In this document: piece by piece, positions 1-64,000 of the stretch
Numbering within the stretch: the first letter of the stretch is position 1
How the letters are laid out: every line of letters begins with the position of its first letter
Source: Planctomycetota bacterium
Lineage (GTDB): Bacteria > Planctomycetota > SZUA-567 > H5-PLA8
NCBI GenBank assembly: GCA_038227875.1
Contig: JBBRPR010000009.1
Coordinates: 1-64,000 of the forward strand
Reading direction: 5' to 3'
Length of the DNA: 64,000 nt
The notes under the pieces: model-generated
Seen by the model: the letters and a program-made list of their open reading frames with translations, nothing else
Told to the model about the DNA's origin: nothing
The model's database searches: none
Program-made: the position numbers and the translations under genes

Positions 1-88
1 ACGCCGCCTCGTCAACGAAGAACCTGTCGAACTCGCTGAAGTTGCGCGGGTAGTCCCCGCCGCCAATCGATAACTGCAACTCTCCCAT
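1..88 (-). CDS. IS1595-family transposase, N-terminal fragment
   Basis: Own translation MGELQLSIGGGDYPRNFSEFDRFFVDEAA..., matching the DYPRxxxEFxxxFxxEEAC N-terminus that precedes the IS1595 zinc ribbon. Not in ORF track. Confidence 0.7.
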   Translation of the reverse strand, partial: MGELQLSIGGGDYPRNFSEFDRFFVDEAA

Positions 89-136
89 AGTAAGGGAACG
101 CTATATCCTGGAGCCACTTGCGTAAAGTGGATACCC
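1..136 (-). mobile_element. Left end of a probable IS1595-family insertion sequence, truncated by the window edge
   Basis: Minus strand begins GGGTATCCACTTTACGCAAGTGG at 136, resembling IS1595-type termini, next to AT-rich flank; a transposase-like ORF starts at 88. Right end not in window. Confidence 0.65.
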
Positions 137-210
137 CCCTAGTTTTAGTTTTATTAAGGCGACCGCGATCCGCCCCCGTTATACTTAAAGCCTCACCCCA
201 GAGGATGTGC

Positions 211-1086
211 ATGCAAACAGATCTGATCGTGGAAATCCGGCGGCGCATGCCGCGCTTCAGCGAAGGCCAGGCGCGCATCGCCAAGTTCGTCCTCGAATTC
301 CCCGAGAAAGCGCAGGACATCAGCCTCGCGGAACTCTGCCGCCGCTGCAATACCTCCGAGCCGGTCGTCTTCGCCTTCTGTGCGCTCGTCGGCTGCGAAG
401 GCTACAAAGCATTCAAGACGCGGCTGGCCGGATACCTCGGCGCGCGCGGTGCGCGGGAACAGGCCGACGCCGCCGTCTCCGAAAAGGAACTGACGCTCGA
501 CGCCCGGCCGCGGCAGGTCCTAGCCGCCGTCGCCGCTCTCTACAAGCAGTCCGTGGATGAAACAATCTCAAGCATCGATCCCGATGCGTTCGAAGAGGCT
601 GTCGACGCCGTCGCCGCCGCCGCGCGGGTGGTCTTGTTCGGCGTCGGCATCTCCGGAAACGCCGGCTTCCTGCTCCAGCAGAATTACCTGCGCACCGGCA
701 TCCCAGCGACGTGGGCCAACGATCCCAACTTGTTCTTCACGCATCTGGTGCCGCTGAAGAAAACCGACGTCTGCATCGCTCTCTCCCAGACCGGCAGCCA
801 GCGCGACACGCTCGATGGCATCCGCTTTGCCCGCAAGCGCGGCGTAAAAGTGATCGCGATCACCAGCGATTCGCAGAGCCCCATCGCCACCGAAGCCAGC
901 ATCGTCCTGCTGACCGGACCGGCACCCGTGCGGACGCACACGCATCTCAGCGTCGGCGCGCGCCTGGCGCTCCCCGTGATCCTCGTCGCCGACACGCTGG
1001 CCGTCTGCGTCGGCATGAAGGACAACGAGGGCTTCCAGGAACGCGCCCGCGCCACCGCCGAAGCGATGAAGCCACGCAATTTGTAG
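211..1086 (+). CDS. MurR/RpiR-family transcriptional regulator (HTH + SIS)
   Basis: SLAELCRRCNTSEPVVFAFC...GYKAFK HTH; FGVGISG and IALSQTG SIS motifs; GAGG RBS before ATG 211. Confidence 0.92.
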   Translation: MQTDLIVEIRRRMPRFSEGQARIAKFVLEFPEKAQDISLAELCRRCNTSEPVVFAFCALVGCEGYKAFKTRLAGYLGARGAREQADAAVSEKELTLDARPRQVLAAVAALYKQSVDETISSIDPDAFEEAVDAVAAAARVVLFGVGISGNAGFLLQQNYLRTGIPATWANDPNLFFTHLVPLKKTDVCIALSQTGSQRDTLDGIRFARKRGVKVIAITSDSQSPIATEASIVLLTGPAPVRTHTHLSVGARLALPVILVADTLAVCVGMKDNEGFQERARATAEAMKPRNL

Positions 1087-1261
1087 TCCGGGCGTCTCGC
1101 CCGGTCTGACCACACCCAGGTCATTAAAATCAATATTTCTAAAGAGACATGTGCTCTACCGCGAAGCAATCGCCGCTGCTTCGCGGTAGACGAAATCCAT
1201 CGGACGAATTGCTCTTTCCGCTCGTGCCAAGGTTGGACCGGGCGAGACGCCCGGACTACAA
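1081..1261. repeat. Inverted pair of 26-bp GTAG-type REP-like elements
   Basis: TTGTAGTCCGGGCGTCTCGCCCGGTC (1081-1106) and its exact reverse complement (1236-1261); internal 14-bp hairpin at 1155-1190. Confidence 0.85.
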
Positions 1262-3286
1262 CGGCACCGTCTGCACCTCAATGTTCTCTTTGTTCACCGA
1301 GTAGATGACATAAAGGTTCCCGCGCTCCACGCAGGCGTTGGGATATTCAAAACCCGGTGCCTTATGCAGACCCGAATACCGCGGCTCCACCAGCGGGTTG
1401 AAGCGCAGTGGAAGCATCCGCGTAAACGCGCCGTCGCCGCGCCCGTCGCTCAGCGCCAGGGCCAGCAACTTGCGCTCGAAGCCGGGACTCGGATTGCAGA
1501 TCAGCGCGTTGCACAGCTCGCCGCCGCTCGCCGGTAACTGCAGCGCGAAGAACTTCGCGCGAGCGTCCGTCAGGTCCGTGATCACCGGCGTGGAGAAGGT
1601 ACGCCCGCCGTCGCGGCTTTCGCAGCACCAGATCCGCCGTGACCCGCCGTCGTCGCGCAGCAGCACCCGCAGCGTGCCGTCGGCCAGCGTCAGCCAGGAT
1701 GGTTCGGTCAGTTTGCGCGTCGTCGAACGCGGGGAAAGCGTGACGCGATCCCAGCGCGTGCCCGTGGCATCAGAACTGATCCGCGCCACGGCGTCGTGCC
1801 GGCCGTTGACGCCGACGGTCATCCAGCGTCCGTCGCGCAATCGGCGCGGACCTTCGTTGGCGTAGTAATCGTCGGCGAACAGTCCCAGCGCTTCCCACAC
1901 GCGGCCGTTCCAGCGGTAGAGATCCGTGGCCAGATCTTCCCAGCAGACGCCGGGCGTGCGCTCGCCGTCGACGTACCGCGCGAGCGTGTAACGCGTGCAG
2001 AGCAGGTAGAGTCCATCTTCGCGAGTCCACAGGCCGGCGGCGGTCCAGCGTTCCGGCGCGTCGCTGCGCGCCATCACGTCCTTGGGTTCGCTCCAGGTTT
2101 TTCCGTCCGCCGAAGTGGCGTACTTCACGATCTGCCCCGGGCTGTCTTCGTGCGTCACGCCGCTCGACCACGCCGCGAAAAACGTGCCCTCATGTACGGT
2201 GATGCACGGATGATGCGCGTAGCGGTCGCTCGCGTCCCCCGCGCGGTACAGCGGTGTACCCACCGGCGGCAGCGCGCCTTTGATGCACTCCGCCACCGAC
2301 GTGTTGCGCAGCAGCGGCATCGGCACCGGCGGCGGTGTGACCGGAACACTGACACGGGTCCGCTCGGCAGCGGTGAGCGGCACGTGCAGCGTCTCGCACA
2401 GCGCCGCGACTTCCGCCACGTCCGCTTGATCGAACGGTCGGCGCGGCACGCCGCAGGGCCGGCCGAGCTTCGCCAGCGTTGCTTTGATCAGCGCGATGTA
2501 ATTGCCCGAGGTCTCCAGGCAGCGCGAGGCGGCGGCGAACTGCTCCCGACCCTCGCCGCTTCCCGCCAGCAGCTGGCTGGCAATCGCGGGGAGTAGATTG
2601 GCGGTGCCGTCGATACTCCCATCGGTGCCCGCCCGCTGGAATTCCGGCCACTGGTGCGGCGCGCCGCAGAATATTTTGAACGACGCCGGCACCAGTTCCC
2701 GCAGCCGCTGTACGCGCCCGACCTGCGCAAACGAATCCTTGATGCCCATCAGCTTGCTGCCTGCCAGCGCGGTGACCACGCGCGCGATTCCCTCCGGTTG
2801 CCACGCCACATGGGTGCGCGACGGATTGTGGTAGAGCAGGATGGGCAGATTCGCGTGCTCCACGACTTCGGCGAAATAGCGAAGGAGACTCTCCTCACTC
2901 GGCACTTCGAACCACGGCGTCAGCACCAGCGCCGCCGAGCAGCCGCAGTCGGCGGCGAGATTCACCAGCCGCCGCGCTTCGCGCGTGGTCGTGGCGCCCG
3001 CGCCGGCGACGACAGTGGCGCGCCCCTCACAGACTTTCGCGGCCGTGCGGAACAGCTGCGTGCGCTCCCCGCTCGACAGCGTATGCGCTTCGCCGGTGGT
3101 CCCGGCCACGCAGATTCCGTCCACGCCGGATTCCAGCAGGAATTCCAGGTGCGCCGTGAACGCCGGCAGCGACACGCCTTCTCCGTCGTCAAACGGCGTG
3201 ACTGCCGCGACGATCAGGCCTTTCAACGAAGTCTTCGAGACGGGCTTCGCAGCAGGTTCCAATAGTGATTTCAGAGGCATGGTCAC
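1256..3286 (-). CDS. DapA/NanA-like class I aldolase fused to a BNR/Asp-box sialidase-like propeller
   Basis: GTTGE, LLYHNP and GIKDS aldolase motifs; Asp-boxes SADGKTWS and SRDGGRTFS, plus FEYP near the C-terminus; no signal peptide. Confidence 0.88.
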   Translation of the reverse strand: MTMPLKSLLEPAAKPVSKTSLKGLIVAAVTPFDDGEGVSLPAFTAHLEFLLESGVDGICVAGTTGEAHTLSSGERTQLFRTAAKVCEGRATVVAGAGATTTREARRLVNLAADCGCSAALVLTPWFEVPSEESLLRYFAEVVEHANLPILLYHNPSRTHVAWQPEGIARVVTALAGSKLMGIKDSFAQVGRVQRLRELVPASFKIFCGAPHQWPEFQRAGTDGSIDGTANLLPAIASQLLAGSGEGREQFAAASRCLETSGNYIALIKATLAKLGRPCGVPRRPFDQADVAEVAALCETLHVPLTAAERTRVSVPVTPPPVPMPLLRNTSVAECIKGALPPVGTPLYRAGDASDRYAHHPCITVHEGTFFAAWSSGVTHEDSPGQIVKYATSADGKTWSEPKDVMARSDAPERWTAAGLWTREDGLYLLCTRYTLARYVDGERTPGVCWEDLATDLYRWNGRVWEALGLFADDYYANEGPRRLRDGRWMTVGVNGRHDAVARISSDATGTRWDRVTLSPRSTTRKLTEPSWLTLADGTLRVLLRDDGGSRRIWCCESRDGGRTFSTPVITDLTDARAKFFALQLPASGGELCNALICNPSPGFERKLLALALSDGRGDGAFTRMLPLRFNPLVEPRYSGLHKAPGFEYPNACVERGNLYVIYSVNKENIEVQTVPL

Positions 3287-3335
3287 GCTCCAGGGGATGT
3301 TGGCTCCGGCGACACTTCATGAGCAACAGTCATAA

Positions 3336-3381
3336 TGCATTTAAACTACAGAATCAATAAATTAATTATAGTTTTACTATA
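3336..3381. promoter_or_regulatory. Two candidate RpiR/HexR-type operators in a divergent promoter region
   Basis: 15-bp palindromes TGCATTTAAACTACA (3336-3350) and TATAGTTTTACTATA (3367-3381) in an AT-rich gap. Confidence 0.5.
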
Positions 3382-3429
3382 CTTTCGCGAAAAGCCGGTG
3401 TATCTTCACTGTCCACGGAGGAGCCAGCC

Positions 3430-5583
3430 ATGCACAACAATGCTCGAAACCTCGCCACCGTCCTGTTCGCGATGCTGGCCTTGAACGCCGCAGCTGGGGA
3501 AGGGGACTCTCCGCCGGCGATCAAAGGACCCGACTGGTTCGTCAAAATCAAAACCGACTACACCAGGCCGGTCAAAGATCCCAAGGATCTGCCGCCGCTG
3601 CCCGTGAAGGCGCGCGTTCCGTCGGCGGAATATGGATACGGCACATTCAAATTTACCTGGAACGGTGAAGCCATCGTCTGTGACGAAGTCAATAAGGAAG
3701 CGCTCTTTCTCTGCGGCCACAACGGCGGCATGCCCTTCGGCACGCTGGGATCGTGGGCGTTGTCCGCCGACGGAAAAACGTGGCGCGAACTGAAATTCGC
3801 CTCCGCGCTGCTCGATCCCCTGCGCGAAAAAGCCGTTGCCGCACGCAAACCGGCGAAGGATTGCGAAGGCCTCGCCCGCGGGATTTTCTACGCCGCGCTC
3901 GATGCCTCGAAGGAAGCCGAGGCCATTAAAGGTGAGCCCGCCAAGCGCCTCGCCGAATCCGTCAAACTCGCCGAAGCGCTCAACACGGAACTCAGTTCCG
4001 CCAAGGCCGACGGCTGGGAGAAGGACGCCCTCGCACACGCCAAACCGCTGCTCCAGAAAGCGCTGGCCGCGCTGCAGGAAGCGAAGACCGCGCTCGCCGC
4101 CGGAAAAATCGACGCCGCGACGTTGAAACTCTGCTTCGACGGACAGTGGGCGCTCGACGAAGCCGCCGATTGCCTCGCCAGTTCGCCCACGCCGCGCGAA
4201 GGACCCGCTGCCGCGTGGGATCCGGCGAGCAAAACCGTGGTCCTTTTCGGCGGCAGCCATCACGACTACATGCTCAACGACACGTGGATCTACGATCTCG
4301 CGAAGAAATCCTGGCGCCAGGTCTGGCCGAAGAATGCCCCCACCGCCCGGATGAGCGCCACGTTCGATTGGAACGCCGACCGGAAAACATTCGTGCTCAC
4401 CGGCGGCCTGACGGTGCTCAACAAGATGGTCTACCAGCAGGGCGAAATGCCCGCGCCCGCCGGCGAATTCACGTTCGACCTCAGCAGCGGCGAGTGGCAG
4501 GGCTCCGGCGGCGTGCCGTCCGGCACGCGCATCTACCGCACGATTGTGACGGGCTACAATCCCAACGTGTACGACGCCGCACCCCGCGGCGACGTCAAAG
4601 CCACGGAAGCCTGGTTCGCCGCATTGCCCGCGAATGTCTGGACCAAAGTTCCCGTCCAACCCGCGCTAGCTCCCGAACGCGATTGGGGCACCGCGCGTTA
4701 CGATGCCGACCGCGACCAGATCTACCGCTGGACCGGCGGCCACTGCGCCGATCCGTCGACGATCGTCAGCACGTACCATCCGGCCATCAACCGCTGGAGC
4801 ATCCCCTTCGTCGCGGAGATCATCGGCGGCCGCAAAGGCATGACCTTCAACGGCCGTCCGGATTGCGCCAACCATACGTACAATCACTACGCCTACGATC
4901 CCGTCTCCAAGCGCCTGATCTGCCCCTCGACGGGCGGCACCGGTGTTTACAATCCGGACACCGGAGATTTTGAATTCTCCGTCGACCAGCCCTTCAATTG
5001 CCACATCTACAGCACCTGCTCCTGCGGCACGCCCAAAGGCGTGATCCTCTGGGGCGTCTACGGTCAGACGTGGCTGTTCGACTACAAAGAAAAAGCGTGG
5101 AAGCCCTTCGCCGTCAACGGCAAGCTGCCCTCGCCCGGCTGCGACGCAGCGACCATGTGCTACGACGCCAAGCGCGACGTGGTCTGGATGGACGCTGGCG
5201 ATTACGAGAAGCCCTTCGGCAACATCTGTCGCCTGGACCTGAAGACCAATAAGGTGGAAACGCTGACCCCCGCCAACGCCGACGCGATCGGCAAAGCCAA
5301 AGCGATGAACAACATTCGAGAATCAACCTACGTCGCCAGCGTCGACCTGGTGCTCTTCAACAACCTGATCAACGGCAAAGAAGTCGCCTACGATCCCGCC
5401 AAGAACCGCTGGGTGGTCCTCGCCAACGTCACCGCCAAGCAGGAGCGGCAGGGCTCCGTCAGCGACACACTCAACTTCGACGCCAAGCGCGGCCTGGTCT
5501 GGAATCTGAACTCGTACCAAGCCATCTACGTCCTGAAACTCGACCCCAAAACCCTGGAGCTCTCCGAAACTCCCAACAAGTAA
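3430..5583 (+). CDS. Secreted Kelch-like beta-propeller protein
   Basis: GGAGGAG RBS, signal peptide, VVLFGG...NDTWIYD and repeated YD motifs; helical insert near the N-terminus. Confidence 0.8.
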   Translation: MHNNARNLATVLFAMLALNAAAGEGDSPPAIKGPDWFVKIKTDYTRPVKDPKDLPPLPVKARVPSAEYGYGTFKFTWNGEAIVCDEVNKEALFLCGHNGGMPFGTLGSWALSADGKTWRELKFASALLDPLREKAVAARKPAKDCEGLARGIFYAALDASKEAEAIKGEPAKRLAESVKLAEALNTELSSAKADGWEKDALAHAKPLLQKALAALQEAKTALAAGKIDAATLKLCFDGQWALDEAADCLASSPTPREGPAAAWDPASKTVVLFGGSHHDYMLNDTWIYDLAKKSWRQVWPKNAPTARMSATFDWNADRKTFVLTGGLTVLNKMVYQQGEMPAPAGEFTFDLSSGEWQGSGGVPSGTRIYRTIVTGYNPNVYDAAPRGDVKATEAWFAALPANVWTKVPVQPALAPERDWGTARYDADRDQIYRWTGGHCADPSTIVSTYHPAINRWSIPFVAEIIGGRKGMTFNGRPDCANHTYNHYAYDPVSKRLICPSTGGTGVYNPDTGDFEFSVDQPFNCHIYSTCSCGTPKGVILWGVYGQTWLFDYKEKAWKPFAVNGKLPSPGCDAATMCYDAKRDVVWMDAGDYEKPFGNICRLDLKTNKVETLTPANADAIGKAKAMNNIRESTYVASVDLVLFNNLINGKEVAYDPAKNRWVVLANVTAKQERQGSVSDTLNFDAKRGLVWNLNSYQAIYVLKLDPKTLELSETPNK

Positions 5584-5628
5584 TTCGTGAATCTTCGAAT
5601 AAACGATTACCGTTGCCGTCCCCCCATT

Positions 5629-5903
5629 ATCTTGCACCCATTCACAAGCCAGGGTGCCACTCGTCTGAATCAGTTCTCAGACGAGTGCGAGATGGACACC
5701 GCGTTTGCAATGTAGGTCCCCCTCTCCCCTCCGGGGAGAGGACCGACGCGAGCCCGCCGTTTGGGCGAACGCGGGGTGAGAGGATTCGCGCGATCCGGCC
5801 GAGAAAGACATCGCGTTTGCAATCTGGACCCTAACGCGTCTCATGCAAGTGCGGAGTGTGCCACTGGTGGCAGGCCGTTATGCCACCAGTGCCGACCTCG
5901 CGG
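5629..5903. repeat. Composite REP-like palindrome cluster, copy A
   Basis: Hairpins at 5658-5687, about 5716-5785 and 5856-5891; CGCGTTTGCAAT twice; shares blocks with 6531-6692. Confidence 0.75.
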
Positions 5904-6060
5904 ACATAGCCTGCGGGTTCGTGAAGTGCTGAATACGTCAGGCGCGAGTACCGTTGCAGTACGTGCCGTCACTCGGCCTGGAAGGCCGACCGTGTCGGCT
6001 CATCACTCATCAATCGCCCATCACGTGATCGCGTAGCACGAAACCACCTCCCAGTAGCAA

Positions 6061-6180
6061 TCGCTCATTCGTGCTCATTTACGCTCATTCCTGCTCAAAC
6101 ACGCTCATTTTGAATCATTCCTGCTCATTCGCGCTCATTTGCTCTCATTTGCTCTCATTCCTGCTCAAATTAGCTCATCC
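6061..6180. repeat. Tandem array of twelve 10-bp units, consensus NNGCTCATTY
   Basis: TCGCTCATTC GTGCTCATTT ACGCTCATTC CTGCTCAAAC ACGCTCATTT TGAATCATTC CTGCTCATTC GCGCTCATTT GCTCTCATTT GCTCTCATTC CTGCTCAAAT TAGCTCATCC. Confidence 0.92.
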
Positions 6181-6530
6181 ACCAGATTTCCCTTGATTTT
6201 CAGTGTCGAGAGTTGCTTTATATATAAGGGCACTTTTCACACGACCAATCGAGTCCTCGTCGCTTCCCGATACGGGACATGCGCCATGCGAACTGAAAGA
6301 CAAAATTCTCATAACTCTATAATTTAAAAAATACTTAACTTTTATACACAAATATTCAAGATATTACTTGACTTTTGCATTTCTCAACCGCATAGATATG
6401 TAAAGGAAATCCACAAACCCGCACCACCGCCCAAACGCCCCAGTCTTTTATTACTGCAACCGCACATCCTATCTGCCAGGAAGCCCTCCCCATGAACACC
6501 CCATCCCCAGGCGCACCCACGCCCGGCGCC

Positions 6531-6825
6531 ATCTTGCTCCATTCACAAGTCAGGGTGCCACCCGTCTCGCCGTTGAGACGGGTGCCTGCCCTGAGCATGT
6601 CGAACGGGCGAGAGACGCGCCGCGTTTGCAATTTGGCCCGCAGTTGTGTGCCACTGGTGGCTGGCCGTAAAGCCACCAGTGCCGACCTCGCGAACAAATC
6701 CCGCCCGTCCGAGTCGCCACCCATCGCGCAAGGCGCCCCCGGCCGGGAAGGCCGCCCGTCAATAGCCGAGGGCGGCAGCCCTCGGTCCGGCCGACTCGGA
6801 TGCCCCGCGCCCTGAAAGGGCGCCC
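6531..6825. repeat. Composite REP-like palindrome cluster, copy B, plus further hairpins
   Basis: ATCTTGC-CCATTCACAAG-CAGGGTGCCAC and GTGTGCCACTGGTGGC...GCCACCAGTGCCGACCTCGCG shared with copy A; also CCGAGGGCGGCAGCCCTCGG and GCGCCCTGAAAGGGCGC. Confidence 0.75.
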
Positions 6826-7451
6826 GATTCCCGCTCAACCCTCGCCACGCGCCCAAGCACCAGCATGAACCGTAACCGCACGCGCCCCGCGTACTCAACC
6901 TCTCACGAACCATCCACTTGGATCCGTCCGCCCCCGCATTCCTCCACGCCCCGCCATCCGCCCTCGTAAATGAAAAATGCCCGATGCCCGATGCCCAATG
7001 ACTCCGTAACCGCTCTTTGACAACTCCATACGCCTCACAGCGGACCCCGAGCGCAACGCCGCGCCCGGCCAACCGTGTTGGGTCGTCGCATCCCTGCTCC
7101 GACCGGGCACCTTGGCCGGACGGTCCGCGCGGTACATCAGCGTTGTTGTACGGGAAAACAGTCCAACCCCCGAAACGCGTCGCATTCTGTCATATTTTGT
7201 CGCATTTACCTATGAAGGCGCTGTTGTACTTCAGCGCGAAAATCGAACCCAAATGTTGCCTCCGATCTGATCGCGCTCGGAATACAAATGGGATACAAAT
7301 GCAATTCCGTCGATCTGCCCCATGTTCATTCGCCCTGCCTCTGATATCCCTGTTCCCGGCGGACCGCAGAAATTTGAAAACTTTTTTCACCCCGGTCCAC
7401 GAAATTCCCCGTCGGTGTCGTACGGAGTGTAGAAAGAGGGATTCTCCACCA

Positions 7452-8015
7452 GTGTCGATTACGACCTCCTGCAACCAGATCCAGCGCGCCCACGAAGGCT
7501 CCGGCATTCCCGAGCAGTATTGGGAACTGGCCTCGCAGTACCGTGCCGAGCTGATTGCGCAGGCCTGCGGGATTCTCGGCAGCCGCGACGACGCGGAAGA
7601 CGTGGTCCAGGAAACGTTCTACGAAGCCTTCCGCGACGTCTCCAAGCTTTCCCCGGAATCCCTGGGCAGTTCCCTGCGCCTGATCAACCGCTCCAACGCG
7701 CTGGACCGACTGAAGACCCGCGGCCGGGCCCGGCAGCGCGATCAGCGGTCGATCACGCGCTCCTTCACCACCGGCGGCTTCAGCGGCATCGAGTTGCGTG
7801 AGACCGTCGAGGCCGCGCTGCTGACGCTGCCGGAAAATCTGCGCGCGGTCGTGCGGCTCCGCTACTTCGAACATCTCTCGTACAAAGAGATCTCCGAACG
7901 CTTGAAGATTCCCATGGGCGCCGTCGGCCCGCTGCTCTCGCAGGCCGGCCAGAAGCTCTACACCCATCTCGTGCCAACAGCACCTACCGACACCGGAACA
8001 GGAAACCCGTCATGA
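7452..8015 (+). CDS. ECF RNA polymerase sigma factor
   Basis: DAEDVVQETF (sigma2) and LRYFEHLSYKEISERL (sigma4); start moved to GTG 7452 after AGAGGG. Confidence 0.9.
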   Translation: MSITTSCNQIQRAHEGSGIPEQYWELASQYRAELIAQACGILGSRDDAEDVVQETFYEAFRDVSKLSPESLGSSLRLINRSNALDRLKTRGRARQRDQRSITRSFTTGGFSGIELRETVEAALLTLPENLRAVVRLRYFEHLSYKEISERLKIPMGAVGPLLSQAGQKLYTHLVPTAPTDTGTGNPS

Positions 8016-9874
8016 AAACGCCGCTCCAGACGCACGACTGCGATTTCGTCAGCGCCAACTTGAGCCCCTATGTCGAACGCCTGCTCGATTCGCGCGACGT
8101 TCAAGGTGTCGACGCGCACCTCAAGGAGTGCGGGACGTGCCGGCAGGAAGTGAAGAACTTCCGCGTCGTCCATCAGATCCTCGAAGACGTTCCCGCCGGA
8201 ATGGATCGCGAGCCGGAAGCGGAACTCGCCGCCGCCGGACCCAGCGCATGGGAGCGCTTCAGCGGCGCGCCCTGGTGGGCCGTCTCGCTGGCGCTGCATG
8301 TGCTCGTGATCGCGCTGGCCAGCATCGTCAGCATGGCCATCACGCTGCCCAACTCCGACGACGCCGTGGTGATGATGACCGAACTGCAGGCGCGTCCGGT
8401 CCTCCCCGAAGAAGAGAAGAAAAAAGTCGAACCTCCGGAAACAGCGCTGCTCTCGAAGAGAGACACCGAAGCCACCGATCCCACCTCGAAGGAAGCCAGC
8501 GAGATCACCGTGCCGCCGGACATCCTGGCCAAGGCCGAACTCGGCGACCATTTTGAAACCGTGAACCTCGATCGTCCCGACACCGCCAGCGCGTACGGCA
8601 ACGAAGACTCGAAGTCCTTCCACTCGGTCACCGGAAATGCGGAAGCTCCCGGCGGCGGCGGAACTGGCGGAGTCGGGATGGAAGATCTGATCGGCGTGGG
8701 CGGAGGCGGTACGCGCGGCACCGGCGGTGGTTTTGGCGGCGGAGATGGAACCGGCACGGGCGTGCAGTCCGGCGCGGGTCACGGCAGCTTCGGCAACCGC
8801 AACGGCGGCGGCCGACGCCTGATGGTCAAGAAGCACGGCGGCTCGAAGGCCACTGAATCCGCCGTGGACGTCGCGCTGCGCTGGCTGGCGTACCATCAGG
8901 AAGCCGACGGCCACTGGGACAGCATGAAGTACGGCGCGTCTAAAAAGTGCGACACCGCAATGACCGGCCTGGCGACGCTGGCCTTCCTGGGCGCGGGCAA
9001 TACCGAACGCGTCGGCCCCTGGAAAGACAACGTCAAGCGCGCGATCGGCTGGTTCAAAGGCATGCAGGCCGACAACGGCATGATCTACGACAAGAGCGAC
9101 ACGGCCAGCTACGGCCCCGGTTACGGCGCCGCCATCGCGACACTCGCCGTCGCCGAAGCCGCCGGCATGGGCAACGTGAAAGAAACCCGCGAGATGGCCC
9201 AGAAGGCCATTAACTACTGCACCGAAATCCACCAGACCGGCGAAGGCTCCGACAAGCTCGGCTGGCGTTACGGCGCGAAGGACAAGACCGACGACATCTC
9301 CGTCTCCGGCTGGTTCATCATGGCGCTGAAGTCCGCGAAGGTCGCCGGCCTGCACGTCGATGCGATGGCCTTCGAAGGCGCCATCCGCTACCTCGACAAA
9401 TGCGAAAAGAAAAACGCCGAAGGCGGCGACAGCGGCTACGGCCCGGCCTCCGAGTACATCTACAATCCGCTCGGCGGCCAGACCGGCATCAGTCCGTGTA
9501 CCTGCGCGATCGGGAATCTCTGCCGCCAGTTCACCGGCGTGCCCAAGGAGAATCTGCAGAGCAGCGTCAGCCTGTTCGTCAAGAAATACCACACGCCCAA
9601 ATGGGAAGCCGCCGGCGGCAACAATCTTTACTACTGGTACTACGGCACGCTCTGCGTCTTCCAGCAGGGCGGAGATCTCTGGAAGTCCTGGAACGAATCG
9701 ATGAAGCCGGCGCTCTGCGACAGCCAGTGCAAAGCCGGGGACGACACCGGCAGCTGGACGCCCGGCACGAGCGAACACGAAAAGTGCTGGGGCCGCGTCG
9801 GCGAAACCGCGCTCTGCACGCTCTGCCTGGAAGTCTACTATCGCTACGTCCAACTCGCGCCCGACAAGCAGTAA
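8012..9874 (+). CDS. zf-HC2 anti-sigma domain + TM + Gly-rich linker + prenyltransferase/squalene-cyclase-like repeat domain
   Basis: HLKECGTC zinc motif, WWAVSLALHVLVI TM, ALRWLAYHQEADGHW and YYWYYGT repeats; ATGA overlap with the sigma gene. Confidence 0.85.
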   Translation: MKTPLQTHDCDFVSANLSPYVERLLDSRDVQGVDAHLKECGTCRQEVKNFRVVHQILEDVPAGMDREPEAELAAAGPSAWERFSGAPWWAVSLALHVLVIALASIVSMAITLPNSDDAVVMMTELQARPVLPEEEKKKVEPPETALLSKRDTEATDPTSKEASEITVPPDILAKAELGDHFETVNLDRPDTASAYGNEDSKSFHSVTGNAEAPGGGGTGGVGMEDLIGVGGGGTRGTGGGFGGGDGTGTGVQSGAGHGSFGNRNGGGRRLMVKKHGGSKATESAVDVALRWLAYHQEADGHWDSMKYGASKKCDTAMTGLATLAFLGAGNTERVGPWKDNVKRAIGWFKGMQADNGMIYDKSDTASYGPGYGAAIATLAVAEAAGMGNVKETREMAQKAINYCTEIHQTGEGSDKLGWRYGAKDKTDDISVSGWFIMALKSAKVAGLHVDAMAFEGAIRYLDKCEKKNAEGGDSGYGPASEYIYNPLGGQTGISPCTCAIGNLCRQFTGVPKENLQSSVSLFVKKYHTPKWEAAGGNNLYYWYYGTLCVFQQGGDLWKSWNESMKPALCDSQCKAGDDTGSWTPGTSEHEKCWGRVGETALCTLCLEVYYRYVQLAPDKQ

Positions 9875-10092
9875 CTGAACTCAAGACGGACCATGGAGAC
9901 TACAGTCTCTATGGTCAGAATCCACCATGCGATTTGAGTCGTCGCGTCTCCGATTTTCAGTCAGCGCCACCGCTATATATCGCCCCTCTCCCATGACGGC
10001 CTGCATACATAGCGATGGAACAGGCTTTGCATATCACCCGATGCGCTTCCTACTGAGGAAGTTTGGTTGGGTCTATGTGAGGAGACAAAGAG

Positions 10093-10524
10093 ATGAATGG
10101 AAAGATGATTCTGGCGGCCACGTTGGCGCTGACGCTCGGCACTGCTGCATTCGCGGCGACGGATGTGCCTTCCGGTAGCGTGGAAGTTACCGTGAAGGGT
10201 ATCATGCAGGAAGACAAGGGCGGTATGTTCATCGTCGCGGACGGTGAATACTACGATCTCGTTTTCGGCGACGAGAGCAGCGCCGACATGAAGAAATTTT
10301 TCGGCGGCCTTGAAGGCGATCTCGTCAAGGTGAAGGGCAACCTCGTCGTCGAGAAGTCCAAAGAAGGCAAGACGCGCCTGGTCGTCGTGACCAACGACGT
10401 CGCCCGCCTGCGCGGCGAACGTCCGGCCGTCGTCAAGTATGAACCCCGCGTCATCGAAGAACGCCCCGTTTACGTCGAACGTAGCCGCGGCATCCATCTC
10501 CCGGGCGTGCACATCAACTGGTAA
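10093..10524 (+). CDS. Small exported hypothetical protein
   Basis: GAGGAG RBS, signal peptide ending AFA, host-like codon usage, terminator downstream. Confidence 0.75.
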   Translation: MNGKMILAATLALTLGTAAFAATDVPSGSVEVTVKGIMQEDKGGMFIVADGEYYDLVFGDESSADMKKFFGGLEGDLVKVKGNLVVEKSKEGKTRLVVVTNDVARLRGERPAVVKYEPRVIEERPVYVERSRGIHLPGVHINW

Positions 10525-10545
10525 TTCATTCGGATTGCCCGAAAC

Positions 10546-10578
10546 AAAAAGCCCGGAGCAGCAATGCTCCGGGCTTTT
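10546..10578. terminator. Bidirectional intrinsic terminator
   Basis: AAAAAGCCCGGAGCA-GCAA-TGCTCCGGGCTTTT between convergent genes. Confidence 0.85.
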
Positions 10579-10694
10579 CATTGACTGCTCTCTTCTGCCG
10601 TTCTCTAACCGCCCCGCGACAAAAGTAATCGTTCGACTTCACCCTGCGCAATCCCAACTCTGACCCCTGACCCCTGACCCCTCGGCCGCGAGGC

Positions 10695-11804
10695 CTAAGG
10701 CAACGTCTGGACGCGCGACAGCATATTCAGCGCGCTGCGCCACTCCTTGCGTGCGTGACGGGCCATGCGCAGCGACGTCTTGCGCTTGGCCTTCCAGGCG
10801 CTGCTGGCATCGCGGGCGCGTTCGGCGGCCTGCTGGCGCCAGAGCGCCAGGGACTGTTCGAGCTTCTCCAGCGCCGCGTGCATGCGCTGACGGATCTCCG
10901 CGCCGTACGCCGGTTCGATCTTGGTCAACTTCGATTCCACCTGCTTCATAGCCACCTTCAGACGAACGTGATCGATCTGCGGCTGCGGCGTGGCGTGAAG
11001 TTCCGAGGTCAAGCCGATCAGGCGCATCCCGCGGATGAACCACTTGGCCGGGTCCCACTGGTACCAGCGGATGCCGTTGCGGAAGTCCGACGGAAAGCGG
11101 TGGTGGAAGCTGTGATAACCTTCGCCCAGCGTTACCAATGCCACCATCCAATTGTCACGCGCGGAGACTTCACTGTCGAATTCCTGCGAACCGACGTGGT
11201 GCGCCAGCGAGTTCACGAAGAAGGTGGTGTGATGAATGATGACGATACGCAGGAAGCCGCCCCACAGCAGTCCGGCGATGGGATTGCCGAAATACGCACC
11301 GATCAGCGTCGGCAATCCGAAACCCACGATTAGACCGATGGACTTGTACCAGCGGTGCTGCCACTGCACGATCGGATCGGCCTTCAAGTCGCGGACATTG
11401 TCGAGATCGTAATGAGACTCTTCGAAAATCCAGAGGATGTGCGCCCACCAGAATCCGCGCTTGATCGAATACGGATCCCAGTCGCTGTCGACCTTGGAAT
11501 GGTGCACGCGGTGGCCGGCACACCACAGCAGAATCGAATTCTGCACGGCCATCGCACCAAAGATGGCGAAGAAGCCCTGGATGAGCGGCGAGCACTCATA
11601 ACTTTTGTGCGAGTAGTAGCGGTGGTAACCGGCGCAGATCGACAGGCCGACCAGCGTGTACATGCCGAGGGTCAGCAGCGGCATCCACCACGCAAAGCCG
11701 TAGTGAACCGTATACAGCGCGGTGCCAACGATGCCGATCAACGGCGTCAGCGACAAAAATAGAATGTTGGTCCAGTCTTTCTTCCCGGTGCTTAGGACGT
11801 TCAT
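10695..11804 (-). CDS. Delta-9 acyl-CoA/acyl-lipid fatty acid desaturase
   Basis: His boxes HRYYSH, HRVHH, HSFHH; NSLAH; C-terminal helical extension. Confidence 0.93.
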   Translation of the reverse strand: MNVLSTGKKDWTNILFLSLTPLIGIVGTALYTVHYGFAWWMPLLTLGMYTLVGLSICAGYHRYYSHKSYECSPLIQGFFAIFGAMAVQNSILLWCAGHRVHHSKVDSDWDPYSIKRGFWWAHILWIFEESHYDLDNVRDLKADPIVQWQHRWYKSIGLIVGFGLPTLIGAYFGNPIAGLLWGGFLRIVIIHHTTFFVNSLAHHVGSQEFDSEVSARDNWMVALVTLGEGYHSFHHRFPSDFRNGIRWYQWDPAKWFIRGMRLIGLTSELHATPQPQIDHVRLKVAMKQVESKLTKIEPAYGAEIRQRMHAALEKLEQSLALWRQQAAERARDASSAWKAKRKTSLRMARHARKEWRSALNMLSRVQTLP

Positions 11805-12035
11805 GCAGGATCTTTCTTTGCAAGGCTGACGAGTGAGGTGATGGTGGGCTTTGCGCGGAGGCGAAACCGAACTATCGAACCTGATGTTTACACTCTTATC
11901 TTATGTGTTGTGTACACGCTTCTCAATTCCTTATTGTACAAAAACATGGTAATTCCAGCGAGTATTTTTGCGTCGCACATTTTTGTTTCGCAGGATTAAA
12001 ATGGACTCGGCTTTTTTTCGCACAGTTAAGAGCGC

Positions 12036-12752
12036 GTGAGCAAAATTGACGTGAACCGAACAGTCCTTCTTACCTTGGCGATTCTGGGAAGCGGCGTTGC
12101 CTTTTTGATAATGCAACCCGTCGAACGCCATCCTGTGGAGCCGCCTCGCACGGAAAGTCTTCGCGACTTCCTGAAGCGCGGGCCGGCGTGTTACCACTGG
12201 AGCGAACTCTCGAACGATCCGCATCGGACCCATTCCGGCGGTCTGCTTTTTCTCCTGCACGGCGATCGCGTATTCAGCACGGCGTGGTATACCACGGCCC
12301 ATCCGGCGCGGGCCTGGCCGGTCGTAGCTGGGATCGGATTTGTCGAAGGTAACACGATCCAGATCGCTTACCGCAACGCCACCGGCGATCCTGCTCACGC
12401 TTTTTATCACGCAGCGTGCCGCTTCGAGATCGATCCACGAATGCATACGTTCCGCTGCTGGTTCACGCAACAGGCTCAGGACGGCGACGAACCGTCTCCC
12501 GGCGCTGCCGAGGGCACGCTCGCCGACGCCGATGATCCGGAGTTCGATGACTACCTGCCGATGGCCAGGACTCGCGCCGAACTTGCGGATGAGCCGGTGG
12601 AAAACGACCGCTGTCCGGTCCTCTCCGAAAACCCGGGCAAGGTTGAGTTCGAATTTTTCTTTCAAGGGAGGTACTTCCACTTCTGCTGTCCCAGCTGCAT
12701 GAACGTCTTTAAGGCGCGGCCGGAGTCGTTTGTGAACCGGCCCGGACCGTAA
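12036..12752 (+). CDS. Membrane-anchored hypothetical protein with C-terminal YHS/TRASH-like domain
   Basis: N-terminal TM; CPV...FQGRYFHFCCPSCMNVFKARPESF. Confidence 0.7.
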   Translation: MSKIDVNRTVLLTLAILGSGVAFLIMQPVERHPVEPPRTESLRDFLKRGPACYHWSELSNDPHRTHSGGLLFLLHGDRVFSTAWYTTAHPARAWPVVAGIGFVEGNTIQIAYRNATGDPAHAFYHAACRFEIDPRMHTFRCWFTQQAQDGDEPSPGAAEGTLADADDPEFDDYLPMARTRAELADEPVENDRCPVLSENPGKVEFEFFFQGRYFHFCCPSCMNVFKARPESFVNRPGP

Positions 12753-12757
12753 CGCGT

Positions 12758-13417
12758 TCACGGCTGTTGCGGCTGCTGATCGGCCAGCAGCACATCGAAA
12801 TGACTTTTCCACAGCGCATCGATGAAACGGTCGACCGAGTCGCCGCGCACACGCAGAAAGACCAGATGATGATCCTTGTCGACCGGCTGCGTCGTGAGGC
12901 TCAGCACTTCGAGATTGTGCGTCTGGCAGCGCGCGATCACTTCGTAAAACGTTTTGGTCTTATTGGCGATCACCATGCGAAAGCAGACGCGGCGACCCTC
13001 GCCGATGTGCGCGAGCTGAGACATCGCCTTCAGGTAATCGGTCTCGGTGATGATGCCGACCAGCTTTTCCTTGTCGAGCACCGGCAGCGCGCCGATCTTA
13101 TGATTACACATCATCACGCCGACGTCCTCCAGCGTGGTTGCGGGCGTGCAGGTGACCAGTTCCTTGCGCATGACATCGCCGACGGTCGTCTTCACCAGCG
13201 TGTACTCGACGCTCATCGGCAGCGCTACTTTGTCCTCACCGCCCGGTGGCAGAAAGCGGTAGAGATCGGAGAGCGAAACGATGCCCACCAGTTTCTCGTT
13301 CTGAAGCACGGGCAGCCGGCGGCAGACCCTCCGATGCAACAGTTCCATCGCCGCCTTCAGCGTCGTCTCGGGTCTGGTCGAGCAGACGTTTTGAGTCATG
13401 AAATAGCGCACAAACAT
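12758..13417 (-). CDS. CBS-pair protein, AcuB-like
   Basis: RRLPVL...LVGIVSLSDL and IGALPVL...LVGIITETD; ACT-like C-terminus. Confidence 0.88.
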   Translation of the reverse strand: MFVRYFMTQNVCSTRPETTLKAAMELLHRRVCRRLPVLQNEKLVGIVSLSDLYRFLPPGGEDKVALPMSVEYTLVKTTVGDVMRKELVTCTPATTLEDVGVMMCNHKIGALPVLDKEKLVGIITETDYLKAMSQLAHIGEGRRVCFRMVIANKTKTFYEVIARCQTHNLEVLSLTTQPVDKDHHLVFLRVRGDSVDRFIDALWKSHFDVLLADQQPQQP

Positions 13418-13543
13418 AAACCGTCCCCCGCCGGAAATATTCACGGTCCCGGCATAGCATCCGTTCTATACTCAAAGCCCATGCCATAACGCGGGCCTGA
13501 AAAGGGGTCTATATGAGGCGTGGCGCGGCATATCTTGCCGTCT

Positions 13544-16303
13544 TCAGGTCTTTCGCGTAACCACAGTCATCTGCGCTGTCTGGGCGAAGTCCCGAGGCGG
13601 GACGACGGTCGCTTTTACGCCCTTGGGCAAAGAGATATAGAGCTGCAGTTGCCCCGCGTCGATGCGCCAGTCCACATGAATCGAACCCTTGCGATGCGGC
13701 GCCGAGCCGCGTGCCCAGGCCACATCGGCGAACTGAGGCGCGATGATGAGTTCGTCCGGCTTGCCGGGTTTGGCCGGCCGTACGCCCAGTGTCCGCTCAA
13801 TGAAAACTTGCAGCGGCGCGCCGCTCCACGCATGGCACAGGCTGCCGTGGCCGTCGAACACTTCCCACAACGTCCACGCGCCGCCGCTGCGCATCAGGCC
13901 GTAGTTGTTGCGAATGGCGCGCTCCGCTTCGCGTACTTTTCCGGCTCCGTAAAGCAGGTTGAGCAGGTAATAGAAGAAGTACGTCTCGGCATGCCCCGGC
14001 TTCAGCGCGTGATTGGTCTCCGTCTCCACGAGCACGAACTTCAGCGCGGACGCGTGTTGAGCCGGCGAGGCCAATCCGAATAGCAGCGCCAGAATGTTGC
14101 TGTGAATCGCGCCATCGGTCACGAGCGCACCGGCCGCGCGTGTCGCTGCGAAGCGTTCGTGCTCCGCATCCCACAACGACTGGAAGGCCTTGCGGACTCG
14201 CGCCGCTTCCTTTTTGTACGCAGCCGCTTCCTTCGTCTTGCCGAGAACTCCCGCCAATTCCGCCGCGCAATTCAGCGCGTGATAACGGAATGCGTTGAGC
14301 GGGCCGCTCTCGCCCTTCTTCGTCGCCGCCGTTGCGCCCCAGTCACAGAAGACGCTCAGGCCGTCGGCATTCCACAGTCCCGACGCTTCTTCCTTCCAGA
14401 GAGAACTGGCGAACAGTGGTTCCATCGACGGCCACAACTCTGCCGCGAGCGCCTTGTCGCCGGTGACGCTCCAGAAATCGCGCAGCGCGATGACCCAGAT
14501 CAACGTGTAGTCGGGCAGCGCCGTCCAATGGTACGACGGCGCGACGTCTTGCATCTGTCCGTTGTCTGTCTGCGCTTTGGCCCACAGCCACAGGCAACGC
14601 CGCATCAGCGCAAGGTCCGACGTGACCGCGCGCGTTGCGTGCAACTCCGCCAGCGCGTCGCCGAGGTAGCAGCCGCGCTCGCGCCACGGGCAGTCGGTAT
14701 ACGAATCCTCCATGCACGCCTGCAGCGTCGGGATTCCCGTCTGGTAAATCCAATTAAAGAGCGGATCGGAGCTGGTGAACGCGCCATCAACGTGGAGCGG
14801 ATAGGCCGTCTGTCGGATCGCCACGCGTTTGAGCGTGACGGGTCCCGTCGCGCCGCGCACGGTCACTTGCAGATACCGCCCGCCGCGCGGATGGAATCCT
14901 TCGAGCTGCTCCGCGCCGCCGCGCGAGACAAAGCGGTCGGCGGAATTGATCGCCCAGTTGGTTTCGAAAATGTTGAGCATGCCGTCGGCGCGCAGGCGTT
15001 CGTCGTTAACCACATCGAAGACCGTTCCCGTGGGCGCATCAATATCGAGCAGCGCGTGCCCGATGTACTCGCCGGCGAAATCGAAAACGAGCGTCGCGTC
15101 TTTGCCCGCGGGAATCCGCACGTCTGAGACCGCGTACGGATCGAGCGCCAATTTTGCTCCTGCGCGGTCCCAGCCCGCTTCGCGAGCGGGGAGGGGGAGA
15201 CGTTGTCCGCGAGCGACATGAGTCCACTGCGCGCCGCCTGGAAGTTCGAACAACTCCTGCACGGATTTGGGAATCGCTTTGCGCCGCGCCTCCAGTTCGT
15301 CGCGCGAGATCGCGCCGCTGTGCAGGCACGTCTCGGTGGCGTTCTGGTCCGGCGATGCGGCGAAAATCAGGCCGCGATCAGCGGGCAGTCCCAGCAGCAC
15401 GCCCCAACCCTCCTCGAGAATTTCGGGCTCGCCGTAGAGGAAATTCCAGCCCTGCTTCAACTGCAGCGTGAAGTTCTCGCGGTTGCCCTGGCCCGGCGCA
15501 CGTTCCGCTTTCAGCGCAACGCCATTGAGATAGTGCGGTCCCCAGAACGCGCCGAGCGTCGCGTCGTGTTCGGACGGAGCAAAGATGTGCGTCGCGTAGC
15601 AGACGCGCACCCGATTTCCGCCCAGCGGCGGCCGCGCGTTGTTGACCATGAAGCCGACGCGCATCTCGCTGGCGTCGAGCTCCGCGGCCAGCAGAATCCT
15701 TTCCGGCGTGCGGATCGTCCGCGTCAGCAGCGGAATCGAGCGCCCGCGCATCGGACCCCAGCTGTCCTGTTTCGCGAGCACCACCGGCGCCTGCCAAGCG
15801 GCGTCGCCATCCGCGCCGTTGAACCAATCCGGCGGAACCTGGCGCAGATCGACAATCTCCGTCGGTCCCTGCGCGAAGCTGAAGGGCGGCGATTCGCTCA
15901 GCCACGCCTCGGCGCGCCGCGCTTTCCAATTTCCGGGAGTTTGAAAATCGACGCGGCCTGAACCCGCTCCAATCGCGCCCCACGCAATGAATCCGCCGAT
16001 GCTCGGCAGCGATTCAAACGAACTGGCTCCCTTACTGTTGGCTTCGACGACCACCACGTTGCGTCCCTTCTTCAGGAACGGCGCGAGATCGACGCTGTCG
16101 AACTCCGGCGCTTTTGGCGTGAAGCGCGCTGGACCATACGACGCCACCGCGCCGTTGACGCGCAGGCGGTAACGCGTATCGGCGAAGAGATGGAGCAGCG
16201 CCGCCTTCGGCACGGTTTTCAGCGTGAACGTGCGCCGGAATATTGCGAAGACGTTGCGGCCGGTGCCATGCGCGTCGGTCCAGACAAACAAGGGCGTGCT
16301 CAT
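13544..16303 (-). CDS. Alpha-L-rhamnosidase-like glycoside hydrolase (GH78)
   Basis: ADTRYRLRVNG, DCPWRERGCYLGD, TLWE and SLCHAWS motifs. Confidence 0.9.
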   Translation of the reverse strand: MSTPLFVWTDAHGTGRNVFAIFRRTFTLKTVPKAALLHLFADTRYRLRVNGAVASYGPARFTPKAPEFDSVDLAPFLKKGRNVVVVEANSKGASSFESLPSIGGFIAWGAIGAGSGRVDFQTPGNWKARRAEAWLSESPPFSFAQGPTEIVDLRQVPPDWFNGADGDAAWQAPVVLAKQDSWGPMRGRSIPLLTRTIRTPERILLAAELDASEMRVGFMVNNARPPLGGNRVRVCYATHIFAPSEHDATLGAFWGPHYLNGVALKAERAPGQGNRENFTLQLKQGWNFLYGEPEILEEGWGVLLGLPADRGLIFAASPDQNATETCLHSGAISRDELEARRKAIPKSVQELFELPGGAQWTHVARGQRLPLPAREAGWDRAGAKLALDPYAVSDVRIPAGKDATLVFDFAGEYIGHALLDIDAPTGTVFDVVNDERLRADGMLNIFETNWAINSADRFVSRGGAEQLEGFHPRGGRYLQVTVRGATGPVTLKRVAIRQTAYPLHVDGAFTSSDPLFNWIYQTGIPTLQACMEDSYTDCPWRERGCYLGDALAELHATRAVTSDLALMRRCLWLWAKAQTDNGQMQDVAPSYHWTALPDYTLIWVIALRDFWSVTGDKALAAELWPSMEPLFASSLWKEEASGLWNADGLSVFCDWGATAATKKGESGPLNAFRYHALNCAAELAGVLGKTKEAAAYKKEAARVRKAFQSLWDAEHERFAATRAAGALVTDGAIHSNILALLFGLASPAQHASALKFVLVETETNHALKPGHAETYFFYYLLNLLYGAGKVREAERAIRNNYGLMRSGGAWTLWEVFDGHGSLCHAWSGAPLQVFIERTLGVRPAKPGKPDELIIAPQFADVAWARGSAPHRKGSIHVDWRIDAGQLQLYISLPKGVKATVVPPRDFAQTAQMTVVTRKT

Positions 16304-16478
16304 CGCTGCGAATTTCCTGGAGGCTCAAATGTGAAGGGATGTGAGGAAGCCTAGCCGAAGAATGCGGACCCGCAATTCCGGACTGTCGCCTGTCTCAACG
16401 GCGGGCAGCGCAGTTTGTAGTCCGTGTGAACGCTATCGAATCGGGGATGGGTAAGGCGGAGAAGAAAAAGAGAGCGGT

Positions 16479-16706
16479 TTAGTTTTTCTCTTTGCTGTTG
16501 GGATTCGAATCATAGACGCGCGTGAACGTGCAGATTCCGTTGGCGTCTACGTGGAGCTTGTAATTGGTATCACAGGCCTTGCAGAAAAGGATGCTGACCA
16601 TGTTGGGAGATGCGTTAACGACCTTAAACACCTCCGGAGAAGGGCAATCGGGATTGTCGCATCGATGGGTAACAGTCATGGGTGGGAGTTTAATAAGTGT
16701 CATCAA
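16479..16706 (-). CDS. Small Cys-rich, zinc-ribbon-like hypothetical protein
   Basis: CDNPDC and CKAC pairs; fills a low-GC gap in the same orientation as both neighbours. Confidence 0.5.
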   Translation of the reverse strand: MMTLIKLPPMTVTHRCDNPDCPSPEVFKVVNASPNMVSILFCKACDTNYKLHVDANGICTFTRVYDSNPNSKEKN

Positions 16707-16898
16707 AACGCACGGCGATTTCTCAGGATTGAGAATTATAAGTCAATGTCTGTCCCGGGTTTGAGAAAACAATAAATAATCATATCCAGCGATTAGAACC
16801 AAAGGCTATATTATCAGTATGGAATCTTGATTACGGGATGTGCTCGCGCCGATCGACGCGAGGGTCGCAATCAAAATCAATAGGTGCGTGCCACGCGA

Positions 16899-18371
16899 TT
16901 ACTCTGGAATGCGAATATGCTGTGGCGTTTTCTTCTGGTACGCGGCGGCGATTTTCAGCAGACCGACTTCATCAAAATGCTTGCCCATCAGCTGCATGCC
17001 CACCGGCAGGCCGGCCTGTGTGAAGCCGCAATTGAGCGAGATGCCCGGCACCGCCGCGAGGTTCGCAGAGATCGTGAAGATGTCCGAGAGGTACATCGCC
17101 AGCGGATCGTCGGTCTTCTCGCCCATCTTGAACGCGGCCGTCGGCGAGGTTGGACAGAGAATCGCGTCGACTTTCGTGTACGCCGCATCGAAATCGGCGC
17201 GGACCAGCGCGCGCACTTTCTGCGCCTTCAAATAATACGCATCGTAGTAACCGCTGGAGAGCGCGTACGTGCCGAGCATGATGCGCCGCTTCACCTCCGA
17301 GCCAAAACCTTCCGCGCGCGACTTGGCGTAGAGATCGACCAGGCCGACTTTTTCCTTCGTGCGGTGCCCGTAATGGACGCCATCGAAGCGCGCGAGATTG
17401 GACGACGCTTCCGCCGTCGCGACGACGTAGTACACAGCGGTCGCGTAATCGGTGTGCGGCAGCGAGATCTCAATGATCTCCGCGCCGAGTTCCTTGTACA
17501 CGGCGATCGCGGCCTTGATCAGCTGATCGACTTCCGCGTGGGTGCCGGGGATGAAATATTCCTTCGGGATGCCAATCCGCACGCCCTTCAGCGCATCGGG
17601 GCTGGGCAGATTGTACAGTTCGTCGGGCACCGCGCGCTTGGCGCAGGTCGCGTCTTGAATGTCCGCGCCGCTCATCACGCCGGTGATCAGCGCCGCGTCG
17701 TCGGCGTTGCGTGAGAACGGGCCGATCTGGTCGAGCGAACTGGCGAAGGCGATCAGACCATAGCGCGAAATGCGGCCGTACGTCGGCTTCAACCCGGTGA
17801 TGCCGCAAAACGCCGCTGGCTGGCGGATCGAACCGCCGGTATCGGAGCCCAGCGAAAGCGGCGCAATTCCCGCGGCCACGGCCGCCGCGGAGCCCCCCGA
17901 CGAGCCGCCGGGAACGCAATCCAGATTCCACGGATTGCGCGTGGTTCCGAACGCCGAGTTTTCCGTCGAGCTGCCCATCGCGAATTCGTCGAGATTGGTT
18001 TTGCCGAGCGGGATGCCGCCCTCATCGAAAATCTTCTGCACCGCCGTGGCCGTGTAAGGTGGGACGTAGTTTTCGAGAATCTTCGAGGAGCAGGTCGTGC
18101 GAGTGTTGATGACGCAGAGGTTGTCCTTGATCGCCACCGGCACGCCGGCCAGTCGTCCCAGCTTTCCGCCGGAAGCCACCGCCGCATCGACGTTCTTCGC
18201 CGCCGCCAGCGCCGCGTCGTCGAGAATCTGGTTGAACGCTTTCAGCTTGGGATCGAGCGCGTGCGCGCGTTCCAGCGCGGCCTTCGTGATTTCGGTGGCC
18301 GAGAACTTTTTCGACTTCACGCCATCCGCAATTTGCCGGGCCGTGAGCTGGCTGTACGTCTTTGAATCCAC
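16899..18371 (-). CDS. gatA: Asp-tRNA(Asn)/Glu-tRNA(Gln) amidotransferase subunit A
   Basis: GKTNLDEFAMGSSTENS, PGGSSGGS, SDTGGSIRQPA, RRIMLGTYALSSGYYDAYY; GTG 18371 after GGAGGA. Confidence 0.97.
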   Translation of the reverse strand: MDSKTYSQLTARQIADGVKSKKFSATEITKAALERAHALDPKLKAFNQILDDAALAAAKNVDAAVASGGKLGRLAGVPVAIKDNLCVINTRTTCSSKILENYVPPYTATAVQKIFDEGGIPLGKTNLDEFAMGSSTENSAFGTTRNPWNLDCVPGGSSGGSAAAVAAGIAPLSLGSDTGGSIRQPAAFCGITGLKPTYGRISRYGLIAFASSLDQIGPFSRNADDAALITGVMSGADIQDATCAKRAVPDELYNLPSPDALKGVRIGIPKEYFIPGTHAEVDQLIKAAIAVYKELGAEIIEISLPHTDYATAVYYVVATAEASSNLARFDGVHYGHRTKEKVGLVDLYAKSRAEGFGSEVKRRIMLGTYALSSGYYDAYYLKAQKVRALVRADFDAAYTKVDAILCPTSPTAAFKMGEKTDDPLAMYLSDIFTISANLAAVPGISLNCGFTQAGLPVGMQLMGKHFDEVGLLKIAAAYQKKTPQHIRIPE

Positions 18372-18507
18372 GTTCGTCCTCCATCGGTGTAGGCATATAG
18401 TACGGATGGCGCGGCGGTGAGCAAGTGACACGGGGCGACGGAATTTTCTTACTTTCACTTCGTCCGCGTTGTATGCAGGGCTGGTCTATTAAAAGGTGGG
18501 GACGCCA

Positions 18508-19512
18508 ATGAGTTCAATCGCCATACACACCGTCGGTCAGCCTTTCATCATCGCCAATGCGATGGCATACATGGCCTTCACCGATCTGGAGTGGCTCAGC
18601 GATGCGGAATTGGGGCTCGTCTGTTACGCCGGCAAAGCGCACGCGATTCCTTACACGCAAATCGAGCTTCGCCGCTCCCGCGACAACGGGCGCAGCTGGA
18701 CCGGCGGCAAAGTCATCGTCAATCCACAGCAACTGATCGACGTCCGCGATCCGCATCTCGTGCGCTTGAAGAACGGCACGCTGCTGGTCAATTATTTTCT
18801 CTTCCGCGACACCACCGACGGCATCCGCTCGAAAGTCATCGCGTCGACCAATGGCGGCAAGACCTGGTCGCCGCCCGTGACCATCGAAACGCCGCTGACC
18901 TGGAACGCCACGAGCGGCAAGATTTTTGAAGCCGACGACGCGCTGCTGCTGATGACCGTCTACGGCAAGAAGCCCGGCGGCAAGCACGACGAAGCCGGCC
19001 TGCTTGAATCCCGCGACGGCGGCGCGAGCTGGTCGAACTTCCGCGCGCTCGCCGCGCTGCCCAATGCCGACGTGAGCGAAGCGGAGATCGCACGCGTGAG
19101 CGACGGATCGCTGGTCGCGCTGATCCGCGTCGATCCTTCGCGCACGGGACTGCGCACGACGTCCAGCGACAACGGCAAAACGTGGAGCGTTCCCGAGGCG
19201 TGTCCGGTCGGCCATGCGCCGGGACTACTCGTCGACGGGCCGCTGCTGCTGATCAACCATCGCGGCGCCGCTGCTGATCCGAAAGTGATCGACTACGCCG
19301 GACGCGCGACGACGATTTCCGTGAGCTCCGATGGCGGAAAGACGTTCGCGGCGAGTCTCGCTATTGGTCCGGCCGCGGGCGCGGACTGCGCCTACGGCGG
19401 CATCGTGAAATTGCCCAAGGGCGCGGCGGCGCAGTACTTCACGTCCTTCTATGCGCCGGCGGGCCCGGAAGTTTACGTCTTCGGACAGTACTTCAACGTG
19501 ACGGTGGTTTGA
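18508..19512 (+). CDS. BNR/Asp-box sialidase-family protein
   Basis: Five Asp boxes: SRDNGRSW, STNGGKTW, SRDGGASW, SSDNGKTW, SSDGGKTF. Confidence 0.85.
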   Translation: MSSIAIHTVGQPFIIANAMAYMAFTDLEWLSDAELGLVCYAGKAHAIPYTQIELRRSRDNGRSWTGGKVIVNPQQLIDVRDPHLVRLKNGTLLVNYFLFRDTTDGIRSKVIASTNGGKTWSPPVTIETPLTWNATSGKIFEADDALLLMTVYGKKPGGKHDEAGLLESRDGGASWSNFRALAALPNADVSEAEIARVSDGSLVALIRVDPSRTGLRTTSSDNGKTWSVPEACPVGHAPGLLVDGPLLLINHRGAAADPKVIDYAGRATTISVSSDGGKTFAASLAIGPAAGADCAYGGIVKLPKGAAAQYFTSFYAPAGPEVYVFGQYFNVTVV

Positions 19513-21886
19513 CGCCCGATCCGTTTTTCGGCGGTCGATTGCCGTTCAGCGGGCCGTTCGGCGGGCCGTTCGGCGGACCGTTAGGAGGACCGTTGGGCCG
19601 CTCATCTCCGTCTGGAGGCGGGGGCGGATTGTCCATCGGGTCGTAGTCGTCACGCGGCGGCGGACCTCGGCGCGGTCGGGGATCGCGCGGATCGCGGGGA
19701 TCGTCGGGACCGATACCCGGGCCGGGATCGGGATCGGGCGGACCGTCCGGGCCCTGGTCGCGGTTCTGTGGCGGCGGAGGCGCGGCCTGGATGGAGAGCT
19801 GCAGAAATTTCGACGCGCCTTCCTGATCGCCCAGCGCGGCCAGCACCGCCGATTTGCCGCGGTACGCAGTGGCCAATAACGGCCGCGTGCGCTGCGAATT
19901 CTGGATCCGCGGCTCAAGATCGTTGATCGCGTTGTCGACCAGTGTTTTCGCTTCCTGCGGCCGCTTCTGCAGCAGCAGGAATTCCGCCATCGACATCCGC
20001 GCGTGATTGAGATCGAGGTGATTGCGTTCGTCGTCGGGTGCGAGCGCCAGCAACTGGCGGCCGATTTCGACGGCGCGGCGGTGGTATTTTTCGGCATCGG
20101 CGCTGTTGTTCTGTTTCCGGAAACCCGTCGCAAAGCCTTCGTACATCCGCCCCGCGAACGAAAGGTACTCGCCGTTTTTTGGATCCTGTTTCAGCAGCGC
20201 TTCCACGGTGCTCTCTGCGCGGCGGTACGCAACAATCGCCTTATCGAACGCGCCGAGCTGCTTTTGAATATCGCCGACGCGGTTGTGCGCTTTCGCGGCT
20301 TCGAATTGCAGCGTGATGTCGGTCTCGTTCTTCGCCGCGAACTGATCGTAGAAAGTCAGGACGCTCTGCAACATCGCCAGGTTTTCCTTCGACTCCTTGG
20401 GCGGCTGGCGCACCGGTATGGTCCGGTTGGGATCGTACGGGCGGTTATCGGGCCGGCCAAAGGGCACGTCCGGCGGGCCGCCGCCGGGCTGCGGGGCGGA
20501 ATTGGGTTCGAGCTTGTTGAAAATCTGTTCGAAGGCCTGCAGGCACATCTGCACGTTATCTTCCGCGCGTTTTTGAGCGGCGTCGGCGTCGGCGCGGCGC
20601 TGGGATTCCCGGGCCAGCGCGTCGGTGGTCTTGACGTAACCGACCCAGCCCACGATCAGCGCGAGCACCAGCGAGGCCGCGACGGCGGCGAGCAATCCCG
20701 CAACCGCGCGATTGCGCCGGCACCAGCGCAGCAGCCGTTCGGCTGGGCCCACCGCGCGCGCGAGCACGGGGCGATCGTCGATAAATCGCCGCAGATCGTC
20801 GGCGAGGGCTTCGGCCGAGCGGTAGCGCTGGTTGGGATCGTGTGCGCCGGCCTTCAGTATGATATTTTCCAGATCGCGCGGCACGTCCGCGTTGATCCTG
20901 CGCGGCGACGACAACTCGCGCTGGTCCATCTCGCGCAGCATGTTCACCGCGCTGGATTCGCCGAACGGCTGGCGCAACGTCAGCAATTCAAAGAGCACCA
21001 GCGCGAGGCTGTAGACGTCGCTGCGCGGATCGGCCTTGTTCTGCACCGTCTCCGGCGCCATGTACTGCAGCGTGCCGATAATGTCGCCGGTCTGCGTCAG
21101 GTCGTCGTGCGCCGCAAGCTTGGCCAGCCCGAAGTCGGCGACCCACGCCGCGCCCTGCTGATCGAGAATGATGTTTGCCGGCTTGACGTCGCGGTGCAGC
21201 GTCCCTTGCAAGTGCGCGTGATGGAGCGCCTCCGCGACCTGCACGCCGACGCGCGCGACCCACTGAAAGTATGCCGACGTTTTGGGATTGGGCACCGTCG
21301 ACGGCACGGCCGTCTTCTTGCGCAGACCTTCCAGGATCGAATTGAGCGCCTGGCCATCGATGAACTGCATCACGTAGTAATGCAGCCCGTCGTTCTCGCC
21401 GTTGCCGAAGACAGGGACGATGTTGGTGTGATGGAGCTGCGCCGCGGCTTTCGCTTCGCGTTTGAAGCGCTGCAGTCGCGTGTCATCCAGCAACGAATAA
21501 TGTGGCAGTACTTTCAGCGCCACGCGCCGCGAGAGCGGCACCTGCTCCGCTTCGTAGACGATGCCCATGCCGCCGCGGCCGACTTCGCGGATGATCTTGA
21601 ATTCGCCGAGTTGCTCAAGCGTCGCCGTGTTGCTTGCTTGAGCAGTGACATTCAGTCCGCCGACCGCCATCCCCGCCGGACGTCGCACAACCGTCGGCGC
21701 GTCGCGCTTGCCTTTCAGCTGCTCCATCATCTGCACGGGCGGGAAGAGCATCTTGATGTCGTCGGCCCATTGCGGGTACTTGGCGACGTATTCGTCGATG
21801 GTCGGATTTTCGCCCAGCCGGCAGCGCCGCGCGAATTCCTCCGCCAGCAGATCGATCGGGTTGCGTTCCGATGAGTTATCGGTCAT
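19493..21886 (-). CDS. Hanks-type Ser/Thr kinase with TM, TPR-like region and Pro-rich tail
   Basis: GRGGMGIVY, VALK, HRDVKPAN, DFGLA, GTLQYMAPE; TM after the kinase domain; NGPP repeats. Confidence 0.95.
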   Translation of the reverse strand: MTDNSSERNPIDLLAEEFARRCRLGENPTIDEYVAKYPQWADDIKMLFPPVQMMEQLKGKRDAPTVVRRPAGMAVGGLNVTAQASNTATLEQLGEFKIIREVGRGGMGIVYEAEQVPLSRRVALKVLPHYSLLDDTRLQRFKREAKAAAQLHHTNIVPVFGNGENDGLHYYVMQFIDGQALNSILEGLRKKTAVPSTVPNPKTSAYFQWVARVGVQVAEALHHAHLQGTLHRDVKPANIILDQQGAAWVADFGLAKLAAHDDLTQTGDIIGTLQYMAPETVQNKADPRSDVYSLALVLFELLTLRQPFGESSAVNMLREMDQRELSSPRRINADVPRDLENIILKAGAHDPNQRYRSAEALADDLRRFIDDRPVLARAVGPAERLLRWCRRNRAVAGLLAAVAASLVLALIVGWVGYVKTTDALARESQRRADADAAQKRAEDNVQMCLQAFEQIFNKLEPNSAPQPGGGPPDVPFGRPDNRPYDPNRTIPVRQPPKESKENLAMLQSVLTFYDQFAAKNETDITLQFEAAKAHNRVGDIQKQLGAFDKAIVAYRRAESTVEALLKQDPKNGEYLSFAGRMYEGFATGFRKQNNSADAEKYHRRAVEIGRQLLALAPDDERNHLDLNHARMSMAEFLLLQKRPQEAKTLVDNAINDLEPRIQNSQRTRPLLATAYRGKSAVLAALGDQEGASKFLQLSIQAAPPPPQNRDQGPDGPPDPDPGPGIGPDDPRDPRDPRPRRGPPPRDDYDPMDNPPPPPDGDERPNGPPNGPPNGPPNGPLNGNRPPKNGSGVKPPSR

Positions 21887-22538
21887 CGCTCCGCTCTCCG
21901 GTCGGAGTGATGGAGCCGCTGCCCTGCAGGCCGGCGAGCTCTTCCTTCAGGCGGCGCAGCGCGCGGATGTAGCGATTGCTCGCCGCCGATTTCTGCAGCC
22001 CGAGATACGCCGCGACTTCGTCGTTGCTCAATTCTTCGAAATGGCGCAGCGCGAGCACTTCACGGTCGAGCGGGTCCATGTTGTTGAACGCGTGCTCGAC
22101 CTGCGCCAGCAATTCCTTGCGCATCATCGCCTGGCTGGGCGATTCCATCTGCGCGGCCAGGCACTTGGCGAGGATCACGGAACTGACCTGCGGCAGGACG
22201 GTGTCTTCGAGATGAACTTCGTTTTCCGCGCTGCGCATCTGCGCGCCGAGGTGCTGGCGGTGGACATCGACGATGCGCTGGCTGGCAACCAGGCGCAACC
22301 AGACATGAAAGGGGAGATCGGGCTTCTTCAAGAAGTGTTCGAGGCGCTGCAACGCGTCGAGGTACGTTTCCTGGAGCACGTCGGAACACGACACGCGCCC
22401 GTTGAGCCGCGCGTCGAGCCGGAAGTCGACCATGCGCCGCAGCTGCTCGCGGTAAATGTCGAACAACTCGCCGAGGGCGGACTTATCACCGCCGCGCAGG
22501 CGCTGGAGCAGCGGTTCGAGTTCGGCAGGACTTTCCAC
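21876..22538 (-). CDS. ECF sigma factor, planctomycete kinase-associated type
   Basis: RVSCSDVLQET, VDVHRQHLGAQMR, REVLALRHFEELSNDEVA...YIRALRRL; overlaps the kinase start. Confidence 0.93.
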   Translation of the reverse strand: MESPAELEPLLQRLRGGDKSALGELFDIYREQLRRMVDFRLDARLNGRVSCSDVLQETYLDALQRLEHFLKKPDLPFHVWLRLVASQRIVDVHRQHLGAQMRSAENEVHLEDTVLPQVSSVILAKCLAAQMESPSQAMMRKELLAQVEHAFNNMDPLDREVLALRHFEELSNDEVAAYLGLQKSAASNRYIRALRRLKEELAGLQGSGSITPTGERSDDR

Positions 22539-22737
22539 GTTCCATCTCCAGGCACAATACAGGCATACGCTCTCCTTAAGTTAACGGAAAATCGGGCGAC
22601 TCGTACACCAGAAATGCCCGCCAAATATTTTACCGCAAATCCTGTGTACGGCGGGGATTTGTCACGTTTGAAGAAAGAGAGAGAGCCAAGAGCCAAGAGC
22701 TAAGCGCCACACTGCAAAACAACATTGGAGGATCACA

Positions 22738-23625
22738 ATGACGTACCCAACAGGCACGAAATGGCTGAGCACCCTTGTACTGGGACTCGTGACGACCGGC
22801 TGTGTGCTGGGCGCCGATGTTCAGCCGCAGGATAAGAAACGCCCGCCGCCGCCTGGAAACCGCGACAACGGCCAGGGTGGGCAGGGCGACCAGGGCGGAC
22901 AGAATGGCGGCGACAATCACCGTCCGCCGCGCCCGCACGGTCCGCCGCCGCCGGACATTTTCTTTCAGCACTTCGATGCCAATCAGGATGGCGAAGTGAC
23001 GATGGACGAATTCGTTCAAGGCCATCAGCAGCCGCCTCCTCGTCCGCCCCAGGATGATGCCAACAACGACGGCCCGCCGCCTCCGCCACCGGACGGCGAC
23101 AACGGAGACGCGCCGCCGCCGCCGCAGGGCAAGAAAGGCAACGCGAACAACGGCGGACCGCAGAACGGCCCACCGCGAGGCGGTAATCAAGCCGGCGGCG
23201 GCGGACACCGACCTCCGCCACCTCCACCGCCTCAAGGCAATGATGGTGCAGCAACTGGCAACGGGAATGGAAACGGCAATCGGAAGGTCGGTGGCCGCCA
23301 GCAATCCGCCGACACCACGACGACCAACGCTGGCGGGAACAACCGTCCCGCTCCGTCGCCGCCACCGCAGGACAATGGCGATCAGGCCGATCAGCCCGAC
23401 GAACAGCGCCCGCCGCCGCCGCCGAAAATGAGCGCCGACGAACTGAAGCGCCGCTTCCAGCACCTGGATACAAACGGCGACGGCAAAATCACCCGCGCGG
23501 AGTACGAGCAGGTCTGGAATCAGGACAAGGACAACCCGCCGCCGCCTCCGCAAGACCGCGGAGCTCAAGGCCCGAAGCCGGCGAAGTCGGGCGGCGGAAC
23601 GGGAGGTCCGGATAAGCAGTTCTGA
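22738..23625 (+). CDS. Exported Pro/Gly/Asn-rich EF-hand protein
   Basis: GGAGG RBS, signal peptide, EF-hands DANQDGEVTMDEF and DTNGDGKITRAEY. Confidence 0.85.
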   Translation: MTYPTGTKWLSTLVLGLVTTGCVLGADVQPQDKKRPPPPGNRDNGQGGQGDQGGQNGGDNHRPPRPHGPPPPDIFFQHFDANQDGEVTMDEFVQGHQQPPPRPPQDDANNDGPPPPPPDGDNGDAPPPPQGKKGNANNGGPQNGPPRGGNQAGGGGHRPPPPPPPQGNDGAATGNGNGNGNRKVGGRQQSADTTTTNAGGNNRPAPSPPPQDNGDQADQPDEQRPPPPPKMSADELKRRFQHLDTNGDGKITRAEYEQVWNQDKDNPPPPPQDRGAQGPKPAKSGGGTGGPDKQF

Positions 23626-23664
23626 GGAATGTCGGGAATGTCGAAAGAGGAATGTCGAATGTCG

Positions 23665-23698
23665 AAAAAACGCGCCGCTAAATGCGGCGCGTTCTTTT
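23665..23698 (+). terminator. Intrinsic terminator of the EF-hand gene
   Basis: AACGCGCCGC-TAAAT-GCGGCGCGTT followed by CTTTT. Confidence 0.75.
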
Positions 23699-23715
23699 GT
23701 CCTTGGGAAGCATCT

Positions 23716-23803
23716 GGAAAATTTTCCCTATGTTGGCTTTTGACCACCTGGCAAATTTGCCAGGTGGTCACCTCGCAATATCCTGTCACGAATTCGCGAC
23801 AGG
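23716..23803. repeat. Cluster of three loopless palindromes
   Basis: GGAAAATTTTCC; perfect 30-bp TGACCACCTGGCAAATTTGCCAGGTGGTCA; CCTGTCACGAATTCGCGACAGG (one mismatch). Confidence 0.8.
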
Positions 23804-23822
23804 GTTCAAAACAGAGAGCAGC

Positions 23823-23852
23823 AAAAAGAAACTCCCCGCTTTCGCGGGGAGT
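23823..23852 (-). terminator. Intrinsic terminator of the pseudopilin operon
   Basis: ACTCCCCGC-GAAA-GCGGGGAGT then TTCTTTTT on the minus strand. Confidence 0.8.
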
Positions 23853-23882
23853 ATCATTTCAGTCCTCAGTCCTCGTCTGGCC

Positions 23883-26750
23883 TCAGTCGCCGAGCGAGCG
23901 CTTATCGCTCAACTGGCTGCGCTGCCAGAGGACTTCGTCTTTCAACGCGTCGTAGACGGCTTCGAGTCGGCGCTCGCCCAGCGAGCGCGGCGCGGTCGCG
24001 CCTTGCAGCAGCCCACGGCCCAGCACGTAGACGCCGTAGTAGCGGGAGCGGAAGGCGAACTGGGGGGACCAGTTGGCGTCGCCGTTGCCTTTGAAACCCG
24101 AGCCGTCGGTGCTCCCCAGCGCGGGCGTGCCCAGCGTGATGGGGTTGTTGAGCGTGGGGGCTTTCGCGGTTGAGTAAAGACCGGTGGTGTCTTCGGGGTC
24201 TCCATGTACCTGTACTGTGCCGTAGTCATAGCTCGTGTCGGGTGTGGTGAAAGTCCAGTCGTCGAAGGACATCTGATAGAATCCCGATCGGCCATCGGTG
24301 TAGACGCTGTTGTAGGGCCGGCAGCGGCAGCACTTGATGTCGGTCACGTGCTGGACGCTGTCGATCGTAGGCGGCACCCAACCGTGAGCGGCATCTGGCA
24401 CCGGCGCGGGGTTACCGGGTGTGATAGGAAGTTCGTAGAATAACTTCAACTGATAGAGCGCGCCGGTTCTGGTACTCATATCGCCGATGACTTTGCCGAT
24501 GGTCATTCCTGTATAGGGGCCGGTGGTGATAGGGATTTTGCTTATGATTGGCTCGAATACTGAAACAGCAGCATGGAGGGTGGCGTCGTTGGAGTGGAGC
24601 TTGGCGTATTCGAAGATTGCGTTGTCTATTTCCGGCCAGATGCTCTCGAGTAAATTAGCGTCGGCAAAATAGCTGTAGTAGCTGGGGCGGTTGAGCGACG
24701 TCCAGGTCTTGGCGATGCCGTCACCGGTCGGATTGGTGATGATCTTGGTCGGATTGGCCGGATTGTCGTAAACGTCATCGCCCTGCGGCGTGGTGTTCAT
24801 TTTCGGATGTCCGGCACCGTCGGTGCCCATCGTTATAACCGTCGCGCCGGGTCCGACGTTATCGCCGGGAAAACCGACCTGCGCGTCGTCGTTGACGTAA
24901 ATCGTTGTGATGCTGTTGATGACGTTGTTGAATTCCTTGGCAGTAAGCAACGAGCCTTCAGCAATTGCCTGATCACGTTCGGCAACGGAACCGAAGAAGT
25001 AGCGGAAGCGATTCTTCTGAGAGGAAGGCCAGTTTGCGCCGTGAAATTTCGGATGCAGATCGTAGACGCCTGGAATTTCCAGGAACTGTGAGAGCGTCAA
25101 TTCCGGCGTCTGAACCAGCGTCCACATCGCGTACGTCGGATCAGTGGCAGCAGGAGCGGGCGTTCCCGTCGGGAAAGTGGTGTTGCCGGGTCCGTAACGT
25201 CGGCCAATGTTCAAATAGATCATGTAGACAATTGGGGCCGGGTCGTTGGCATCCCACCAAGTCGGATCGTTGGTCCACATGGGATCCGTGTCGGGCGGAA
25301 GAATGTCGGGATTCGCAATGCCCGCCGACGCATCCGTCTGGTCGCCGGAGAAGCCGCCCGTGCCGAGGATCTGCGCCGCAAGGAAGTCTTCGAAATCCAT
25401 GCGGCAGAGGAACGGCCGCTTGGAGACGATGCGCTGCGCCAGCCGCGCGGCCTTGTTGCCGGCCGTCAGGCCCAGTGGCGTGGTGGAATCGTCCGACGGA
25501 ATCTGCGAGAGCGCCGCGGCGATCACTTCCAGTGGCGCGGTGTTGACGTTGATCGCGGAACTCCAGTCTTTGCAGAACTTGAGATTCAGCGGGAGAGCGA
25601 AATCGGCGGTGTCCTTGTAGGGCGTGATGTACGTGTCGAGCGTGTTGCGCGATTTTTCGTACGCGGGGCTGGGCGCGGTGCCGTTGGTCGAGGGCATGTT
25701 CAGCGCCAGTTCACTGTTCGAGCGGACGACAGGGTAGCGCGAATCGTTGGTGACAGCTGAGGGCGAGAGACTGTCCAGGTAGGCGATGTCACCGGCATTC
25801 ACAAACACGCCGAGATTGGTAAGAACATTCTGGCGAATCGTGGACGGCGTCGGCGCATAGAACGTGTTCGTGTTGTCCACGCCCCAATCCTGCAGCACGG
25901 CGTAGAACTTCGCGTCCATGTCCGTGATCCATGTGTAGTATTCCCCGCGCGGCGCCGTTGCGCTCAGGTGGCCGAGTTCCTTGATGTTGGCGTTGGCTAC
26001 GGGGAGGTAAAAATCGCCGACGCTGCCGTTTCCGGTGGCGACGACATTGCGCCGGGCGAAATCCAGGACGCCGATCTGGACGTTGGCCGTGTGCGTCAGC
26101 GTAAAGTTCGCCTGAAAAGATGTGTGTCCAACATCGACGTCGAGCACTGTCACGGTCTCGTCGTTCGGCGCGGTGTCGATGACCAGCTCGGTTCCGATTT
26201 CGATATGCAGCATCGACAGCGGCGAAACGAACTGCGTGCCCGCCGTCGAATTGCCGGCGGGGATCTGCGTTCCCGTTGGGATGCGCGTGCCACCCAGCAT
26301 TTCCGTGGTGTAGTGTGGGCCAGAGTAGTTCCACGTGTCGCCGTTGTAATCGGTCAGCGAGAGCAATCCGCGCACGCCGGTCTTGTCGTAGCCGCGGAAT
26401 TGTGCCAACGGGCTGATCGTCGGCGCAGTGTTGGCGATGACTTCCGCGTCGGTCGACGGCTGTACAGAGTATGTCGCGCTGGTTGGTTCGTAAACAGCGC
26501 GGTCCGTGCAGATCGTGTAGCGCAGCACGTTGGATCTCAGCGTACGCAGGGCGATTTCCATGCCGGACTTCGCCGCGATTTCGTCCTGCTGGTTAGTCAG
26601 CACGCTCGTCGACGCCTTGCTGCTCTGCCGTACGGAAAGTAAGAACGCAGTACCCAGCATCGCCAGGATCGAAAGCAGCACGATCGCGAAGATCAGCACA
26701 CTGCCGCGCGGATGGGGCTGTCGGCTGGAATAGGTTTGCAACTGGCGCAT
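23883..26750 (-). CDS. Large PilX/GspK-like minor pseudopilin
   Basis: RG|SVLIFAIVLLSILAML prepilin site without Glu5; INVNTAPLEVIAAAL motif typical of GspK-like proteins. Confidence 0.78.
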   Translation of the reverse strand: MRQLQTYSSRQPHPRGSVLIFAIVLLSILAMLGTAFLLSVRQSSKASTSVLTNQQDEIAAKSGMEIALRTLRSNVLRYTICTDRAVYEPTSATYSVQPSTDAEVIANTAPTISPLAQFRGYDKTGVRGLLSLTDYNGDTWNYSGPHYTTEMLGGTRIPTGTQIPAGNSTAGTQFVSPLSMLHIEIGTELVIDTAPNDETVTVLDVDVGHTSFQANFTLTHTANVQIGVLDFARRNVVATGNGSVGDFYLPVANANIKELGHLSATAPRGEYYTWITDMDAKFYAVLQDWGVDNTNTFYAPTPSTIRQNVLTNLGVFVNAGDIAYLDSLSPSAVTNDSRYPVVRSNSELALNMPSTNGTAPSPAYEKSRNTLDTYITPYKDTADFALPLNLKFCKDWSSAINVNTAPLEVIAAALSQIPSDDSTTPLGLTAGNKAARLAQRIVSKRPFLCRMDFEDFLAAQILGTGGFSGDQTDASAGIANPDILPPDTDPMWTNDPTWWDANDPAPIVYMIYLNIGRRYGPGNTTFPTGTPAPAATDPTYAMWTLVQTPELTLSQFLEIPGVYDLHPKFHGANWPSSQKNRFRYFFGSVAERDQAIAEGSLLTAKEFNNVINSITTIYVNDDAQVGFPGDNVGPGATVITMGTDGAGHPKMNTTPQGDDVYDNPANPTKIITNPTGDGIAKTWTSLNRPSYYSYFADANLLESIWPEIDNAIFEYAKLHSNDATLHAAVSVFEPIISKIPITTGPYTGMTIGKVIGDMSTRTGALYQLKLFYELPITPGNPAPVPDAAHGWVPPTIDSVQHVTDIKCCRCRPYNSVYTDGRSGFYQMSFDDWTFTTPDTSYDYGTVQVHGDPEDTTGLYSTAKAPTLNNPITLGTPALGSTDGSGFKGNGDANWSPQFAFRSRYYGVYVLGRGLLQGATAPRSLGERRLEAVYDALKDEVLWQRSQLSDKRSLGD

Positions 26751-26780
26751 CAACACATTCCTTCTTTTACGACGCTGCAA

Positions 26781-27482
26781 TTAAGGTGCGCGGAAAACGT
26801 CGGGCACCGGGATCGTTTTTTCGAACACACGCTTGGTCTGGGCCAGGTTGTCCACAGCCAGATTTGCACCATTGTAGCCAAACAGAAACAGCTTCACTCG
26901 CAAATGGGTCGTCGCCGGCGAGCAGGGCGGGGAGGCGCTGACGAACATGTTCTTGGCCGTGTCCTGCCACTGGCAGGGCGAGACGAGAATCGCGAAGGCC
27001 TGGTCGAAGAGAGCGGAATCGTCGTTGCTGAAGTCGATCGGGTTGGCGGCAGTCGTCGGCGACTGGAAGGTCTGGCGGCAGAGATGTCCGAGATTGTTGA
27101 TGTAGTAGCGCACGAAAATGTACTGGTCGGTCAGACCGCGATTGTCGGCGCGCATGAAGAATTCGATGCGGTCATTGGTCACAGCGATCGGGACTTTGTT
27201 CACGGTCATCGGCTGGCCGGGTGTTTCGGTCACCATGTTCGGCAGGTTGACGTTGACGCTGTCGATCGGGTACGCCGAGGCAAGGTCCTTCTGCAACATG
27301 TCGAAGAACAGCCGCGCGTTTTCGGTGGCGTGAATGCGTGCTTCGGATTCGCGCCGGGCCTGAATTGAGCTGCTGATCGCGGTGAATCCCACCGTGAAAA
27401 TGATCAGCCCGATGAAAATCGCGACCATCATTTCAATCAGCGTAAAGCCGCGACTGCTGCGCGCGTGAGGTGTAAGGATCAT
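26781..27482 (-). CDS. Prepilin-type protein (PilW/GspJ-like)
   Basis: RG|FTLIEMMVAI; ARLFFDMLQKDLASA. Confidence 0.88.
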   Translation of the reverse strand: MILTPHARSSRGFTLIEMMVAIFIGLIIFTVGFTAISSSIQARRESEARIHATENARLFFDMLQKDLASAYPIDSVNVNLPNMVTETPGQPMTVNKVPIAVTNDRIEFFMRADNRGLTDQYIFVRYYINNLGHLCRQTFQSPTTAANPIDFSNDDSALFDQAFAILVSPCQWQDTAKNMFVSASPPCSPATTHLRVKLFLFGYNGANLAVDNLAQTKRVFEKTIPVPDVFRAP

Positions 27483-28177
27483 TCGGCGACCCTCGAGCGC
27501 AGGAAGACGACCATCGGATCGGAAATCTGTTCGAGCTTCTTGTTGCCGTTGGAACAGAGCACGGTCGGGTTGAGGTCCTTGTAGACCGTCGCGGTCAGCA
27601 CGTACATGCCTTCATAGGAGAACGACGTCCCGGCGATCCAGTCGGGGTGGCGTTCGAGCTTGTACAGCACGCGAAAGCCCGGCGCGCCGCCGCTCGGAAT
27701 CGCACCGAAGCCCAGCCCGTAATACTTTGGCGAGGGCGTGAACGGCCAGGCCAGCACGTTGGTCATCAGCACCGGCCGGTAGGTGTTCAAGACCACGCCC
27801 GGTGAGCCGTTGGCGCTGGTCTGCGTGCCGGCAAAGCTTCCGGCTTTGCAATTGGGCCAGGTGCCGTCGCCAGTGGGCAGGGTCTCGACATACAGCCCGA
27901 TTTCGTCATCGGCCACGGTGCCGACTCCCGGCATCGGACGGGTGATGAGATGGATGCGCTTGATGTCTTCGATCGCTTCCTGAAGCACGATGGCCGCGGC
28001 GTTGCGGTCCGATGTGGACTGTGCGGCGCGCGAACTGCCATAGACCAGCGACATCGCTCCGGCCAGTCCGATCGCCAGCACCATCATCGCCGTGAGCACT
28101 TCGATCAACGTGAAGCCGCCGGCCGGGCGCGAGGCACGGAAGGGGTACGAAGTTGACGTGTGCTGAACTAGGGACAT
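27479..28177 (-). CDS. Prepilin-type protein (PilV/GspI-like)
   Basis: GG|FTLIEVLTAMMVLAIGL. Confidence 0.88.
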   Translation of the reverse strand: MSLVQHTSTSYPFRASRPAGGFTLIEVLTAMMVLAIGLAGAMSLVYGSSRAAQSTSDRNAAAIVLQEAIEDIKRIHLITRPMPGVGTVADDEIGLYVETLPTGDGTWPNCKAGSFAGTQTSANGSPGVVLNTYRPVLMTNVLAWPFTPSPKYYGLGFGAIPSGGAPGFRVLYKLERHPDWIAGTSFSYEGMYVLTATVYKDLNPTVLCSNGNKKLEQISDPMVVFLRSRVAE

Positions 28178-28180
28178 TCG

Positions 28181-28981
28181 CTATTCCAGTTTAATCATGC
28201 CGCCGCCGTAAACGGCGATGGATTTCAAATGCGGATCGTGGCCTTGCATGCCTGTCAGCACGGTCGTGTCTTTGTTGTAAAATCGCGGGACATCGTCGGT
28301 GACGTAGAGCTTGGCCGCGGGTGTGCAGCAGGTGCCATCGGCATTGAATCCGATCAGCACGGGCGATGTACCCGTCACCGGATCGGCGGGGGCAATCATC
28401 GGGTAAATACCGATCAGCGTTCCCGGCTCGACGAGCATCGATTCGGCGACGTAATTATTGTACGACTGGCCGTAGCCGGGGATCGGCGTGGACGGGGACG
28501 CATCCTGATACGGAATCGAGAGTGGTTCGGTCCACGGGAATTTCACGGTCGGATTCCACGCGTTGGGGGCGAGCACTACCAGATTGGCCGGAGTGTTCGA
28601 GATGGGATTGGGGACGGTGGTGTTCGCCACCGGTTCTCCGGCCACAGTCAGTGCGTCAGCCGAGTTAGGGAAGAGATGGATCTTGAGCGTCTGCTTCGCG
28701 CCGTTGTTGACCGGATTGGCGGGGTTGACGCCGACGACTTCGACATACGCCACGGCATTGTTGCTGATGGCCAGATTGCGCGCGAGGTTCAGCGTCGAAA
28801 TGAGCGATTCGGTCGACTTGTTGATCCGCTGAGCCCGCCGCATGTTGGTATAGCCGCTGACGATCGCGGAAGTGAGAATCAGCATCACCGCCAACACAAC
28901 GAGCAATTCCATGAGGGTCACGCCGCGCGCGGAGGGCGTGGTCGCAGACGAACGATTGCAGTCTGGACGCCGAACCACCAT
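28181..28981 (-). CDS. Prepilin-type protein (FimT/GspH-like)
   Basis: RG|VTLMELLVVLAV; LISTLNLARNLAIS. Confidence 0.88.
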   Translation of the reverse strand: MVVRRPDCNRSSATTPSARGVTLMELLVVLAVMLILTSAIVSGYTNMRRAQRINKSTESLISTLNLARNLAISNNAVAYVEVVGVNPANPVNNGAKQTLKIHLFPNSADALTVAGEPVANTTVPNPISNTPANLVVLAPNAWNPTVKFPWTEPLSIPYQDASPSTPIPGYGQSYNNYVAESMLVEPGTLIGIYPMIAPADPVTGTSPVLIGFNADGTCCTPAAKLYVTDDVPRFYNKDTTVLTGMQGHDPHLKSIAVYGGGMIKLE

Positions 28982-29189
28982 GCAGATCCCCCTCATTCCC
29001 ACTACCTGCGAACTCTAAAACCGCACCGGCTTTATAAGGTGCCTATTCAGCTTAACCTCCATGTGGCAGAAACGTCATCATTTTCAGACAATTTTAGCGA
29101 GTACAACGAGTTTTGTGTCACGCAAAGACTTCGACGGGCTCGTCGAGTCGCCGCTAAGACGCAAAGAACTGCATTTTTGGGGGGACCTC

Positions 29190-29273
29190 GCCGCCAATTG
29201 GCGGCAGGGTATGTCATTTTGACCCTCGGGCCAATTGGCCCGCGTGAACCTTAGTAGCCATGGCTACTAAGGT
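29190..29273. repeat. Cluster of three perfect loopless palindromes
   Basis: GCCGCCAATTGGCGGC, CGGGCCAATTGGCCCG, ACCTTAGTAGCCATGGCTACTAAGGT. Confidence 0.8.
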
Positions 29274-29323
29274 CTGCTCGTCTGAATTGGAAATTCCGCG
29301 ACGATCACTTATTATCTTGCTCA

Positions 29324-30664
29324 ATGACAACTCGCTCCGCATCACCGACTGCACCCGCGCTTCCGCCCGAGCTTCGCATTGAACCCATCGGCCGGCCGAT
29401 CGATCTGGACATTGCGATCCCGGGTTCCAAGAGCATCACCAACCGCTACCTGGTCATGGGTGCGCTGGCCGACGGCGACGTCTCGCTGTCGGGCATGCTC
29501 CATTCTGACGACACGGTCCACATGATCGAAGGCCTGCGCGCGTTGGGCTTTGAAATTCAGGAAAACTGGGCCGAACGTCGCTGCACGATCCGCGGCAAAG
29601 GCGGCGTGATTCCCGCTGCCGGTGCCGAAGTCTACGTGGGCGCGGCGGGCACGGTCATGCGTTTTCTTTCGGCGTTCGTGAGCCTGGGCAAGGGCCGCTT
29701 CCGCCTCGACGGCACGCCGCGCATGCGCGAGCGGCCGATCGAAGACCTGCTGTTGAGCCTGCGCGAAATCGGCGTGAAGGCGGAGAGCGAATTTGGCAAC
29801 CAGTGTCCGCCGGTGATCGTCAATGCCGACGGCCTGCCCGGCGGCGTGGTCTCCATCGACGGGTCGCGGTCCAGCCAGTACATCAGCGCGATGCTGCTGA
29901 TCGCGCCGTACGCGCGGACGCCGATGCGCATCAACGTAACGGGCAATTTCGTTTCACGCCCGTTCGTGGAATTGACGCTGCACGGCATGTCCGATTTCGG
30001 CATCGGCACCGACACGGAGGGCGAGCGCCTTTACCGCCCGACGCATGGCATCAAGTACCGGCCCGGCTCGTACGAAGTGGAAGGCGATGCCACGGCCGCC
30101 AGTTATTTCCTCGCCGCCGCCGCGATTCTCGGCGGGCGCTGTTGCGTCACCAACATCCGCGCCGATTCGGCTCAGGGCGATGCCGGTTTCGCCGATGTGC
30201 TCCGCCGCATGGGCTGTCGCGTCCGCCAGGGATTTTTGCCCGGCAACCGCGGCATCGAAGTCTCCCGCGATCCGAAAACGCCGCTGAAAGCTATCGACGC
30301 GGATTTGAACGACATGCCCGACGTCGTGCTGACGCTCGCCGCCGTCTGTCTTTTCGCCGACGGCCCGTCACTGATCGAAAACGTTGGAAATCTGCGCATC
30401 AAGGAGACCGACCGACTCACCGCTCTGACCACGGAGCTCCGGCGTCTCGGCGCGAAAGTCGACGAGGGCCAGGACAGCCTCGAGATCACGCCCGCTCAGA
30501 CTTTGGACGCCGCCGTTGAAACCTACGACGATCACCGCATGGCGATGGCCATGTCGCTGGCCGGACTGGCGCGGCCGGGCGTGACGATCAAAAATCCGTC
30601 GTGCGTCTCGAAGACGTATCCGGAGTATTTTTTGGATCTCGAGAAGCTACGCGCGAAAAAGTAA
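29324..30664 (+). CDS. aroA: 3-phosphoshikimate 1-carboxyvinyltransferase (EPSP synthase)
   Basis: PGSKSITNR, RMRERPI, SSQYIS, RIKETDR, DDHRMAM, KTYP. Confidence 0.97.
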   Translation: MTTRSASPTAPALPPELRIEPIGRPIDLDIAIPGSKSITNRYLVMGALADGDVSLSGMLHSDDTVHMIEGLRALGFEIQENWAERRCTIRGKGGVIPAAGAEVYVGAAGTVMRFLSAFVSLGKGRFRLDGTPRMRERPIEDLLLSLREIGVKAESEFGNQCPPVIVNADGLPGGVVSIDGSRSSQYISAMLLIAPYARTPMRINVTGNFVSRPFVELTLHGMSDFGIGTDTEGERLYRPTHGIKYRPGSYEVEGDATAASYFLAAAAILGGRCCVTNIRADSAQGDAGFADVLRRMGCRVRQGFLPGNRGIEVSRDPKTPLKAIDADLNDMPDVVLTLAAVCLFADGPSLIENVGNLRIKETDRLTALTTELRRLGAKVDEGQDSLEITPAQTLDAAVETYDDHRMAMAMSLAGLARPGVTIKNPSCVSKTYPEYFLDLEKLRAKK

Positions 30665-30669
30665 CGCGG

Positions 30670-31158
30670 CTACTTAGGCAGCGCAGCGAGTAGTTCTGCG
30701 ATCGTTTTTTTCAAGACGGGATGGACTACGTCCGGCGCGATGCTTGCCAGCGGCAGCAGCACGAATTCGCGTTCGTGCATGCGCGGATGGGGGACGGTCA
30801 GGTTGGGCTCGTTGATCACGTCATCGTCGTACAGCAGCACGTCGAGATCGATCTGCCGCGGGAGATTCCGTTCGGCCGACGACCGGTCGCGGCCGAGTTC
30901 CTTCTCGCTCCGCAACAACAGCGCGAGCAATTCCTGCGCGGAGAGCGACGTCTTTAGCGCCGCAGCTCCATTTAAATAGCGCGGCTGTCCGGCGGGTCCG
31001 CCGACAGGAAGTGTTTCTATCCAATTCGAAACGCGTTCGACGCGCAGTGCTGGTTCTTTCTTCAATGCAGCGATGGCCCGCTCCAGCGATTCCGCGCGCG
31101 AGCCGAGATTCGACCCGAGCGCGATCCAGGCGCGGTGCTTCAGTGGTGCGCGCTTCAT
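30670..31158 (-). CDS. folK: 2-amino-4-hydroxy-6-hydroxymethyldihydropteridine diphosphokinase
   Basis: IALGSNLG, YLN, PRQIDLDVL, PHPRMHEREFVL; start moved to ATG 31158. Confidence 0.95.
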   Translation of the reverse strand: MKRAPLKHRAWIALGSNLGSRAESLERAIAALKKEPALRVERVSNWIETLPVGGPAGQPRYLNGAAALKTSLSAQELLALLLRSEKELGRDRSSAERNLPRQIDLDVLLYDDDVINEPNLTVPHPRMHEREFVLLPLASIAPDVVHPVLKKTIAELLAALPK

Positions 31159-31445
31159 GCTTCCGGCGGCGGTTCTGGTGGCTGGGGCGGTTTCTTTTTG
31201 GGGCGGGCGTGATAGGTCACCGATTCGGTGACGCGTTCGGCGCGCAACGCCGTGCGCAGCGCTTTTACGGAGGCGGGCAGCAGTGCGATCATCACCGCGC
31301 CACAGTGCGGACACGCGACGTAGCGTCCCGCGAGGCGCTTGACGATCCAGCCTTGAGGACGAAAGCCGACGCCATCGTCTTCGCCGATGACCAGACCTTT
31401 TTTCGAACAGACGGGGCATTTCTGCCCGAGAATATGCAGAGCCAT
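31155..31445 (-). CDS. Small zinc-finger-like protein
   Basis: CPVC and CPHC pairs; stop overlaps the folK start (ATGA). Confidence 0.65.
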   Translation of the reverse strand: MALHILGQKCPVCSKKGLVIGEDDGVGFRPQGWIVKRLAGRYVACPHCGAVMIALLPASVKALRTALRAERVTESVTYHARPKKKPPQPPEPPPEA

Positions 31446-31496
31446 GGAAGCAGATTACCGGAAGCCGACTCCGCCCGCAATGCGTGACAGACGCGC

Positions 31497-32441
31497 TTAC
31501 AGCTGGTCCAGCTTCTCCTCATATTCACGCGTGGTGATCTTGCCCTGCTGCAGGTCGAAAGCGAGTTTGCGGATGTCGTCGTCGTGGTGCTCGTGTGCTT
31601 CGGCCAGCGCGTCTTTGTGTTTTTCGTATTCGGCCTTGCCGCGCTTCTTTTCCTCGAGGTACACCGGCTTCAGCGACTCGATTGAGCGCGAGCCGTCGCT
31701 CTTGAAATAAATGTACGCTACTTTTCCCAGCGCATACGTCGACGCGAACGATCCGGCCGCGCCGATCAGGCTGCCGAGTCCGGGGATCAATTTGCAGAGC
31801 TCGATGATCGCGATCTGGCAGCCCGTGCCGACACCGAGCGTTTCAAACATGAGTTGAACAGTGTCGCTGTCGGTCTTGTGTCCGACGATTCCCGCGACCG
31901 CGTGCACCATTTTGACTTGCAGCGGTACAATCAAGAGCGAGGGCACCAGTGGCACGGGAATCGCGCCGGTTACGCCCGTCAGCAGCGCGTAACGGAGCAG
32001 CATTTTGTTGAACGCGGCATCGCGTTCCTTCTCCGGAACCGACGCGTGCAGCGGCGCCGGGACGTCGTGCGTCGCTTCGTGAACGGCGTCGAGCGCCTTG
32101 GCCAGATGCTTTTCTTCTTCGGGATGAATATTCCACGCGGTGCGCAGCAGCGTCAGCAATTTGTCTTCGGCTTCGGCGATTTCCAAATCAGCATGAGCCA
32201 TCGCGAAGACGCTGGCGTAGATCGAATCGCGCGCCTCGTGGCTGGCGACGAGCTTCGCCAGCTCCGCGCAATCGTTCTTCTCTTCCAGCAACTTCTCGCT
32301 GGTCAATCCGTCCGGGAACTTCAGGCCGCGCAGCACGTCGTCCAGTTGATGCCGCTCTTCGTTGCGCATCACACCGTCGGCCTTCGCCATGCAGATCAGC
32401 AGGCGGATTCCCGCCAGCGCTTCACCGTTGACTTCACCCAT
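31497..32441 (-). CDS. TerB-like domain fused to DUF697-like domain
   Basis: MAKADGVMRNEE and MAHADLEIAEAE (TerB-like); GAIPVP...QVKMV...KLIPGLG...STYALG (DUF697-like). Confidence 0.8.
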   Translation of the reverse strand: MGEVNGEALAGIRLLICMAKADGVMRNEERHQLDDVLRGLKFPDGLTSEKLLEEKNDCAELAKLVASHEARDSIYASVFAMAHADLEIAEAEDKLLTLLRTAWNIHPEEEKHLAKALDAVHEATHDVPAPLHASVPEKERDAAFNKMLLRYALLTGVTGAIPVPLVPSLLIVPLQVKMVHAVAGIVGHKTDSDTVQLMFETLGVGTGCQIAIIELCKLIPGLGSLIGAAGSFASTYALGKVAYIYFKSDGSRSIESLKPVYLEEKKRGKAEYEKHKDALAEAHEHHDDDIRKLAFDLQQGKITTREYEEKLDQL

Positions 32442-32555
32442 GGTTCGTCTCCTCGCCAATCCACTCGTCACGGTTAAACTATAAGAGGTGGGCGACGCGG
32501 TCGATACAATTTACGCCCTCTTTACGAATCACCCAGACGGCAAGCGAGCGAGACC

Positions 32556-33284
32556 ATGGCAGAAACCATCCGAAAAGCAAAGACGGGCATCGTTTTCATG
32601 GCGCTGCTGGCGATTGTCGGTGCGGGGGCCGGCGGCGTCTACATGGCCGACCAACTTTACTACAAACCGATGCGCGAACAGAAACAACTGGTCGAGAACC
32701 TGAAGACGATTCTCGACCGCCTCACCAAGGACGTGCGCATGGCGGAAGTGATGGTCTTGAGCCAGACCAAGGACCCGCTGCGCACGACGATTCGATTTCA
32801 GGAAGTGGACGAACAGGATAACCCGCTGGGGCCGGCGCGGGAGATGGCCTTTGACGGCGATGAAATTTATTTCGATACGCTGGTGATCAAGTTCGAAGAG
32901 CAGTTCAAGCCGCTCGACGACGAACGCTTGAAGCAGAAGGACGCCGGCGTTGAGCTGGCCGGAAAATCGATCATCATTTTCCGCCGCGTCTTCAGCGATA
33001 AATTGCAGCCGGAAAAAGGCGAGCAGTTGGACATGCAGGGCCAGGAACCGCTGGTTTACGCCGGCAAGACCGCACCGACGAAATTCGAACGCGAACTGTG
33101 GCAGGACTTCTGGAAGCTGGCCAACGATCCCGATTTGGCCAAATCGCGCGGTGTTCGTGCGGCGCACGGGCAGGCCGTCTCATCAAAGGTTCAGCCCGAC
33201 AAGATTTACGTGATCGAAAAGCGCGCCAGTGGTGAACTGTCCATCAAATCCGAAAAAGTCCGGCCCGTGATGCGCAACCCATAG
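32556..33284 (+). CDS. Membrane-anchored hypothetical protein
   Basis: N-terminal TM, coiled coil, host-like codon usage. Confidence 0.75.
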   Translation: MAETIRKAKTGIVFMALLAIVGAGAGGVYMADQLYYKPMREQKQLVENLKTILDRLTKDVRMAEVMVLSQTKDPLRTTIRFQEVDEQDNPLGPAREMAFDGDEIYFDTLVIKFEEQFKPLDDERLKQKDAGVELAGKSIIIFRRVFSDKLQPEKGEQLDMQGQEPLVYAGKTAPTKFERELWQDFWKLANDPDLAKSRGVRAAHGQAVSSKVQPDKIYVIEKRASGELSIKSEKVRPVMRNP

Positions 33285-33385
33285 GCAAGTCTGTCGCGGT
33301 GTTCCATCCACGGGACACCGCACAAGTCCGCGCACCCTTTCCTCCCGGCGCCGCAATTCCTCTGTGGAAAACGGAGGAACTGTTC

Positions 33386-34330
33386 ATGCTGACACGTATC
33401 GCGGCGCTGATGCTGTTAACTTTAGGGGCCGGTGCACTTCGGGCGGGGGAGAGCAAGCCCATCACGGATCCCACCGCGCCGGGCAACCACGAATCGTTGC
33501 TCGCGGTCGGCACGTTGAAGCGCGATTTCTGGTATCACGTTCCGGTTAAATATTCCAAATCGACTGCAACGCCGCTGCTGATTGTCCTACCCTACGGCTG
33601 TGGCCGCTTGCCCTTTGGCGATGACTACTCGCATTTCATGCCGCTCTCCGACGAACACGGTTTCATCATGGTTACCGCCGAGTCTTCCAGGGAATGCGGC
33701 TGCTGGGCGCCGTACATGAACTGCGATCCAAAGCTGGAGCCCAAGGGCAGCATGGCCGGAAAGGTGAAAGCATGGGCCGACGAGGCCGCGTACTTTTCCG
33801 CCTTAATCGATGAGATGGAGAAGAATTTCAACATCGACAAGAACCGCGTCTTCATCTGCGGCTCTTCGGGGGGCGGGTTGATGACGTACCGCCTGAGCGT
33901 CCTGATCGCCGACCGCATCACCGCCGCGGGAATTGCGTGCGGGAATTTTGTCTGGCGCAACGAATACGAACAGACGCCCATCCCCACGCCCGCGCGTCCC
34001 GTCTCGATCATCGCTTTTCATGGTGACGCCGACAAAAATGTTTCGTACGGGCACAGTGCCAACGCCAATATCACCGTCTGGTCCGCGCACGAATCCGCCG
34101 GCTTCTGGGTGAAGTTCAACGGTTGCGACGCCACGCCGCAGAAGAGCACTGTCCCGGCCGCGCAGGTTCACAACGCGAAAGTCGAATCCGAAACGTGGAT
34201 CGCAGGCAAAGGCGACGCCACCGTGGCCCTCTACACACGAATCGGCGGCGGCCACGAATTTCCCGGATACGCGCCGCCGATGATGTGGGATTTCTTCATG
34301 AAGGAAGCCGACCGACGCTTCCCGAAGTAA
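33386..34330 (+). CDS. Secreted alpha/beta-hydrolase, PHB-depolymerase/LpqC-like esterase
   Basis: GGAGG RBS, signal peptide, IDKNRVFICGSSGGG, FHGDADKNV, GGGHEFPG. Confidence 0.87.
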   Translation: MLTRIAALMLLTLGAGALRAGESKPITDPTAPGNHESLLAVGTLKRDFWYHVPVKYSKSTATPLLIVLPYGCGRLPFGDDYSHFMPLSDEHGFIMVTAESSRECGCWAPYMNCDPKLEPKGSMAGKVKAWADEAAYFSALIDEMEKNFNIDKNRVFICGSSGGGLMTYRLSVLIADRITAAGIACGNFVWRNEYEQTPIPTPARPVSIIAFHGDADKNVSYGHSANANITVWSAHESAGFWVKFNGCDATPQKSTVPAAQVHNAKVESETWIAGKGDATVALYTRIGGGHEFPGYAPPMMWDFFMKEADRRFPK

Positions 34331-34333
34331 GAA

Positions 34334-34361
34334 AACCCCTGCGCAAATTTGCACAGGGGTT
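34334..34361. terminator. Palindrome between convergent genes, likely terminator
   Basis: AACCCCTGCGCAAATTTGCACAGGGGTT. Confidence 0.6.
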
Positions 34362-34373
34362 GCAAGCATGAGG

Positions 34374-36434
34374 TTAGACCTCCACTTCCTTCAACTGCCG
34401 GCTTTTCGCCGCCGCCACGATCGGGCCGGCGATGTTCGGCGGGACGACGTCGTAGTGCGAAAACTCGACGGTGTAGAATCCTTCGCCGCCGGTGATCGCC
34501 TTCAATTCCGCCGAGTAATTCTGCAGCGCCGACGCCGGCACCTGCGCCCGGACGACCTGCAGATCGCCGAGCTGATCCATGCCCTGGATGCGCCCGCGAT
34601 GGCCGCTGAGGTGGCCGGTGATGTCGCCCATGAATTTTCCCGGCAGCACCACTTCCAAATTCACAATCGGCTCGATCAACTGCGGCTTGGCCTTTTCGAA
34701 TGCCTCCTTAAAACATTCGCGCGCCGCAATCTGGAATGCGATGTCTTTGGAATCGACGTCGTGATACTTGCCGTCGTTCAAACGCACCTTGACGTCGACG
34801 ACCGGAATGCCCGGCCACACGCCTTCGGCCATCTTGCTGACCACGCCCTTTTCGCAGGAAGGAATGAACTGCCGCGGAATCACGCCGCCGACGATCTCGT
34901 CGATGAATTCGAAACCGTTGCCCAGATTCGGTTCGATCTTGATCTGGCAGCGCCCGTACTGTCCCGCGCCACCGCTCTGCTTTTTGTGCGTATACGCCAC
35001 TTCCGCGACGCCGGCGATTGTCGAGCGGTACGGAATCTTCGGCGCATGCGTCACGACTTCGATGTGCTGCGCCTTCAGCCGGTGGAGCATCAAATCCAGG
35101 TGCGTCTGCCCCATGCCGCGGATCACGAGCTCGTGCGTCTGCGGGTCGACTTCGACGACAAACGACGGATCGCCTTCCGCGAACTGCCGCAGTCGCTGGC
35201 CGACCTTCGCTTCATCGTTGCGGTTCTTCGCCTCGATCGCCAGCGCCTGCATCGGCGGCGAGACGGGAATCGGCGGCAGGTACCAGCCCGTATCGTCCGT
35301 CGAGAGCGTGTCGCCAAAGTTCAGACTTTCGCACTTCGGGATCGCCACGATTTCGCCGCACGAGACGCCGTCCTGCTCCTTGGTGTCCTTGCCCTGGACG
35401 CTGAGCACATGCATGAACTTTTCCGGCTTGGCCGCGGAGGAACTCTTGGCCACACCGCCCACTGGCAGCGTGCCGGAAAAGACGCGCAGGTAACTGATCT
35501 TCCCGATGAACGGATCGCGCTTGCTCTTGATCACCTGCGCGAAGAGCGGTCCTGATGCCGACGGCGTCACGATGCGTTCTTCGTAGCCGCCAGGCTTGTC
35601 CGTAGCCTTGCGGCGCAGATGGATCGGCTCGTCGAGCGGCGAGGGGCCTTCCTCATCAATGAAGTGGAGCAGTTCCTTGATGCCGATGTCCTTCTCCGCT
35701 GAGACGCAGACAACCGGGACCATTGCTCCGCTGGTCATGCCCTTGGTGAAGCAATGTGCGATCTCTTCGTGCGAGATTTTTTCGTCCGCGAGGTAACGCT
35801 CCAGCACTTTCTCATCGGAGGAAACCGCCGTCTCCACGAGGCTGGCGTGCATCGCCTTCGCCTGTTCCTGGAGGTGTTCCGGCACCGTGCCGATCTCATC
35901 AAAGAGGTTGATCACGCCCTTGAAATCCTTGTTCTCACCGACGGGCAGAAACAGCGGCGCGACCGTTTTGCCGAAGACTTCACGGAGCTGATCCAGCACT
36001 TGCTCGAATTTCGCGCGTTCGTGATCCATCTTGGTGATCACGAAGACCTTCGGCCGTTCCAGCGCCGTGGCCATGCCCCACAATTTGCGCGTCATCACTT
36101 CCACGCCCGCGACGGCGCTGACGGCGATCAGCGTGGTCTCGGTTGCCGCCATGCCTTCGGCCGCGCCGGAGACAAAATCGGGCAGGCCGGGGCAGTCGAG
36201 CAGGTGGACGCGCTTGCCGTGAAAATCGAAATGGGCGATCGACGTTTCGATCGAATGCAGGCGTTCTTTTTCATCCGGATCGAAATCGCTGACAGTGTTT
36301 TTCTCGGCGATCGTGCCTTTTTTGCGAATGGCGCCCGCCGCGAAGAGCAGGGCTTCGGTCAGCGTGGTTTTGCCGGTGCCATTGTGTCCAACGAGAGCCA
36401 CATTGCGGATATTTTCGGGGGCGATTTTAGCCAT
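34374..36434 (-). CDS. Elongation factor G paralogue (EF-G2-like)
   Basis: Full EF-G architecture (HKKQSGGAGQYG, DGKYHDVDS) with divergent GTPase motifs GHNGTGKTT, ERLHSI, DCPGL; AGGAGG RBS. Confidence 0.92.
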   Translation of the reverse strand: MAKIAPENIRNVALVGHNGTGKTTLTEALLFAAGAIRKKGTIAEKNTVSDFDPDEKERLHSIETSIAHFDFHGKRVHLLDCPGLPDFVSGAAEGMAATETTLIAVSAVAGVEVMTRKLWGMATALERPKVFVITKMDHERAKFEQVLDQLREVFGKTVAPLFLPVGENKDFKGVINLFDEIGTVPEHLQEQAKAMHASLVETAVSSDEKVLERYLADEKISHEEIAHCFTKGMTSGAMVPVVCVSAEKDIGIKELLHFIDEEGPSPLDEPIHLRRKATDKPGGYEERIVTPSASGPLFAQVIKSKRDPFIGKISYLRVFSGTLPVGGVAKSSSAAKPEKFMHVLSVQGKDTKEQDGVSCGEIVAIPKCESLNFGDTLSTDDTGWYLPPIPVSPPMQALAIEAKNRNDEAKVGQRLRQFAEGDPSFVVEVDPQTHELVIRGMGQTHLDLMLHRLKAQHIEVVTHAPKIPYRSTIAGVAEVAYTHKKQSGGAGQYGRCQIKIEPNLGNGFEFIDEIVGGVIPRQFIPSCEKGVVSKMAEGVWPGIPVVDVKVRLNDGKYHDVDSKDIAFQIAARECFKEAFEKAKPQLIEPIVNLEVVLPGKFMGDITGHLSGHRGRIQGMDQLGDLQVVRAQVPASALQNYSAELKAITGGEGFYTVEFSHYDVVPPNIAGPIVAAAKSRQLKEVEV

Positions 36435-36494
36435 GGTCGAGCACCTCCTGACAGTCCCTGGATCGGGCGCACTTCTCATTGCAAGAAGTGCGAT

Positions 36495-36695
36495 AAAACA
36501 AAAAAGCGAGACCTGCAGGTCTCGCTTTTTACTTACGTTTTGGTTCAACCCAGCCGCAAGAGCAGTCCCCCACGGAAGCTCTTACGGCCCAGTCATCAGG
36601 CCCGGTATGATCCCCAGTACCCATACCTCTTCTATACCCCTGTTTTAAGCCTGTCGCAAGGCCGAAACATAACACTATCACAGGGATTTGACCCG
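36495..36695 (-). ncRNA. Candidate structured RNA or attenuator leader
   Basis: Several stems whose G-U pairs favour the minus strand (CCGTAAGAGC/GCTCTTGCGG, GGTATG/CATACC, CCCTGT/ACAGGG), ending at the terminator. Confidence 0.5.
36501..36530 (-). terminator. Strong intrinsic terminator upstream of the EF-G paralogue
   Basis: Perfect 30-bp palindrome AAAAAGCGAGACCTGCAGGTCTCGCTTTTT with a longer T-rich tract on the minus strand. Confidence 0.85.
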
Positions 36696-37049
36696 TTAGC
36701 TGCGTCGTTGCTGTTTTCCATTTCAACATTCTTGTGAATGCGAAATTCAACGCGAGTGAAGGCGCGCTGGCCTTCAATAAAAAGTGAAAATTGAGAAACG
36801 GAAAATCGAAGATGCACTTTCGTTCACGGGTCAAAAAACTTTCCAACTTAACTCTTGCACAGGGACCCTTCGTATGATTAGATCAGGCTCATGGTGCTGA
36901 GCTAGGACGCTAGTCAGCAATGACCGATTCACATCTGGTTTCGCCGCAAGCCGGCTGGTCTCGCGTACTTCAGTGTACGCCCCCGGTTGCTACCTTCTCC
37001 AAGGTGGCCAGGCCCAACCAGAGGGGCTCGCAGAACAGGAGGTGATCCA

Positions 37050-37097
37050 GTGAGTAGTTGTAAACCCTACGGTGACCGGAGGTGGCTGTCCGCGTAA
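37050..37097 (+). CDS. Putative 15-aa micro-ORF MSSCKPYGDRRWLSA inside the RNA
   Basis: GTG start directly after AGGAGGTGATCCA; TAA at 37095-37097. Confidence 0.45.
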   Translation: MSSCKPYGDRRWLSA

Positions 37098-37300
37098 GAA
37101 GGGACGGTACTTGTTGGTGCCACTGGAACCTCTCGATGCACTTCATCAGTAGTCGAAAGAGTTCTGCAAGTGAAGACCGCCGCGTTCATGCGGGCCTGAT
37201 CTTTAAGAACCGTTGATCATGGTCCTTGACTGACGCAGTTACCGAGTAAGTCTCTCGGGGCTGACGGGCCTCATGCGCGTGACAGCCTTTGTAATCACCG

Positions 37301-37337
37301 CCGGCCTCCACAGTGATGTGGAGGCCGGAGTTTTTTT
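37301..37337 (+). terminator. Intrinsic terminator
   Basis: CCGGCCTCCACA-GTGA-TGTGGAGGCCGG-AG-TTTTTTT. Confidence 0.9.
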
Positions 37338-37465
37338 ATCCCATCGCCAAGCCCATCCGCCCTAATAATTTCGACTTTTCATTGGTCACCCGCCACGAAT
37401 CGCTTTCTTAGCCGCGTCAGCAGGAGGTCACGCCTCCTCCGCACATCCAAGCTAAGGAGCGACCC

Positions 37466-38326
37466 ATGGCCGCGTATCGGTTGGAATCCCCCACTAGATT
37501 TCTGAACGCCATGTGCTCGATCACGCAGAGCGAACTGCATCCGCAAAATACGGTAACGTTGATTTCGGAAGTAGACCTGACTGAAGTGGAAAGCATTCGT
37601 CGTCGTTCGCTGGCCGGATCCAAGCCTTCTTACACGGCCTTCGTGGCCAAGGCGGTTGCGCTGGCGCTGCGGGAATTTCCCTACGCCAATCGGCGGCTGG
37701 CGCGTCTGCCCTTTCTGGGCCTGCGTCTGCAAACCTTTCAACGCATCGATGCCGCGATCCTTTGCGAGCGGGAAATGCCAGAAGCGCCCATGTTGGCTTT
37801 CGTGGATGTGATCCGCAACGCGGACAATCTTTCGCTATCTGAAACCACGGAGCGCCTGCGAGCCCTGGCCACGTGCGACGAATCGAACAACAAGCAATGG
37901 CGCGAATTCAAAACCATCATCACCACGCTGCCGTCGTGGATTGCTCAGCGGATCATCGGACTCCCGCTGCTCTTTCCCAGCCTGTGGATGAAATATCGAG
38001 GCGGGGCGTTTTCGATCAGTTCGCCGGCGAAGTATGGCGTGGATTCAATCGTTGCCACATGGCCCTGGCCGTTGGGCGTGTCGTTCGGCCTGGTCAAGCC
38101 GCGCGCCGTGATACGGAACGGGCAGGTTGTCGTCCGGACCACGTTCAATCTCACACTCAATTTCGACCGGCGGATCATGGCCGGCGCACAAGCCGCGCGT
38201 TTCTTCAAGCGCATAGTCGACATCCTGGAAAACGCCACTATCGAGATGGAGCCGTATCTCCCGGCAACGGCACCCGTAAGCAACGGTGCTTCTGCTACAA
38301 AGGCCGCCGCGTTCGTGCGGGTCTGA
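37466..38326 (+). CDS. Stand-alone 2-oxoacid dehydrogenase E2 acyltransferase-like domain
   Basis: SYTAFVAKAVALALREFPYAN, GAFSISS, LTLNFDRRIMAGAQAARF; no lipoyl domain; AAGGAG RBS. Confidence 0.85.
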   Translation: MAAYRLESPTRFLNAMCSITQSELHPQNTVTLISEVDLTEVESIRRRSLAGSKPSYTAFVAKAVALALREFPYANRRLARLPFLGLRLQTFQRIDAAILCEREMPEAPMLAFVDVIRNADNLSLSETTERLRALATCDESNNKQWREFKTIITTLPSWIAQRIIGLPLLFPSLWMKYRGGAFSISSPAKYGVDSIVATWPWPLGVSFGLVKPRAVIRNGQVVVRTTFNLTLNFDRRIMAGAQAARFFKRIVDILENATIEMEPYLPATAPVSNGASATKAAAFVRV

Positions 38327-38345
38327 TCTCTTTAGCCTTGACTCT

Positions 38346-41300
38346 CTACTTGCCCTTGAATGGAATCGGTGCGATTCCGGCCTTGCGCGCTTCGTCAATT
38401 TCGATTCGAACGAACATTGGATTGTTAGTGTTCTCTTCCATGCGTTGAGTCGCCGAATTAATGGCGTACATCAAGACTTGCGAGGACATCTCGGTCCGTA
38501 GTTGTTCCGCGCGTTCTGAATCCAATTTGGCGTAGTTCTTGTTCTTCAGATCTGTTTCACCGAGCACGGTGGTCTCGATGCAATAGCTGCGTGTTTTTGC
38601 TGCGTCCAAGTAGAAGCCAACGAAGCAATGATTTGGCGTCAGAACGAGGTAAACGTCGATTCCCATTTTCTTGAGAATCGACGCGAAGAGCACACTGCCG
38701 TCGACGCAGTTTGCCTGTTCCGACGAGAGCGAGTCTTCGAGCAGGCGCACGTGTTGACTGATGATTTTGTCGGAGCGGCCCGCGGTGCTGGTGATGCTGC
38801 TGTATTTGATTCCCCGATTTGCCAGCGCGTGCCAGACAGCTTCCACCTGCTCAAACACCTGACCATTTTGATAACCGGTGATGGACTGGATGTGATTGGT
38901 CTTCATCGCTTCGACCAGAATTTTCTGAACCTCAGGATGATCTTCGTTGACATACGCCGCGACCATCCAGCCCATATTGATGACCGGCACACGAACGTCG
39001 GTGCCGCGCATGCGAATGGGGCAATCGTTAATCGGCCTGAGCGACAGCGTCTCGTTCCGCTCTCCAATTTGGACCCCGTTTTCAAACACGGTGATCGTGA
39101 GCGTTATTGGCGTCAATTGCTTGCACTGTTGAAGCTTGTCGAATTTGTACGTAATCTTTGGCTTGATCAGATACGCTTCGCCGGCCTTGGGTAGAACTTC
39201 CTCGCACGTGCTGGGTTCGATAATTCCATCCGCTTTGAATTGAACTTTTATTTTAGCTCCGGCGGCCTGTCCTCTGACTCGTATGCCGAACATTCCTTCC
39301 ATTTCGCCCAGCTCGTGAGGATCTCCGGCCATCCGGGTTTTCTTTTTGTTGGCGGTGGCAATGATGTAGGACGGGAAAATGTTTCGATCCATTTCCAATA
39401 TGGGTTGCCATTCCAACCCGGCCGGCGTTTTTGATGTGACAGATGGATTTTCCACCCAGGCATGCTCAGCGACGGGAGGCATCTGAAGTTCGCCCTGTTT
39501 CACATTATGAGCAAATTCAAGCGGCGAGGGCTTCGCCATATGCTGCAAGTGCGCCCGAGCCCGGGCTTCTCCAATCATATCCGCCAGGAACAACGGAGCC
39601 ATCCAGGCCATGTGGCCCATGTCATTGCCTTCCACCTGTGTGGATACGATCAGTCCGGAGCCGCCATTCTTCATGGTTAACGAGACACGCGCGTCGCCTT
39701 CGGAGAGTTCGTCCATGCGACGCAGAATGAGTTCGGATCCGTCGCTGCCTTTCATGTGTTCGATGAAATCGGGATAGGATCGCAGCACGCGCAGGCATTG
39801 CTGCATCGAGCATTCAATCGCGAAGATCTGGGCTCCGCCGCATTGCGGCGTCCACGTGGATTCCGTAGTGGACGCGACCCGGCGGATGATTTCGACGTCG
39901 TTGCTGACCAGCAGAAAGTCATCGACGATGCCAAAGGACATGAAATCGGCAGCGCTCGAACTCAGCACGACGTTCTTGCCGCTATCCGTCTTTGGATTTC
40001 TGCCGTAATCGTTCCGTTGCACGGCGCCGAATTTCTCCATGGACTGTTTGGCCAGCGCCAAGGCCGCGTTGGAATCCGTGTATCGAATAAAGAATACGCT
40101 GCGTGGCTCCTTGACCGATCCCGTCGGGCTATACAAAGCCAATCCAAATGTTCCGTCCGTCAGTATTGTGTTCAAATTTGACGGCGGGATGCCATAGCCT
40201 TCGCAGAATCCACGCTTTACGGCGTCCCAGTCCTGACCCATCGTGCGACGCCCGAAATCATCAAGATTTTTCAGGCTGAACGTCATTGCCAGCATGGGTT
40301 TTCCCATGCGACCCAGCAACCCGGCGCTCGACTGTCGTCCGTCGATTTCGCTTAGGAGGTGGGACGTCTTTGCGAAGAGAACGTGCGCGGCGCTGGTGAG
40401 CTTTTCATTTGAAAAGGCAATGCCCCGGACCTCATCAATCACTTTTGGTGGTTTGATCCATGACGGCAGCATTTCAAAGGTTCGGGCCAGGCTGAAGTAC
40501 CCTGAAAACTCGCCGTTCTTCTGAAGCGGCGCAACGGCAGACTTGAAATCATCCATGTCCGACAACGGCGGGTTATCGCGCTCTTGGAGAAAGGGCTTGA
40601 TCACGCCATCGACGGCAAATCGGCTCAGAGGCAACCCGATCAGAATCCGTCCTTTGACGACAGTCATTTCGATCACATCGGGCACGCGGTATACGATCTG
40701 GCTGGTGCCGGTTTCGGTAATTTTCGCGCCCTGGGCTTCGCAAATTTTGCGAAATGTCGTCAGCGGCGTGGCTTCGTCCAACGCCCAGGCACTGATCACG
40801 ATGCCCTGAACTTCACGCTGGACCACAATTGAAATTGGATGGGATAAATCAATTCCGGCCTTGGTGTAGTCCTTGGGATTGAAAATGTCGAAACTGGTCG
40901 ATTCTTTCACCTGCGCCGCCGCTGCTTTTATTTCTTTCGCGCCTGGGCTGGAGGAGTTTTTCGCAACCTGCTCCACGAAGGAAGTCAGACTTTTGTCCGG
41001 ATGCGAAATGGAAAAGACGGCCAAGCTGTCAGACGGTGCATGAGCCGCTTCGGTCAAGGCGTCGGGTTCCGCAGCGACAACCACCGGAGGCGGCGGAGTC
41101 AGGATGCTCATGCCCACAAAGAGGGCCACCGCCAGGATGGCTACGATTCCGCCCGCAATTAGATATATTTTCAAACCGCGGCCTTCAGGCGCCGGCGATT
41201 CTGGCTCTGTGTAGACGTGCGAGGAAGGGGCAACAATGGCAGGCGCCATGGGTTCCGGCACCGCCGGTGAAGCGACGGTTCCCTGCGGAACTTCGACTGG

Positions 41301-41495
41301 AGCGGCCGCGGGTGCGGGAGCGGCGGATCGGTTCAGCGCCGCCATTTCTCCGGCCGGCGTCCACACCGCCTGGTCCGATGAGACCGAGTGAAATTTGGTG
41401 ACTTGCCCCATTTGGTAGAGGCGTCCCAATTCGTCCAGCGAGTAAGGCCCTATGATTTTTCCACGCCAGCGGACAAAGTACGGACCATTACTCAT
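38346..41495 (-). CDS. GYF_2-like domain + TM + DUF3352-like region + transglutaminase-like C-terminal domain
   Basis: YFVRWRGKIIGPYSLDEL...W; TM at about aa 110-130; ANCVDGSVLFASIL...PNHCFVG...IETT. Confidence 0.78.
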   Translation of the reverse strand: MSNGPYFVRWRGKIIGPYSLDELGRLYQMGQVTKFHSVSSDQAVWTPAGEMAALNRSAAPAPAAAPVEVPQGTVASPAVPEPMAPAIVAPSSHVYTEPESPAPEGRGLKIYLIAGGIVAILAVALFVGMSILTPPPPVVVAAEPDALTEAAHAPSDSLAVFSISHPDKSLTSFVEQVAKNSSSPGAKEIKAAAAQVKESTSFDIFNPKDYTKAGIDLSHPISIVVQREVQGIVISAWALDEATPLTTFRKICEAQGAKITETGTSQIVYRVPDVIEMTVVKGRILIGLPLSRFAVDGVIKPFLQERDNPPLSDMDDFKSAVAPLQKNGEFSGYFSLARTFEMLPSWIKPPKVIDEVRGIAFSNEKLTSAAHVLFAKTSHLLSEIDGRQSSAGLLGRMGKPMLAMTFSLKNLDDFGRRTMGQDWDAVKRGFCEGYGIPPSNLNTILTDGTFGLALYSPTGSVKEPRSVFFIRYTDSNAALALAKQSMEKFGAVQRNDYGRNPKTDSGKNVVLSSSAADFMSFGIVDDFLLVSNDVEIIRRVASTTESTWTPQCGGAQIFAIECSMQQCLRVLRSYPDFIEHMKGSDGSELILRRMDELSEGDARVSLTMKNGGSGLIVSTQVEGNDMGHMAWMAPLFLADMIGEARARAHLQHMAKPSPLEFAHNVKQGELQMPPVAEHAWVENPSVTSKTPAGLEWQPILEMDRNIFPSYIIATANKKKTRMAGDPHELGEMEGMFGIRVRGQAAGAKIKVQFKADGIIEPSTCEEVLPKAGEAYLIKPKITYKFDKLQQCKQLTPITLTITVFENGVQIGERNETLSLRPINDCPIRMRGTDVRVPVINMGWMVAAYVNEDHPEVQKILVEAMKTNHIQSITGYQNGQVFEQVEAVWHALANRGIKYSSITSTAGRSDKIISQHVRLLEDSLSSEQANCVDGSVLFASILKKMGIDVYLVLTPNHCFVGFYLDAAKTRSYCIETTVLGETDLKNKNYAKLDSERAEQLRTEMSSQVLMYAINSATQRMEENTNNPMFVRIEIDEARKAGIAPIPFKGK

Positions 41496-41498
41496 CAG

Positions 41499-44495
41499 CT
41501 ACAATCCTTTCTCACTCTTCTTGATGTCGCCGATGTTCGTGGGCCACAGCGCTGGCACAACGGGGGAATTCTTGAGGTAGCGGTCATACAATTCCTCCGT
41601 GCCCATCTTTGCATCGACAGGCGAGAGGAGCGGCTGGCCCAGGGTAAGTAGTTCTGGATGGTACCAGACCAGAGAGCCATCACTGCCCACGGCGGCTGCA
41701 ATGCGAAAATAGGGAATCTTGTCCTGCATGACGAGAGTCCAATATTCCCGATAGCTCTGCCCGCCAATGTCGTGCGCCACGCGATTACCCTTCTGGTCGC
41801 GCATGAATACTGCACTGAGGCACAGGGGCCGCGTCAGCGCGATGCTCTCCGCTTTGACACGCGCGGGCTGTCCGGCAATGACGCTTTCGAGATGCTTTTT
41901 CAGCTTGGGCGTCAACTCGGCAAGGCGCTCTGAAATCTTTCTCAGCTCCGTCTGAATCGAGGGGTCATCGGTCATCCAGAAATTGAGCTTATCTGCGGAT
42001 AGTGCATCAATTTCCGTTTGCAGTGCGGCGGGAATGGCAAGACAACAGAATTTATCCTTATCCAGGACGGTCAGCTTCTGCAGCAACAAAACATGGACCC
42101 ATGGATTTACATCTTTATATTCCAATACGTCGCGAACGAGGGTGGGGAAGTCCTGCTCCCACTCCATTTTTTCAGCCGAGGCCTTCAACTTTTTTGCTAC
42201 TTCGCTTGCGAGTTCGCAATGCCGCGCAGGCACGATGTCGGAAACGTCACCAGGCTCCTGCGGCATAAGTGATTTGGGTTTCATGGTGTCGTCAAGGAAA
42301 GCTTTGATCTGGATTTTTCCATCACCCACATTGAGCTTGGATTCTCCATTGGCGGTGTAATAAATTTTTCCACCCATTTGAAATTGATTCATTTTTGTCA
42401 AAAGGTCGTGATTTAAAACTTTAAATAGATCCGCGAGTTCATTCTTGTAGTCCGCATGAAAAGCCGCGCGAAACCGGTGTAATTTCAATTGATCGCTGTA
42501 AGGAGAAATGGGAATTTCCGGGCGAACTCTGGCCACAGCGGCGGCATATTTTACGTACGAGGGCGATTCCTGACCGGCAACCGACTTGATCGCATCCCCG
42601 TATTCCGCGACAGCCTTGTACGAAGGGGCCATGATTTTCCACTGCTGAAGCCCCTGTGTCTCGGGGATTTCGCCGTACGATTCGGCGAGCTTGGCGATCT
42701 CTTCAGCGTAGGCATTCAAGTCGGGCATTTTCTGGCAGGCTTTGAATAGATCCTTCTGCACCTTCTCAAGAGTTGCGCGCTCCTTGTCCTCCTTGGAGAT
42801 TACTTTTTCCAAGCGATTCTTTTCGTCTACGTAGCGCTTGCGAAAGTCCTGAACTGTACGCACGAGCTCGGTTTCTTCCTTCAATCCTTTGTACGCTTCC
42901 AGGCGCAGTAGCAGATCGTCCATCTTGACAAGCCGTTCCCGTAAACTATCGGAGGTCACGGTGCTTTGAACGGCCTTGTAAGCTTCGGTCACTTCGCTCA
43001 TCAGTCCCCGGGCCGCTTTAACGTTTTCATCTTTGCGCTTAAAGCGCACGGCCTCCACGTTTGCTCTGCACTCCGCCAGGCGTGCCTTCTCTTCATCCGA
43101 GCGTACGAGTGTATTGGCGTCGGAAATCGCGGTGTCGAGCGTCGGCGAAAATGGCTCTTCCAACTTTCCCGCGAGTTCCAAATCCGTTTCGAGACGCTTC
43201 TGGCGCACCCCTTCGTCAGATTTCGCCTGGTTGAATGCCAGTACCTCGCGATGAATTCCCCCGTCGTCGAGCAGGTCCGGCGCGTCGCGTCCAATCGAGC
43301 TGATGAAGGTCTGCCCGCCTTTAAAGTCAGCGGTATCGGTATAGCGATGAATTTGCGCGGCGATTGCGCTGCGTTTCTGGCCGGCGGAAATCGCGACCAC
43401 GATCCACAGTACCAGAAGTATTCCGGCCAGTACTCCGCCACCGATGGCCGCCAGGCGCAGGTTCTTCTTCAGCGACACCGCGTTGTCGCGCGCTTTGACG
43501 TAAGACTCTGCCTTCTTTCGCAAATCGTCTGGCAACTCGCGCTTACCCAGCTTATTGAGCAGTTGCCGAACTTGCGCCGGATCTCCCGCGCTCTGAATCA
43601 GTGTGCGCAGTTCCTGGCAGTCCGCGGCGAAGGTGACCTCCTGTTCGCGCTGCGTTTTCTGCTCGGTGTGCCAGTACCGCGCATCTTCGACGACGGCGGT
43701 CTTGTCGGGCGCAATCGATACGCCCTCGTTTTTGGAAAGCTCATCCAATTCTTTAAGCGCGGAGCCGACCTGATCGTAGTCGTTGGCGGCAGTGCCGATG
43801 TTCAAGCGATTGATCAAGTTCTCCATCGCCTGATGCACGCGCGCGGATTTCAGCCTTTGGTGAATTTCTTTTGCAAACGTAATCAATTGATCGCCGGGAA
43901 TGACGAGCAGCTGTTTGTCGGTCAGTTCCTTTACGTACTCCGCCGCAATATCCTCGGTCATGCCTTCCGGCTTGCGCAGCAACTCCCCGATCTCCTTGCA
44001 GCGGGCGACTTCGAGTGCTTTCAGGTCGTCGGGCCAGTTGGGATTGGCCGGATCCAAGGCACGAATTCGGCGTACGATGGAGATTTTCTCAGCGGTGCTG
44101 CCGCCTTTGACGCTGAGGCGCCGGTAGACCTTTTGCATCGGCTCGAGTGCTTCGTGTTTTCCGTAGGCTTCCTGCAGCGTCTGGATCCGGCCGGAGTTGA
44201 TGGACGGCGGCACCGGCAAGTTGTTGGAAACGGTGTAGCTCGTCCAGACATCGAGACCTTCGAAATCGAGCGCTGCGAGAACGTCCAGCAGGGGCGGGGG
44301 CGTTTCGGCGAGATGGATGGCTTCCGAACGCAGACCGCGGTTGATGTGCTCGTAGATTTCATCGAGCCGGCGCACGGCTTCGTTGGCGATGACGGCATAA
44401 TCTGTGGCCAGAGACGAAGCCTCCGCCGGATCGACGGGGATCTTGCGGACGACGATGTCTTTGATGCGGTTAACGGTGGTTTGGTAATTGGGCAC
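41499..44495 (-). CDS. Large helical/coiled-coil bitopic membrane protein
   Basis: 998-aa ORF with a single TM (LAAIGGGVLAGILLVLWIVVAI), tightly packed in the operon. Confidence 0.8.
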   Translation of the reverse strand: MPNYQTTVNRIKDIVVRKIPVDPAEASSLATDYAVIANEAVRRLDEIYEHINRGLRSEAIHLAETPPPLLDVLAALDFEGLDVWTSYTVSNNLPVPPSINSGRIQTLQEAYGKHEALEPMQKVYRRLSVKGGSTAEKISIVRRIRALDPANPNWPDDLKALEVARCKEIGELLRKPEGMTEDIAAEYVKELTDKQLLVIPGDQLITFAKEIHQRLKSARVHQAMENLINRLNIGTAANDYDQVGSALKELDELSKNEGVSIAPDKTAVVEDARYWHTEQKTQREQEVTFAADCQELRTLIQSAGDPAQVRQLLNKLGKRELPDDLRKKAESYVKARDNAVSLKKNLRLAAIGGGVLAGILLVLWIVVAISAGQKRSAIAAQIHRYTDTADFKGGQTFISSIGRDAPDLLDDGGIHREVLAFNQAKSDEGVRQKRLETDLELAGKLEEPFSPTLDTAISDANTLVRSDEEKARLAECRANVEAVRFKRKDENVKAARGLMSEVTEAYKAVQSTVTSDSLRERLVKMDDLLLRLEAYKGLKEETELVRTVQDFRKRYVDEKNRLEKVISKEDKERATLEKVQKDLFKACQKMPDLNAYAEEIAKLAESYGEIPETQGLQQWKIMAPSYKAVAEYGDAIKSVAGQESPSYVKYAAAVARVRPEIPISPYSDQLKLHRFRAAFHADYKNELADLFKVLNHDLLTKMNQFQMGGKIYYTANGESKLNVGDGKIQIKAFLDDTMKPKSLMPQEPGDVSDIVPARHCELASEVAKKLKASAEKMEWEQDFPTLVRDVLEYKDVNPWVHVLLLQKLTVLDKDKFCCLAIPAALQTEIDALSADKLNFWMTDDPSIQTELRKISERLAELTPKLKKHLESVIAGQPARVKAESIALTRPLCLSAVFMRDQKGNRVAHDIGGQSYREYWTLVMQDKIPYFRIAAAVGSDGSLVWYHPELLTLGQPLLSPVDAKMGTEELYDRYLKNSPVVPALWPTNIGDIKKSEKGL

Positions 44496-44511
44496 GGAAA
44501 ATTAGCTCCTC

Positions 44512-47316
44512 TTATTTACCATTGAATTCAAACTGAGCGGCGTCGGAGTTAAAACTTACCATCGGAGCCATTAATTTGACTCTTTCTACGATCAACTCCT
44601 TTTCAAGTTTGTTTGTATTAATAAAACTATTTAAAGCATTTATTAACGCGACCTTCGCACATTTAAGACTATTTGTTTCATCGTTCACAAATGCGTCAAA
44701 TTTCGCTTTTTCAGCCGGGACTACATCATAGTTTTGAAATTTTAAACTGGCTTCCGCCAATTTTCTTCGATAGGATTCAAATTTGGTATTAATGTCTTTG
44801 ACTAATAAGGGCACTGAAATCTTAACTAGCTGATCATCAATTTCTTGCCGGCGCAGGTCTTTTTCTGCGACCTTTGATTTGATCTTTTCGACTTCGATAT
44901 CGATTGAATCTACAAAAACAACTTTTGCCACTAGGGACCCGTTAGCATTTATTACTCCAATCTCTATACTTGCGATATTGTCTGTTGAGTTCTTTTCGAC
45001 TACCGATGACGTTAGCGTGCCTTCGGAAATAGATAAAGACAAAACTGGCTCCGATTTTATTTCCATATCTAATCCTAAATGTTTAGATATATTTCGATTT
45101 AATGTCCAGCCGCTTTTCTTGCTAATATTTAAAGTATATCGTTTGCTGGCTCCGACTGGACTATACACTAACTCACTAGAATCCTTTGGAATTTGACATT
45201 TTCCTATTGGGCTAATCTTGCATTTTTGATACAGGCTCCATACGTTGTCTCTATATTGCAAGCCCAGTTCAAGGATGGGTCTATCAGAACCCCTTGGGGG
45301 GGATATTTTTAGAAGAAAATCGGACTTTAGAATAGACGCTACATCATTGTCGATTGAATTTTGTTTGCTTATTCGAATTCGTTCTTGGTCAAGTGAAATT
45401 GTAAGCAAGTTATTTTCGCGCTCAAGAAGCTCGTAATCTTCGGTCCCTTTTACATTTCGAAGCGTCAGTTTGTGGCCAGCCATGCCATCGCCACTTGAGA
45501 CTATTTCAGGATTTTTAAGTGGCATGTCTAAATTTAACCACTCATCGATCTTCTTGGTTTCTGTCTTTGCTTCTACTACTAACTGCGGAGTGATCTCGAC
45601 TTGCGGGAGACGGGAATTGTCGATTTTTGGAGGATTTACATTTATTGAAATGACTCCTTGTGCTGCCTCGCCATCCTCATTCTTAATGCTGTAATTAAGA
45701 ACCGTTTTTCCAACGTTAGACAAGGTGCCTTTTAGCACACCGGATTTCTCCAAGGTCAATGTGTCGGGCATCGATCCAGCGGGTTCATACGTCTGATTTG
45801 CTTCTGCGAGTGCCAAAGAATGCTTGAATGGCGTTCCGGCAATTTCTTCAAAGGCAGGGTCTGCTATTGCAATGGGCAATTTCGCGCGAATTCGAAGTTT
45901 CAACACGCGTGACGATTCTAGATTTTCTCGCGTTGCGCGGAATCTAACCTGACCATCGAAGTGCTCTAAAGGCGTACCTCTTAAGACGGCACCCTCAAGG
46001 GTTAGGCCCTTTGGGAGCTCGGATTCAACGGATATTTTTGCGAATTGGTGGTCTCCTAGTTCGATTGAACACTTATAAAACTCGCCGATTCGTCCCGCTG
46101 GAAGCATCGTTGTCGCAATTTCGGGAGAATCGACTATGCCTTTTGATATGGTTTCGCCGGGTACATCAATCTGCGGAATCGCTTTTGCTTGATTGATCAG
46201 GCAATAGATGCCCACACCCGCGCAGAGAAAGGCCGCCCCCATAATCACGAGCGGAACCCACGGTACGCCTTTACTTTTTTCAGCCACCAGAGGCGTAGCC
46301 TGAGCCTTGGACGGGCCGTGGATCGCATGTGGTACCATCGCGGGATCGATGCTCGGGGCCGCAACGGCGGCGGCTTGCACCACCACTTTTGCGGGCGTCG
46401 CCGCACTAATCACGACTTTCTTTGCAGCCGCGCCAGACTTTGCGGCCTCGGCGGGGCGGGCTGCAGCTGCGGCGGTTAAACTCGCCGGCGCGCCAGCGCG
46501 TGCCCAGCCAATCCGTGCCTCGGCGTGCGCATCGGTCAGGCTTGCTTCGCCCTTGATCACTTTCACGCCGCTTCCGGAGACATCCAGGATCCACGCCTGC
46601 GGATTGCGACGAAGATCCGTGAGCAGCGTCGAATCCGGCAGGATGCATTGAATGTTGCAAAGAGCTGTCGGCCGGTCGGTCAAGTAGGTGCTGAACGTTG
46701 TGGTCCAGCGTTTTTCGGACGGGAGCAGCGCCAGGACATCGTCGACCAGATTCAGAGTCGGCTGGCCAGCGTTGAAGATGAGTCCGATCTGGGTCGCGGG
46801 TTGATCGAAGAGACGCTGGGCGATGACGCCAGCCCAGCCCGCATCGCCTCCGGGCAACTCCTGCCACGCGGTGGCGGGTTTACTGGGACGCACCGCCGCC
46901 CGAAATTGCTTTCGGTTGGGCGGGAATTCAACGGGCTCGCCCTGCCATTGCGTTTCGAATAGACCGGGCTCCAAGGCGGCCCACGCCGGTCCGCCGGGCG
47001 GCAGATCTCCACCGTCGGCCATCGCGAAATGATGCGCGCACTTATTCGTGCGTCCGGAATAATCCGCGCCGGCGTCACCAATGCGTGAGAGCACGCGGTA
47101 GGTTCGGCCACCGGCCTGAACCTGGCTGCAGAGAATGTTTACGGGTTGCACCAGCGGCTGCTGGGCTCGCGCTTCCAGCCACCGATAGCCGCTCATACTT
47201 TCGAGCGCCTGATCCAGACTCGCGGGAAAACCCGCGGTCCGGGCAACCGTGCAGAAACCACGACTACCCGGTTTCAGCCCCTTGGGTGCAGAAGTATAGA
47301 TGAGTTCATAAATCAT
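44512..47316 (-). CDS. GAP1-N2-like GTPase-associated protein with TM, Ig-like (He_PIG) repeats and low-GC C-terminus
   Basis: ELIYTSAPKGLKPGSRGFCTVA, DYSGRTNKCAHH, GDAGWAG, RWTTTFSTY; LPKGLTL...LRGTP Ig-like repeat. Confidence 0.75.
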   Translation of the reverse strand: MIYELIYTSAPKGLKPGSRGFCTVARTAGFPASLDQALESMSGYRWLEARAQQPLVQPVNILCSQVQAGGRTYRVLSRIGDAGADYSGRTNKCAHHFAMADGGDLPPGGPAWAALEPGLFETQWQGEPVEFPPNRKQFRAAVRPSKPATAWQELPGGDAGWAGVIAQRLFDQPATQIGLIFNAGQPTLNLVDDVLALLPSEKRWTTTFSTYLTDRPTALCNIQCILPDSTLLTDLRRNPQAWILDVSGSGVKVIKGEASLTDAHAEARIGWARAGAPASLTAAAAARPAEAAKSGAAAKKVVISAATPAKVVVQAAAVAAPSIDPAMVPHAIHGPSKAQATPLVAEKSKGVPWVPLVIMGAAFLCAGVGIYCLINQAKAIPQIDVPGETISKGIVDSPEIATTMLPAGRIGEFYKCSIELGDHQFAKISVESELPKGLTLEGAVLRGTPLEHFDGQVRFRATRENLESSRVLKLRIRAKLPIAIADPAFEEIAGTPFKHSLALAEANQTYEPAGSMPDTLTLEKSGVLKGTLSNVGKTVLNYSIKNEDGEAAQGVISINVNPPKIDNSRLPQVEITPQLVVEAKTETKKIDEWLNLDMPLKNPEIVSSGDGMAGHKLTLRNVKGTEDYELLERENNLLTISLDQERIRISKQNSIDNDVASILKSDFLLKISPPRGSDRPILELGLQYRDNVWSLYQKCKISPIGKCQIPKDSSELVYSPVGASKRYTLNISKKSGWTLNRNISKHLGLDMEIKSEPVLSLSISEGTLTSSVVEKNSTDNIASIEIGVINANGSLVAKVVFVDSIDIEVEKIKSKVAEKDLRRQEIDDQLVKISVPLLVKDINTKFESYRRKLAEASLKFQNYDVVPAEKAKFDAFVNDETNSLKCAKVALINALNSFINTNKLEKELIVERVKLMAPMVSFNSDAAQFEFNGK

Positions 47317-47366
47317 AATTTTTTCGTTCTAGTCTCTAAAGAACATCACGAAGGGCGCCTTAACTT

Positions 47367-49451
47367 TCAAACGCCCGGTGTTGGCGATTCCGGCTTGGGC
47401 ACGACAAACGGTTTTCCAGTCACAGGGTGATGCAGGGTGCGACCGGCATAGCGTTCAGGAATTTGCAGCAGCGCTCCGGGATTGCCCGAGCCGTCCGGAA
47501 TTTCGCAGAACAGCAATCCGCCCGCCTTGCGAACCAGGTTCGCGGACTCTGCTCCAGGCGTCTTGCTTGATCCTGCCAGGAGCATTCCCCTGCGAGCAAG
47601 GGTGTACAAAAAGGGCACGTTCACCCAGACCGGCTTGATGTCGGCAGGCCGGATGCGATTGAAAAACAATTTTCGCCGGGGCGAATTGGGCTTGAGATCT
47701 TCAGCCGTCGGGAAATTACCATCGGCATCCATCAGCGTCGGCGAGTGGCCCTGCGCACTGATCGGCATGTACGAAACATCCGCCGCAAAGTCTTCCGCGG
47801 CCGAAACCACTTCCGGGCACGTCTGCTGCAAGAGCGCGCGCAGCGAAAACGAGACGTCCTCCACGTGCCCGACATCCAGCCCCGTGACGGCATGTTTCTG
47901 GGATTGCACGTAAGGCGGCTGCCTCAAATTAATGGACAGCAGATTGCCCCAGATATCCATTTTGCCCACGATGACGATGAACAAGCCCTTGTATTTGTCC
48001 CGCTGGCTAAGCCCCAGGTAGCGGCGCACGCGGCGCGCGACTTCATTGAGGATCACATCCTGGCGCTGCAACTCCGCGCCCGGTTGAACCTGCGGGTCGG
48101 TGCTGGAAACTTTGGACCGGAAGCGCGGATCCTTGGTCGGATCAAACACGAAGAATATACAATCCGAACGCGCCATATGCTGCGTGGTGGGCGCATTCAC
48201 CTGCTCGGATCCCGGTTGAAAATGTTCTCCAGCATTGTCGTAAAGAATGATGCTGCGTCCGCTGTTTTGCGCGTTCTGGGAGAGCGGGTTGTGATCCAGC
48301 GCGCGGAGGCTGAAAATAAACGGTTTGGGGTACAGCGTGATCTGACCGTTGAAATTCACCGCGTTGTAAAACTGATCGCCTTCGCCCTGCGTCTTTTCCA
48401 GTCGCACATAAGCGTCCGGATCCTGGGGAAGAAAGAGTTTCTCTTCGTTTTCCTGCAGGCTGATGTTCATCGTCGCGTCGGCGTCGGTGAAGGCGAAGCC
48501 GAATTCGTTGTTCAACGAACGGCGCAGTTCCCAGGTCAGCGTGGCCAGCAGGTACGACTTGCCGCTCTTGGGCGCACCGATGACAGAAACAAAGAGCGGC
48601 TTAAATTCCGCGAGACACTTGGGTACTTCCAAGTGACAGTTGGGACACGCCATTTCATGGCTGGGCATGCCGCCTGGATCGATCGCCTGACCGTCCGGTG
48701 TAAAACGGGTCGGTTTGAAACGCTGCGGCGCATTCCCGCCCAGGAAGGGATCTCCAATCAAATCGGGATGGCGCGCGATGTAAAGCCCGTCTTCCAGCGG
48801 AAACACCGTCATGCAGTGCGGACAGGTACAAGTGTCCGCATCGCCGTGCTTCAACGGGCCGGGTTTATAACGCTCAACCAACGGTGCGGAGATGGGGGCG
48901 GCCAGCGGCACCGTGGATTGCGCCGGGGCGGGTGCGAAATTCGCAACATTGGCCGGCGCGGGCGCTGGCGCCGGCGCTGGCGGCGGCGCGGCCGGTCGAG
49001 CCATCATTTCTCCCAAATCCACGACGATCTCTTCGCCATTGGATGAGGACGTGGGCGCAATTGGCGATGGCATGCTGACGGCGAAGGCCGGAGTTTTCTG
49101 ATCGTTAAATGACACTGGCGGCGGTGAGGCCAGAGTTGCCATGGGCGTCAAAGGCGGCAACGGCGCACTTGGCGTCAACGGTGCTGTGGAGAGCGGCTCC
49201 GACGTATACAAGTCGCCCACATCCAGGGATAACGCCTCTCCACTGGAGGCCACAGGAAATTGCGCGAAGACATTGGCGAACGCATCGCCTGCGCGAACGA
49301 AGTTCTTTCGGTCTTTGCTGACCGGAGTCTCTATAGTGATCAACCCGGTTTTAATGCGCTGAGTAATTTTTCCTAAATCGTACGGTCCCTCGGTGGGATT
49401 GTTGGGGCGTACGATGTACCACTTATCTTCACCGCGAAGCAGCCGAAACAT
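47367..49451 (-). CDS. GYF_2-like + Pro-rich linker + Zn-ribbon + TRAFAC-like GTPase (double-GTPase-2-like)
   Basis: WYIV...EGPYD; CPHC and CPNC; G1 GAPKSGKS, G3 YDNAGEHF, G4-like GKMD, G5-like SAQG. Confidence 0.8.
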   Translation of the reverse strand: MFRLLRGEDKWYIVRPNNPTEGPYDLGKITQRIKTGLITIETPVSKDRKNFVRAGDAFANVFAQFPVASSGEALSLDVGDLYTSEPLSTAPLTPSAPLPPLTPMATLASPPPVSFNDQKTPAFAVSMPSPIAPTSSSNGEEIVVDLGEMMARPAAPPPAPAPAPAPANVANFAPAPAQSTVPLAAPISAPLVERYKPGPLKHGDADTCTCPHCMTVFPLEDGLYIARHPDLIGDPFLGGNAPQRFKPTRFTPDGQAIDPGGMPSHEMACPNCHLEVPKCLAEFKPLFVSVIGAPKSGKSYLLATLTWELRRSLNNEFGFAFTDADATMNISLQENEEKLFLPQDPDAYVRLEKTQGEGDQFYNAVNFNGQITLYPKPFIFSLRALDHNPLSQNAQNSGRSIILYDNAGEHFQPGSEQVNAPTTQHMARSDCIFFVFDPTKDPRFRSKVSSTDPQVQPGAELQRQDVILNEVARRVRRYLGLSQRDKYKGLFIVIVGKMDIWGNLLSINLRQPPYVQSQKHAVTGLDVGHVEDVSFSLRALLQQTCPEVVSAAEDFAADVSYMPISAQGHSPTLMDADGNFPTAEDLKPNSPRRKLFFNRIRPADIKPVWVNVPFLYTLARRGMLLAGSSKTPGAESANLVRKAGGLLFCEIPDGSGNPGALLQIPERYAGRTLHHPVTGKPFVVPKPESPTPGV

Positions 49452-49776
49452 GGGGAAACCCTTCTAAGAGTTGTACTTACAATAAACGTAACAGTTCATT
49501 TAGAGCTACAATTTAATTCGAACGATCGCAAAATCAACGACTTTCTATGTTTCGTTGCTCATAGTGCGTTTTTGAGACTCTATTGAGCTTTTACGTGATC
49601 CCAACTTCGATTACGACACTTTTTTATAATTTGTGCGCGTTTTCTACCCGACCTCACGTGATCCACTGCTCGTGTTCAACCGCGAAGACTCTTGTGTCAG
49701 GTGGGGGACGATGGTTGAGCGGAGGCGTTAGAAACGTCTTGAATCTACAAACCGACGGGCGGAACCTGGCAGAGAG

Positions 49777-50625
49777 TTACTTTTTATAATACGCGAACGC
49801 TTCGTGCTCCGCCTTCGTCCGACTTTCCAACTCGCGCATGTTCGCCGCGTCCAGCGGCTTGAAGGCGCGCACGATCCGCGCGTTGTCATCGACTTCCTGC
49901 TCGGTCTTGCAGCCGATGATCGCGTGGGTCACGCCGCCGAGCGACAGTGCGTAGCCGACCGCTTCGTTCATGCTCAGCGTGTCCAGCAATGCGCCCTGCG
50001 AGCAGGTCTTCATCGCGATCACACCCAAGTTCTGTTTCACAGCTTCCGGCAGCACCGTTTTTATGAAGGAATCCCGATGCACATCCGCCGCGTTGAGCGC
50101 TATCAGGACGGTATCGAACTGAAACCGTTTCATCGCGCTAAGAAGAATGCGCGGATCGTGATGCCCGGTCAGCCCCAGGAAGCGCACGCGCTTTTCGCGC
50201 TGAGCTTGCAGCATCCCCTCGAGCGCTCCACCTTTCGCGAAGATTTCGTCGAGTTCCTCCTCTTCACGCAGGTCGTGCAATTGCCACAGGTCGAGGTGAT
50301 CGGTGCGCAGGCGCTTCAAGCTGTCGTCGAGCAGCCGCAGCGAACCGTCGCGCGTCCGATCGTGCGTCTTCGACGCGAGAAACACCTGGCCGCGCCGCTC
50401 GCCCAGCGTCGCGCCGTAGTAATCCATGCTGCTGGCGTACGCCGGAGCCGTATCGCAGTACGTCACGCCCTGATCGAGCGCCCGCGAAATCACGCGCGCA
50501 GCGGCCTTGTGTTCGCCATGCGTCCGCAACACGCCTTCGCCTCCGAGCCCGAACAGCGAAACTGAAACCCCCGTGCGGCCGAGCACGCGGGAAGGCAGGG
50601 GAGGGGGAGTCGATGGAGTTATCAT
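49777..50625 (-). CDS. Aldo/keto reductase
   Basis: RVLGRTGVSVS, DTAPAY, FLASKT, SLKRLRTDHLDLWQLH. Confidence 0.92.
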   Translation of the reverse strand: MITPSTPPPLPSRVLGRTGVSVSLFGLGGEGVLRTHGEHKAAARVISRALDQGVTYCDTAPAYASSMDYYGATLGERRGQVFLASKTHDRTRDGSLRLLDDSLKRLRTDHLDLWQLHDLREEEELDEIFAKGGALEGMLQAQREKRVRFLGLTGHHDPRILLSAMKRFQFDTVLIALNAADVHRDSFIKTVLPEAVKQNLGVIAMKTCSQGALLDTLSMNEAVGYALSLGGVTHAIIGCKTEQEVDDNARIVRAFKPLDAANMRELESRTKAEHEAFAYYKK

Positions 50626-50766
50626 AGCTGCAAACGTAGCCGAATCCACGCGCTCGTCAAAATGTAACGCCGGTACAAAAAAGTGTGACGAACGCGCATC
50701 CTGCGTGGAATTTCTTTCGACGTTCGGCCATATTTATCAGCTCGTCATTATTATCAGGAGGTGCTC

Positions 50767-53277
50767 ATGAGCAAATCCTCTCGCTCGTTTCCTATCCTCG
50801 CGCTGGTCATCATCCTCGCGTCCACCGCGAGCGGCGAAGACAGCGACTATGCGTTCACGTTCGGTGGCGAGACCATTCATCCGTACATCATTTCGCTCAG
50901 CGGCGATGCCAAGCACCCGCGCCCAGGCGATCTGGCGATGGTGGATAACCATGTACTCATGCTGGACGCCTCGAAAAAGTGGTCGCTCAAATCCCTGGAA
51001 GATTCCGACGATCTGCTGATCGAAAACCAGGGCGTGTGGCAGCCGGTTTTCGTGCGCATTACCGAACATCGCATTGACGACAAGATGACGCTCATCAATC
51101 CGCTGGCGAAGATGAGCAAAGAGCAGATCCACAATCTACGCGGCGTTTCGATCGATGCCTGGAACGACCTCATCGCCGAAAAACTGAAAGACGTCGATCC
51201 CGCTCAGTGCTGCGTGTCCGTTTCCGACCGGGTTCAGACGGGAAAAGAGAAGGCCCTGCCCGCATTGCCGGCAGCCTTGCAGGCCCTGCGGATCGATGAA
51301 CGTTCGTCAAATGGCATCAAGGATTTCTCGGCGCTGAAAAATCTGACGGCGCTCCGCTACTTCGAATGCTACACGCTCTCGGGCGATCCCATTGACGTCA
51401 GTCTGTTGAAAGCCAACCACGGCATGCAGAACCTGGTCTTGAGCGGTAACAAGCTGACCCAGCTTCAAGCGCTCGCGGAATTCACCGACTTGCGCGTGCT
51501 GGATCTGGCATACTGCCGCGACCTCTCCTCCATCGATTTCGCATCCGCAATGCCCAACCTCGCGCAGCTCCGGCTCAATCGCACCGACGTCACAGACCTC
51601 AGCCCGCTCGCGAACTTGAATGCGCTGACCGACGTGAACGCCAACGAATCGAAAGTCGCAAAGCTTCCCAATGGCAAGCTGCCGGCATTGAAGATTTTGA
51701 GACTGATCTCCGCTCCGGTTACCGACGAGTCGATCGCGACTTTCAGGCAGGAGCATCCGGCCTGCAAAGTCACGCACGGCTGGGAACAGGCGTTGAAGAG
51801 CGAACTGGCCGATGTCACGCGCTTGCGGATCCGCTCCGGCGGCACCTGTCATCGCAACAAGGACGAGGAGAAGACGCTCTACGAGGACAAGGACCCGGCC
51901 TCGATCCAGAAGCTCGTCGCCGCCATCGCGATCGACGAAAGCCAGAGCGGATTTCACTGCATGTGCTGTGGCACGCCCAGCCTGGAATTCTACACCGGCG
52001 ACGCGCTGACTCTGACGCTCGGCTTCCATCACGCCCGTAGCCTGCGCTGGCCGAGCGGTTGGCCGGCCGATGGTCTGTTGAAGAAAGACAGCGCTACATT
52101 TCTGGTCGCGTGGATGGCCGACCGTGGCGTCAAAGGTCCCTTGAACGAAATCGAAGCAGCGAAGGCACAGAAGGATGCCGATCGGCGCAAACTCGAACTC
52201 GCCACCGCCGGCATGTCCGCGGAATTGCGCGACGCGTTCAAAAAAGGCGAAGCGGAATTTGGCGTCGCGCTGAAAAAGGAAATTCCCAAACCCGAAGATC
52301 AGGTCCGGATCCTCTTCCGCGCGTTCGGTGCCAGCAACAACAGTTGGACCATGCAGGAATGGATCGAACAGGTCGCGGAAGCCGTGCTCAAAACGTACGA
52401 CGTCAACACGCTCAGCACGGCCGCGCACGACGCGCTGCTGAGCAACGATCGGCAAGTCCGTCGCGGCGCCGCACGATTCTGGGAGTCGTGGCAATCGCCG
52501 CTTCTCGACTGGAAACCCGCCGACGCGCCGAAGCTGCACGGCATCGTCATCCAGATCCAGCAGGAATCGCGCTACTATCCGCTGCGCCAGGACGCGTTAA
52601 CCAACCTCCGCGCTTGGGCCCGGGAACTGCCGCCCCCGGAAATCGATAAGCGTCTCGCGGCGGGTCTTCACGATCCGGAGCCGAGCGTGCGCCGTCAGGC
52701 CATGCTGGTGGCCGGCGAACTGGAGCATCAGCCATCCGCGCCCGATCTGATGAAGGTGTTGAAAGGCGAGCCGCTCGACATCGCGGCGCTTCCCGATGTT
52801 CCGCCTGCGGAGAAAGCGGATGTGTCGGAGGGTTTCGACGAGATCGCCACCAAGCTCCCCGAGCCGCAAGTCGCCGCTCTCGCGCTGGGGTATATGAGGC
52901 ACGCCGACGCCAAAGCACTGATCGAAGCGCACGAAAAAGAGTCGCCAATGTATGCTGTGGCGCTGGCCTTACTCGGCGATGTCGCGAAACTGAAACCGGA
53001 ACACTTTCGCGGTCAGCGCAACAATAAGGAACTCCAGTTGGCCGCCGTCGACGCCGTGATCCGATGCCGCGGCGCGGCCGGTCTGGAGTTTGCCTTGAAC
53101 TACCAACAGGCTACACACTGGTGGGAAGAAGAACGCGTGGCGGAGAGGTTGAGCGCGATGCTGCTGAACGCCAGAGCGCCCGGCGCGGATCTGCTCCAGC
53201 GCGCCAAGTCGTTGAAAGATTTAAAAGCGTGGTACGCGCAGCACGGCGCCGCGTATTTCGATTCACTTCGCAAATAA
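50767..53277 (+). CDS. Secreted LRR + HEAT-repeat protein
   Basis: AGGAGG RBS, signal peptide, LRRs (LRVLDLAYC, LAQLRLNRTDVTDLSPL), HEAT-like motifs (LHDPEPSVRRQA). Confidence 0.8.
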   Translation: MSKSSRSFPILALVIILASTASGEDSDYAFTFGGETIHPYIISLSGDAKHPRPGDLAMVDNHVLMLDASKKWSLKSLEDSDDLLIENQGVWQPVFVRITEHRIDDKMTLINPLAKMSKEQIHNLRGVSIDAWNDLIAEKLKDVDPAQCCVSVSDRVQTGKEKALPALPAALQALRIDERSSNGIKDFSALKNLTALRYFECYTLSGDPIDVSLLKANHGMQNLVLSGNKLTQLQALAEFTDLRVLDLAYCRDLSSIDFASAMPNLAQLRLNRTDVTDLSPLANLNALTDVNANESKVAKLPNGKLPALKILRLISAPVTDESIATFRQEHPACKVTHGWEQALKSELADVTRLRIRSGGTCHRNKDEEKTLYEDKDPASIQKLVAAIAIDESQSGFHCMCCGTPSLEFYTGDALTLTLGFHHARSLRWPSGWPADGLLKKDSATFLVAWMADRGVKGPLNEIEAAKAQKDADRRKLELATAGMSAELRDAFKKGEAEFGVALKKEIPKPEDQVRILFRAFGASNNSWTMQEWIEQVAEAVLKTYDVNTLSTAAHDALLSNDRQVRRGAARFWESWQSPLLDWKPADAPKLHGIVIQIQQESRYYPLRQDALTNLRAWARELPPPEIDKRLAAGLHDPEPSVRRQAMLVAGELEHQPSAPDLMKVLKGEPLDIAALPDVPPAEKADVSEGFDEIATKLPEPQVAALALGYMRHADAKALIEAHEKESPMYAVALALLGDVAKLKPEHFRGQRNNKELQLAAVDAVIRCRGAAGLEFALNYQQATHWWEEERVAERLSAMLLNARAPGADLLQRAKSLKDLKAWYAQHGAAYFDSLRK

Positions 53278-53292
53278 AGCAGAGAGGACTTC

Positions 53293-53658
53293 ATGAAACT
53301 CCAGCTCAAACGCGTCATCATCTTCACGCATCAAATGGCCCGCATGACCGAATTCTACCGCGACCAACTCGGCCTCAAGGCGCTCATCGATCCGGAATAC
53401 GACGCCAGCGATTGGATCGAATTCGACGCCGGCGACACGCGCATCGCCCTGCACAAAGGCCACGGCGGCGGCGCGAAAAGCGCCACAAAAACCTGCGCGC
53501 ACAAACTCGTCTTCTACGCCAAGGACGTCGCCAAAGCCCGCGCCGCGTTGCTCAAGAAGAAGGTAAAGATGGGCGACGTCAAAAAATTCGGCACGCTGGT
53601 CCTCTGCGACGGCACGGACCCGGACGGAAATAAGATTCAGGTGTCCAATCGCATTTAG
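53293..53658 (+). CDS. VOC/glyoxalase-family protein
   Basis: EFYRDQLGL, WIEF, DPDGNKIQV. Confidence 0.9.
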   Translation: MKLQLKRVIIFTHQMARMTEFYRDQLGLKALIDPEYDASDWIEFDAGDTRIALHKGHGGGAKSATKTCAHKLVFYAKDVAKARAALLKKKVKMGDVKKFGTLVLCDGTDPDGNKIQVSNRI

Positions 53659-53732
53659 CATTCCCACAACGCCATACGCCAGCGCCGCTTGCTCATTTGG
53701 TTTCAGCGCCAACTATGGTGTATAATCATATC

Positions 53733-54239
53733 ATGAAACTCATCCCGTGCGACAACCCGGAATGGATGCTCTTCGACTGCAGCGCGTTGCGCGAGGATGT
53801 CATCGTTACTTGTGGTTTCGGTTTGGGCATGCTGTTCCTCGTCACGGTAACACCGGGCACGTTTGGGTTGATTACCATCGGCGTCGGCGCGATCCTGATG
53901 CTTGGCGCCAGCGCGTTTATGGGATTTTCGCACCATGGCGTGTTGATCGACAGAGCAGCGGGAATCGCTACGGACTGGCGGGAAGTCTTCGGCTGGCGCT
54001 TTTACTCGCGTGAGTATCCGCTCAATAAATTCTGCCGAGTCGAATTCACCAATACATTTCAAGATTACAATCGCATTCAGTTAATCGCCATCGCGGGCGA
54101 TCTTGTTTTGGGGAACGCAGATAGCCCTGAAGATGCCCATACGTTCGGGACCGCGATTGCCGACTTTCTTCAGATCCGCTATCGCCATGAACTGCTGTGG
54201 CTGGAGACTCCGCCGAAAAATAGTGTGAGTCTGAAATAG
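53733..54239 (+). CDS. Two-TM hypothetical protein, paralogue 1
   Basis: Similar to the next ORF; TATAAT ends 6 nt before the ATG. Confidence 0.7.
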   Translation: MKLIPCDNPEWMLFDCSALREDVIVTCGFGLGMLFLVTVTPGTFGLITIGVGAILMLGASAFMGFSHHGVLIDRAAGIATDWREVFGWRFYSREYPLNKFCRVEFTNTFQDYNRIQLIAIAGDLVLGNADSPEDAHTFGTAIADFLQIRYRHELLWLETPPKNSVSLK

Positions 54240-54244
54240 TCCCT

Positions 54245-54772
54245 ATGGAACGCATCGACTGCGACAACCCCAACTGGCGGCTCTACGACTGCAGCCCCGA
54301 TCGCGTCAATGCGATCCCATTTTTGATCTTAGGATCCGTGGGTTTAGTGGCGTTAATGGCTGCTCGCGAAGTGTGGCTATTGAGCTTCGTCTCGCTGGGG
54401 TTTTTTGCCGCTGCGTATTTCATGCTGTTCCAGCGCGGTGTTCTGATGGACCGCAAGGATGGCAATGCAACTGAATGGTGTGAATTTTACCGCTGGCGGC
54501 TGTTTAGCCGAACACACGATTTGCGCGCGGTAGATTCCATTCGTGTCATGCTGCACTCTGGCTCTCGTAGTTCCTCCTACGACATTGGGCTGCGCGGCGC
54601 GTCGTTAAGTCTGCATATCGGTCCGTTCTTCGGCCAGCACGAAGCTGAAACCGCTGCTGTCGATCTGGCAGAGTTCCTTCATATTCCGTACGGCCCCGCA
54701 CAGCGCGAGGAACTCGAAGACATCATTCAAACCCACAGGCTAAAGCGGTCCACGCCGATGTCGCCCGAATGA
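54245..54772 (+). CDS. Two-TM hypothetical protein, paralogue 2
   Basis: Shares CDNPxWxLxDCS, GVLxDR and AxFLxIxY with the previous ORF. Confidence 0.7.
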   Translation: MERIDCDNPNWRLYDCSPDRVNAIPFLILGSVGLVALMAAREVWLLSFVSLGFFAAAYFMLFQRGVLMDRKDGNATEWCEFYRWRLFSRTHDLRAVDSIRVMLHSGSRSSSYDIGLRGASLSLHIGPFFGQHEAETAAVDLAEFLHIPYGPAQREELEDIIQTHRLKRSTPMSPE

Positions 54773-54832
54773 CACCGCTATGATTGCGATCAATCGGTGC
54801 ACGCGCGTTCGCGGGTGCTCGATTGCCTTAGA

Positions 54833-54860
54833 TTGACACGCCACCAAACAGTTCTACAGT
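54833..54860 (+). promoter_or_regulatory. Sigma70-type promoter
   Basis: TTGACA-16 nt-TACAGT upstream of the glycoside hydrolase gene. Confidence 0.55.
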
Positions 54861-54924
54861 TTGCCGTCGATGGGCTCCGCCGTTCACGTCAATTCCCCAA
54901 CTCACTTTCAGCAATGGAGCAGGC

Positions 54925-57732
54925 ATGTGCTGTCGTAAAAATGCGCGCCGTTTAAGTGGGAATCGATCCACTCACATCTTGTCGCTGGTGCTGGTTGCGG
55001 CCACGGTCGCTGGTTCTCTCCGCGCGGCTGATCCCTCCGAAATTACAGGCGCTCCGAACGGCGGCCTGCACATTCTCGTGGATGGCAACGAGCTCTGCGG
55101 TCTGGAACCGTTTGTCGCCGACGGAGGATGGAAATTCCTCGCACCCACGGCCGTGAATGCGCCCGCAGGTTCACCAACGCGCTTTCAGTTGAAAGTGGGC
55201 AAGGATGTTATCCCCGGCTCCGTCACTGTCGCCGAACGGGAAGGCAAGACGGAAGTGGTCTGGTCCTTCACGCCGGCCACGGACGTAGCCTTCAATGCGT
55301 TGGCGGTGGGCGCCAATTTCTCAGTGGCCACCATGGCCGGAGGAAAGTGGGACGCGGACGATCACCACGGTGCCTTTCCAGAGGTGTTTGCCGGCGCAGC
55401 GGTGCTGGGCGCTGATGTGAGTTCGTTTGAAGTGACCTACCCCGATGGCCGGACGATCAAGATGACGTTCCCGCACCCGACGCGTGTTTCCATTCAGGAC
55501 AACCGCCAATGGGGTGGGCCCTCGTTTTCCCTCCGGATCGGCAAGGGTATTGGAAAATTGGCCGCCAATGAGCACTACGAACTCGCGCTGACCCTTACGA
55601 GCCCCGCCGCGCTGCACTACCGGCCCGAGCAACCGATGATCATCACCGCCAACGACGAGTGGATTCCGATGGTGGACGAACTCGATATCGTTCCCGGCTC
55701 CGCGTTGGACCTGTCGTCCTGCGGTTTGATCGACGGTCCGTGCGGTACGAAAGGCCGGGTCATCATTACGCCTGAGGGCCATTTCGCCTACGCCAATGAT
55801 CCGGCAACACCGCGCCGTTTTTATGGCGTCAACCTGTGCTTTTCCGCTCAATATCTGCCCAAAGAGAACGCCGATCAATTGCTCGATCGCCTGGTGCGCC
55901 TGGGCTACAACGCGGTCCGCATTCATCACTATGAATTTCATCTCACCAAGACCGATTGGAAACCGGGGTTCGACTGGAGCCCCGAGCACGTAGATCAGTT
56001 GGATTACTTGATGGCCGGCTGCGCCAAGCGGGGACTGTGGCTGACCACCGATCTCTATGTCTCGCGCTTGATCACCGGCGAGCAACTGGGACTTCCCGTC
56101 GAGAAGCCGGATTTTAAAATGCTGGTGCCGGTCTACGAACCGGCCTTCAAAGACTGGCAGACATTCGCGCGCAAATTCCTCGACCGGGTCAACCCCTACA
56201 CGGGGAAGCGCATAGCCGAAGAGCCTGCGCTGGCTTGGATCTCTCTGGTCAACGAGGGCGGGCCACCCGGCGACAATGTGAAGCAATATCCCCAGTGGAA
56301 ATCCGCCTGGAACCGCTGGCTGGCCAAACGCTTCGCGGATCGAAAGTCACTCCAGGCGGCGCTGGGAGATCTGAACGACAAGGAAGATCCGGCCGCGGAA
56401 ACCGTCGCGTTCCCCGACAAGATCAAGAGCGCCTCGCCGCGCTCTCTGCTCTGCCAGGCATTTCTTGCGGACACCGAACGTGCCATGTTCGAACGCATGC
56501 GCCAGTTTCTGCGGGAGGATTTGAAGTGCCCGGCATTTCTAACGGACATTAACAGCTGCGGCCCCACTCCTGTGCCCATGCAGGCGGCGCGGGCTGCGTT
56601 TGATTATGTCGACGATCACTTCTACGTCGATCACCCGGTGTTTTTTGAAAACCAGTGGCATCTGCCCAGCCGCTGCAACAATACCAATCCCATCCGCGAA
56701 GGCGCGCCCGGTGGGTGCTCCAGTGCCAGCCTACGGGTGTGGGGCAAGCCGCTGACCATCAGTGAATACGATTATGCCGGTCCTGGCCGCTTTCGCGGAG
56801 TGGGTGGCATCCTCACCGGCGCCTTGGCGTCGCTGCAGGATTGGGACGCCATCTGGCGCTTTGCCTACTGCCACAAAGACAAGGACATCTCCACACCTTC
56901 TCCCATTGATTACTTTAATCTGGTCAGTGACCCGCTGAATCAGGCCGCCGACCGGACTGCGTTGTTGCTTTATCTGCGCCGCGACCTAACCGTGGCGCCG
57001 GGCCGGCTGGCCGTCGCGTTGCCCCTGGAAAGTTTGCGCAATCCCTCGATCCTGTCGGCGCTGAGCGGAACCGAAGCCTTCGCGTGGAACACCCGCATCG
57101 GTTGTGCGCTGCTCGATGAAAAGGCCCAAATCCCTCAGGACGCCGTCGCCATCCCGCTGGAGTCCGCCGGTGACCGTGCCGCCGTTGCCACTCGGTTGCG
57201 CGAACGTCACCTGCTCGGAGCAGGTCCGGACACGCTGATCCGCTCGGAGACTGGTGAGATCGCCTTGGATCGCAAACTCGGCGTGTTGACCATCGACACG
57301 CCGCGCGCCGCCGGAGGGTATTCCGATCCGGGTCAGAGCATCGACGCGACCAAGGCGGGAGTGCGCATCGACGGATTCACCACAGGGGCGACGGTCTTTG
57401 TCAATAGCCTGGAGCGGGTGCCGATCAAGAACGCCAAGCGGATTCTCGTCACACACCTGACTGATCTGCAGAATCAGGGCGCTCATTACGGCGAGTCCGC
57501 CCGCCAGACACTGCTGGAATGGGGCACGCTGCCCCACTTGGTCCGCGACGGAGCCGCTGTGGTACATCTGGCGATGGCCGATCCGGCCGCATACGAAGTC
57601 TGGGCGTTGTCGGCCGGCGGACGACGGCTGGAACGCATTCCCGCCACCGTTGACAATTCTGGACTGGTCTTTCCGGTTCGTGTAAAGGCGACTGATGGCG
57701 CACGCCTGTTGTATGAGGTCAGTGTTAAGTAA
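54925..57732 (+). CDS. Secreted clan GH-A (GH5-like) glycoside hydrolase
   Basis: Signal peptide; RFYGVNL, GYNAVRIHH, VNPYTG, VNE (acid/base), ISEY (nucleophile). Confidence 0.78.
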   Translation: MCCRKNARRLSGNRSTHILSLVLVAATVAGSLRAADPSEITGAPNGGLHILVDGNELCGLEPFVADGGWKFLAPTAVNAPAGSPTRFQLKVGKDVIPGSVTVAEREGKTEVVWSFTPATDVAFNALAVGANFSVATMAGGKWDADDHHGAFPEVFAGAAVLGADVSSFEVTYPDGRTIKMTFPHPTRVSIQDNRQWGGPSFSLRIGKGIGKLAANEHYELALTLTSPAALHYRPEQPMIITANDEWIPMVDELDIVPGSALDLSSCGLIDGPCGTKGRVIITPEGHFAYANDPATPRRFYGVNLCFSAQYLPKENADQLLDRLVRLGYNAVRIHHYEFHLTKTDWKPGFDWSPEHVDQLDYLMAGCAKRGLWLTTDLYVSRLITGEQLGLPVEKPDFKMLVPVYEPAFKDWQTFARKFLDRVNPYTGKRIAEEPALAWISLVNEGGPPGDNVKQYPQWKSAWNRWLAKRFADRKSLQAALGDLNDKEDPAAETVAFPDKIKSASPRSLLCQAFLADTERAMFERMRQFLREDLKCPAFLTDINSCGPTPVPMQAARAAFDYVDDHFYVDHPVFFENQWHLPSRCNNTNPIREGAPGGCSSASLRVWGKPLTISEYDYAGPGRFRGVGGILTGALASLQDWDAIWRFAYCHKDKDISTPSPIDYFNLVSDPLNQAADRTALLLYLRRDLTVAPGRLAVALPLESLRNPSILSALSGTEAFAWNTRIGCALLDEKAQIPQDAVAIPLESAGDRAAVATRLRERHLLGAGPDTLIRSETGEIALDRKLGVLTIDTPRAAGGYSDPGQSIDATKAGVRIDGFTTGATVFVNSLERVPIKNAKRILVTHLTDLQNQGAHYGESARQTLLEWGTLPHLVRDGAAVVHLAMADPAAYEVWALSAGGRRLERIPATVDNSGLVFPVRVKATDGARLLYEVSVK

Positions 57733-57799
57733 CCTGTGCGCCAGTGGCCTGCGTCTGCGAGTTGCGAAATGCGGCGCACCTCATAAAGTAGTGTTTCAC

Positions 57800-58678
57800 A
57801 TGAGCTTCAATGATTCTTCCGCGGGCGCGAAGATCCCCGCTGTTACGCTGCGCACCCCGGTTTCGCTGGAAGGCGTCGGCCTTCATTCCGGCAAGACCGT
57901 CAAGTTGACTGTGTTTCCTACCTTAATAGGAGCGCTGGAAAGCGGGATCGTCTTCGTCCGTACCGACCTTCCCGGCGCGCCGGAAATTCGCGTCACCGAC
58001 GTCGACCCCAAGGCGCCGCCCTTCCGCACCGCGCTGCGCAAGGGAGAGGCGGACGTGCACACTGTCGAACACCTGCTCTCCGCGCTCTCTGCATTGGGCG
58101 TCACGCACTGCCGCATCGAACTCGACGGCCCTGAAGTGCCCGGCATGGACGGAAGTGCGAAGAACTTCGTCGACGCCATCCGTGCCGCCGGAACCACGCA
58201 ATTGAAGACTGACAGTGTCGCGCCGTTGGTCATCGCATCGTCAGTGACCGTCGAAGAAGGCATCGCCAAACTCACCGCCACGCCGGTGCCAGGGCAGCGT
58301 AGTCTGACCATCGACTACACGCTCCATTATCCCGGCCATACCCTGGCGCAGGGGCAGTACCGCTTTGAAGTCAGCGCCGACGCGTTCGTCCGGGAGATCG
58401 CACCCGCGCGCACCTTTGCGATGAAGCCGGACGCCGAAGCGATGCGCGCGGCGGGACTCGGAAAAGGCGCGACGCTGCAGAACACTGTGATCATTGACGG
58501 CGACAAGCCCGTTGATACCACGCTGCGCTTCGACAACGAACCTGTCCGCCATAAAATCCTCGATCTGATTGGCGACCTCTACGTGCTCGGCCGTCCCGTT
58601 TACGGGCACATCGAAGCCCGCTGCTCGGGACATAAAACGAACCGCGAACTGGCGAAAAAACTGGCCGCAGCGCACTAA
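57800..58678 (+). CDS. lpxC: UDP-3-O-acyl-N-acetylglucosamine deacetylase
   Basis: GVGLHSG, TVEHLLSAL, EIAPARTF, RHKILDLIGDL, SGH. Confidence 0.95.
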   Translation: MSFNDSSAGAKIPAVTLRTPVSLEGVGLHSGKTVKLTVFPTLIGALESGIVFVRTDLPGAPEIRVTDVDPKAPPFRTALRKGEADVHTVEHLLSALSALGVTHCRIELDGPEVPGMDGSAKNFVDAIRAAGTTQLKTDSVAPLVIASSVTVEEGIAKLTATPVPGQRSLTIDYTLHYPGHTLAQGQYRFEVSADAFVREIAPARTFAMKPDAEAMRAAGLGKGATLQNTVIIDGDKPVDTTLRFDNEPVRHKILDLIGDLYVLGRPVYGHIEARCSGHKTNRELAKKLAAAH

Positions 58679-58708
58679 ACTGATCATCAAGGGAGTGGAG
58701 AAGCGCCG

Positions 58709-59164
58709 ATGATGGACGTCAATGAAATCAAAACGATTCTGCCGCACCGCTACCCGATGCTGATGGTCGACCGCATTGTCGAAATCGAACCCGGCAAGCG
58801 CATTGTCGGCATCAAGAACGTAACCAGTAATGAAGCGATTTTCGAAGGCCACTTCCCGGGCAAGCCCATTTTCCCCGGCGTGCTGATCCTGGAAGCGCTG
58901 GCGCAGGTCTCGTGTGTGCTGGTCCTGCGCGACCTGAACGTTCCGGGTTGCATTGCGCTTTTCACCGGCGCGGATAACGTGTCATTCCGCAAGATGGTGC
59001 TTCCCGGCGATCAACTGCGCCTTGAAGCCGAAGTCGAAAAGATCCGCGCGCCGTTTGGCCGGATGAAAGTGAAAGCGACAGTCGATGGCGCACTAGCCTG
59101 CGAGGCCGTCATAAAGTTCATGATCCAGATGCCGGGAAAGACGGACGAGAAGGCAGAAGGTTGA
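58709..59164 (+). CDS. fabZ: 3-hydroxyacyl-ACP dehydratase
   Basis: LPHRYPMLMVDR, GHFPGKPIFPGVLILEALAQ. Confidence 0.97.
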   Translation: MMDVNEIKTILPHRYPMLMVDRIVEIEPGKRIVGIKNVTSNEAIFEGHFPGKPIFPGVLILEALAQVSCVLVLRDLNVPGCIALFTGADNVSFRKMVLPGDQLRLEAEVEKIRAPFGRMKVKATVDGALACEAVIKFMIQMPGKTDEKAEG

Positions 59165-59226
59165 TGACAGTGAGCGGCATTCGCGTGAAGACACCTTACT
59201 TGGATTGGCACACAAACCTCTGAACC

Positions 59227-60087
59227 ATGCGAAACATTCATTCCACAGCGATCATCGATCCCAAGGCCAGGCTGGCTGACGACGTCAGCGTCGGACCGTA
59301 CAGCATCGTCGGACCGGATGTCGAACTGGGCAGCGGCTGCAACATCGAAAATCACGTCACGGTCACCGGCTGCACGACGCTGGGCAAAAACGTCCACGTC
59401 TTCCCCGGCGCCGTCGTCGGCGGCTCGCCGCAGGATCTGAAATACAAGGGCGAACGCACCACGCTGACCATCGGCGACAACACCGTCATCCGAGAATGCT
59501 GTACGCTCCACGTCGGCACGGAACTGGGCGGCGGCACGACGGAAGTCGGCGCCAACAATCTGATCATGGCCTACGTCCACATCGCTCACGACTGCCGCCT
59601 GAAGAACAACATCGTCATCGCCAACGCCGCGCAGCTGGCCGGGCATGTCCACGTCGAAGACGGCGCGCGCATTTCGGGTCTCGCCGCGATCCATCATTTC
59701 GTGCGCATCGGTTCGTGTTCGTTCGTCGCCGGCTGCGCGAAGCTCTCGATCGACGTGCCGCCGTTTACGCTGGCCGAAGGCCACCCCGCGCGCATCCGCG
59801 GACTGAACCGCGAAGGCCTCAAGCGCCGCGGGCTGACGCCGGAAGCGCAAGACGCGATCAAGGAAGCCTATCGGCTCTGCTACCGTGAAGAGATTTCGCA
59901 GGAGCAGGCGTTCGTTCGGATCGCGGAATCTGGCGGCGACAAGTTTGCTGAAGTGAAGTACTTCGTGGATTTCCTGAAGGCGACGGCGCGCGGCAAGCAC
60001 GGACGGGCACTGGAAGCCGACCGGGAAATCCTGCCGCCTGAAGAACGCGACGGCCGGCTGGCCCGCGGAACCGGTATCTCGGACTGA
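59227..60087 (+). CDS. lpxA: Acyl-ACP--UDP-N-acetylglucosamine O-acyltransferase
   Basis: Hexapeptide repeats, PQDLKYKGE, HIAHDC, LAGHV, GLNREGLKRRG. Confidence 0.95.
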   Translation: MRNIHSTAIIDPKARLADDVSVGPYSIVGPDVELGSGCNIENHVTVTGCTTLGKNVHVFPGAVVGGSPQDLKYKGERTTLTIGDNTVIRECCTLHVGTELGGGTTEVGANNLIMAYVHIAHDCRLKNNIVIANAAQLAGHVHVEDGARISGLAAIHHFVRIGSCSFVAGCAKLSIDVPPFTLAEGHPARIRGLNREGLKRRGLTPEAQDAIKEAYRLCYREEISQEQAFVRIAESGGDKFAEVKYFVDFLKATARGKHGRALEADREILPPEERDGRLARGTGISD

Positions 60088-60099
60088 GACTAACTACAG

Positions 60100-60846
60100 A
60101 TGACACCGACTTTCACCAGCCGCGCCGCGGCAGTGCTGATGTTTGTTTTCGCTGCCGCAGCTGCGTTTGCGGCAGAACCGCCGGCGAAAGAAAGCGCGGA
60201 ACCTGCGGCGGCCGCCGGAACTGCTCTGCCGCGTGTGCGCATGTCGACCTCGCACGGCGACATCGACATCGAACTCTACGAAGACGACGCGCCGAACACC
60301 GTCGCCAACTTCATCGAGCTTTGTGAAAAGCACTTCTTCGATGGCTTGAAGTTTCACGACGTGATCAACAACCGCTGGGTGCAGACCGGCGATCCGACGG
60401 GCACCGGCCGCGGCGGTCCCAGCTACAAGTTCGCGCACGAAGTCAACGCGGAGTCGCTGGGGCTGGATAAGATCATGGTCAAAGACTTCGTGGTCCGGTA
60501 TAAAATGACCCCTCCGGCGGGCACGGAGCAGTTGACGCTGAAAGAGTTGTATGAAAAGCAGGGCTTTCATTTCGTGTCGAACTTGAAAAGCCATCCGGTC
60601 GAAAAAGGTGCGGTGGCGATGGCGTACCGGACGCCCGATTCGAATGGTTCGCAGTTCTTTATCGCGCTTAACGATTGCCCGTGGCTGGACGGAAAACATA
60701 CAGTGTTCGGGCACGTGACCGGTGGTCTGGAAATTCTGAAATTGGTGCAGAAGGGCGACATCGTCGATAAGATTGAAATCATCAGTAAACGAGATCATCC
60801 CTATCATGTGAAAACTCTGGAAGGAAAGGTGGAGCCAGCCAAATGA
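60100..60846 (+). CDS. Exported cyclophilin-like protein with degenerate active site
   Basis: Signal peptide; [28 protein letters not shown] in place of FHRI. Confidence 0.88.
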
Positions 60847-61691
60847 AGAGTACTACGTCACTCAATGTCGTCTCCGGACGAGCCCTGTTCGCGCTCGTGA
60901 TTGGAGTGTTCCTGTTGTCGCTGACCGGCTGCGGTGAAGACGCGCAGAAGCCGTACTCGGGTCCGTCGACTGGACTGCCCTACACGCCCACGCCGCCGCC
61001 GCAGAACCCGACCGCGGTGATCAGCACCGATGCCGGCGACGTGACGCTGGAGCTCTTTGAAGACGACGCGCCGAACACGGTCGCCAACTTCATTACGCTT
61101 GCCGAAAAGGGCTTTTACAACGGCCTGACCTTCCACCGCATCATCAAGGGTTTCATGATTCAGGGCGGAGATCCGAAGGGCGACGGCACCGGCGGTCCCG
61201 GCTACAAGTTCGGCGACGAAATCGACGGCAATCCCAACGACTTCGATCACTACGCATTGGCGATGGCTAATTCCGGCGCCGATACGAACGGCTCCCAGTT
61301 CTTTATCGTCACCAACCCGAAGGGCACGCCGCATCTGCGCCGCAACCTGCGGGCTCAGCCGCCGGTCAATGGCCACACGATTTTTGGCAAGGTCACCAAG
61401 GGCCAGGACATTGTCGACAAGCTTGAGAATTCTCCGGTCGTCGGTGAGCGCCCGAATCCCGTCGTCAAAATCAACTCCGTCAAGATCACGCAGAAGCGCA
61501 AACACGAATACGAAGTGATCGGCAAGGTGATGGATCCCGTCCCGGTCACGCCGCCGCCGGCTCCGGGCGACAAAAAGCCGGACGACAAGAAGACGGACGA
61601 TAGGAAGGTGGACGACAAGAAGACCGACGCCAAGCCGGAAGTGAAACCCGACGCGAAGGCCGACGACAAGAAGCCCGCTGAGAAGAAGTAA
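60843..61691 (+). CDS. Cyclophilin-type PPIase lipoprotein
   Basis: Lipobox [24 protein letters not shown]-rich tail. Confidence 0.92.
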
Positions 61692-61737
61692 CGCCGCGAC
61701 CCTGTGTCCTTACACGACACTAGATAAGGAGCCAAAC

Positions 61738-62250
61738 ATGGCTGAAGCAAATCCGGTAGTGACCATGAAGACGACGCTGGGCGAAGTGGAACTTGAGCTG
61801 TTTGAAGACGCCGCGCCGAACACGGTCGGGAATTTCGTCTCGCTGGCCGAGGCCGGTTTCTACAACGGCAAGACGTTTCATCGCATCATCAAGGACTTCA
61901 TGATTCAGGGTGGCTGTCCGAAGGGCACGGGCACGGGCGATCCGGGCTATCGTTTCGCCGATGAGTTCAAAGGGAATCCGCACTCCTGCGACCGCTACAC
62001 CATCTGCATGGCCAACGCGGGACCGAATACAAACGGTTCACAGTTCTTCATCGTGACCAAGACCGACGGCTGCGGCTGGCTCAATGGCAAGCACACCGTT
62101 TTCGGCAAGGTGACCAAGGGCCACGACGTGGTCGACAAGTTGGGCAATACCAAGACCGGTCCTGGCGATCGACCGAATCCGGAAATGAAGCTCGAAACCG
62201 TGACCGTGACGTCCAAGCGTGCTCATCCCTACACTGTCAAAAAGCTCTAA
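61738..62250 (+). CDS. Cytoplasmic cyclophilin-type PPIase
   Basis: [38 protein letters not shown]. Confidence 0.95.
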   Translation: MAEANPVVTMKTTLGEVELELFEDAAPNTVGNFVSLAEAGFYNGKTFHRIIKDFMIQGGCPKGTGTGDPGYRFADEFKGNPHSCDRYTICMANAGPNTNGSQFFIVTKTDGCGWLNGKHTVFGKVTKGHDVVDKLGNTKTGPGDRPNPEMKLETVTVTSKRAHPYTVKKL

Positions 62251-62326
62251 CCTGCTGGCACGCGGCACGGATTGAAAAATCCGCGCCGCGTGCTTTTGAT
62301 CCGACTCGCTGCGAAGTGGCTGCGCC

Positions 62327-62818
62327 ATGTTTGACACGAATGCCTACTTTCGGACGGAGATCGAAAACGTCGGCCGGCACTGGCGCGAGATCATCGACGC
62401 GCTGGATGCCCCGCTGGTGTTGCGCCGTCCAATACCCGAAATGAACCACGCCCTGTGGCTGACCGGCCACATGATCTGGGCGGAGGACTACCTGCTGTAC
62501 GAAGTGCCCACTGGAAATCACACCCGCCGCACCGAGTGGGACGGCTGGTTCGACCACACCAGCGAACGCCTGCCGGATGCCGTCTATCCGCCGTGGGCGG
62601 AAGTCCGCGCGGAATACTACCACGTCCACGAACACGCCGTGAAATTTCTCTCACATCAGACCGTCAACGCACTGACGCGCCCGTCGGCACTCAACCGCCA
62701 GTGGTTCCCGACTGCCAATCACAGCATTGCCCACCAGGTCACCCACGGTCACTACCACCTCGGCCAGCTCGTCTACCTGCAGAAACTCCTGAAAGCGCCG
62801 GTTCATGCCGACAAGTAA
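62327..62818 (+). CDS. DinB-family protein
   Basis: NHALWLTGH...HGHYHLGQL His motifs. Confidence 0.85.
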   Translation: MFDTNAYFRTEIENVGRHWREIIDALDAPLVLRRPIPEMNHALWLTGHMIWAEDYLLYEVPTGNHTRRTEWDGWFDHTSERLPDAVYPPWAEVRAEYYHVHEHAVKFLSHQTVNALTRPSALNRQWFPTANHSIAHQVTHGHYHLGQLVYLQKLLKAPVHADK

Positions 62819-63821
62819 TCAAATTCGCGTCGGTGTCGTAGGGCTCGGCCATCTCGGCAAGTTCCACGCGGAGAATTACGTCAAGCTGGCGAAGCAGAAG
62901 GACGCGCGCTTTACGCTCGTCGCGCTCTGCGACGCCACGCCTGCCGGCGAAGCCGTGGCCAAGGCCTGCAAGGTGCCGTTCTTCTCCGACTACCGGCAGC
63001 TGGAAGGCAAAGTCGACGCGGTCTCCGTCGTCGTGCCGACCACGTACCATCACGAAGTCGGCTGCTATTTTCTCGAACGCGGCGTCGCCTGCCTGATCGA
63101 AAAGCCGCTGGCCAAAACCGTCGCCGAAGCCGAGCAACTCGTCGCGCTGGCCAAGGCCAAGGACGCGATCCTGCAGGTCGGCCACGTGGAGCGTTTCAAC
63201 CCGATCGTCCGCGCCGCGTCGCAGTACTTCGGCAAGCCGCGCTTCATCGAAGCAACGCGAATTTCGCCGTACCCGTTCCGCTCAACCGACGTCAGCGTCA
63301 CGCTTGACCTGATGATCCACGACATCGACCTCGCGCTTTCCGTCACGCGCGAAGACCCGACCGAAATCCGCGCCGCCGGGACGCCGGTCTTTTCGAAGTC
63401 CGACGACATCGCCAACGCGCGCCTGGAATTCCCGACCTCCGTCGCCAACGTCAGCGCCAGCCGCGTCTCGCTGAAGAAAGAGCGCAAGTGGCGCATTTTC
63501 CAGGAGCACGGCTACCTCTCGCTTAACCTCCTCGAAAACGAAGGCGTCTTCATCGAGAAGTCTGAAGCCTTAAAGAACGGCGAGATCGATCCGTCGAAGC
63601 TCAGCCTGACGTCGATCGGCATCGCGGCGCTTACGTTTCAGCTCGAAAAGCTGGTCAAGCGCGTGGTGCTGAAAGGCGACAAGACTCCTGCGCTCGAAGC
63701 CGAACTTGCCGACTTCGTCGCCTGTGTCGTCGAACACCGCAAGCCGCTGGTCGATGGGTTCGAAGGCCTGCGCGCGCTCCGCGTTGCCGACCAAGTAATG
63801 TCCGTTATGAAAAAGCTGTGA
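62805..63821 (+). CDS. Gfo/Idh/MocA oxidoreductase (GnnA-like)
   Basis: VGLGHLGKFH, IEKPL, QVGHVERFNP, DLMIHDIDL, ASRVS. Confidence 0.88.
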   Translation: MPTSNQIRVGVVGLGHLGKFHAENYVKLAKQKDARFTLVALCDATPAGEAVAKACKVPFFSDYRQLEGKVDAVSVVVPTTYHHEVGCYFLERGVACLIEKPLAKTVAEAEQLVALAKAKDAILQVGHVERFNPIVRAASQYFGKPRFIEATRISPYPFRSTDVSVTLDLMIHDIDLALSVTREDPTEIRAAGTPVFSKSDDIANARLEFPTSVANVSASRVSLKKERKWRIFQEHGYLSLNLLENEGVFIEKSEALKNGEIDPSKLSLTSIGIAALTFQLEKLVKRVVLKGDKTPALEAELADFVACVVEHRKPLVDGFEGLRALRVADQVMSVMKKL

Positions 63822-63824
63822 TTC

Positions 63825-64000
63825 ATGAGATTGCTCCTGCACACCGCAACGACTCCCGCCGCGGACCTCGCGCTTGAGGAGGCGATTCATCTCGCGCTTG
63901 AAGACGATGCGGCGCCGGACACGTGGCGGCTCTGGCAGGCCCGCGTGCCGGCGGTGATTCTTGGCACGGGGCAGGAGTCCGCGCGCGAAGCGAATCTGGA
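63825..64000 (+). CDS. Lipoate-protein ligase A family protein, N-terminal fragment
   Basis: Own translation MRLLLHTATTPAADLALEEAI...WRLWQARVPAVILGTG, matching the NLALDEAL...RLW...VVLG pattern; runs off the window. Confidence 0.75.
   Translation, partial: MRLLLHTATTPAADLALEEAIHLALEDDAAPDTWRLWQARVPAVILGTGQESAREANL

Follow-up and report, generated by a model that had tools for sequence, protein, structure and literature searches.

The closest described counterparts of the RNA reported here are the rre small mRNAs of Alphaproteobacteria, for which we draw on the available text of Hahn et al. (RNA Biol 2016, PMC5711450). According to that text, the stand-alone mRNA rreB of Bradyrhizobiaceae measures 165 nt and contains a 17-nt complement to the 16S rRNA 3' end, including the first base of its GTG start codon, and a 14-codon ORF; the ORF of rreR, found in Rhodobacterales, has 18 codons. 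The rreB RNA co-sediments with the 30S subunit, is weakly translated and is stabilised on replacement of its start codon. As far as the available text goes, it has no known function and its overexpression was without growth effect; the authors pointed out that ribosomes far outnumber the RNA and favoured conserved small proteins. In the same text, rre genes are reported only from four alphaproteobacterial orders and were collected with a cut-off of 16 nt for the complement, so the 14-nt tract described below is shorter than that limit (PMC5711450). Our literature search for rreB/rreR found no paper following the 2016 one, and nothing about the RNA analyzed here came up in a search for work on structured RNAs or small ORFs in planctomycetes.

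We examined a 64-kb stretch of planctomycete DNA (64,000 nt, hereafter the window). Its positions 36891–37337, on the plus strand, hold a conserved, structured and probably stand-alone RNA gene of about 450 bases, with a micro-ORF behind an extended Shine-Dalgarno (SD) sequence. The initial annotation had described an ORF-poor interval ahead of a strong terminator, and both observations held: the interval contains only ORFs of 40–58 aa, and a terminator search identified an intrinsic terminator at 37301–37337 (plus strand), composed of a hairpin at 37301–37328 with a 12-bp G+C-rich stem and an AGTG loop, followed by AG and T7. The terminator stem covaries among homologues (e.g., alignment columns 587/595, with GC in 8, CG in 6, UA in 4 and AU in 4). 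None of the interval ORFs (all ≤58 aa) had a Pfam match, and protein coding across the region was rejected on this basis. Antisense ORFs of 124–182 aa, which occur in some homologues, were also dismissed; they are absent from the window, and one of them (150 aa, locus L025) had no Pfam match. Both strands fold better than shuffled sequences (z = -4.4 for plus and -5.3 for minus), and the many G·U pairs in the helices of a 28-sequence alignment agree with the plus strand as the RNA strand.

A promoter-like box was also part of the initial annotation, which named a TATGAT sequence. By eye, such a box is indeed present upstream of the gene, but the putative pair TTGCAC (36855–36860) and TTAGAT (36878–36883, plus strand), separated by 17 nt, fits better than TATGAT. 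In the alignment these boxes correspond to TTGCRC/TTGACA plus TTAAAT/TTTAGT boxes of 14 homologues, and they predict a transcript start near A36891, the position at which one metatranscriptome contig starts. A simple consensus promoter scan of the region found no sigma-70 site.

Comparison with known RNA families gave no assignment. Not a single Rfam 15 family (RNase P, SRP, 6S, riboswitches, OLE, GOLLD and ROOL among them) matched at the gathering threshold in the 64-kb window, in agreement with the earlier statement that no tmRNA, RNase P, SRP or riboswitch signature can be seen, and a permissive Rfam scan within the RNA yielded nothing relevant (the best match was CC2171, with 17.9 bits against a cut-off of 75). 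ARAGORN predicted no tRNA or tmRNA in the region. We rejected a divergent tmRNA, for which there was no ARAGORN or RF00023 match, because the canonical tmRNA lies elsewhere in the genome, on another contig. The resemblance to the end of the 16S genes of relatives is limited to a 14-mer and a CCGTAGGG-like stretch, and the idea that the minus strand carries a 16S pseudogene or a piece of a 16S gene was set aside because the conserved ORF, the terminator and the G·U pairs all fit the plus strand.

This 14-mer, AGGAGGTGATCCAG, occupies positions 37037–37050 (plus strand). Since the window's own assembly is without a 16S gene, we took the 16S 3' tail, which ends in ...GGCTGGATCACCTCCTTTCT, from two relatives in the window's family whose genomes are near-complete. 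All 14 nucleotides are perfectly complementary to this tail, and the last G opens the GTG start codon at 37050–37052, the whole ribosome binding site (RBS) spanning 37034–37052. The 9.34-Mb genome contains 11,293 GGAGG sites, both strands counted, and no other site has so long an uninterrupted complement of the tail; the runners-up are five sites with 12 nt, and none has 13. The 14-mer is more than chance, and its description in the initial annotation as an unusually long complement of the 16S 3' end is borne out by this unique genome-wide maximum.

Homologues were detected in several ways. A BLAST search recovered the region from 14 of 16 further genomes in the window's family; the two without a hit are 83% and 91% complete. 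Outside the family, 44 genomes belonging to the same order or class gave no hit. A degenerate pattern of the RBS and ORF core matched 22 contigs from metagenomes as well as 14 genome contigs, each with a Planctomycetota MAG title. In the window's family the conserved unit, from the TTGCRC/TTGACA box through the terminator, is 346–507 nt long. We then used two models, R1 (the 5' domain plus the ORF) and R2 (built from a second family, f57). R1 matched seven out-of-family genomes among 151 sampled in the phylum, six of which were confirmed on inspection. One R1 match served as the seed for f57, in which all 11 genomes carry a version of ~200–230 nt (BLAST). R2 matched 19 of the 151 genomes, and 14 of its 15 weak matches were confirmed; one weak match of each model (L070 for R1 and L097 for R2) was rejected on inspection. 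Combining R1 and R2, the RNA was verified in 24 of the 151 sampled Planctomycetota genomes, representing 16 families, a count which is a lower bound because of the limited reach of the models. The shorter versions (~200–230 nt) come from 15 families other than that of the window.

Over 52 distinct copies, the complement to the tail measures 8–18 nt when perfect and 10–18 nt with G·U pairs, and it is at least 13 nt in 48 of them. The other copies of the window's family have 10–15 nt of perfect complement, extending to 16–18 nt with one G·U in 20 of 25; two distant copies have 17–18 nt, again ending in the G of GTG, and a mismatch in four copies caps the complement at 10 nt. Conservation of the tract, a check named in the initial annotation, stands in part. 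An extended SD is present in all 52 distinct copies, a count that is partly circular for distant hits in that R1 and R2 hits contain the SD block by construction, but the perfect 14-nt tract is shared with the window by few relatives only; in most copies from the window's family it contains one G·U or a mismatch.

Immediately behind the tract is the 15-codon ORF that the initial annotation had pointed out (37050–37097, plus strand), which starts with GTG, ends with TAA at 37095–37097 and reads MSSCKPYGDRRWLSA. A second SD-like GGAGG lies within it at 37078–37082, 12 nt ahead of the stop. At the loci found with the degenerate pattern, which forced only a YG[DE].R core and left frame and stop free, the ORF frame was intact in 51 of 51, with 14–16 codons. 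Likewise, frame and stop codon are not part of what R1 and R2 impose, and an ORF of 9–17 codons in frame with the extended SD was found in all 52 distinct copies. Start codons were GTG (40), ATG (9) and TTG (3), and stop codons were TAA (25), TAG (18) and TGA (9). The internal GGAGG occurred in 37 of the 52 copies; positions relative to the stop were 12 nt (34) or 9 nt (14). Judged from these copies, the extended anti-16S tract and the micro-ORF are the most conserved parts of the RNA, kept across 16 families.

This pattern bears on the possibility that the RNA is an untranslated 30S trap, sponge or hibernation RNA, whose tract would titrate free 30S subunits and whose ORF would be a by-product. 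In favour of such a role, copies throughout the phylum keep a complement that spans the entire 16S tail, and the available account of rreB, with its strong 30S binding and poor translation, is in keeping with it (PMC5711450). However, a sponge has no need of an ORF, yet all 52 copies retain one even though indels have occurred and both start and stop codons have changed. The gene is single-copy in the window's genome, and for rreB, in the text available, the excess of ribosomes over the RNA and the normal growth on overexpression also speak against titration (PMC5711450). We consider a sponge quite improbable.

The structure of the RNA was examined by covariation. Several stems proposed in the initial annotation, TGCTGA-CTAG/CTAG-TCAGCA, TCTGGTT/AACCAGA, GCGTAC/GTACGC and GCTACCTT/AAGGTGGC, all covary, and homologues with covarying stems were found across the window's family, where the 5' domain, P1, a GACG-loop hairpin, the terminator and a long-range helix (P6) each show such changes. 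P1 is a 5' hairpin (TGCTGAG-CTAG/CTAG-TCAGCA, 36895–36919, plus strand) with a GACG loop at 36906–36909; seven of its nine pairs have changes on both sides (e.g., columns 17/37, with UA in 13 and CG in 9), and a 5' hairpin with a GACG loop is present in distant families too. It is followed by a 5' domain at 36933–37023, supported by 28 distinct sequences and consisting of P2 (36934–36940 with 37016–37022), P2b (GCC/GGC), P3 (AGCCGG/CCGGTT), P4 (GCGTAC/GTACGC, 36963–36968/36975–36980) and P5 (GCTACCTT/AAGGTGGC, 36989–36996/37001–37008, with a CTCC loop). Of the 25 pairs in P2–P5, 21 have changed on both strands; pairing holds in 89.2% of cells of an alignment that was fitted to R1 and so favours the structure, compared with 74.0% in shuffles (none of 500 reached the observed value) and 33–51% when the partner strand was slid.

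The 3' part of the RNA includes a variable insertion (37108–37256) located inside P6, which is 44–214 nt long and aligns only within subgroups; it contains a GATC hairpin (about 37197–37221) and a CCGAG...CTCGG hairpin. Another proposed stem, GCAGAAC/GTTCTGC, has its 3' arm in a stretch that is not alignable between homologues. The insertion is followed by the hairpin GGCT-GACG-GGCC (37257–37270), with the same GACG loop as P1, whose four pairs (columns 510–513/536–539) covary among GC, GU, AU and UA types. In 26 of 27 short versions a match of the YYGRCG type (GACG loop) begins 4–14 nt past the stop codon. Directly before the terminator there is an ATCACC sequence (37294–37299) with an invariant (T)CACC, complementary to GGTGA(T) in the SD as well as to two further copies of GGTG. 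Pairing between the SD and ATCACC (columns 181–184/569–572) would give GC, GC, UA and GC in 23 of 23 sequences, and since both sides are invariant, covariation neither supports nor rejects it. A long-range helix between 36880–36890 and 37192–37202, initially thought to close the interval, was not upheld: it is significant in the window, whereas p≤0.05 was reached in just 3 of 24 homologues, whose partner strands all differ, and its 5' arm overlaps the promoter-like -10 box.

A different long-range helix, P6, involves the end of the ORF. Its 5' strand, TGGCTGTCCGCGTAAGA (37083–37099, plus strand), covers the last five codons with the stop and 2 nt, and its 3' strand, CTCATGCGCGTGACAGCCT, lies at 37270–37288. 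The duplex has an energy of -24.6 kcal/mol in the window; each of the 25 distinct sequences from the window's family forms it, at -13.1 to -26.9 kcal/mol, and shows compensatory changes where it differs, such as TGG to TTG with GCC to GCG, CTG to TTG with CAG to CAA, and GCG to TCG with CGCG to CGGG or CGAG. On alignment A1 the inner five pairs hold in 19–23 of 23 sequences and the outer pairs in 15–16 of 23; we relied on per-sequence duplexes because a one-column misalignment of a subgroup without a bulge spoils the outer pairs in A1. These linked changes indicate that the 3' half of the ORF is constrained as RNA. The stem CTGTCC/GGACGG of the initial annotation, which would form a local hairpin around the stop codon (37086–37107), does exist and has counterparts in the short versions of other families, where hairpins hold the stop codon in the loop, but it would compete with P6, which is the better supported of the two.

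The same region of the ORF is informative about an ordinary micro-peptide gene, in which a product of 14–16 aa would bind some partner and the structure would tune stability and translation. The peptide is kept within the window's family (M[ST]..[KR].YG[DE]RR.LS. in 25 copies, including YGDRR) and within f57 (M.GSPN[RK][RK]P.. in 10 copies), an Arg pair near its C-terminus recurs across families, and the rreB authors, in the available text, also favour conserved small proteins (PMC5711450). Between families, however, the peptides are barely alignable and vary in length from 9 to 17 aa, and the Arg pair stems from the nucleotide motif GGAGG, which one copy (L067) reads in another frame. Residue 12 changes among W, L, R, C and E together with compensatory changes in P6, and because these radical replacements coincide with P6 compensation, it appears that the frame rather than the peptide is selected. 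Third codon positions are nearly invariant in the alignment, which indicates a constraint at the RNA level. Finally, ~400 nt of covarying structure exceeds what a 45-nt ORF should need. A micro-peptide as the main product is rather unlikely in our view.

With regard to accessibility of the RBS, the initial annotation had proposed that the tract and GTG pair with a CACTGGA-ACCTCT segment. This segment is part of an internal mimic of the 16S tail, CCACTGGAACCTCTC (37120–37134, plus strand), and, as proposed, no other segment past the ORF in the window's RNA pairs better with the RBS (-18.9 kcal/mol; p=0.037 in comparison with shuffled sequences). In one clade the corresponding sequence, CACTGGCCGC[AG]TCCTTT, can pair with the whole RBS over 17–19 bp. 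Within the window's family, a mask in cis had p≤0.01 in 12 and p≤0.05 in 14 of 25 copies, leaving 11 of 25 copies with no significant one; among the short versions, 7 of 27 had a mask with p≤0.05 and 20 of 27 had none. A universal mask of the RBS in cis was rejected on these counts. Thermodynamic folding did not single out the SD either (unpaired probability of GGAGG, 0.01–0.67, compared with a mean of ~0.33 for all bases), and its predicted partners differ between homologues. On these duplex predictions, the RBS can be masked in cis in the window and in some clades.

The genes flanking the RNA vary. In the window it adjoins an EF-G paralogue (34374–36434, minus strand), and a functional link to this gene had been suggested initially. 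The suggestion was not supported, as an EF-G neighbour was seen in the window only and the flanks differ between loci. Neighbours elsewhere include SurE (four loci by Pfam and a fifth, L035, grouped by BLAST), S20 and L3-like genes (two loci) and many genes unrelated to these; neighbours frequently lie on the opposite strand. Because flanking genes differ in this way, the sequence, with its own promoter-like box and terminator, points to a gene that stands alone and not to a leader. Accordingly, a leader-peptide attenuator, which would require a conserved downstream operon on the same strand under control of the terminator, found no support.

The type I toxin mRNAs hok and AapA1 use long-range pairing to mask the RBS or the ORF in the full-length transcript. 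The RNA in the window resembles such mRNAs, and also trp-type leaders, in having a masked SD, an ORF paired over a long range with the 3' region and a terminator past the ORF. We find it very hard to regard it as either a toxin mRNA with a masked SD or an attenuator of a downstream gene: the predicted peptides are short, hydrophilic, rich in Arg and not membrane-like, the genes downstream vary from locus to locus and frequently have the opposite orientation, and the terminator looks constitutive and lies at least 200 nt from the stop codon in the window's family.

Traces of expression were sought in sequencing runs. In six runs recorded as RNA, 26–42% of the sampled words were present. Contigs of four metatranscriptomic libraries from four studies, 46–416 nt long and many of them from relatives, fell on 36891–37299, and the RNA-library contigs covered nothing in 36600–36871 or 37314–37600, gaps which by themselves prove nothing. 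These contigs, which may stem from DNA and show neither strand nor ends, give a hint that the RNA or its near relatives are expressed.

Taken together, we estimate a probability of roughly 60% that this locus encodes a stand-alone rre-type small mRNA (~36891–37337, plus strand) whose main business is with the ribosome and not with the peptide. From its anatomy and from the analogy with rreB, we infer 30S binding, weak translation, a structural switch and any output that may follow. In the free RNA, the RBS would be at least partly masked, in the window by the mimic at 37120–37134 and additionally by CACC/CTCC elements, and the last five codons and the stop would be locked in P6, which would close the whole 3' domain. 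By analogy with rreB, the extended SD might dock the 30S subunit very firmly, with slow placement of the start codon and slow clearance. An initiating ribosome would have to open P6 and the 3' domain, and the GGAGG located 9–12 nt before the stop should be within reach of the anti-SD of a ribosome with the last sense codon in its P site. In this way the fold of the RNA, and probably its stability, could switch with ribosome engagement, the peptide being largely incidental.

A bolder extension, which we offer tentatively and hold to be doubtful, is that the planctomycete RNAs and the alphaproteobacterial rre form one ancient and widespread ribosome-sensing class. Competition between the full-tail SD and the mimic would read the level of free 30S subunits; passage of a single ribosome would open P6, the GGAGG would recapture the ribosome at the stop, and the 3' domain with its two GACG loops would flip to a form active on a partner. 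The RNA would then be a translation-gated riboregulator or a ribosome-parking device and not a protein gene.

To our knowledge, no natural mRNAs other than those of the rre type have been described as pairing with the 16S 3' tail over its entire length. Finding the combination of RBS and micro-ORF in 16 families of a second and remote phylum, where one family has it in 11 of 11 genomes, argues that this design is under strong selection and is not an alphaproteobacterial oddity. The planctomycete versions add new testable parts, namely a helix with covariation in which the stop codon is locked, a second SD inside the ORF whose spacing from the stop is like that of initiation, two identical GACG loops and, in one clade, a 17–19 bp mimic of the 16S tail, all of which could serve as mutational handles on the mutual regulation of ribosome and structured RNA. 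The set of 52 copies also defines a family suitable for RNA family libraries.

Other known systems share single features with this RNA. Like tmRNA (RF00023), it is highly structured and of similar size, has a short internal frame and would deal with ribosomes; unlike tmRNA, it lacks tRNA-like ends and is equipped with an SD and a start codon. The fold-back masking resembles that of hok and AapA1, whereas the hydrophilic peptide of 9–17 aa is a difference and no sign of an antitoxin RNA was seen. The frameshift site of prfB (RF2) has an internal SD-like element just before the stop, with a 3-nt spacing. Here, an SD-like GGAGG lies in the ORF 9 or 12 nt from the stop in 48 of 52 copies, but the spacing is of the initiation type, and we saw neither a slippery site nor an extended second frame.

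The comparison with rre is much closer. As far as the available text on rre allows (PMC5711450), both have the SD inside a 14–17 nt complement of the 16S tail whose last base is the G of GTG, as in the perfect 14-nt complement of the window. The rreB primers contain ...CGAAAGGAGGTGATCCAGTGTCT..., compared with AGGAGGTGATCCAGTGAGT in the window, and a distant planctomycete copy (L092) is identical to CGAAAGGAGGTGATCCAGTGTCT letter for letter. The rre ORFs of 14–18 codons are conserved within clades and not between them; this is also true of the planctomycete ORFs, with 15 codons and GTG in the window and, among the 52 copies, 9–17 codons in all and GTG in 40. In both groups the RBS lies partly within a conserved helix and the genomic context varies between lineages. 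The rre RNAs are small stand-alone transcripts with their own promoter and terminator, and the planctomycete RNA would probably be one too, with a clear terminator and a putative promoter recognized by eye. In contrast, the planctomycete RNAs are larger (350–507 nt in the window's family and ~200–230 nt in other families, versus 165 nt for rreB) and, measured against the same partial account of rre, they have in addition a covarying 5' domain of ~140 nt upstream of the RBS, two GACG-loop hairpins, an internal second GGAGG, an ORF whose 3' end is locked in a long-range helix and, in most copies of the window's family, one G·U in the tract.

A BLAST search of plasmids with the RBS as query returned mostly 16S gene ends (e.g., of Caballeronia) and one rre-like locus. 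The rre-like locus of Methylobacterium bullatum (L102) shares the RBS and has a 24-codon ORF and, by eye, neither the 5' domain nor the GACG hairpin. Beyond the RBS, an M-S start was the only feature seen by eye to be common to the planctomycete RNA and the rreB primer fragments or one Methylobacterium locus. The shared RBS fits either homology or convergence, because its sequence is dictated by the 16S tail. The new RNA class proposed in the initial annotation is retained as an unannotated, conserved and structured RNA with no Rfam match, but it is not wholly new, given that rreB and rreR, as described in the available text, have the same RBS design. On present sequence comparisons, the planctomycete RNA fits best among the rre-type small mRNAs, as a member that comes from a second phylum, is much enlarged and has added conserved parts.

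The EF-G paralogue next to the RNA gene (window 34374-36434, minus strand) encodes 686 amino acids, has all five EF-G domains and is preceded by a strong SD upstream of its start (AGGAGGTGCTCGACC ATG). It is separated from the RNA gene by a bidirectional terminator-like hairpin (36501-36530), which coincides with the 3' end of an ORF of 105 aa, also on the minus strand (36529-36846), for which a Pfam search gave no match. The gene divergent from the RNA gene may be this small ORF rather than EF-G, which the initial annotation had placed in that role. A 1049-aa ORF was also found on the minus strand (38346-41495); its sole Pfam match was an N-terminal GYF_2 domain, with an E-value (1.1e-5) just under the cut-off.

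Among the homologous loci, a translation-related neighbourhood of the RNA gene was limited to a single genus, g4, in which an L3-like ribosomal protein ORF was located downstream of the RNA gene in both L027 and L037, and an S20 ORF upstream of it in L027. Several homologues had short tandem repeats directly downstream of the terminator, including TTAGGGG-type and CAGGAGT-type heptamers in L006, units like GGATTGTG in L004 and units like GGGATCA in L099.

BLAST and our two models of the RNA gene (R1 and R2), which are of limited reach, detected no copy in 127 of the 151 sampled Planctomycetota genomes, nor in the 31 genomes of f4, a small-genome sister family in the same class as the window's family.

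The RNA gene shares its RBS design with the rreB/rreR small mRNAs of Alphaproteobacteria (PMC5711450). An unannotated rre-like locus was identified in Methylobacterium bullatum (NZ_LR743510.1, 2300620-2300770), in which CGAAAGGAGGTGATCCAGTG is followed by a 24-codon ORF and then by a terminator-like hairpin. This locus widens the published rre set to Methylobacteriaceae.

Follow-up and report, generated by a model that had tools for sequence, protein, structure and literature searches.

The closest described relatives of the locus analysed here are the GAP1-N2 'GTPase-centric' conflict systems, a class that was predicted computationally (Kaur, Burroughs, Iyer & Aravind, eLife 2020; PMC7159879) and for which no experimental study of any member was found in the literature searched. 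As presented in the main text of that work, these systems contain a Zn-ribbon DO-GTPase with a Walker-B glutamate, followed by a GAP1 protein that carries both the N2 and M domains, a C-terminal TM helix and a variable extracellular domain, together with further components that are membrane-proximal and variable. Planctomycete GAP1-N2 systems in which GYF proteins are fused to trypsin or to a TM-rich region are already mentioned there, so the system is not unknown territory.

The window, the whole stretch of 64,000 nt that was analysed, comes from an uncultured bacterium, probably a planctomycete, and contains four minus-strand ORFs with all frames intact, which span 38346..49451 and are separated by intergenic gaps of 50, 16 and 3 nt; the tight operon of the original prediction was thus recovered with the same coordinates, strand and gaps. 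Its features and the two genes that bound it are as follows.

47367..49451, minus strand: gene 1 (P0001), 694 aa, with a GYF-like head, a Pro/Ala-rich linker, a Zn ribbon, a DO-GTPase2 domain and a C-terminal extension of ~65 aa
49275..49421, minus strand: GYF-like domain of the GTPase (aa 11-59), Pfam GYF_2 below cut-off
48633..48830, minus strand: Zn ribbon together with its conserved insert (aa 208-273), where the gene 3 N-terminal domain is predicted to dock
44512..47316, minus strand: gene 2 (P0002), 934 aa, with GAP1-N2, GAP1-M, an Ala/Pro linker, one TM helix and an orphan ectodomain
46603..47316, minus strand: cytoplasmic GAP1-N2 (aa 1-132) and GAP1-M (aa 154-238), by Pfam
44515..46194, minus strand: GAP1 ectodomain (aa 375-934), low in GC and hypervariable, with one He_PIG repeat at aa 505-558
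41499..44495, minus strand: gene 3 (P0003), 998 aa, GTG start, helical and single-pass
43896..44495, minus strand: N-terminal domain of gene 3 (aa 1-200), predicted binder of the GTPase Zn ribbon
38346..41495, minus strand: gene 4 (P0004), 1049 aa, with a GYF domain, a TM helix, a periplasmic region of ~560 aa, a beta-sandwich and a transglutaminase-like core
38349..39428, minus strand: C-terminal module of gene 4 (aa 690-1049), an Ig-like beta-sandwich (~692-830) and a transglutaminase-like core with C930/H956/E974
49777-50649: aldo/keto reductase gene, flanking, unrelated
37466-38326: 2-oxoacid acyltransferase-like gene, convergent, unrelated

The first gene product matches DO-GTPase2 at 31.3 bits (cut-off 27), and its motifs GxPxSGKS (292-299), YDNAGE (404-409), KxD (497-499) and SA (565), as well as the Walker-B glutamate, are invariant in all 16 aligned GTPases. 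The Zn ribbon consists of two invariant CPxC knuckles, C210/C213 and C269/C272, and the invariant residues of this region are C210, P211, C213, R244, F245, P247, F250, A256, C269, P270 and C272. A hydropathy scan found no TM helix in P0001; the gene encodes a soluble GTPase that has a Zn ribbon and in which the G motifs are intact. Its GYF-like head scores 18.1 bits against GYF_2, under the cut-off of 25.8, and is 31% identical to the GYF domain of gene 4 (pairwise E 3e-6); elsewhere a GYF domain on the GTPase occurs at locus G013 and in 5 of 80 PVC loci. The DO-GTPase2 match, the knuckles and the weak GYF_2 match together bear out the earlier description of gene 1 as a GYF-like/Zn-ribbon/GTPase.

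The GAP1 protein scores 84.4 bits for GAP1-N2 and 24.8 bits for GAP1-M (cut-off 24 for both) and has one TM helix, at 356-374. Among 21 GAP1 proteins, conservation is confined to this cytoplasmic part, and the ectodomain of P0002 could be aligned to none of the other 20 ectodomains compared; a search of 5.8 billion proteins returned just three weak matches to it. Composition changes abruptly inside the gene, from a GC of 0.63 in the cytoplasmic part to 0.413 in the ectodomain (41%, with the genome at 60%). He_PIG reaches 23.6 bits in P0002 as a whole and 29.4 bits in a scan restricted to aa 375-570, so that of a bitopic GAP1-N2-like protein with Ig-like repeats, the GAP1-N2 domain and the single TM helix stand, and one He_PIG repeat is detectable rather than several. 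On the Pfam matches and G motifs, the operon is a PVC-type member of the GAP1-N2/DO-GTPase2 systems, and its assignment to the computationally described GAP1/double-GTPase conflict systems was right. Unlike the systems in the main text of PMC7159879, it has no FNIII-repeat protein, tubulin, vWA, HSP70 or kinase theme, its constant third gene encodes a helical single-pass protein of ~1000 aa, and a periplasmic transglutaminase-like module forms the end of its GYF protein; the word 'transglutaminase' occurs once in that main text, for VMAP proteins.

The order GTPase, GAP1 and ~1000-aa helical protein is kept across dozens of genomes, with the helical protein present in 18 of 20 loci of the phylum and in all 46 PVC-wide loci that have at least 3.2 kb after GAP1, and it is an obligate third core gene. 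P0003 belongs to no Pfam family and gave no fold match at E≤1e-3; its AF2 model has a mean pLDDT of 82.5 and a pTM of 0.45. Beyond its cytoplasmic N-terminal domain and the TM helix that hydropathy places at 351-369, the protein continues into the periplasm as a long helical part with an alpha/beta C-terminal region, as expected of the 998-aa helical bitopic protein originally proposed. The position of the single TM helix is shared by every homologue of gene 2 and of gene 3. The conserved N-terminal domain of gene 3 is predicted to dock on the Zn-ribbon insert of the GTPase, with ipSAE values of 0.77, 0.77 and 0.78, while the best control gave 0.10. Between runs, 87% or more of the contacts agree, and the partner has a pLDDT of 84 or higher. 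Among solved complexes 116 of 157 attain the mark used, as do 2 of 215 mismatched pairs, counts that hold only roughly for self-made alignments and three chains; since there is no solved relative by sequence, the score is unlikely to stem from a memorised structure. The predicted interface comprises GTPase residues 206, 218-223, 235, 245-256, 259, 267 and 278-282, and includes the conserved F245, P247, F250 and A256 of the GTPase and the conserved G54, E58, R125 and L129 of P0003. In the three-chain model GAP1 is absent from the confident interface, and the GTPase-GAP1 contact received no score.

Gene 4 is modelled as a cytoplasmic GYF head followed, beyond a TM helix at 110-128, by a periplasmic beta-sandwich/papain-like Cys-His-Glu module. 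Its Pfam matches lie under the cut-offs for GYF_2 (25.5 bits, cut-off 25.8) and Transglut_core (15 bits, cut-off 23), so that among the domains proposed for checking, GAP1-N2, GAP1-M and DO-GTPase2 score above their cut-offs and these two below; DUF3352, also proposed, scores a weak 13.7 bits, and its likeness to aa 132-690 (Pfam E 0.013-0.025, Atlas feature score 0.92) is only a lead. A word-indexed protein search found no full-length homologue of P0004. The C-terminal module is modelled at pLDDT 94.1 and pTM 0.92, with C930 at the beginning of a helix and H956 and E974 on or beside adjacent strands, and this triad is invariant in all 64 aligned family members. Foldseek matched the module to TG3/TG2 at E 1.2e-4, and VIA to 3kd4 (Z 9.5), TglA (Z 8.6) and LapG (Z 8.4, rmsd 3.6, 136 residues aligned), scores of 8-9.5 being modestly above background; its fold matches include transglutaminases, PNGase, LapG, TglA and the cell-wall isopeptidases PeiP and PeiW. 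The model, the fold matches and the triad sustain the view of gene 4 as a GYF-like bitopic protein with a Cys-His-Glu transglutaminase-like end. This end may be an effector but could equally be a sensor, because the module forms the C-terminal ectodomain of five planctomycete Ser/Thr kinases of 1026-1062 aa and the ectodomain of the FHA-TM proteins P0005, P0027, P0045 and P0106.

Two further comparators share the fold or the domain of this module. In the LapD-LapG system (PMC3032553, PMC3032545, PMC4359373), a cytoplasmic nucleotide signal acts through a membrane protein on a periplasmic cysteine protease of transglutaminase-like fold, and the same logic may apply here, except that the signal would be GTP hydrolysis rather than c-di-GMP and the enzyme is tethered in one polypeptide with a cytoplasmic adaptor; at the level of sequence gene 4 is related to neither LapG nor LapD, and the likeness is an analogy of logic only. 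Residues 747-1047 of P0004 are homologous to the N-terminal ~300 residues of the anti-phage protein ProA of Prometheus (NCBIfam NF058533, E 5e-28), which PMC13700489 describes, citing a validating study. Against a full ProA equivalog the module is 28% identical (E 3e-13), with the catalytic Cys and His kept. ProA is a cytoplasmic DNA2-like nuclease/helicase of ~1900 aa, whereas the module of P0004 is extracytoplasmic, and the 97 bits that P0004 scores against the ProA model (cut-off 1500) reflect a single domain in common.

Outside the operon, a MotA/ExbB-like module is encoded on another contig (C2), next to a gene 3 paralogue that has the N-domain only. It consists of a 280-aa protein whose channel core is of the MotA/ExbB/TolQ kind (Pfam 39 bits) and, after it, two single-TM proteins that bear an acidic residue (Asp) where the TM helix begins. 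The channel core is common to Zorya ZorAB and the Tol/Ton/Mot 5:2 proton motors (PMC11946911, PMC11890865), and the 280-aa protein matches ZorA models at E 1e-10 over ~70-110 residues, but it lacks the long ZorA tail; the module has two different B-like subunits, lies outside the four-gene operon and includes no ZorB, ZorC or ZorD match. Many planctomycete sister loci adjoin a MotA/ExbB-like stator with Asp-bearing partners, and Lentisphaerae sister loci carry PilM-like (PilM/FtsA-like) proteins; MotA, ExbB, TolQ and 'proton' do not appear in the main text of PMC7159879, whose figures and supplements may show more. The sister planctomycete clusters have in common with this system the core, the GYF genes, a stator-like module and swapping of the periplasmic GAP1 domain, and differ in that here the motor is unlinked, the GTPase bears its own GYF domain and the GYF protein has a transglutaminase-like arm. 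These machine-like partner modules count against a conflict reading.

Co-conservation of the four genes holds for the first three and for the GYF head of gene 4. In substance, neither of the two outcomes that were to refute the original reading, failing domain matches and a lack of co-conservation in other genomes, was obtained. A GYF-headed membrane protein comes next in 9 of 20 phylum loci by phmmer, with a tenth by Pfam, and in a wider survey 22 of 34 loci have a GYF ORF further downstream; across related loci the head alone is conserved, and the periplasmic part and transglutaminase-like end were found in none of 100 other related loci, which suggests an architecture so far unique. Three scanned sister systems have a GYF-TM-trypsin protein at the gene 4 position, and the output domain is swapped even between close loci.

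Taken as a whole, these observations are tentatively best explained, at somewhat short of an even chance, by a membrane-spanning GTPase switch with a periplasmic thiol-enzyme output and a role in conflict. It is possible, though on balance unlikely, that the same hardware serves a housekeeping function with no part in immunity, as a GTPase-gated, perhaps PMF-assisted regulator of envelope/peptidoglycan remodelling or of a surface structure, in which the module would be a wall-active enzyme. The module family (2222 representative clusters) consists mostly of signal-peptide proteins and includes fusions to PG_binding_1, SPOR, FHA and Ser/Thr kinase domains, and therefore a peptidoglycan sensor or remodelling enzyme fits as well as an effector; the PeiP/PeiW likeness and the stator- and PilM/FtsA-like partners of sister loci point the same way, as do the flanking genes, which are housekeeping genes and neither a defence island nor a mobile element, and PADLOC, which gave nothing for the four proteins at E≤0.01 (its single match was mad8 to P0001, E 0.056). 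Set against this are the occurrence of the system in just 36 of the 401 genomes sampled from the phylum, in one of four genomes of its genus (g10) and in none of eight others sampled from the family, the foreign composition of the orphan ectodomain and the variable output, all unusual for an essential envelope function.

A reversed flow of signal, in which the gene 4 module senses peptidoglycan or a peptide and informs the GTPase through the GYF head, the output lying elsewhere, for example in the trans-encoded MotA/ExbB-like module or in some process of the cytoplasm, is improbable. The kinase and FHA-TM ectodomains are classic outside-in architectures, and GYF, like FHA, is a cytoplasmic adaptor that binds peptides, yet the invariant triad would argue for retained enzyme activity, the trypsin-like protease at the equivalent position in sister systems is not a typical sensor, and GAP1 already has a hypervariable, sensor-like ectodomain. 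That the four genes are mere neighbours or an assembly chimera is already disfavoured and very improbable, for although the assembly is fragmented (176 contigs, 88% complete) and composition shifts within gene 2, the first three genes keep their order in dozens of genomes, the frames are intact and closely spaced, and contig pieces 95-99% alike cover all four genes in a run from another study (X2).

In the preferred reading of a GTPase switch with a periplasmic thiol enzyme, the GAP1 ectodomain would sense a periplasmic or surface event and set the nucleotide state of the GTPase. The GTPase would be held at the membrane by the helical scaffold of gene 3. The paired GYF domains and Pro-rich linkers might then recruit gene 4 to the switch, by GYF-to-GYF or GYF-to-proline-linker contacts that we propose purely by inference, and a trans-encoded proton-channel module with two Asp-bearing single-TM partners may energise the system. 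The output would be activation or release of the thiol enzyme, which would replace the trypsin-like protease that sister systems have in the periplasm, and would most likely cut or cross-link peptidoglycan-linked or envelope proteins. The conflict flavour is suggested by the patchy distribution, the orphan low-GC ectodomain, the swapped output domain and the ProA homology, and we infer from these a defence or self/non-self role, most likely surveillance of the envelope against phage or competitors, as has been proposed for the class.

The original prediction of a tight four-gene operon on the minus strand was correct, and the operon is a real and well-delimited unit made up of four intact open reading frames:

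47367-49451, minus strand, P0001, the GTPase (gene 1), 694 aa, intact ORF
44512-47316, minus strand, P0002, the GAP1 protein (gene 2), 934 aa, intact ORF
41499-44495, minus strand, P0003, the helical scaffold (gene 3), 998 aa with a GTG start, intact ORF
38346-41495, minus strand, P0004, the GYF-TM-transglutaminase-like protein (gene 4), 1049 aa, intact ORF

The gaps between successive genes are 50, 16 and 3 nt, the GAP1 gene lying directly downstream of the GTPase gene across the first of these. An aldo/keto reductase gene lies upstream of the operon across a 325-nt gap, a 2-oxoacid acyltransferase-like gene lies downstream in convergent orientation, and the remaining window is ordinary chromosome encoding EF-G, EPSP synthase, HPPK, LpxC, LpxA and cyclophilins. 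Promoter- and terminator-like sites did not exceed the counts in shuffled controls. Orthologues of the aldo/keto reductase that are 71-78% identical occur in same-family genomes, which have nothing else in common around this gene, so that the operon is not demonstrable as an insertion. A PADLOC search with the four operon proteins returned no family at E<=0.01, the sole match being mad8 to the GTPase at E 0.056. Elsewhere in the window, an 838-aa LRR protein gene is divergent from the aldo/keto reductase, and a 935-aa ORF (54925-57732) without a Pfam family lies farther along, both within 50761-57732; at 23883-29002, a run of three genes with N-terminal methylation (type IV pilin-like) motifs precedes a same-strand 965-aa ORF that lacks any Pfam match; and three cyclophilin-type peptidyl-prolyl isomerase genes stand in tandem at 60100-62250.

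The first two genes belong to the GAP1-N2-type DO-GTPase systems. P0001 matches DO-GTPase2 (PF19993) with 31.3 bits against a cut-off of 27, and P0002 matches both GAP1-N2 (PF20013, 84.4 bits) and GAP1-M (PF20014, 24.8 bits) above their common cut-off of 24, so the assignment to the GAP1/DO-GTPase families was borne out. The reading of gene 1 as a zinc-ribbon GTPase is likewise upheld by the PF19993 match together with two CPxC knuckles (C210/C213 and C269/C272), which are invariant in all 16 aligned GTPases of the clade, as are the GxPxSGKS, YDNAGE (E409), KxD and SA motifs. The main text of Kaur et al. 2020 (PMC7159879) gives the Walker-B glutamate as a family mark of DO-GTPases, which belong to the TRAFAC class, and because this residue, the G motifs and the knuckles are all invariant, P0001 looks like an active GTPase. 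It has no TM helix in a hydropathy scan, and it carries an N-terminal GYF-like domain that scores 18.1 bits with GYF_2 (PF14237), below the cut-off of 25.8, and that is nevertheless homologous to the GYF domain of P0004 (31% identity, pairwise E 3e-6). The Pfam model PF19993 missed even this GTPase in a whole-genome search, and a profile of the 16 GTPases was therefore used, which found a single DO-GTPase copy in the genome (88% complete). A pair of GTPases is not obligatory in the class, since two paralogous GTPases are stated for only 38% of GAP1-N2 systems in the same main text (Kaur et al. 2020, PMC7159879).

P0002, P0003 and P0004 each have one TM helix (residues 356-374, 351-369 and 110-128, respectively), whose position by hydropathy scan is the same in all homologues compared, and from the positive-inside rule applied to the flanking charges we read all three N-termini as probably cytoplasmic. 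Gene 2 is thus the bitopic GAP1-N2 protein that had been predicted; of the Ig-like repeats also assigned to it, one He_PIG repeat was recovered (29.4 bits, fragment scan), but a plurality of repeats was not. A Pfam scan of P0002 at E<=1 gave no match to GAP1-C, the third globular domain of GAP1 proteins, and the protein continues beyond GAP1-M with an Ala/Pro linker, the TM helix and an orphan ectodomain, for which a search of 5.8 billion proteins returned three weak matches at the level of the Ig repeat, and which does not align to the ectodomains of other GAP1 proteins. Base composition changes abruptly within the gene, and the break coincides with the TM helix:

Rest of the window, 60.6% GC
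Operon, 54.3% GC
Cytoplasmic part of GAP1, 63% GC
44515-46194, GAP1 ectodomain, 41.3% GC
44512-45600, 38% GC

The GC content of the genome is 60%, and the ectodomain is rich in Lys, Asn, Ile and Ser. This composition, the GC break and the lack of relatives together suggest that the GAP1 ectodomain may have been replaced recently. Contig pieces of 150-520 nt from three sequencing runs (X2, X4 and X5) leave 44516-46018, within the ectodomain, uncovered, with no bridging contig. No RNA data set appears among the sequencing runs listed as containing this DNA.

A sample of 401 genomes from the phylum gave GAP1-N2 matches in 36, the window's own included, and in none of the eight other same-family genomes among them; one further same-family genome, G013, carries it (one of four genus-g10 genomes searched). 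Twenty loci taken from the 38 places listed were used for a neighborhood survey by phmmer; in 18 of them the gene straight after GAP1 encodes a P0003-like protein (975-1017 aa), and of the other two, one lies at a contig end and one has a weak GAP1 match. The GTPase is present in 15 of the 20, and the GYF head of P0004 is matched in nine, with a tenth found by Pfam, while past about residue 134 P0004 is matched in no locus. Starting from the GTPase alignment, a wider survey reached at least 573 relatives, of which 80 loci, named as Lentisphaerae, Victivallales, Kiritimatiellota, Verrucomicrobia and many Planctomycetota, were kept and searched with HMMs from our own alignments; GAP1 was present in 71, a P0003-like gene in 50, a MotA-like gene in 20 and the transglutaminase-like module of P0004 in none, and the GTPase ORF itself carries GYF in five. 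Where enough sequence was available, the P0003-like gene was found in 46/46 loci, a downstream GYF ORF in 22/34 and a MotA-like gene in 18/34. The helical scaffold is therefore an obligate third gene, and the predicted co-conservation of the four genes stands for GTPase, GAP1 and P0003, but for P0004 only as far as its GYF head. Three sister GYF proteins that were scanned combine GYF with one TM helix and trypsin, and others combine GYF with multiple TM helices or with DUF4190, in agreement with the planctomycete architectures described in the main text of Kaur et al. 2020 (PMC7159879). The architecture of P0004 is unique among these loci, and no full-length relative emerged from a word-indexed search of 5.8 billion proteins. 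In contrast to canonical GAP1-N2 systems, in which Kaur et al. describe an accompanying protein with rapidly evolving FNIII repeats, the constant third gene here is of the P0003 family, no FNIII match was found at E<=1 in the four operon proteins by Pfam, and the single He_PIG Ig-like repeat belongs to GAP1; we therefore file the operon as a variant, and not a canonical member, of the class.

P0003 has no Pfam family. Its AF2 model is a long helical structure with some beta structure near the C terminus (pLDDT 82.5), which returned nothing at E<=1e-3 in Foldseek and, in a wide VIA search, only three-helix-bundle matches to residues 480-575 with Z<=11.6, a level too low to carry meaning for helical models; because a model of 998 residues exceeds the size at which a domain search is fair, we do not propose a new fold. 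The conserved positions lie mainly within residues 1-200. When this region was predicted as the scored partner in a three-chain complex with GTPase residues 200-694 and GAP1 residues 1-250, the P0003/GTPase pair reached ipSAE values of 0.77, 0.77 and 0.78 (best control 0.10), with at least 87% contact agreement between runs and partner pLDDT of at least 84. In calibration, 116 of 157 solved complexes attain the docking mark used here, as do 2 of 215 mismatches, figures that apply only roughly to the present prediction. In the prediction, the zinc-ribbon insert of the GTPase (206, 218-223, 245-256 and others) contacts P0003 at 50-66, 121-137 and 153-164, and both partners contribute conserved residues to the interface (F245, P247, F250 and A256 of the GTPase; G54, E58, R125 and L129 of P0003). 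The model thus supports docking of the scaffold on the GTPase zinc ribbon; with P0003 as the scored partner, GAP1 is absent from the confident interface. PDB sequence searches with profiles of all four families gave nothing beyond marginal Der/EngA matches.

The GYF_2 match of P0004 falls just short of its cut-off (25.5 against 25.8 bits), and the head matches GYF proteins of sister loci that themselves score 40-81 bits; DUF3352 is weak, as is Transglut_core (15 bits, under the gathering threshold of 23). The C-terminal module (residues 690-1049) was modeled by AF2 with pLDDT 94.1 and pTM 0.92 as a beta-sandwich followed by an alpha/beta core, in which C241 opens helix 241-254, H267 opens strand 267-273, and E285 comes directly after strand 281-284 (module numbering; C930, H956 and E974 of P0004). 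These three residues are invariant in 64/64 aligned sequences, comprising 62 chosen from 150 matches listed, mostly shorter than 460 aa and with near-full module coverage, together with the FHA-TM protein P0005 and the query. Foldseek ranks human transglutaminases 3 and 2 first among PDB structures (E 1.2e-4, probability 0.89-0.91); both share the sandwich-then-core order, and next come a putative cysteine protease (3isr), PNGase and XPC/Rad4. VIA alignment of the core gave 3kd4 (Z 9.5, rmsd 3.0, 132 aligned), TglA (8.6), LapG (8.4), PNGase (8.2), PeiP (8.0), TGase (7.9) and PeiW (7.6), and of the sandwich generic Ig-like domains at Z about 8; these Z values are modest, and the matches are consistent with each other and with a Cys-His-Glu triad. 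No solved structure related by sequence was found in the PDB. The predicted structure places the module in the transglutaminase-like thiol peptidase fold class, with a conserved triad, which confirms the Cys-His-Glu end proposed for gene 4.

The module represents a distinct, unnamed branch of the transglutaminase-like superfamily. Among 1.84 billion representatives it matched 2222 clusters at E<=1e-3 and 423 at E<=1e-30, most members being 380-450 aa long with the module starting near residue 20-30, and the six members inspected have signal-peptide-like N-termini. In a Pfam scan of 18 members, seven gave sub-threshold Transglut_core/core2 matches, three were FHA-TM fusions, and PG_binding_1, SPOR, protein kinase and TPR occurred once each; a search for longer forms found five planctomycete Ser/Thr kinases of 1026-1062 aa that end in the module, which is the only part that P0004 shares with one of them (P0082). 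NCBIfam aligns P0004 residues 747-1047 with positions 28-315 of the 1903-position model for ProA (NF058533; E 5e-28), at 97.1 bits against a cut-off of 1500. The match covers the N-terminal stretch of ProA only, and its nuclease/helicase and C-terminal architecture (DNA2-like) has no counterpart in P0004. A full ProA equivalog in a same-class genome (1962 bits; locus L120, 1501-2640 of G050:C99) is 28% identical to the module (E 3e-13) and retains the Cys and the His, so that, on this alignment, the front domain of ProA appears to be a cytoplasmic member of the module family. ProA is the single-protein defense system Prometheus, which PMC13700489 reports to be experimentally validated.

A MotA/ExbB-like gene comes after the system in 8 of the 20 phylum loci, and it is also present in all four same-family loci with a P0003-like gene. 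It is followed by genes for two single-TM coiled-coil proteins, the first with an invariant Asp where the TM helix begins (10/10) and the second with a conserved Asp or Asn there; we take these two proteins to resemble ExbD/TolR/MotB. The window's genome encodes such a set on another contig, C2 (locus L011, 9022-13384), in the order of a 394-aa paralogue of the P0003 cytoplasmic domain with a TM end, a MotA/ExbB-like protein that is 45-50% identical to those of sister GAP1-N2 loci, the two coiled-coil proteins and bPH_2. This locus looks like the motor half of the system, encoded in trans. In the nearest relative, G013, whose system comprises a GYF-Zn-ribbon GTPase, GAP1 and a P0003 homologue of 33% identity, the motor is convergent beside the system genes in a locus split over two contigs. 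Against ZorA models, the C2 MotA-like protein matched only the generic MotA/ExbB/TolQ core (E 1e-10 to 8e-3), its two partner proteins gave no ZorB match, and the motor differs from Zorya in lacking the long cytoplasmic tail of ZorA and any ZorC or ZorD match. An apparent 708-aa P0003-like/MotA-like fusion in another genome (G014, L009) has an N-terminal 430 aa that is an Arg/Pro-rich wrong-frame ORF, and it is therefore an ORF-calling artefact and not Rosetta-stone evidence. Three Lentisphaerae loci (L039, L042 and L057) have an FHA-GYF-Zn-ribbon GTPase and a short GAP1 without a membrane part, and after the helical scaffold a 600-aa PilM/FtsA-like protein replaces the motor or GYF effector. 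MotA, ExbB, TolQ and proton do not occur in the main text of Kaur et al. 2020 (PMC7159879), whose figures and source data may list more, and transglutaminase occurs there once, about VMAP proteins.

The leading reading of these parts is a conflict system in which the GAP1 ectodomain would act as sensor, recruitment would be GYF-based, and the thiol enzyme would be the periplasmic output in place of trypsin. In its fullest form this would be a GTP-gated, LapD/LapG-like inside-out immunity device, in which the ectodomain detects a phage or foreign cell, the docked GTPase flips, and GYF recruitment unleashes the tethered periplasmic cysteine enzyme to cleave or cross-link wall-linked proteins of the host cell, which is thereby sacrificed or sealed, while the proton motor in trans supplies the work and the cytoplasmic module would serve as the trigger in Prometheus; we regard this complete scheme as unlikely. 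The two main rivals of the conflict reading are a non-immune function in the envelope or in peptidoglycan, and a reversed flow of signal in which the module would be the sensor, as its presence in kinase and FHA fusions would favor. If the immunity device does operate, it would link two defense systems through one previously unnamed domain family, and an inside-out direction would provide a second, GTP-based case of cytoplasmic nucleotide control over periplasmic proteolysis.

A full-text literature search for the GAP1-N2/DO-GTPase class, which was defined by computation, returned Kaur et al. 2020 only, and because experimental work on these systems was not found in the literature searched, any well-defined compact version is useful; the present one has four genes with clear topologies. 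It offers clear targets for point mutants in K298 and E409 of the GTPase, in F245/F250 versus R125 at the predicted docking site, and in C930 of the putative periplasmic enzyme. Beyond the main text of the 2020 description, it adds an obligate helical scaffold gene, a predicted contact between scaffold and zinc ribbon, and an exported sandwich plus transglutaminase-like family of 2222 clusters with no Pfam match over cut-off, which turns up again on kinases, on FHA and wall-binding proteins, and on the anti-phage protein of Prometheus. The main interest of the operon is thus as a compact test case that has an unnamed module family in common with Prometheus.
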